In this document: positions 1 through 64,000 of the stretch, piece by piece
Layout of the letters: every line of letters begins with the position of its first letter
Position numbering within the stretch: the first letter of the stretch is position 1
Assembly (NCBI RefSeq): GCF_963853765.1
Contig: NC_088856.1
Coordinates: 14,446,001-14,510,000, forward strand
Direction: 5' to 3'
Source: Magallana gigas
Taxonomy: Eukaryota
Length of the DNA stretch: 64,000 nt
Notes under the pieces: generated by a model
Seen by the model: the letters and a program-made list of their open reading frames with translations, nothing else
Told to the model about the DNA's origin: nothing
Database searches by the model: none
Made by a program: the position numbers and the translations under genes

Positions 1-28500: not shown

Positions 28501-31500
28501 ATCAAGTTGGAGGCTTTTGTTTTTGTGAAATAATTAGTCGTTTTTTGGTTTGTTAAAGCTGGTTTTTGTAAGAAAGCTTTCTTTTCCAATATGATTGATA
28601 CTACATTATTAGAATAGGTTAGTATGTGGGAGGTCATAATTGTAGATAAACTTAGCGGTAAGGCAAGAGGTAGCAATTAGTTACACCTTTACCCAGTGTC
28701 TACCTATCATTAGGACTAGATATTCTAGTTTACTGCTTTACTAGCCTTCATTAAATAGAAAAATATTGATATGTTTGTATAGCCAAGACCTTACTTTCAG
28801 TATGCATTTAATTGTTTCATCAACTCAGTATATGCTCAAATTTGTGTATGCCCAATATATGCTATTATTATTATCTGAAATGAGAAAATTCATCTAAAAT
28901 TTTAAAATAACTTCACTTATTGAAATCAAAACTCAATCCGCAAAAGGTCAGTCCCTTACAAAGTTCCTAATCAGTGAAATCTGGGAACAGTGCTAATTGC
29001 TAGGTCCCTTTGATTTCTGCATGTTTCTAAAATTACATGCTGAAAAAAGAGGACAAATTACATGCAGAAAACAAAATTACCCCAGCATAACAAAGATACT
29101 GGCTCTTTGACACAGATTTGAAGTCACGTAGTTTAGTCATTATGTTATTGTCTGGGTCTGTCGGTGGGGCCCCAAGGCTGAGTTTGACCGTACAGATTGT
29201 GCAGCTGAGGGGACTGAATGTCAAGGTCGTCTCAGCTGTCTGGGAATGTAACCATCTTGGAACTTTAAGGCCGCCATATAAAAAAAGGTTTGGGAGATCC
29301 TGCAATATTATGAGGAGGGGATCTACAATATATACATCTTGTTAATGAATAAAATCAGTTACTGAAACTTCATCCTTGCTAGACCCTTTAAAGTTAACAT
29401 ATTTTTAGTTTTAGGAATTTTGAATTCTTTAACTGTGTGGTTTATATCTTGAAATTCTTCATATTATATATTCAGAAACAATTAAATTATAAGCTTAGAC
29501 TATGGGAGATTCGAGTTCATTGATTTGACATTTTACAATGAATTTTAAAAAGAAATGATAAATTGCTATTAATCCCCTCATGTTGAGTCAGATTTATATT
29601 TAACCAGGCCTACCACAGTCTGATCTTTAGAAAGTTCATACTTTTACAGAAATTAGAATCCTCAGAAAACCTAATTTTTATTCCCTTGAGGGGAAAAATA
29701 AATTCCATGGGCTCTAGAGAGGAAATTAAGATGCCTAAAAAGTGAAGTCATGGCAGATTGTCGCAAAGAATAAGTGACGATCCCCTACAATTTTCACCAT
29801 ATCTGGTGAAACAGTAATTTAATGTCAGATTTTGTCAATTATGATAATATTATAAAAGTGTTTTTTTTCATAGAGCTTCCCCCAAAATTAATGATTGCTT
29901 ATAAATTTCTTGCTAGCAACAGAGGTTAATGAACTGTAGCAGATTTCCACTGCACCAAGGTTTTGATACCAATACACCTTTTCTATAACACATCCCTGTT
30001 TTATGAACTTGGTTTATTTTGTAGGACTGGCAGAGCTGGGAACAATGTGTGATGCCAGAAGAAGTTGCTCCATCATCGAAGACAACGGAATCAGTGCTGC
30101 CTATACCATTGCTCATGAACTTGGACATGTGTAAGTTGGCCTGCATTGCTGTCTCCTCAACATTTCTTTTTTCACTGTTTGCACAGATTGTTCTAAAGAG
30201 AGTTGCCATGTGGCTGAATTGAGAGGACATCTTTTTGCCAAACTTTAGAACCTTAGCTAATCACCTGAATTTATCATTAATCAGACCACTTTGATATATA
30301 TGACTGAAAACTCCACAAAACTGTGTAAGACTGAACAAGAAAGAAGTTGAAAATAAAATGTGCTTTTGTTTAAAAAATCATATACAGATAATAAAAAAAA
30401 ACCCAAAAACCAAAACAATATTATGCCAATCAGTCAAACAGAAGGGCTGCACAGTTGTGCTAAATTGTGGACAGAGAGAGAACAGAAAAAACCCCAGGAT
30501 CTTAATTGTAAATAATGCATGCTATACATAACTTACAAGCGTAAAAAACATAACACATAAGATAGATGTGATTCATTATGGATTTTCTTTGTAACTTTTT
30601 TTTATTTCCTGTCAATTAATTAAGTGTGCTATTAGTGTCTTCATTGTGAGAGTGATTTTGACACATCATGCCTTAATGAAGTCTGAATAATTGTTATTCT
30701 GATACAGCCACTCCACAGAATAGAAGCCATCAATATCCTCCTGTTTATTTATACAACACCTTTGATATCTATAATTTATCGTATGAATATATTTTTCTTT
30801 CTATCCCTATCGAGATTTGATCTAAGTAAATGCTGACTGTGCATATTGATATGGTGGGTAGATGTTCATTGATAGAATACATAATTATGAATGGAGGTTG
30901 GGCATTGAATCGGCAGTGCACTCTTGATATGTATTCGTACTACTACTGTGTACTTCACTGTGACCTAAATATCATAGATGTGTGGTATCTTGGTGCACAG
31001 GTAAAAGATTGGTCATGTCTACTATAGGCCTGTGTGCTGTGTTGAAATAAAGGGTTATAGGGAGCTTCTTCTACCTGTTACAATTTCAACAGCAGGTCAT
31101 TTTGTTACACAGGTGTGAATAGGCTGACCTAATTCACCATTTCCTGTCCGTATGACAGCAGTTGACCTATGCATGTAACCAGTTTTGGGGGACCGCTTTT
31201 GAGGTCATTTAGACAAGTGGGCTTTTTTAAGTGGATGACACTGCCAGCATCGGCTAATATTAATGCATTGAACTTTCATCTTCTGAAATGTGTGGCTAAT
31301 AGACCAAATGGACTCGGTGTGATTCAGACTTCTCTCATACACACTGTGGTCCAGATTTAGGCGATACGTTAAAGGGATACCCAAGTTATCAGAGCAGTAG
31401 TTCCGGAACTCGAGGTCAAGTAATAGTCAAGGACCTGTACAATAGGTGTATGCACATTTCACCGTTCTTAGATTTCTCTTACACAAAGCTAACAGGGAAC

Positions 31501-34500
31501 CTCATCTAGTTCTTCAGGTACTTGAGAGTTCATTAAAGTAGCCACTAATATACTTAGGCATTGGTAAGAGAGGAGTTCGTAAATCAGGATTCTGTGCTGG
31601 CGAAATTGTAGAAGCTCTAATTGAAAAGTGCTTGTCTGTGTCTGCCTATATAAAGAAAGTGGCAGTGTTATCAAAGAAAACATTAGGTATTTTGTTGCAT
31701 TAAGTAATAAATTAGAGGCAGGAATTGAACCTTGGTGATTTAGGGTGAGGGGAGAAGGGTGCCTATTGCTGTTATAGTCAGGTTTAAAGTGTCTTCTTGT
31801 CTATTCAGAGACAGTCTGCAGTGTCTGTCGTTTAATCATTATCTTTCTTTTTTTTTTTTTTTTTTAGATCTAAAGATTCTATAAATGTTGGAAATGGTGT
31901 CTCTTGCTTATTTTTCTTATAAAACTGGAGAAAAAAATTGAAATAGCTAGGTTAAAGATGATAAAATGAGAAAAGAAACTGATCCCGGTTGCATAGAAAC
32001 TTAAAATAAAAATGTTGGTACCTAATGACTTTTTATGCCAAGTAAAATCTTTCATATTATCAAAGAATATTAAGGATGCTGTTTCGATAATGATTTTAAA
32101 ATTAATTTTACGGCAATTAATGCTGATAAGAAATGCTTGATTCCGTTTCAAATTCCCAGCACAACTTGTGTGATATGGAGCTTATCAGCATCTTAATGAT
32201 TTAAGGGACAAATAATTCAGATAGATTGCAAAATATTGCACAGAAACCTGCAGGGAGATCTCAAAGTAACTTCCTGTATCCAATCCAGAGGGATAATTGT
32301 GTCAAACCCGAATTAAAAGCTCCCAAGTAATCTCCAAGACTTATCATTAAAGGCACCGATAGAAACTCCGATAGATAGAAATGACAAAAATTACAGCAAT
32401 TTATGAAGAAGTGTTATTTGGTGTATAAAAACTTTATCATGATAGGGATTAAATTTAGAAGTCTGAATGGTTTTTATGAATCTAAAATAGACAGATTTTA
32501 TATTTTCATTTACTGCCAATTTCTTATTTCTTTTCGATTGCAGCTAGAGTAGACATTTAAGATTTGGGAAATAAAAATTCATTGCATATTATGTCAAAGC
32601 AATAAAGAGTTGAAGAGGTTTAAATTAATTTATGTTTGAAATCTTTAAATAAAAGAAATAAACTGTCTGGGTGTCCTCCAATGAGTAAGAGAGAAAATTG
32701 AATTGATTTTTAGTGCAGAAAGATTAAGTCAGGAATTCAAAAACGGGTTGCAGAATCCTTGCTATATTTGTTTTCTTACTAAGTTAAGTATTTTCTCTTC
32801 ATGTGAGCCCAAGTTCAACCTATGAAAGAGATTTTAATGGGTAATTGATAAACAGTTGTAGATTTAAGTTTGAAGCTCATTTCCTTCTGAAATGGTAATC
32901 TACAATGGATATGGAGAAGTTTGAAGAAGGGTAGAATCATGTCCGTTCATTAATTAACCCCCTCCCTCGACATCCACCTTGACTTGACTGTCTTTTGAGC
33001 ATTTGCATGTTAAATGGAGATTGGACAAAATGCTTCATCATAGAGTGTGGTATTGTTTGGCAATTAAATGACCAGAATTTCAATTAACTTTGCAGCTGTA
33101 ATTAAGATCCGCGAGGTGAGTGAGTACCTGTGTGAATGAAGTCAAAGATATGGCTGTCTGACTATGTGTTTGACAGGTTCAGGGGAATAGGAGCTGTTTT
33201 TACAACCCATCAACTTGTGAAGCCTCTCTGCTTTTTTATCTGAGCTAAAATCAGATCGTATCAAGAGATTTGAATGATTATTGCCAAATACTCACACAGT
33301 CATTGTTTGATGTCAAGTAGCAAACCGCCAGGGGGACCCTGACATTTTTAAAGTTATGAATATTGTTGTGTGTAAAAATATTCTTATTTTTTACGTGAGG
33401 TCACTCACTGACAATATCGGATGAGTACTTCAAAGAAAACAGCAGGTGCATGTATATATCATATCAGCATTCCCTATTGTGTTTCTGAAGTCTGTTTTGG
33501 GGGGTATGAATCTAGAAGTGCATGGTGGCATAGAAAGAAGTACATCTTGCTTGGGCTAAAGTGCAAATAAAAAGCATACATGTATACATAATAGCTCAAA
33601 CTTTGATCACGTCTTAGAGTACTAAAATAATAAAATTTCTTATATAAGTTTACACAGAAACAATAAATAATCCAAGATAATATCTCGGCCAAATTTTAGG
33701 CTTTTTATAGCTTATTTCTAATGATAGACATTTTGAGAGAGGGGGGGGGATAAGAATTTTTTACTTTTGAATGGATGCTGAGTAAACATATTCAGACTTT
33801 GTGAATAATTTTAAGGATCCAAAGGTGATGGAAAGATATACATTTATTGTCTTTTCTCCACCGTTCGTGTCCATTTCATAAAGTTACAAGTCAGAGGTCT
33901 CTTTCATTATGAAAGGGATGGCATTCCTCGACCATGTATCAGCTGCTAATTAATGGAAGCATGCATCTCAATGACACTGAATCTTTGACCTGTTACATCA
34001 GGGTCATGAACACTTTTCACACATGGAATGACTGGGGGTGTGGGAGGACTGCACTAATTGTGATTATAAAAAGTACATGTAACTTTTTCACAAAGAGAGG
34101 CCTGACATGCAAATCAGTCACATATTAACCTGCCTGTCTCCATATAACTTGAGTATAAATTTGAATTTTATTCAAATTAAATAGACCGTATGGCTATTGT
34201 ACTAATTTATCTAGAGGATTTAATGATCGAGATTTAATGATGTAGATGTATATAATTATGATGTACTTTCACTACAGGTTCAGCCTACCTCATGATGATG
34301 ACAAAAGTTGTAAGAAGTTTCTGAAAGGCCCTTTCACTGACCACATTATGTCCCCCTCTCTGGATCACAAAACGAGCCCCTGGACCTGGTCTCACTGCAG
34401 CTCTGAACTCATCACTCGCTTCATTGAGTAAGTACTGTCAGGCAGTGCAGGCCTTTACCATCAAAGCTAGTACCTCCAGTGCCTTAATTATCATTTAGTC

Positions 34501-35222
34501 CGGCAACTTTCATGAAAATAAAAATTAAAAGAAAATTTATTGCAAAGTTCATAAATAGTATGACAAATAAATATGCTGAAATTTTTAAATGTATTTACAT
34601 TTCTCTCTTCTGTTACAAAAGATACAATATATTTTAAAAGCTTTTTTTACAATTACATGTACAAAACTCCATACTACACTAAATATTTTTTTTCCTGTTA
34701 CAAAAAATACAATTTTCATAAAAAATATTTCAGTTACAAAAATTTTCACATGTCTTTTGTTGTTTCAAAAGTTATGATATTTTGACATGCTTTGTTGTAT
34801 GATGCAGTGCAGGTTCAGCGGAGTGTTTATTGGATCAGCCTGGCCGCAGGAGAGTGCGAGCAGAGAAGGGGGAGGCTGGAGAACTGTACAGGATTGACAA
34901 GCAGTGCGAACTGATGTTTGGACCAGACTTCAAGATTTGTCCCTACATGGTAATAATCGCCCAAGTCACTAGTCTAATAGACAGAGACTATTAAGACCTG
35001 TTATTTATCGATTAATTAAAGAATTTTGCATAATTAGTTGGAAAAAATCATAAAGAAACATGTATTGAAATATTTTTCTCTTGATTTCAATAGCAAGACT
35101 GTAAGCGACTGTGGTGTACAGATAGCAAGTCCAAATCCAAGTCCTGTCAAACTCTCCACATGCCCTGGGCAGATGGAACAATATGTGGAGCTCAAAAGGT
35201 TGGTCCCCTCCCTCTCCCCCCT

Positions 35223-35271
<49 letters not shown>

Positions 35272-38200
35272 TGGTTGCAATCACATGATCATACACATTG
35301 ATTCATTAGTTAAGTTCTCCTATCCTCCTTTCTTATAAAATAAAATAAGGCATACTAATTTTTGCACGGAGGCAGATGTGTTTAAAGTTCTTTTGAAGTG
35401 CATGGTGTTCTTTATAGTAAAAGTGTACTTTATAAGAAAAAAGTTAATTTTTTGCATACAAGTAAAGCACACCAAAAAAATTAATCTGCCTGTAAAACCT
35501 ACCATTACAAATGTTGGCAGCATGGACAAGATAACTGATTTGGGTGATATTTTTTTAAATTGTATATACATCATATTATCTGCAGTGAAGGAGGCACAAA
35601 GATGTGCTGAAAAGTGAAACCAGATTACTTTTATCAGAATTATGTGAAAAAAAATTAACACATGTTGTGGAAAAATAAACTGTTAAAGAAGTGGCTTTTT
35701 ATCAAACTTGAATTCAGTACGTAAAGAATACCAGCAAAACACTTTTAATTTGTTGTTCTGGTGTTCTGAAATTGAATTGCCGGAATTGTTGATACAGATA
35801 TTCAGGAGAACACAGGCTTTACAGAAGCGATTTTACAATTTGTATTCAAAAGTAGGCAACACTTAACAGTTACATTATTCTTCACAAATACAAATTTGCA
35901 CTTAGTATCAAGGCACTGGAAGTTGTCTGATTCTTGAAGATTTCATATGTAAAATTTTATCATCAAGTGGAACTTTAAAGAAAACTTATTTTTGCAGAGA
36001 AGTGCAGCCAGCACCCTTTTAATCATACAATTTAACAGGATCACTCGAGGAGCATTAATAGATTTATTTGCAGAAATAATTTACAGACGATTACTGGTTG
36101 GCAGTATTCCTGATAATCTATTAAAATTTCATAATCTCTAGAATTGCCCCGTATTTTATAGACAGAGGTTTTGTGAGTTTATGTTTCCTCAAAAATAAAA
36201 GTGAACAGTGTCTCAATTTAAGAAGGCCAAGCTTTCAACAAACAGTAAAGTTTCTGCAGGTAGTTGGTAGATTGTATGATTATGAATTTACAGTTCCCTC
36301 GTGTTTATTTCCCCTTGATTTTTGAGCATAGTTCAAATACCCCACACAGCAGCAACATCGAAGAATCTTTACTGTATAGGAAGGTTTTATTGCTTGTTGC
36401 TTCATCATTATTAAAAATCTGATCAGCAACAGCACTATCCTATTTTTTATGTCCTGGAGAGTTCTGAAAAAGGAGACAAATTTGTCATCAGGGGAGGTAA
36501 TTAAAAATTATCTTTTGAAAAAGTTCTTCAATAAATAACTGTGTTTCTAGTTTGAAACACTTGAGGGGAACAGATGTTTTTAAAAAAGGTGTTCCAGTGC
36601 TGCAGTTTGTTGTGTACATCATCTTAACAGATTCAAATCATCAGGAAGTTTTTCCTAAGCAGTATACAGTTATAAAGCTCATGACTTCAGTAATAAATTT
36701 TTATGAGCAAAACACTCTTCATTAAGATAAGGGGCCCTAATCTCGATAGTAACCTGCCTTTAATTGAGGTGTAGGAATCTCCAGGTGAGACAGGCCAGGG
36801 TGTTTTATGTTAAGTTGCAAATCGCCAGATTTTTCTGTGCAACCCCCTTTTTTATTTTACATCAGTATTCTATGAAAAACAAAACCTGTTCTGAAGGTGG
36901 GAAATGATTACTGACGTCAATAAAGAAAAAAATGTTAAGTCGGTGGAAGGGCGTAGGGAGGAAAAATGACCTTGATCTGATTAATTTGAGTCAAAAAGGT
37001 CATAGACAATCAAAAGTTGTATCAGTTGATTTATCATTTGCCCCTTGTTCTGGAAATTATTACTCATTTATATGAAATGAAAATCAGCTTTCCAAAAAGT
37101 TGCTTCAATGTGTTACAGATGTTTCCCAATAATCCTTCAGAAATGATACTTGTCTGATTGTGTTTTATAGTTTTGATTTTGATAATGAGCACATGGTTCC
37201 CAGACAGACTGCGCTGTAATGAGCAAATATAAAGTACAATATGATTAAGACCTTTAACAAGCTATCTCTATGAAGTACAATTTGAATTAGATATGTGTTT
37301 GAAGTCACAATTTTTTTGTAAAAGAGAAAGTACAATGTGAATTAGACATATAAGAAACTGTCTATATGAAGTCAAAATTTTTTGTACAGAAGAAAGTACA
37401 ACATATTAAACAAACTATCAGTATCTCTATGTAGTCACAATTTTGAATGAAGAAGAATTGATGTAAAATGTTTGATTTTTTGCAGTGGTGCCAACATGGA
37501 GAGTGTGTACCAAAGTCTATCCGTAAACCTGTGGATGGGAGCTGGGGAGGGTGGCAGATGTACGGGGACTGTTCCAGGACCTGTGGGGGAGGTGTTCGAA
37601 TGGCAATCCGCAAATGTAACAGTCCAGAGTAAGTAATTGTAACAGCCAAGAGTAAGTAAATGTAGTACCTAAGAGTGATTAATTGTAACAGCCCAGAGTA
37701 AGTAAATGTAACAACCCAGAGTAAGTAAATGTAACAATTCAGAGTAAGTTATTGTAACAGCCAAGAGTAAGTAAATGTAGTAGCTAAGAGTGGTTTATTG
37801 TAACAGCCCAGAGTAAGTAAATGTAACAACCCAGAGTAAGTAAATGTAACAATCCAGAGTAAGTAATTGTAACAGCCAAGAGTAAGTAAATGTAGTAGCT
37901 AAGAGTGATTTATTGTAACAGCCCAGAGTAAGTAAATGTAACAACCCAGAGTAAGTAAATGTAACAATCCAGAGTAAGTAATTGTAACAGCCAAGAGTAA
38001 GTAAATGTAGTAGCTAAGAGTGATTTATTGTAACAGCCCAGAGTAAGTAAATGTAACAACCCAGAGTAAGTAAATGTAACAATCCAGAGTAAGTAAATGT
38101 AACAGCCAAGAGTAAGTAAATGTAACAACTCAGAGTAAGTAAATGTAACAGCTAAGAATAAGGTAATGTAACAGCCCAGAGTAACTAAATGTAACAGCCC

Positions 38201-41200
38201 AAGGTAAGTAAATGTAACAACCAGGAGTAGGTAAGTGCAACAGCTTAGGGTTAGTCTTTAATATGCGAAGACTCACTCTTTGACAGCAGTTTTATACGAA
38301 GAAACAACAGAAATTTAAAATGAGTCAAAAAAAGCTTTATCAGAATTTCAGATCTGATTTTGCAAAACATAAATTTATTGAAGTACAAATATCCAAAGAC
38401 TCATCAACTCTTCAGCCTTAACTTGGTACCTTGATTCTTGAATAGTGTAGTGCACCAAATCAATGCATGCAATAAGTCACGTCGTGCAAGGTGTATACCT
38501 GCAGAGACGGATGAGCAATAGAGGTTGTAAAACTTGTAGGAGAGAAGTAAATGGAATATTTCGGTGCTGCATTTTCTTGTAATGTCTTGTACTTTTCAAT
38601 GTTCTGTCATTGCAGGCCAGCCAATGGAGGATTGTACTGTACCGGGCGCAGAACCAGATACAAATCCTGTAACAACAAGGTGAGGTCAGGTTATGGATCT
38701 CCAAAACTCTTTTTCTTGCCTTTTCCCAATAGATAAAATGCAAGTTTTATGTTGCTTTAATGACTTGGAAGTGCACAGGAGTCAACGACCTGACAACAAT
38801 AACTTGTTTGTTAATGATCTCCCATGATGCACTGCAACAAAACCTACAACCTCCCAGCAGGCTCTCTGTGAAGTTGACAATTATGTATAATGAGACAAGT
38901 AACAGAATTTAGGTAGAAGGAAGTTAGTTTTTAACCTCTCAAGATGAGGGATACATGATTGAATCTGCAACTAAGTATTTTGTAAGGGTTGCTCCCTAGT
39001 TGATTGTTATCTAATTAATCATAAGGTGATAACAAAGAGATGTGAATAAGCCAAACACCCTAGTTAACACAAAACAGGTGTTTATACCAAGAATAAAGCT
39101 ACTGTTTTGAGTGATAGAAGCAAATGAGGAGACTGTGTGAATAATGAAATCTGCCCACTAAGTCCAAGAGGTGAACAGGTTCAAAGTCGTTCATCTCTTC
39201 ACATAAATAAACATCAATTATTGTGGTCCCAGGAAGTTCCGCCATATTGGCAGGGTTTTTCCTTGTTTACGAGAGCGGGGATCCTTGGGAGTTGAATAAC
39301 CTGAGAAACAAGGCTTCATTTTTTATATTTTTTTTTTCAATTTTTTTTCTGTTCACAGGTCTTAATGTTTGTTAATATTATTTTATTGTTTATAGTCAGA
39401 TAAACAAGACTCTTGGATGTTGTTAAGACTTCAGTATTGCATGGCCTTGGTATTTTTGTTTAGTCGGTATATTTTATCTTTTGCAGCCGTGTGATCCAGG
39501 CACCAAAGATTTTCGCGAGATTCAGTGCTCGGTGTTTGACAACAACCTGAAGCTGCAAGGGCTCCCCTCCAACGTGCGCTGGGTCCCCAAGTATGCTGGA
39601 AGTACGTTAGATTCAAACATGCATTGTTGACATGAGCACTTTCCAATCTATACCTCACTCATAAATCTGATCAAAGTATACAATTAATAAAAATAAATGC
39701 TCATTATTTATTGTTAAGTGAGATTCTTCACTGCTAAAATGAAATGGTTTGAATATCTTTGACTCCTTCTAAAAGTGATCAAGATTGCTTATATAGTTGT
39801 GTATACATTTGTAATTCCATTTAAATATGTGGTATATGTATTTGTATACTATGTTGTTTATAGGCTATTTCTTTTTGAAAATTTTGCATATTGGCTATTC
39901 GTTTATGTTGTATATTGTCTATTTTCATTTGTAGTTCGTATAAAGGATGCCTGTAAACTGTACTGCCGAGCCTCCTCTAGCTCCGCCTACTACCTACTGA
40001 AAGACAAAGTCGTGGACGGAACTAAGTGCGGACCTGATACATTTGACATGTGTGTGAATGGCATCTGCCAGGTAAAAATAAGATCATCTGGGTAACCTTT
40101 ATTGATTAATATAGAGATTGTTCTATTGTAACCATCTTGAACATGTAATTTGCACTCAATTTCATATGCATGGTGCATCAAAAATGCACTGGAGGTAATA
40201 AAGATGATAAACTTGAGATGTGATTTACAGAAAGCTGGCTGTGATAACAAACTGGGTTCTGAGTTGGTGGTGGATCGATGTGGAATTTGTGGAGGAGACA
40301 ACTCCACATGTCGCATGGAGCGAGTTTACAACCGATTCAACCTTGTCAATTTAACTTATGGTGAGCTTCCTTCTCTCCTACCTCCAAAATTGTATGTTTT
40401 TCAGTAAACAATAAAAGGACAATAACATATTATTGTATTTCTCTTGTTGAAGGGTATTTTGTGAATCTGTTTTTATTCTCTATAGGGTACAACTATGTTC
40501 ATACCATTCCAAATGGAGCAAGAGACATTCTGATCAAGCAGCACGGAGTAGTATCAGGGCTGGATGAGGACGGCAATTATCTAGGTGCATTGATATAGGC
40601 GTTTCTGTAGATTTTATCAAGCAAAGACGAGCTCGAATGAACTCAAGATTTTTGAAAAATAGAGATGATAAGCTCCTCTGTTAATAGAGGTAGACAAAGA
40701 GTTCTGTATATTTTAGAGTTTTTTAATGTTTTATTTTTGAAAGAATTTGTCAATAAATATCTTTTTAATGATTCTTTTTAGCACTAAAGAATGAGAGTCA
40801 GTATTTCATTTTGAACGGGAACAAAACCATCAACGTGGCCAAAACCAGGATCCGGGTGGCAGGTGCTTGGATCGAGTACAGTGGCTCGGGCGCTCTGATG
40901 GAGACCATCAATGCCACTGGACCAATACAAGAAAGCATCTCACTGTGGGTGAGTGGCTCACTAGCCTAGACTTAATGCAGCCAGTTTAAGTCATGGGACC
41001 TGTTAAACCCCTTTTGGTCATTCCAATGGTTTTGCATTCTTTTGCAGCTGGAATTCTTTCTTGGTGCAACCTTTTTTGATACTGGTAATAAAAGAAATGA
41101 GTTATGTTCCTTTTTTGCTAAGAGACATTTTTCAACACAAATCTTTCTCTCCTGAGGGTAATCAAGTACCAATATTTTTATATTAGAAGCAAATGTTCAA

Positions 41201-53200: not shown

Positions 53201-56200
53201 GAACTTTTTTGGTTTTTCATCCTAGAAACCTTTTTGTACTTGACGATGTACTTTACAATACATCAAGGAAAGGACATTACAATCACTAGGACATTTAAGC
53301 TTAGACTAATAATTTAAGAGAGATGAATAATGGATCAGCCTTGGGTTGTCTTTCTTCACCACATAAAATTTTACCCATCAAAACTAATTCTAAACAAATT
53401 CTTATCCTATATGTACCGGTATTAGTGAAAGAAGGCACATATGGTGTAACAATTTTAATAATCATGGAATAAGTTCTTATCAATCATCAATCATTTATCT
53501 CTGTAAAAGTTTGCAAAATCTATGGATATAACAATGAAAAAGATGTTGGTGTGCTTCATTTAAACTCATGTTCCCTTCAGTCATGATCACAGCTCAAGTA
53601 CCAAGTGCATGGAAAACATTGTCTAAATCCTTCTGGGGTGGGGGGAGGGGGGTTCCTTGCCAATGTTGTAGATCATGCAATCTCTAAAGATTACATTATT
53701 AATACTGTAGAAAAAACTTTCTGGTAATGGTTTGGAAACATTTGTTTTTTAAATTTTCATTATACAAGTACCAAGAAATATGAAAAATGTCTCACTCTTA
53801 AAATGACCTCTACAGTTACCATATAGTAACAACAGAAAATAACATCACAAAGAAAGGATTCTTGCCATTGATTGCTACGATTGGGAAGATTGGTGATGAT
53901 GCTTTTTCATTTTATAATGTTGTTTTAATGTGTGCTTTGTTATTTTTCAGGTAATCTGTGGTGCATATTATTTTTCAGTATATATTTTCTAGTCATTTTA
54001 GGTGCAATTTTGATTGTATTTGGTTTTAACTGTGATACTATGATGATCTTTTGTTATTTTTAATTAGCTTATTTATATTTGGATATATTTATTTTATCAG
54101 CAATATTTATATCATTACGATAGTTTTATATATATACATATATTCTGCCAGACACTTTGAGTCTGTAATTTACTATCTTTATATTATGCCAAATGAAGAT
54201 GTTGTACTTTTGTCATATTAAAGCTATTTTTGATACCACTTGTCATGTTTCTAAACCACTATGAGAAGGCAAATTAGAGAGAGTTCCATTCCTTGCTTTG
54301 GCAATGATACTCAACCACTTTATACCGTATCCACCACCCCTACCACCAACCACTTACCACCACCTAACCGATGCACTATGCCACCGAAACCATTGCACCA
54401 CCATTCCCAAGTGTATATGAATTACTGATTCAGCCAAAGTAGTTGAATTTTATGTCATTAAGAAGTAATTTTCTCCACAAACTCATCTCACTTTTCCCTT
54501 AAGAATATTTTTATCAGGTATTTTGGCATTGTAGTACAGATGATGCACCAAATGATGGTAATTTATGATTTTGGCAGAATTCATCATTAAAATATCTCCA
54601 TGACAATCATACTGTACTATGTACTTTTATTACAAAATGATATAAACTTAAAAGGCAAAAAACTTCCCATTTTCTTTGCAAATCTTTCATTGTCTGGGAA
54701 TGTTGTATTCCGTATGAAATAGCTATTTTAATGACAGTGTGATAGATTGGAGTAAGGCATTAAGGTTTTATTAAATAATGAGAAGGTGCAAAATTACATA
54801 GTTTTTGTATATATTTTTATCACATTATTATCTCCAATCTGCCATTGTTTCCTGTGGAAGACTAAAAATAGTTACTTAAAAAAGTACATCGGAGGAATTA
54901 TAAATGTTAAGAGTAACGCACAATGTCATGGAGCCCCATAGAGTTTATCTTCCTTCACTCCTAGAGAGCTTCCTTGTCAGTTTTTCAAATCTACAGTAGA
55001 ACCCACATATTCTGAGCCTTGGATGCTTCATTATTCAAAACAAATAAATTTTGGAGAAATACCCTGCTCGCAGCCCCATCAGTCTTGTAGACACCTGACT
55101 AATTCTCTTAAAGTCTGCCTCATGTTCAGCAGGTAGCTCCACCCATAAATGTCAATTCTGGCCCTTCTCTACATACTTCAGTTTTGAAAACTGGCATGTG
55201 TTAGAAACGAGTGGATATTGTTGGAGTATGGCATGGAACTCTCTGCAAAATTTAAAAATTACAGTCCAACCTGGAATTACCGAATCCTTTTGGCAAAGAT
55301 TCTTTCAAATTATCTATTACTTAAGAAAAATGATGATTGAAAGCCTTGAAATTTAGAAATGTGTGAGATTCCACGGTTTGGAATGTGTTTCATTCCAGCA
55401 GAGCTCGGGATGAACACCATTGTTTTAGTTTTGAAAAGCTGTTGTGCAGGTCTCAATAAGTGCAAAGTAATTCATGCCAGATAGACTAAGCATAAAAAAA
55501 CAATTGAAACAATTTTTCAACCAAAGAGGCAAATAACAGAGAAACTAACAGTTCTATAGGACCATTGTGTCTCTCTTATTGCTTCTTGCTTTTGAATGTT
55601 TGAGATTAATGATTTGCCTTCTCATCAAGTGGTTTTGTCTAGAACTGCAAGCATTTGAACACAGAGACGAAAAACCCTGTAATGTTAGTTTAATTGACTC
55701 TTTGGTTCTTCTTCTTCTGTTTGTACATTTATTTTCATTTGTTGAATCTAGGAGAAAAAAAGGTTATTGTATAAGTGTGCTAGATCAGTGGATTCAAACC
55801 TTGGGATAATCCTTGTTTGTTTTTCAGGGAAAGCCACCTGTAATTTTACTCTTTAGAGATTCAAAAAGCTCTGTCTAGATTATTCCACAGAGAACTATTG
55901 TGATTGTTTTTATTTTGCAGCTTGTTCTATCATGTTTTAGCAATACCTCAAGAAACCAAAAAGGTTCTTCCAAACATATGCCTAATTCTGTATGCTTTTT
56001 GCAAAAAAAAATCTTTTAAGATTAATTACCCTTGAAATGGCTTGTAAACATTAATTATGAAGATGTTAAATCAAATTAATCAAACTCCATGCTGATAAGA
56101 ATACAAGTGGTGCAGTAAATGGACAGGAAAAATAAGGTCTTGTCCCTCTTCTGCAGGGAGATTGATAGAAACTCATCCATATCAAAAGATTGATGCAGGG

Positions 56201-59200
56201 AATCATTCAAAGGGGGGCCATTATTCATGAGTATCCTCTCCCCCTTTGAGGATCTAAACTGGGCTGGGTAAAGTCATAAGGTTAATGAGAGTAATGGCCA
56301 GACAACCTCTATTCTTATCCTTGGCCTTGCAGGTTGCTTGTAAGGTCAAGATCCTTTTGCAGTTGACTGTTCTTTTTGTTACTTAAGTACCAAGGACAAT
56401 ATTGCAATTCATAGAGAATCTTCAGTTTGTGTTGGAGATAATATATGGTAGCGGTAGCTTCTGTATAGCCCTTTAATACTCATTCCTGTGTTATAGATAA
56501 GGTACATGTATATAGTCTTGTACCTTGACTTAGAATATACCCCACCCCTTGTCAGACTGGACTCATAGTAAATCTTTGTATTTACACTGTCAATTCAGAG
56601 CACAAGAATAATATACTAAAATCAAAACAAATGAATATATGAATATTCTGGATATGATGTTAAGTTGAAATTGTTCTCTTTTTCATCTCATTTACAACCC
56701 ACCCTTAGGTTTTGCATTATGGTTCTTTGTATCAAATTGAGAGTGATCTTCAAACATAACTTACAGTATCTTTTTGCTTGCAGTGCTCAGTGACCTGTGG
56801 AAGAGGACATCAGCAGCGGTCGGTCAGGTGTGAAGATGATTCTGGAACGGAACAAGACCCCTCGGAGTGCCCGAGCGGTAAACCTAGAAACATCAAGCAG
56901 TGTCACATGGGTAGGTGTCCGAAGTGGCACAGACAGAAGTGGTCCAGGGTAAGTCTCTTATTGAGCTACAGTAAAACCTGGTTATGGTGAACATGGTTGT
57001 AATGAATTCATACTTACAGTGAAGTCAGATCTAGTTACCCTAAACTTAAAACATATCACAGATTTATTAGATAGAATGATTAGAAATGTGTTTTTAATGA
57101 ATCAAAATTGTTTATGCCTGGCACTGCATTATCTGTTTGTTTTATAGTACTGTAATGCATCTTTATATAATTCATTCAGCCATAGTTGTTATATTCAGTG
57201 TATGATTACTGCACACTATTTTATAAAGTTATAATTAATTTGTTATTTATTTCAGTGCTCCGTTACATGTGGTAAAGGAGTAAAAACAAGAAATCTGATT
57301 TGCAAGACTCGATATTTCCAAGTTGTGGATGCCTCATATTGTAGTGCAAAAAAGAAACCCAAAACTCAGAAGGAGTGTAGCCGTCGACCATGTTCCAACT
57401 TTGCCTGGAAGAGGACTTCCTGGACTCAGGTAAGATTTGTCAAATCAGGCAGCAGCCTTGTCCAGTGTGGGATTTCCTAACTGGAAATATACAGTTTTGT
57501 CAATGGCTGGCTCAGTTCAATAGGAAGCAGTTCTAGTAGAGGATACAGTCAGTTGGTGACAATAGTTGCTTACAACAGAAATGAAGTATACAGAATTCAG
57601 TTGATTTTAGACTCAGTTCTTATGAAACGAAGTATTGACAGACCCATATCTAAGATATAGGAAGAAATGATTAATCAGAAAGTTAAAAACTGGATAAATG
57701 GGTTGGAATGAGTCTGTTGGTAGACCTATTGTGGTCACTGTGGCATCAGTCATAGAAACTCCTCTCTCTCTCTGTGGCTGCTGCTCTATTGGTGATGGCT
57801 CAGTTTTAACAGTTTAGGATCGACTCCTGTGATAGCTGGTTCCTCACAGTCAGACATGTCACACCATCCACACTGTACCCACTGCTCCCCCCATTTACTC
57901 CACCATGATCAACATGTCAAGTGGTTTGTTTGGTTTACCAAACATCTAGTTCCTACATCCATAATTTCTCACAATTCTTTAATCTTCAGAATTATGGTTA
58001 AATTATTGCTCTCAAAAGAGGATGAGCATATATCATTAAAAAGATATTTGCCAGGTCTCACTGCTGGGAAGCTCTAGATGTAAGAGTGTGTGGGGTGGGG
58101 GCTGACTGTTCTAGTATCAGTCTTTTAGTACACTAGCCCTTGTACCGGTACAGTGTATGACAGACGTCAGAACAGCAGACTGTGAGCTGGTGTTTGATAA
58201 AAACATGTTTGTATTCCAACTGTGTCAGGAATGCTTTTTGTGTAGTTATTTGCACTCTTTTTACATATCTAGTACAAAGATAATGAATCAATTAAAGATA
58301 GGCTGTTATTTCATGAAATTTTACTCAGAACCCTTTAGTGCTAGTAAATGACTTCACTGTTTTCCAAACAACCTCTGCAACAAAAAGCGTTCCTTGTAAC
58401 ACACTGTAACATCTATCCATTTCATGGGAGCATAAAGTTAAATGAGGTACTTAAATTTCTGATCCCTCTTGAATTTTACCAATAAACTGTCCTAGCTTTA
58501 AGTTCGCTGGAAATCATTTTTGTCTGTCTAAGTTTTTCATTCCTAAATGATTGTTACAGATATTGGAACATGTAAAATTAAGAAGGGCATTGCTCTCTGA
58601 TTATACAGGAAAATCAAGGCCAAACTTTAATTGGATGTCTGTATGATTATTACAAAGGAATATAAAATATGTGAGAAAATAACTAAATAACAACAACATC
58701 AGATTTTCTTTGATATGCCAACCAAAAAATTGAATAATACTAAGAAGGTGTAATTTAGAAGAACATAAAAATGGATGAAAAAAATGAGAGGAATTTAATT
58801 TGTATTTCTGGGATTGCGTCACGATTTGTAGATTGAATTAGTGTTTGGTTGTGATGGAGGAGGGTCTGTCTGGGAATCTAGGTCACACGGAAGCTTGCTG
58901 CTCGCGACCGTCTAAGTATGCACTATTGCATGTTCTGAAGGTTTGGAGGAGGAATTTAACACCCAAACATGGAGAAACTATCAGAGAGGGCATGCCAGTA
59001 TTGCAGCATTAAATGAAGGCTCCAATAAAGAGATGCTGATTTGAAAGAGAAAGTGGAAGATAAAGAAATTTGATTAAATGATCTGTACTTGTTTCCTTCT
59101 AATTAAATTTGTTATGAAGTGTCAGTTTGGAAATTCTTGTGTTGGATGAACTGTTCATCATATATGTGTACTATTATTCACATCGCCTGCACTTAAAGTT

Positions 59201-62200
59201 AAGGTTTTTAGAATGTATATGATTCAGAAGTTCAAACTTTTTCACAAGTTTTTGCAAATGGCTGTTTAGTTTTTTTTTAAGGTAAAATAAGATCCTGCCA
59301 AGTATTTCGTGTTTTATATTATTTGTTTTATTAATATTAAAATCATAATTCTGTAGTTCAATGACTTTTCTTTATTATCTTACTTAAAATGAAATTTAAT
59401 TTGATAAAAACTTTACATACTGGTAAAAAAAATTCTATAATGACAATTTTTACTTTACTATGCAAGACTATTTTTTTTTAAATGGAACATTGAAATCGAA
59501 TTTTTTTTTTTGTCTTTTATTTTTAACATTATGTTGATGTAACAATTTGTAATTGTCCTTGTTGCAGTGCTCCCAGACCTGTGGCTTTGGTACAAAGAAC
59601 CGTGAGGTGTACTGTGTGGACCGCCGGGGACAGCGGGTGGACGCCACGTTCTGTGGTCAGCTGCACAAACCCAAGTCTCGGCGCCGCTGTAATGAGTTCC
59701 CCTGTCCCTACATCTGGAACACTTCTCCCTGGTCAGAGGTATGGGCAACCAATCCTTGGTTTTAGACTGGGATTTTATTTATGGTAGAAAAATAAAACAT
59801 ATCAAGGAGAATTTATTTTAATGTATATTTTAAAAATTGAGACTTTGTGTCACTCCTTTTGCCTATAGAGAATAGTGGTTGTTGCTCTTTCTTGATCAAT
59901 GTGTAAAGCTGCTTAAAAATTCTATTAAGTTAAAGAATGCTGGTTAAAAAAACATTAAAGCAGCAGTAATAAACTGTTTCCATAAAAAAATGGTGCAAAA
60001 GAGTTTTTTTTACTGTGTTAAGGAAGATAACTATGGTTTAACTTGAGGCTTTATACATCTACAGTGCAATGCTACCTGTGGGAATGGTTTGCAAACCAGA
60101 ACGACTGTCTGTCAAGCTGTCACGAAGGAGGGGTGGGTCCTGCCTGGATCTGTGCCCTACGGCTGCCGCCCTGAGGAGAAACCGCCCACTGTACAGCGTT
60201 GTAACTATGGAGACTGTGGCTCCGCCCATCATTGGGCTATGGGGTCATGGGGGAAAGTAAGAACCTGCATTAGATTCTTTTAACAAATAAATAGAATTAA
60301 TCACTAGAAGCACAATTTTCTCTTAAGTTGATATATTCCTTTATGCATGGTTAGGTAAATAATTAATAGTTCATTCAAAACTAATGTCAACTAACTGATT
60401 TATATACTTGTGAATATATTATATACTAATTTATGATAAACTTGATGGGAATTCTACCTTTCAAGTGTCCTCCCTGTTTGATGTGTGTGTGTTTTGAGGT
60501 AATGGATGAACTATGTTTATGTTTTAGCACTAAATCTCTTGCACTGTTTCCCACTTGGTGGGTGCAGTTAGCAAGGTCCAGGGGAGTAAGTAGTTTTCAC
60601 CGCTTCAACAAGCACTGCAAAGCCCATCTATTGCTTTATGAATAAGCCTGCTTCCAATGTCTTCAAGGAGTTGAAAAACTTGTTGTTGGAATGACTAAAA
60701 CTTATTTTGACCATCCATTTTTTTACCTAAAGGAAGTTTGTTATTATTGTACCATATCGATAAAGTTTTTGTTTTAAAATAATGTTTTTGAATATAGGCA
60801 ATTTTCACTTAAGTTGATAAAGAACGATATTCATTTTGATGAGATGCTCATGAGACATTAGGAGACAGGCTTACAATACAAGGGACACATGATGAAACAA
60901 TACAATGTCCAATGCGTAAAAGCCCTTTGCACAGTAGCTTTTTATGCTGTATTAAATCAGCAATATTTGAGAAGGAGTGGCTAGATTTTAAATCATTTAC
61001 TATAAGGAGCTTTTTATCAAGTGGATGCCAAGACCACATTTTCAGAAAATGTTTTAGCAGCCATATTTTGCATCTTTTACATATGATATTTGTAGAAGTA
61101 AATGAACAGATTAAAAGGTTGAGTTTAGTTATAACTAGTTTTTAGGATTTATTATAACAAAGATAAAAATCCTTTGGTATTTGGTGTAGCAATTAAAAAA
61201 AATTAGATCAATAGATATGTTTATAAATGATAAATTGCATTGTAAAAATGGTGTGGTTTACTTACAAAAGGATAAAAAAGGATAGAGATTTGCAATAGGT
61301 CATATATAAATCATTTATTATCAGATGATTAATAGTTAGTCTATCATTAAAAGCGTAATTTTTAAAAGGGAGATTGATAATGCAACCTAACCCTGATTTT
61401 TACAATAATTCTTACCATTCAGTGTTCCGCACGATGTGGTTGGGGTATTGAGAGGCGTCTCGTTCTCTGTGTCGACGTCCTTGGAAGGCGACAATCTCGG
61501 AAACGGTGCAACCCTGAGTTACGACCGGAGGCTCAACAGGACTGTTACACTGGACCATGTAAGAAAGATTTCTGTTCCCAAAATATTGTAGTTTAGGGTA
61601 AAAATATCAATATTTTTTTTAAAGCTATAAATGCATAGATTTTTGGAAGGAACCATGCTAAATTATTTGTACTTGAAGGAACCATGCTAAATTATTTGTA
61701 CTTAGAATATCATATATGATATTTCTTATACACTGCTAGAATATCATATATGATATCTCTTATACACTGCTAGTTTTATAATCTGGCCAGCAAGATTCAT
61801 ATCAAAGGTGAAATCTGATTATCAGGTACTGTATCAATTAATGTAAAATCCATTAAATTTTCCAGGCTATGCAAGATCTTGTGCAGAACTCAAGGAAAAG
61901 ACCAAGATTCGTCATGATGACACCTACAGTTTACTGGTCAATCGAAGAATACTCCAGGTAAGTCTGGGTTTTACTGACCCAGTTGAATATAAGAGAAAAA
62001 GTACAATAAAATAAATACTCATTGGAATAGTCTATATATAATAGAATTTTCACTTTTTGACAGATATATTGCAAGAATATGAGGAAAGAGCCATTAGAAT
62101 ATGTCTCCTTAACAGCTGACAACTTTGCTGAAGTCTATGGTTTGAAGTAAGTAAATAAATATATCTCCTATTCATGCAAGTGCATTATGATATAATCATT

Positions 62201-63356
62201 TTACTTTAAGGTTCAGTGTTTTCAGGAATTAATTGAAGATTGTCCATAGTATGTTTTTAATGTGTTACTTTTACTTTGTTTTTTTAGGTTACAAAGACCA
62301 AATAATTGTCCGAATAACGGCACAAGGCCAAAGAATTGCAAGGAATGTAGAAGCAACCTCTATAAGGAGGCAGGCAACACCACATACACCAAAATACGCA
62401 TTGACCTTACCTCACTCAAAGTCATCAGTAAGTATACTAGTTGTACTCCAGACTACTTGAAGAAACCAAAAAGACTATAACTGAATTGGTGCCATGGTCT
62501 GATAAAAGCAAATTATGTTTATAGTTTATTTTTTTTTTTATTTCAACAAAATCAAAATTTATTCTGTTGTTAAAGAGGGCAGTAATTATAAAACATGCAT
62601 TCCATGTATCTATTTTAGCCAATGACTCCACATTTACCACTGGCAGCTATGGAAAGACCATTCCGTTCGCCACGGCTGGTGATTGTTACAGTTCCCAGGG
62701 GAATTGCCCTCAGGTATGTTACCCATTCCATCCCTGCAGATTCAGTGGACATATCTTATAGGGAGACCCTTTTTTTTTTTTTTTTTTTGCTTTTTTAAGA
62801 AATGAATTTAGATTCTTTATAATACTTCAATTCTTTATCCTCATGAAATGATGTGGTGTAGCTCCACATTTATAAATGCCTAATATAATATTTTTATCTA
62901 TTATGGCAATATGCTAAAACAACTATGATACAGTGGTTACAGAGTTGTTATGTGTTGTGTTGTAGGGACGATTCAGCATCAACTTGGCAGGGACAGGATT
63001 TATAGTGTCCCAGAACACCAGCTGGTCCCTCAGGGGTCCCAGCGCCTCCAAGAATATCCAGATACTCAACGTAAGTAGTTCATTTACCACAATGAAATGA
63101 ATTCAGACTCTGAGATAATTGTCAACTGTAAATTAAGGTTCTTACCCGAAAACAGTTTTCTTTTAATGATTTGATGACCTTATGGCACTTAAAAATTTCC
63201 TTAATTGTACTATTTTTAAATATGATCATAATTATGTGATATTAATGCTATTTCTGGTTACAGGACGGTGAGTTGGTGCGTGGTCAGTGTGGAGGGTACT
63301 GTGGTCAGTGTGTCCCTGACCCCGGCTCTGGACTCCAACTGGACACCCGGCATTGA
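10261..63356 (+). CDS. ADAMTS9: ADAMTS9/20 (GON-1-like) secreted metalloprotease, 36 coding exons, 5'-partial
   Basis: Manual splicing of 36 AG/GT(GC)-bounded exons gives one open frame of 5207 nt ending in TGA. It encodes RQKR, HELGHVFSLPHD, disintegrin, TSR, Cys-rich, spacer, 14 more TSRs and a GON domain. The GON domain plus 15 TSRs is diagnostic of the ADAMTS9/20/GON-1 clade; ADAMTS9 versus ADAMTS20 cannot be resolved for an invertebrate. Confidence 0.95.
11738..11821 (+). CDS. ADAMTS9: Exon: catalytic domain
   Basis: tgtag|[28 protein letters not shown]|gtaagt. Confidence 0.95.
12187..12207 (+). repeat. (GAA)7 microsatellite
   Basis: Seen directly. Confidence 0.9.
17741..17920 (+). repeat. 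Perfect 90-bp tandem duplication
   Basis: 17741-17830 is identical to 17831-17920 (GCTTTGGTAGCACTTG...CCTAGTACCTG). Confidence 0.95.
19383..19507 (+). CDS. ADAMTS9: Exon: catalytic domain
   Basis: aaag|[41 protein letters not shown](R)|gtaaag. Confidence 0.95.
27557..27597 (+). CDS. ADAMTS9: 41-nt exon: catalytic domain
   Basis: tttcag|(R)[13 protein letters not shown](G)|gtgagt; phases 2 and 1 match both neighbours. Confidence 0.93.
30025..30130 (+). CDS. ADAMTS9: Exon: catalytic domain, first part of zinc-binding motif (HELGH)
   Basis: ttgtag|(G)[34 protein letters not shown](V)|gtaagt. Confidence 0.97.
34278..34427 (+). CDS. ADAMTS9: Exon: third zinc His and Met-turn
   Basis: tacag|(V)[49 protein letters not shown](D)|gtaagt. 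Confidence 0.96.
34808..34949 (+). CDS. ADAMTS9: Exon: end of catalytic domain, start of disintegrin-like domain
   Basis: tgcag|(D)[47 protein letters not shown]|gtaata. Confidence 0.92.
35094..35198 (+). CDS. ADAMTS9: Exon: disintegrin-like domain
   Basis: aatag|[35 protein letters not shown]|gttggt. Confidence 0.93.
35232..35268 (+). repeat. (CT)18 microsatellite preceded by a C-rich tract
   Basis: Seen directly, just downstream of the donor at 35199. Confidence 0.95.
37262..37445 (+). repeat. Degenerate ~65-bp tandem repeat (about 3 copies)
   Basis: TGAAGTCA(C/A)AATTTTT..GAAAGTACAA motif recurs at 37300, 37367 and 37430. Confidence 0.6.
37486..37628 (+). CDS. ADAMTS9: Exon: end of disintegrin, central TSR1
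   Basis: tgcag|[47 protein letters not shown](E)|gtaagt. Confidence 0.95.
37612..38246 (+). repeat. 23-bp minisatellite (about 27 units) with 115-bp five-unit higher-order repeat, seeded at an exon/intron junction
   Basis: Consensus AAATGTAACAGCCCAGAGTAAGT. The HOR restarts at 37626, 37741, 37856, 37971 and 38086, then decays to about 38246. Confidence 0.97.
38616..38679 (+). CDS. ADAMTS9: Exon: end of TSR1
   Basis: tgcag|(E)[21 protein letters not shown]|gtgagg. Confidence 0.94.
39487..39601 (+). CDS. ADAMTS9: Exon: Cys-rich domain
   Basis: tgcag|[38 protein letters not shown]|gtacgt. Confidence 0.94.
39935..40071 (+). CDS. ADAMTS9: Exon: Cys-rich domain
   Basis: tgtag|(I)[45 protein letters not shown]|gtaaaa. 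Confidence 0.95.
40231..40360 (+). CDS. ADAMTS9: Exon: end of Cys-rich domain
   Basis: tacag|[43 protein letters not shown](G)|gtgagc. Confidence 0.95.
40486..40584 (+). CDS. ADAMTS9: Exon: spacer domain
   Basis: tatag|(G)[32 protein letters not shown](A)|gtgcat. Confidence 0.93.
40782..40948 (+). CDS. ADAMTS9: Exon: spacer domain
   Basis: tttag|(A)[55 protein letters not shown]|gtgagt. Confidence 0.94.
42174..42294 (+). CDS. ADAMTS9: Exon: end of spacer, start of TSR2
   Basis: tgcag|[40 protein letters not shown](G)|gtcaaa. Confidence 0.92.
42613..42748 (+). CDS. ADAMTS9: Exon: TSR2
   Basis: tatag|(G)[44 protein letters not shown](R)|gtaaag. Confidence 0.92.
43209..43413 (+). CDS. ADAMTS9: Exon: TSR3
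   Basis: tcaag|(R)[26 protein letters not shown]...[17 protein letters not shown]|gtgaga. Confidence 0.93.
43817..43981 (+). CDS. ADAMTS9: Exon: TSR4
   Basis: tgcag|[18 protein letters not shown]...[16 protein letters not shown]|gtacgg. Confidence 0.94.
44304..44468 (+). CDS. ADAMTS9: Exon: TSR5
   Basis: tttag|[20 protein letters not shown]...[16 protein letters not shown]|gtaggt. Confidence 0.94.
44569..44645 (+). mobile_element. Degenerate tRNA-derived SINE head
   Basis: A-box-like GATAGCTCTGTGTGTAGAGCAC at 44569 and B-box-like GATTCAAATCC at 44618-44628 with tRNA-like spacing. There is no intact cloverleaf, so it is not a functional tRNA. Confidence 0.55.
47119..47418 (+). CDS. ADAMTS9: Exon: TSR6 plus Thr-rich linker; ends at a GC donor
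   Basis: ttcag|[16 protein letters not shown]...CYMGPCP...[23 protein letters not shown]...WRISDWSQ|gcaagt. Confidence 0.9.
47302..47370 (+). repeat. ACC/ACT-rich coding repeat (mucin-like Thr linker, 18 Thr in 23 codons)
   Basis: Translates as [23 protein letters not shown]. Confidence 0.9.
47419..47424 (+). other. Non-canonical GC 5' splice donor (CAG|GCAAGT)
   Basis: Needed for the phase-0 join WSQ|CSVTC, matching the neighbouring TSR exons; the rest of the site matches the donor consensus. Confidence 0.85.
48826..48993 (+). CDS. ADAMTS9: Exon: TSR7
   Basis: tgcag|[18 protein letters not shown]...[16 protein letters not shown]|gtaaat. Confidence 0.94.
49896..50135 (+). CDS. ADAMTS9: Exon: TSR8 plus Ser/Asn-rich linker
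   Basis: tacag|[16 protein letters not shown]...[40 protein letters not shown]|gtactg. Confidence 0.93.
50367..50525 (+). CDS. ADAMTS9: Exon: TSR9
   Basis: ctcag|[16 protein letters not shown]...[16 protein letters not shown]|gtcagt. Confidence 0.94.
50825..51004 (+). CDS. ADAMTS9: Exon: TSR10
   Basis: tttag|[17 protein letters not shown]...[19 protein letters not shown]|gtaaga. Confidence 0.94.
51005..51211 (+). CDS. Putative alternative terminal exon extension: 68-aa Arg/Gln/Asn-rich tail
   Basis: In-frame read-through of the donor: [68 protein letters not shown]. It has 20 Arg encoded by five different codons and an internal 18-nt repeat with a synonymous change. Confidence 0.55.
   Translation, partial: VRRNRWYDRYYKMLRDRQYLEQLRIRNQLRNRNQVRNRNQVRNQNQQGFDRRKYWSDFYRQQQRRRRF
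51074..51145 (+). repeat. 18-bp tandem repeat x4 ([24 protein letters not shown])
   Basis: cgaatccgaaaccagctg cgaaatcgaaaccaggtg aggaatcgaaaccaggtg aggaatcaaaaccagcag. Confidence 0.9.
54217..54222 (+). terminator. Candidate intronic polyadenylation signal (ATTAAA)
   Basis: TGTA about 11 nt upstream, GT/T-rich sequence downstream, at the end of a very U-rich block; motif evidence only. Confidence 0.3.
56784..56948 (+). CDS. ADAMTS9: Exon: TSR11
   Basis: tgcag|[16 protein letters not shown]...[16 protein letters not shown]|gtaagt. Confidence 0.94.
57256..57429 (+). CDS. ADAMTS9: Exon: TSR12
   Basis: ttcag|[16 protein letters not shown]...[18 protein letters not shown]|gtaaga. Confidence 0.94.
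59568..59738 (+). CDS. ADAMTS9: Exon: TSR13
   Basis: tgcag|[16 protein letters not shown]...[17 protein letters not shown]|gtatgg. Confidence 0.94.
60065..60256 (+). CDS. ADAMTS9: Exon: TSR14
   Basis: tacag|[16 protein letters not shown]...[19 protein letters not shown]|gtaaga. Confidence 0.94.
61423..61558 (+). CDS. ADAMTS9: Exon: TSR15
   Basis: ttcag|[45 protein letters not shown](C)|gtaaga. Confidence 0.94.
61646..61773 (+). repeat. Two abutting tandem duplications (29 bp x2, then 34 bp x2)
   Basis: GAAGGAACCATGCTAAATTATTTGTACTT at 61646 and 61675; AGAATATCATATATGATAT(T/C)TCTTATACACTGCT at 61704 and 61738. Confidence 0.93.
61866..61957 (+). CDS. ADAMTS9: Exon: start of GON domain
   Basis: tccag|(C)[30 protein letters not shown]|gtaagt. 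Confidence 0.93.
62064..62146 (+). CDS. ADAMTS9: Exon: GON domain
   Basis: gacag|[27 protein letters not shown](K)|gtaagt. Confidence 0.93.
62288..62427 (+). CDS. ADAMTS9: Exon: GON domain
   Basis: tttag|(K)[46 protein letters not shown](T)|gtaagt. Confidence 0.93.
62619..62713 (+). CDS. ADAMTS9: Exon: GON domain
   Basis: tttag|(T)[31 protein letters not shown]|gtatgt; contains the [11 protein letters not shown] signature. Confidence 0.95.
62966..63070 (+). CDS. ADAMTS9: Exon: GON domain
   Basis: tgtag|[35 protein letters not shown]|gtaagt. Confidence 0.94.
63264..63356 (+). CDS. ADAMTS9: Terminal coding exon: end of GON domain and stop
   Basis: tacag|[30 protein letters not shown]; contains the CGGYCG GON signature. 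Confidence 0.95.
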   Translation, partial: DGELVRGQCGGYCGQCVPDPGSGLQLDTRH

Positions 63357-63476
63357 CCAATGTCCTGAATAGGTCAGTTAATGAACCACAGATACCACTA
63401 GTACTAGTCCTAGGTTGAAATCTTATTATGTGAAGTCTCTTTAAGATACATATTGAATGTTTATAAGACACACCAA

Positions 63477-63561
63477 TTAAATTAATACTGTTAAAACACA
63501 AATATTTGTTGGGGTTTCAATGACATTTCTTTCTTTTATAAAATGTATCAGCAATATTAAA
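63477..63561 (+). terminator. Candidate polyadenylation signals for the full-length transcript (ATTAAA at 63477 and 63556)
   Basis: Variant hexamers 120-200 nt after the stop codon; motif evidence only. Confidence 0.25.

Positions 63562-64000: not shown

What the first reader, a model, noticed from the sequence alone, without database searches (positions are those of the whole stretch)
37612..38246. Minisatellite built from a splice junction: about 20 tandem 5' splice donors behind one in-frame stop
Seen: the 23-bp unit is exactly the last 17 nt of the TSR1 exon plus GTAAGT (AAATGTAACAGTCCAGA|GTAAGT, 37612-37634), amplified about 27 times into the intron with a 115-bp five-unit higher-order structure. 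Twenty units, including the real one, keep an in-register GTAAGT. One distal unit (AAG|GTAAGT, GT at 38204) fits the donor consensus better than the authentic AGA|GTAAGT. Reading past the authentic donor hits CCA GAG TAA (stop 37630-37632), so every decoy donor gives a premature stop. Inference: the array is either a U1-binding/decoy array that must be suppressed, or a copy-number-tunable switch toward NMD or a truncated protease (pro + catalytic + disintegrin, no ancillary domains). VNTR alleles could then change enzyme dose.
Basis: partly seen in the sequence, partly recalled or inferred. Interest (0 to 1): 0.8.

Follow-up and report, generated by a model that had tools for sequence, protein, structure and literature searches.

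The report
Splice-donor minisatellite in oyster ADAMTS9 intron
A 23-base piece spanning an exon end and its splice signal in an oyster ADAMTS9-type protease gene has been copied about 27 times into the intron, but transcripts use only the first copy, the array varies between oysters and is missing in related species, and this kind of repeat is already known from human genes such as F7.

Summary
A 23-bp x 27.5 array (115-bp higher order) starts in the last 17 nt of the TSR1 exon. It repeats GTAAGT in register 20 times. Read-through meets a TAA at once. One distal unit (AAG|GTAAGT) is a stronger donor than the real one.

The functional reading is not supported.
- RNA from three libraries shows one junction for this intron, 37628->38616. 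In both contig libraries its depth is about that of the next junction.
- Full-length transcripts of a congener splice at the same point.
- Crassostrea virginica and Ostrea edulis have a single-copy junction and short introns of 340 and 319 nt.
- A second, 97.5%-identical oyster assembly has 22.5 units with a different interior and no strong decoy.
- The donor hexamer is not conserved better than the rest of the unit.

This is a young, fast-changing intronic VNTR born from the ancestral junction. It belongs to the known class of junction-spanning minisatellites (human F7, IFI6, CBS, LMNB2, PDGFA), where the most upstream donor wins. This scan has already noted five others elsewhere in the same genome.

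Rare decoy use hidden by NMD is not excluded. RNA depth over the array is higher than over the flanking intron, and this is unexplained.

The parts
10260..63353 (+). Part of the ADAMTS9/20-type (GON-1-type) metalloprotease gene that lies in the window, from the furin-site exon to the C-terminal GON-domain exons
   Evidence: Exon-by-exon tblastn of P0160, named 'ADAMTS9 isoform X1 [Magallana gigas]', residues 192-1926. Pfam hits on exons: Reprolysin, ADAMTS_CR_2, TSP_1, ADAMTS_CR_3, TSP1_ADAMTS. All stranded reads indicate a + strand RNA.
37486..37628 (+). Exon coding the first part of TSR1 (WCQHGEC...CSRTCGGG...KCNSP, phase 2 at its end)
   Evidence: Sequence; Pfam TSP_1, E 1.9e-05; RNA contigs 37484-37629 and joint 37628->38616.
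37612..38244 (+). Minisatellite, 23 bp x 27.5 (115-bp five-unit higher order). Unit 1 is the last 17 nt of the exon plus GTAAGT.
   Evidence: TRF; unit table; unique to this locus in the genome; its consensus unit equals the C. virginica junction.
37629..37634 (+). Authentic 5' splice site, AGA|GTAAGT, the only donor seen in RNA
   Evidence: Joint 37628->38616 GT..AG in X21 (2 reads), X15 (contig depth 401) and X16 (255.9). Scores 8.6 bits against a matrix of this gene's 28 other donors, whose median is 8.3.
37630..37632 (+). In-frame TAA met by read-through or by use of any decoy donor
   Evidence: Direct reading, CCA GAG TAA. The + strand of the array is closed in all three frames.
38204..38209 (+). 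Strongest decoy donor, unit 26, AAG|GTAAGT
   Evidence: 12.0 bits, better than 27 of the gene's 28 other donors; 9 of 11 positions match the U1 complement. Absent from the second assembly L011. No joint from it in RNA.
37629..38615 (+). Intron of 987 nt. About 616 nt are array and about 371 nt are unique.
   Evidence: Joint ends. The orthologous introns are 340 nt (C. virginica), 319 nt (O. edulis) and 875 nt (L011).
38616..38679 (+). Exon coding the second part of TSR1 (..[21 protein letters not shown])
   Evidence: Joints 37628->38616 and 38679->39485; tblastn of P0160 residues 595-616.

Best explanation
This is a young, selectively neutral or nearly neutral intronic VNTR. A 23-bp piece spanning the TSR1 exon-intron junction of an oyster ADAMTS9-type gene was duplicated in tandem by slippage or unequal exchange. 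It then expanded and keeps turning over, which shows as a 5-unit higher order in this assembly. The splicing machinery uses the first, most upstream donor, the one paired across the 143-nt exon with the upstream acceptor. The identical downstream copies stay silent, as shown experimentally for the human F7 intron 7 minisatellite. Shown here: the anatomy, uniqueness, polymorphism, absence from two outgroup oysters, and sole visible use of the first donor. Inferred: the origin by slippage, the 'first donor wins' mechanism, and neutrality.
For: Array anatomy. Unique in the genome. RNA: the only joint in this intron is 37628->38616. In the two contig libraries its depth is about that of the next junction (X15 401 against 437; X16 255.9 against 255.9); in X21 it has 2 raw reads against 4. 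Three full-length transcript contigs of a 94.6%-identical congener, from three runs, are spliced at the same point. The RefSeq-derived proteins P0160 and P0272 run straight through ..KCNSPEPANGG... C. virginica and O. edulis have a single junction copy and introns of 340 and 319 nt. The TRF consensus unit is identical to the C. virginica junction, which I take to be the ancestral form. A second assembly, 97.5% identical over 15.6 kb, has 22.5 units, 15 in-register GTAAGT, a different interior and no AAG|GTAAGT unit; only 6 unit types are shared out of 18 and 16. Divergence per site is 0.10 in GTAAGT against 0.14 in the other 17 nt, so no clear selection acts on the donor motif. Human precedent: in F7 only the most upstream of up to nine identical donors is used, and pseudo-sites take over only when the upstream ones are inactivated (PMC1557585).
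Against: Sensitivity to rare isoforms is low. The raw-read library gave only 2 reads on the authentic junction, contigs drop rare variants, and NMD would remove decoy-spliced mRNA. Unit 26 is close to a perfect donor, and in F7 perfect-consensus pseudo-sites did compete. RNA depth over the array exceeds the flanking intron in all three RNA libraries: about 3-fold in raw reads and 5- to 6-fold in contig depth. It does not do so in the one DNA library. This may be a repeat-collapse effect or a real excess of RNA that contains the array.
Confidence: 0.8

Rival explanations
1. The decoy donors are used at a low but real rate. Each use places the TAA in the mRNA and sends it to NMD, so array length or the presence of the strong AAG|GTAAGT unit tunes ADAMTS9 dose.
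For: Eighteen decoys equal the authentic site over positions -3 to +6, and unit 26 is stronger. The stop is confirmed. The array length and the strong unit are polymorphic. RNA depth over the array is above the intron background in three RNA libraries. In human IFI6 and CBS the first two pseudo-sites are used.
Against: No decoy joint was found in two assembled RNA libraries where the authentic joint has depth 401 and 256. The authentic joint is about as deep as the next junction there. The array is absent from two related oysters with the same gene. The donor motif is not preferentially conserved.
Confidence: 0.12
2. The array is a U1 snRNP landing pad. Many U1 sites just behind the real donor help its recognition, suppress premature cleavage and polyadenylation in the intron, or hold and stabilise the excised intron piece in the nucleus.
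For: There are 19 strong U1-complementary sites within 600 nt. Each unit also carries AGTAAA, which I recall as a weak poly(A)-signal variant. Array RNA is in excess over the rest of the same intron in three RNA libraries.
Against: The relatives splice the same exon without any array. The authentic donor is already of median strength for this gene. The array is not conserved in content. The depth excess may be a mapping or collapse effect.
Confidence: 0.06
3. The array is an assembly artefact, a collapsed or expanded repeat.
For: Higher-order copies 3 and 4 are 100% identical, a pattern that assemblers can create.
Against: An independent assembly has an orthologous 22.5-unit array at the same junction. 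DNA contigs of another sample enter the array from both sides and cover it at single-copy depth. RNA contigs carry array units.
Confidence: 0.02

Closest known systems
Human F7 intron 7 minisatellite (37 bp x 5-9), Borensztajn et al. 2006, PMC1557585
   Same: The first monomer spans the exon-intron boundary. The donor is repeated identically in the intron. The array is length-polymorphic. Only the most upstream donor is used in normal mRNA.
   Different: The oyster unit is shorter (23 bp), more numerous (22-28 units) and has a 5-unit higher order. One distal unit is stronger than the real donor. The donor is GTAAGT rather than the weak GTGGGT. No mutational test has been done here.
Human IFI6 (6-16) intron 2 minisatellite (Turri et al. 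1995, as cited in PMC1557585)
   Same: About 25 pseudo-donors lie behind the authentic one, a number close to this array.
   Different: [quoted passage not shown] Here every decoy gives a premature stop and none is seen in RNA.
Human CBS intron 13 31-bp VNTR (15-20 units), LMNB2 100-bp repeat (10-15) and PDGFA intron 4 81-bp repeat (16-18), as listed in PMC1557585
   Same: These are junction-spanning VNTRs. In LMNB2 and PDGFA only the authentic donor is used.
   Different: CBS uses two pseudo-sites, and the title of the cited Lievers et al. 2001 paper links its VNTR to reduced enzyme activity. No such link is known here.
Other splice-donor minisatellites in the same oyster genome noted by this scan (OvoA, a neuropeptide receptor, ERCC6L, OSTF1 and one more)
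   Same: Same build: an exon end plus donor amplified 17 to 100 times. The follow-up agents report that only the first donor is used.
   Different: Different genes and units, so independent births. These are unchecked AI notes.

Membership tests
Junction-spanning minisatellite (F7 / IFI6 / CBS / LMNB2 / PDGFA type) | The first monomer contains the exon-intron boundary | tested here: met
   Unit 1 is 37612-37634, that is 17 exon nt plus GTAAGT. The exon end at 37628 is fixed by RNA joints.
Junction-spanning minisatellite (F7 / IFI6 / CBS / LMNB2 / PDGFA type) | A head-to-tail array in the intron repeats the 5' splice site | tested here: met
   27.5 units, 20 with GTAAGT in register.
Junction-spanning minisatellite (F7 / IFI6 / CBS / LMNB2 / PDGFA type) | Variable copy number between alleles | tested here: met
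   27.5 units here against 22.5 in L011, which is 97.5% identical in the flanks. A DNA contig of a third sample shows another unit order.
Junction-spanning minisatellite (F7 / IFI6 / CBS / LMNB2 / PDGFA type) | Normal mRNA uses the most upstream donor, alone or with the next one or two | tested here: met
   The only joint is 37628->38616, in three RNA libraries. Congener transcripts agree. Sensitivity to rare isoforms is limited.
Junction-spanning minisatellite (F7 / IFI6 / CBS / LMNB2 / PDGFA type) | Pseudo-sites work when the upstream sites are inactivated | not testable with these tools
   Needs minigene mutagenesis.
ADAMTS9/20 (GON-1-type) metalloprotease gene | Order reprolysin, disintegrin-like, TSR1, Cys-rich, spacer, many C-terminal TSRs, GON domain | tested here: met
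   Pfam hits on exons. The window matches P0160 residues 192-1926 in order; P0160 carries PF08685 (GON) among its precomputed families. Named relatives are ADAMTS9 and ADAMTS20 across animals.
Regulated unproductive splicing coupled to NMD (poison-exon type) | A stop-containing isoform is detectable and the alternative event is conserved | tested here: not met
   No decoy joint in RNA. The array is absent from C. virginica and O. edulis. The response to NMD block was not testable.
Pseudo-5' splice-site silencer or decoy that represses the real donor | Use of the authentic donor is lowered by the neighbouring pseudo-sites | tested here: not met
   In the two contig libraries the authentic junction depth is about that of the next junction, 401 against 437 and 255.9 against 255.9. 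Contig depth is only a rough measure.

The most novel reading that the evidence does not exclude
The array is more than a passenger. Its roughly 19 strong U1 sites make array-containing RNA accumulate, either as a U1-bound stabilised or nuclear-retained intron piece or as decoy-spliced transcripts that escape assembly. Array length and the allele-specific near-perfect donor (unit 26) would then set ADAMTS9 output. Junction-spanning minisatellites, which recur in this oyster genome, would be a general source of heritable dose variation.
Probability: 0.08. Interest if true: 0.6.

Novelty: new member of a known kind. Interest (0 to 1): 0.25.

Why it matters
As a single locus it matters little. 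It is one more minisatellite that copies a splice donor, and it behaves like the human F7 case. It does extend the 'most upstream donor wins' rule to a mollusc, under a hard natural test: 18 identical decoys and one stronger decoy within 600 nt. With the other cases this scan has noted in the same genome, oysters offer many natural, polymorphic test loci for 5' splice-site choice. If array length did change ADAMTS9 dose, it would be a heritable regulator of an extracellular-matrix protease, but nothing here points that way.

Tried and rejected
1. The 56-aa exon ORF searched against the protein collection, to find exon-sized fragments in relatives: no candidate.
2. Exact look-ups that led nowhere:
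   - P0160 is not on record, probably withheld as the window's own or a near genome.
   - The ORF at 38551-38733 is not on record.
   - The P0002 contig ends 200 nt after the exon.
   - The P0279 contigs stop about 800 nt downstream of exon 34279, at the CT microsatellite, and never reach the array.
3. A third protein search for intermediate congeners found only the M. gigas cluster, O. edulis and C. virginica. The array could therefore not be dated within Magallana.
4. A metagenome scan for the inter-unit 21-mer gave 0 hits.
5. A genome-wide scan for three GTAAGT within short gaps gave 4267 matches against 1467 for the reversed control. The listed matches, all from the start of contig C1, are mostly dispersed repeat families, for example a 20-bp GTAAGTCATGCTGGATTATT satellite at many loci. 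It therefore says nothing about arrays derived from donors.
6. Rfam on 35000-40000 gave no match, so the array is not a known RNA gene cluster.
7. Selection on the donor hexamer: divergence is 0.10 against 0.14 per site among distinct units, not a clear difference.
8. Assembly artefact: rejected.
9. The raw-read library X21 had too few reads (2 on the authentic junction) to measure decoy use.
Full report
**What is there.**
The window carries most of an ADAMTS9/20-type (GON-1-type) metalloprotease gene on the + strand.
- Its exons give Pfam hits to Reprolysin, ADAMTS_CR_2, TSP_1, ADAMTS_CR_3 and TSP1_ADAMTS.
- They match, in order, residues 192-1926 of a protein named ADAMTS9 isoform X1 of Magallana gigas, at about 96% over the exon matches.
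- Public runs that hold the stretch are labelled as oyster or oyster metagenome.
- The exon at 37486-37628 codes the first part of TSR1. The next exon starts at 38616.

**The observation.**
- TRF reports 37612-38244 as 23 bp x 27.5, and the same array as 115 bp x 5.4 at 93%.
- Cut in 23-nt register, unit 1 is the last 17 nt of the exon plus GTAAGT. Twenty of 28 units keep GTAAGT in register.
- Higher-order copies 3 and 4 are identical at 115/115.
- Reading through the donor gives CCA GAG TAA, and all three + frames of the array are closed.
- I built a matrix from this gene's 28 other donors. The authentic AGA|GTAAGT scores 8.6 bits, against a median of 8.3. Eighteen decoys are identical to it over positions -3 to +6. 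Unit 26 (AAG|GTAAGT, GT at 38204) scores 12.0 and beats 27 of the 28.
- The unit is found nowhere else in the 564-Mb genome. The array was therefore born on the spot and is not a dispersed satellite or transposon piece.

**Origin and age.**
- In Crassostrea virginica the same exon ends AAATGTAACAGCCCAGA|GTAAGT, in a single copy, and the intron is 340 nt.
- In Ostrea edulis the junction is also single and the intron is 319 nt.
- The TRF consensus unit of the array is letter for letter the C. virginica junction. A 94.6%-identical congener also has AGC at that codon in its mRNA. I infer that the array was copied from the ancestral junction, and that the AGT of today's first unit is a later synonymous change.
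- Without the array the intron would be about 371 nt, close to the outgroups.
- A second public oyster assembly (GCA_025612915.2, locus L011) is 97.5% identical over 15.6 kb. It has an orthologous array of 22.5 units and an 875-nt intron.
- The two arrays share the first unit and the last unit types. Their interiors differ: 15 against 20 GTAAGT, a twice-repeated 4-unit block instead of the 5-unit higher order, and only 6 shared unit types out of 18 and 16. The strong AAG|GTAAGT unit is missing in L011.
- A DNA contig from a third sample shows yet another unit order, a joint 38212->37799.
- This is the behaviour of a fast-evolving VNTR. It also rules out an assembly artefact.

**Splicing.**
I laid one raw poly(A) RNA library (X21), two RNA contig sets (X15, X16) and one DNA contig set (X13) on 35050-39700, listing differences from 1 read in 100.
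- The only joint in this intron is 37628->38616, GT..AG: 2 raw reads in X21, contig depth 401 in X15 and 255.9 in X16.
- The next junction, 38679->39485, has 4 reads, 437 and 255.9.
- No contig joins any decoy to 38616.
- All stranded reads have the first mate on the - strand, as expected for a + strand RNA in most stranded libraries.
- Three full-length transcript contigs of the congener, from three further runs, are spliced at the same point.
- The RefSeq-derived proteins read straight through ..KCNSPEPANGG...
- The stable mRNA therefore uses the first donor.
- The limits are plain. Two raw reads give no power against rare isoforms, contigs drop rare variants, and NMD would hide decoy-spliced mRNA.

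**No sign of selection on the array.**
- It is absent in two relatives that keep the gene.
- Its content is not conserved between near-identical haplotypes.
- Among distinct unit types, divergence from the consensus is 0.10 per site in GTAAGT against 0.14 in the other 17 nt. That is neither protection nor purging of donors.
From general knowledge a TSR has three disulfides. I take such a product to be poorly folded rather than a tidy short protease (inference).

**Comparison with what is known.**
Minisatellites whose first monomer spans an exon-intron boundary are a described class. Borensztajn et al. 2006 (PMC1557585) list these cases:
- F7 intron 7: 37 bp x 5-9, only the most upstream donor used.
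- IFI6/6-16: 25 pseudo-sites, the first two used.
- CBS intron 13: 15-20 units, two pseudo-sites used.
- LMNB2: 100 bp x 10-15.
- PDGFA intron 4: 81 bp x 16-18.

[quoted passage not shown] The next copy is used only when the upstream ones are destroyed. Only a perfect-consensus pseudo-site competes, and then only partly.

The oyster array meets every defining feature I could test. It is a new member of this kind, in a mollusc and in a new gene. Its unit 26 comes close to the 'perfect site' condition, and still no joint from it is seen.

After I had reached this reading, the scan's own notes showed five more such arrays in other pieces of the same genome. They lie in OvoA, a neuropeptide receptor, ERCC6L, OSTF1 and one more gene. 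Follow-up agents report first-donor use for four of them. These are unchecked notes.

A rough count suggests random births alone could give a few hundred junction-spanning arrays genome-wide. I used about 9 minisatellite loci per 64 kb here and 36 donors in this window. No special mechanism is needed (inference).

**Unexplained.**
RNA depth over the array is above the flanking intron.
- In X21 about 7 sense reads fall in 37858-38325. Depth there is 0.9-3.7, against about 0.5 in the neighbouring introns and 0 in the rest of this intron.
- In X15 the array bins have 190/155/296/43 against about 31 in the flanks.
- In X16 they have 108/29/322/56 against about 20.
- The DNA set X13 is flat, 19/22/38/16 against about 21.
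- Collapsed repeat contigs, longer arrays in those animals, or read placement may explain it. So might a real excess of array-containing RNA: a protected intron piece, or rare decoy or terminated transcripts.

**Verdict.**
The functional interpretation is not supported, apart from the VNTR part. The best explanation, at about 0.8, is a neutral, young, polymorphic minisatellite born from the splice junction and tolerated because the first donor is chosen. It is an ordinary member of a known kind and of modest interest. A small chance remains that array length or the strong decoy affects output.

Noticed in passing
window 37629-38325 (table 2): RNA depth over the array is about 3-fold (raw reads) to 5-6-fold (contig depth) above the flanking intron in three RNA libraries, but about 1-fold in a DNA library. 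No decoy junction is assembled. It may be a repeat-collapse effect or a real excess of array-containing RNA.
   Followed up: partly
same genome, other pieces (s1-358996, s1-359005, s1-356082, s1-361653, s1-356076): The scan has noted five other minisatellites built from an exon end plus its splice donor in this oyster genome, so the arrangement recurs here. My rough chance estimate gives the same order of magnitude.
   Followed up: partly
G000 contig C1, e.g. 812977-813423, 1426344-1426649, 1723488-1723933, 1927907-1928353, 2189651-2190117: A 20-bp GTAAGTCATGCTGGATTATT-type satellite recurs as arrays at many loci, as do 33-, 41- and 44-bp GTAAGT-containing arrays. They look like tandem repeats carried by dispersed elements. 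They swamp any genome-wide count of periodic GTAAGT.
   Followed up: no
window 37300-37450: Three degenerate direct repeats of about 60 bp (..GAAGTCACAATTTTT..AGAAAGTACAA..) lie just upstream of the TSR1 exon's acceptor. TRF did not report them.
   Followed up: no
window 35232-35268: A perfect (CT)18.5 microsatellite lies 34 nt into the intron after the exon that ends at 35198. Short-read contigs from many public runs break there.
   Followed up: no
window 51075-51143: An 18-bp x 3.8 repeat starts about 70 nt downstream of the donor at 51004/51005. It is a second small intronic minisatellite near a donor, but it does not include the junction.
   Followed up: no
window 47302-47343 (exon about 47110-47535): A Thr-rich, mucin-like coding repeat lies in the linker between TSR blocks. 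This stretch is the least conserved against the named M. gigas protein, 73.6% in that match.
   Followed up: no
window 17740-17922: A perfect 90-bp x 2.0 tandem duplication in a large intron, a likely recent seed of a minisatellite.
   Followed up: no
window 37558: An exonic A/G variant in the TSR1 exon appears in X16 and in all 6 X21 reads. It could serve as a marker for allele-specific expression tests.
   Followed up: no
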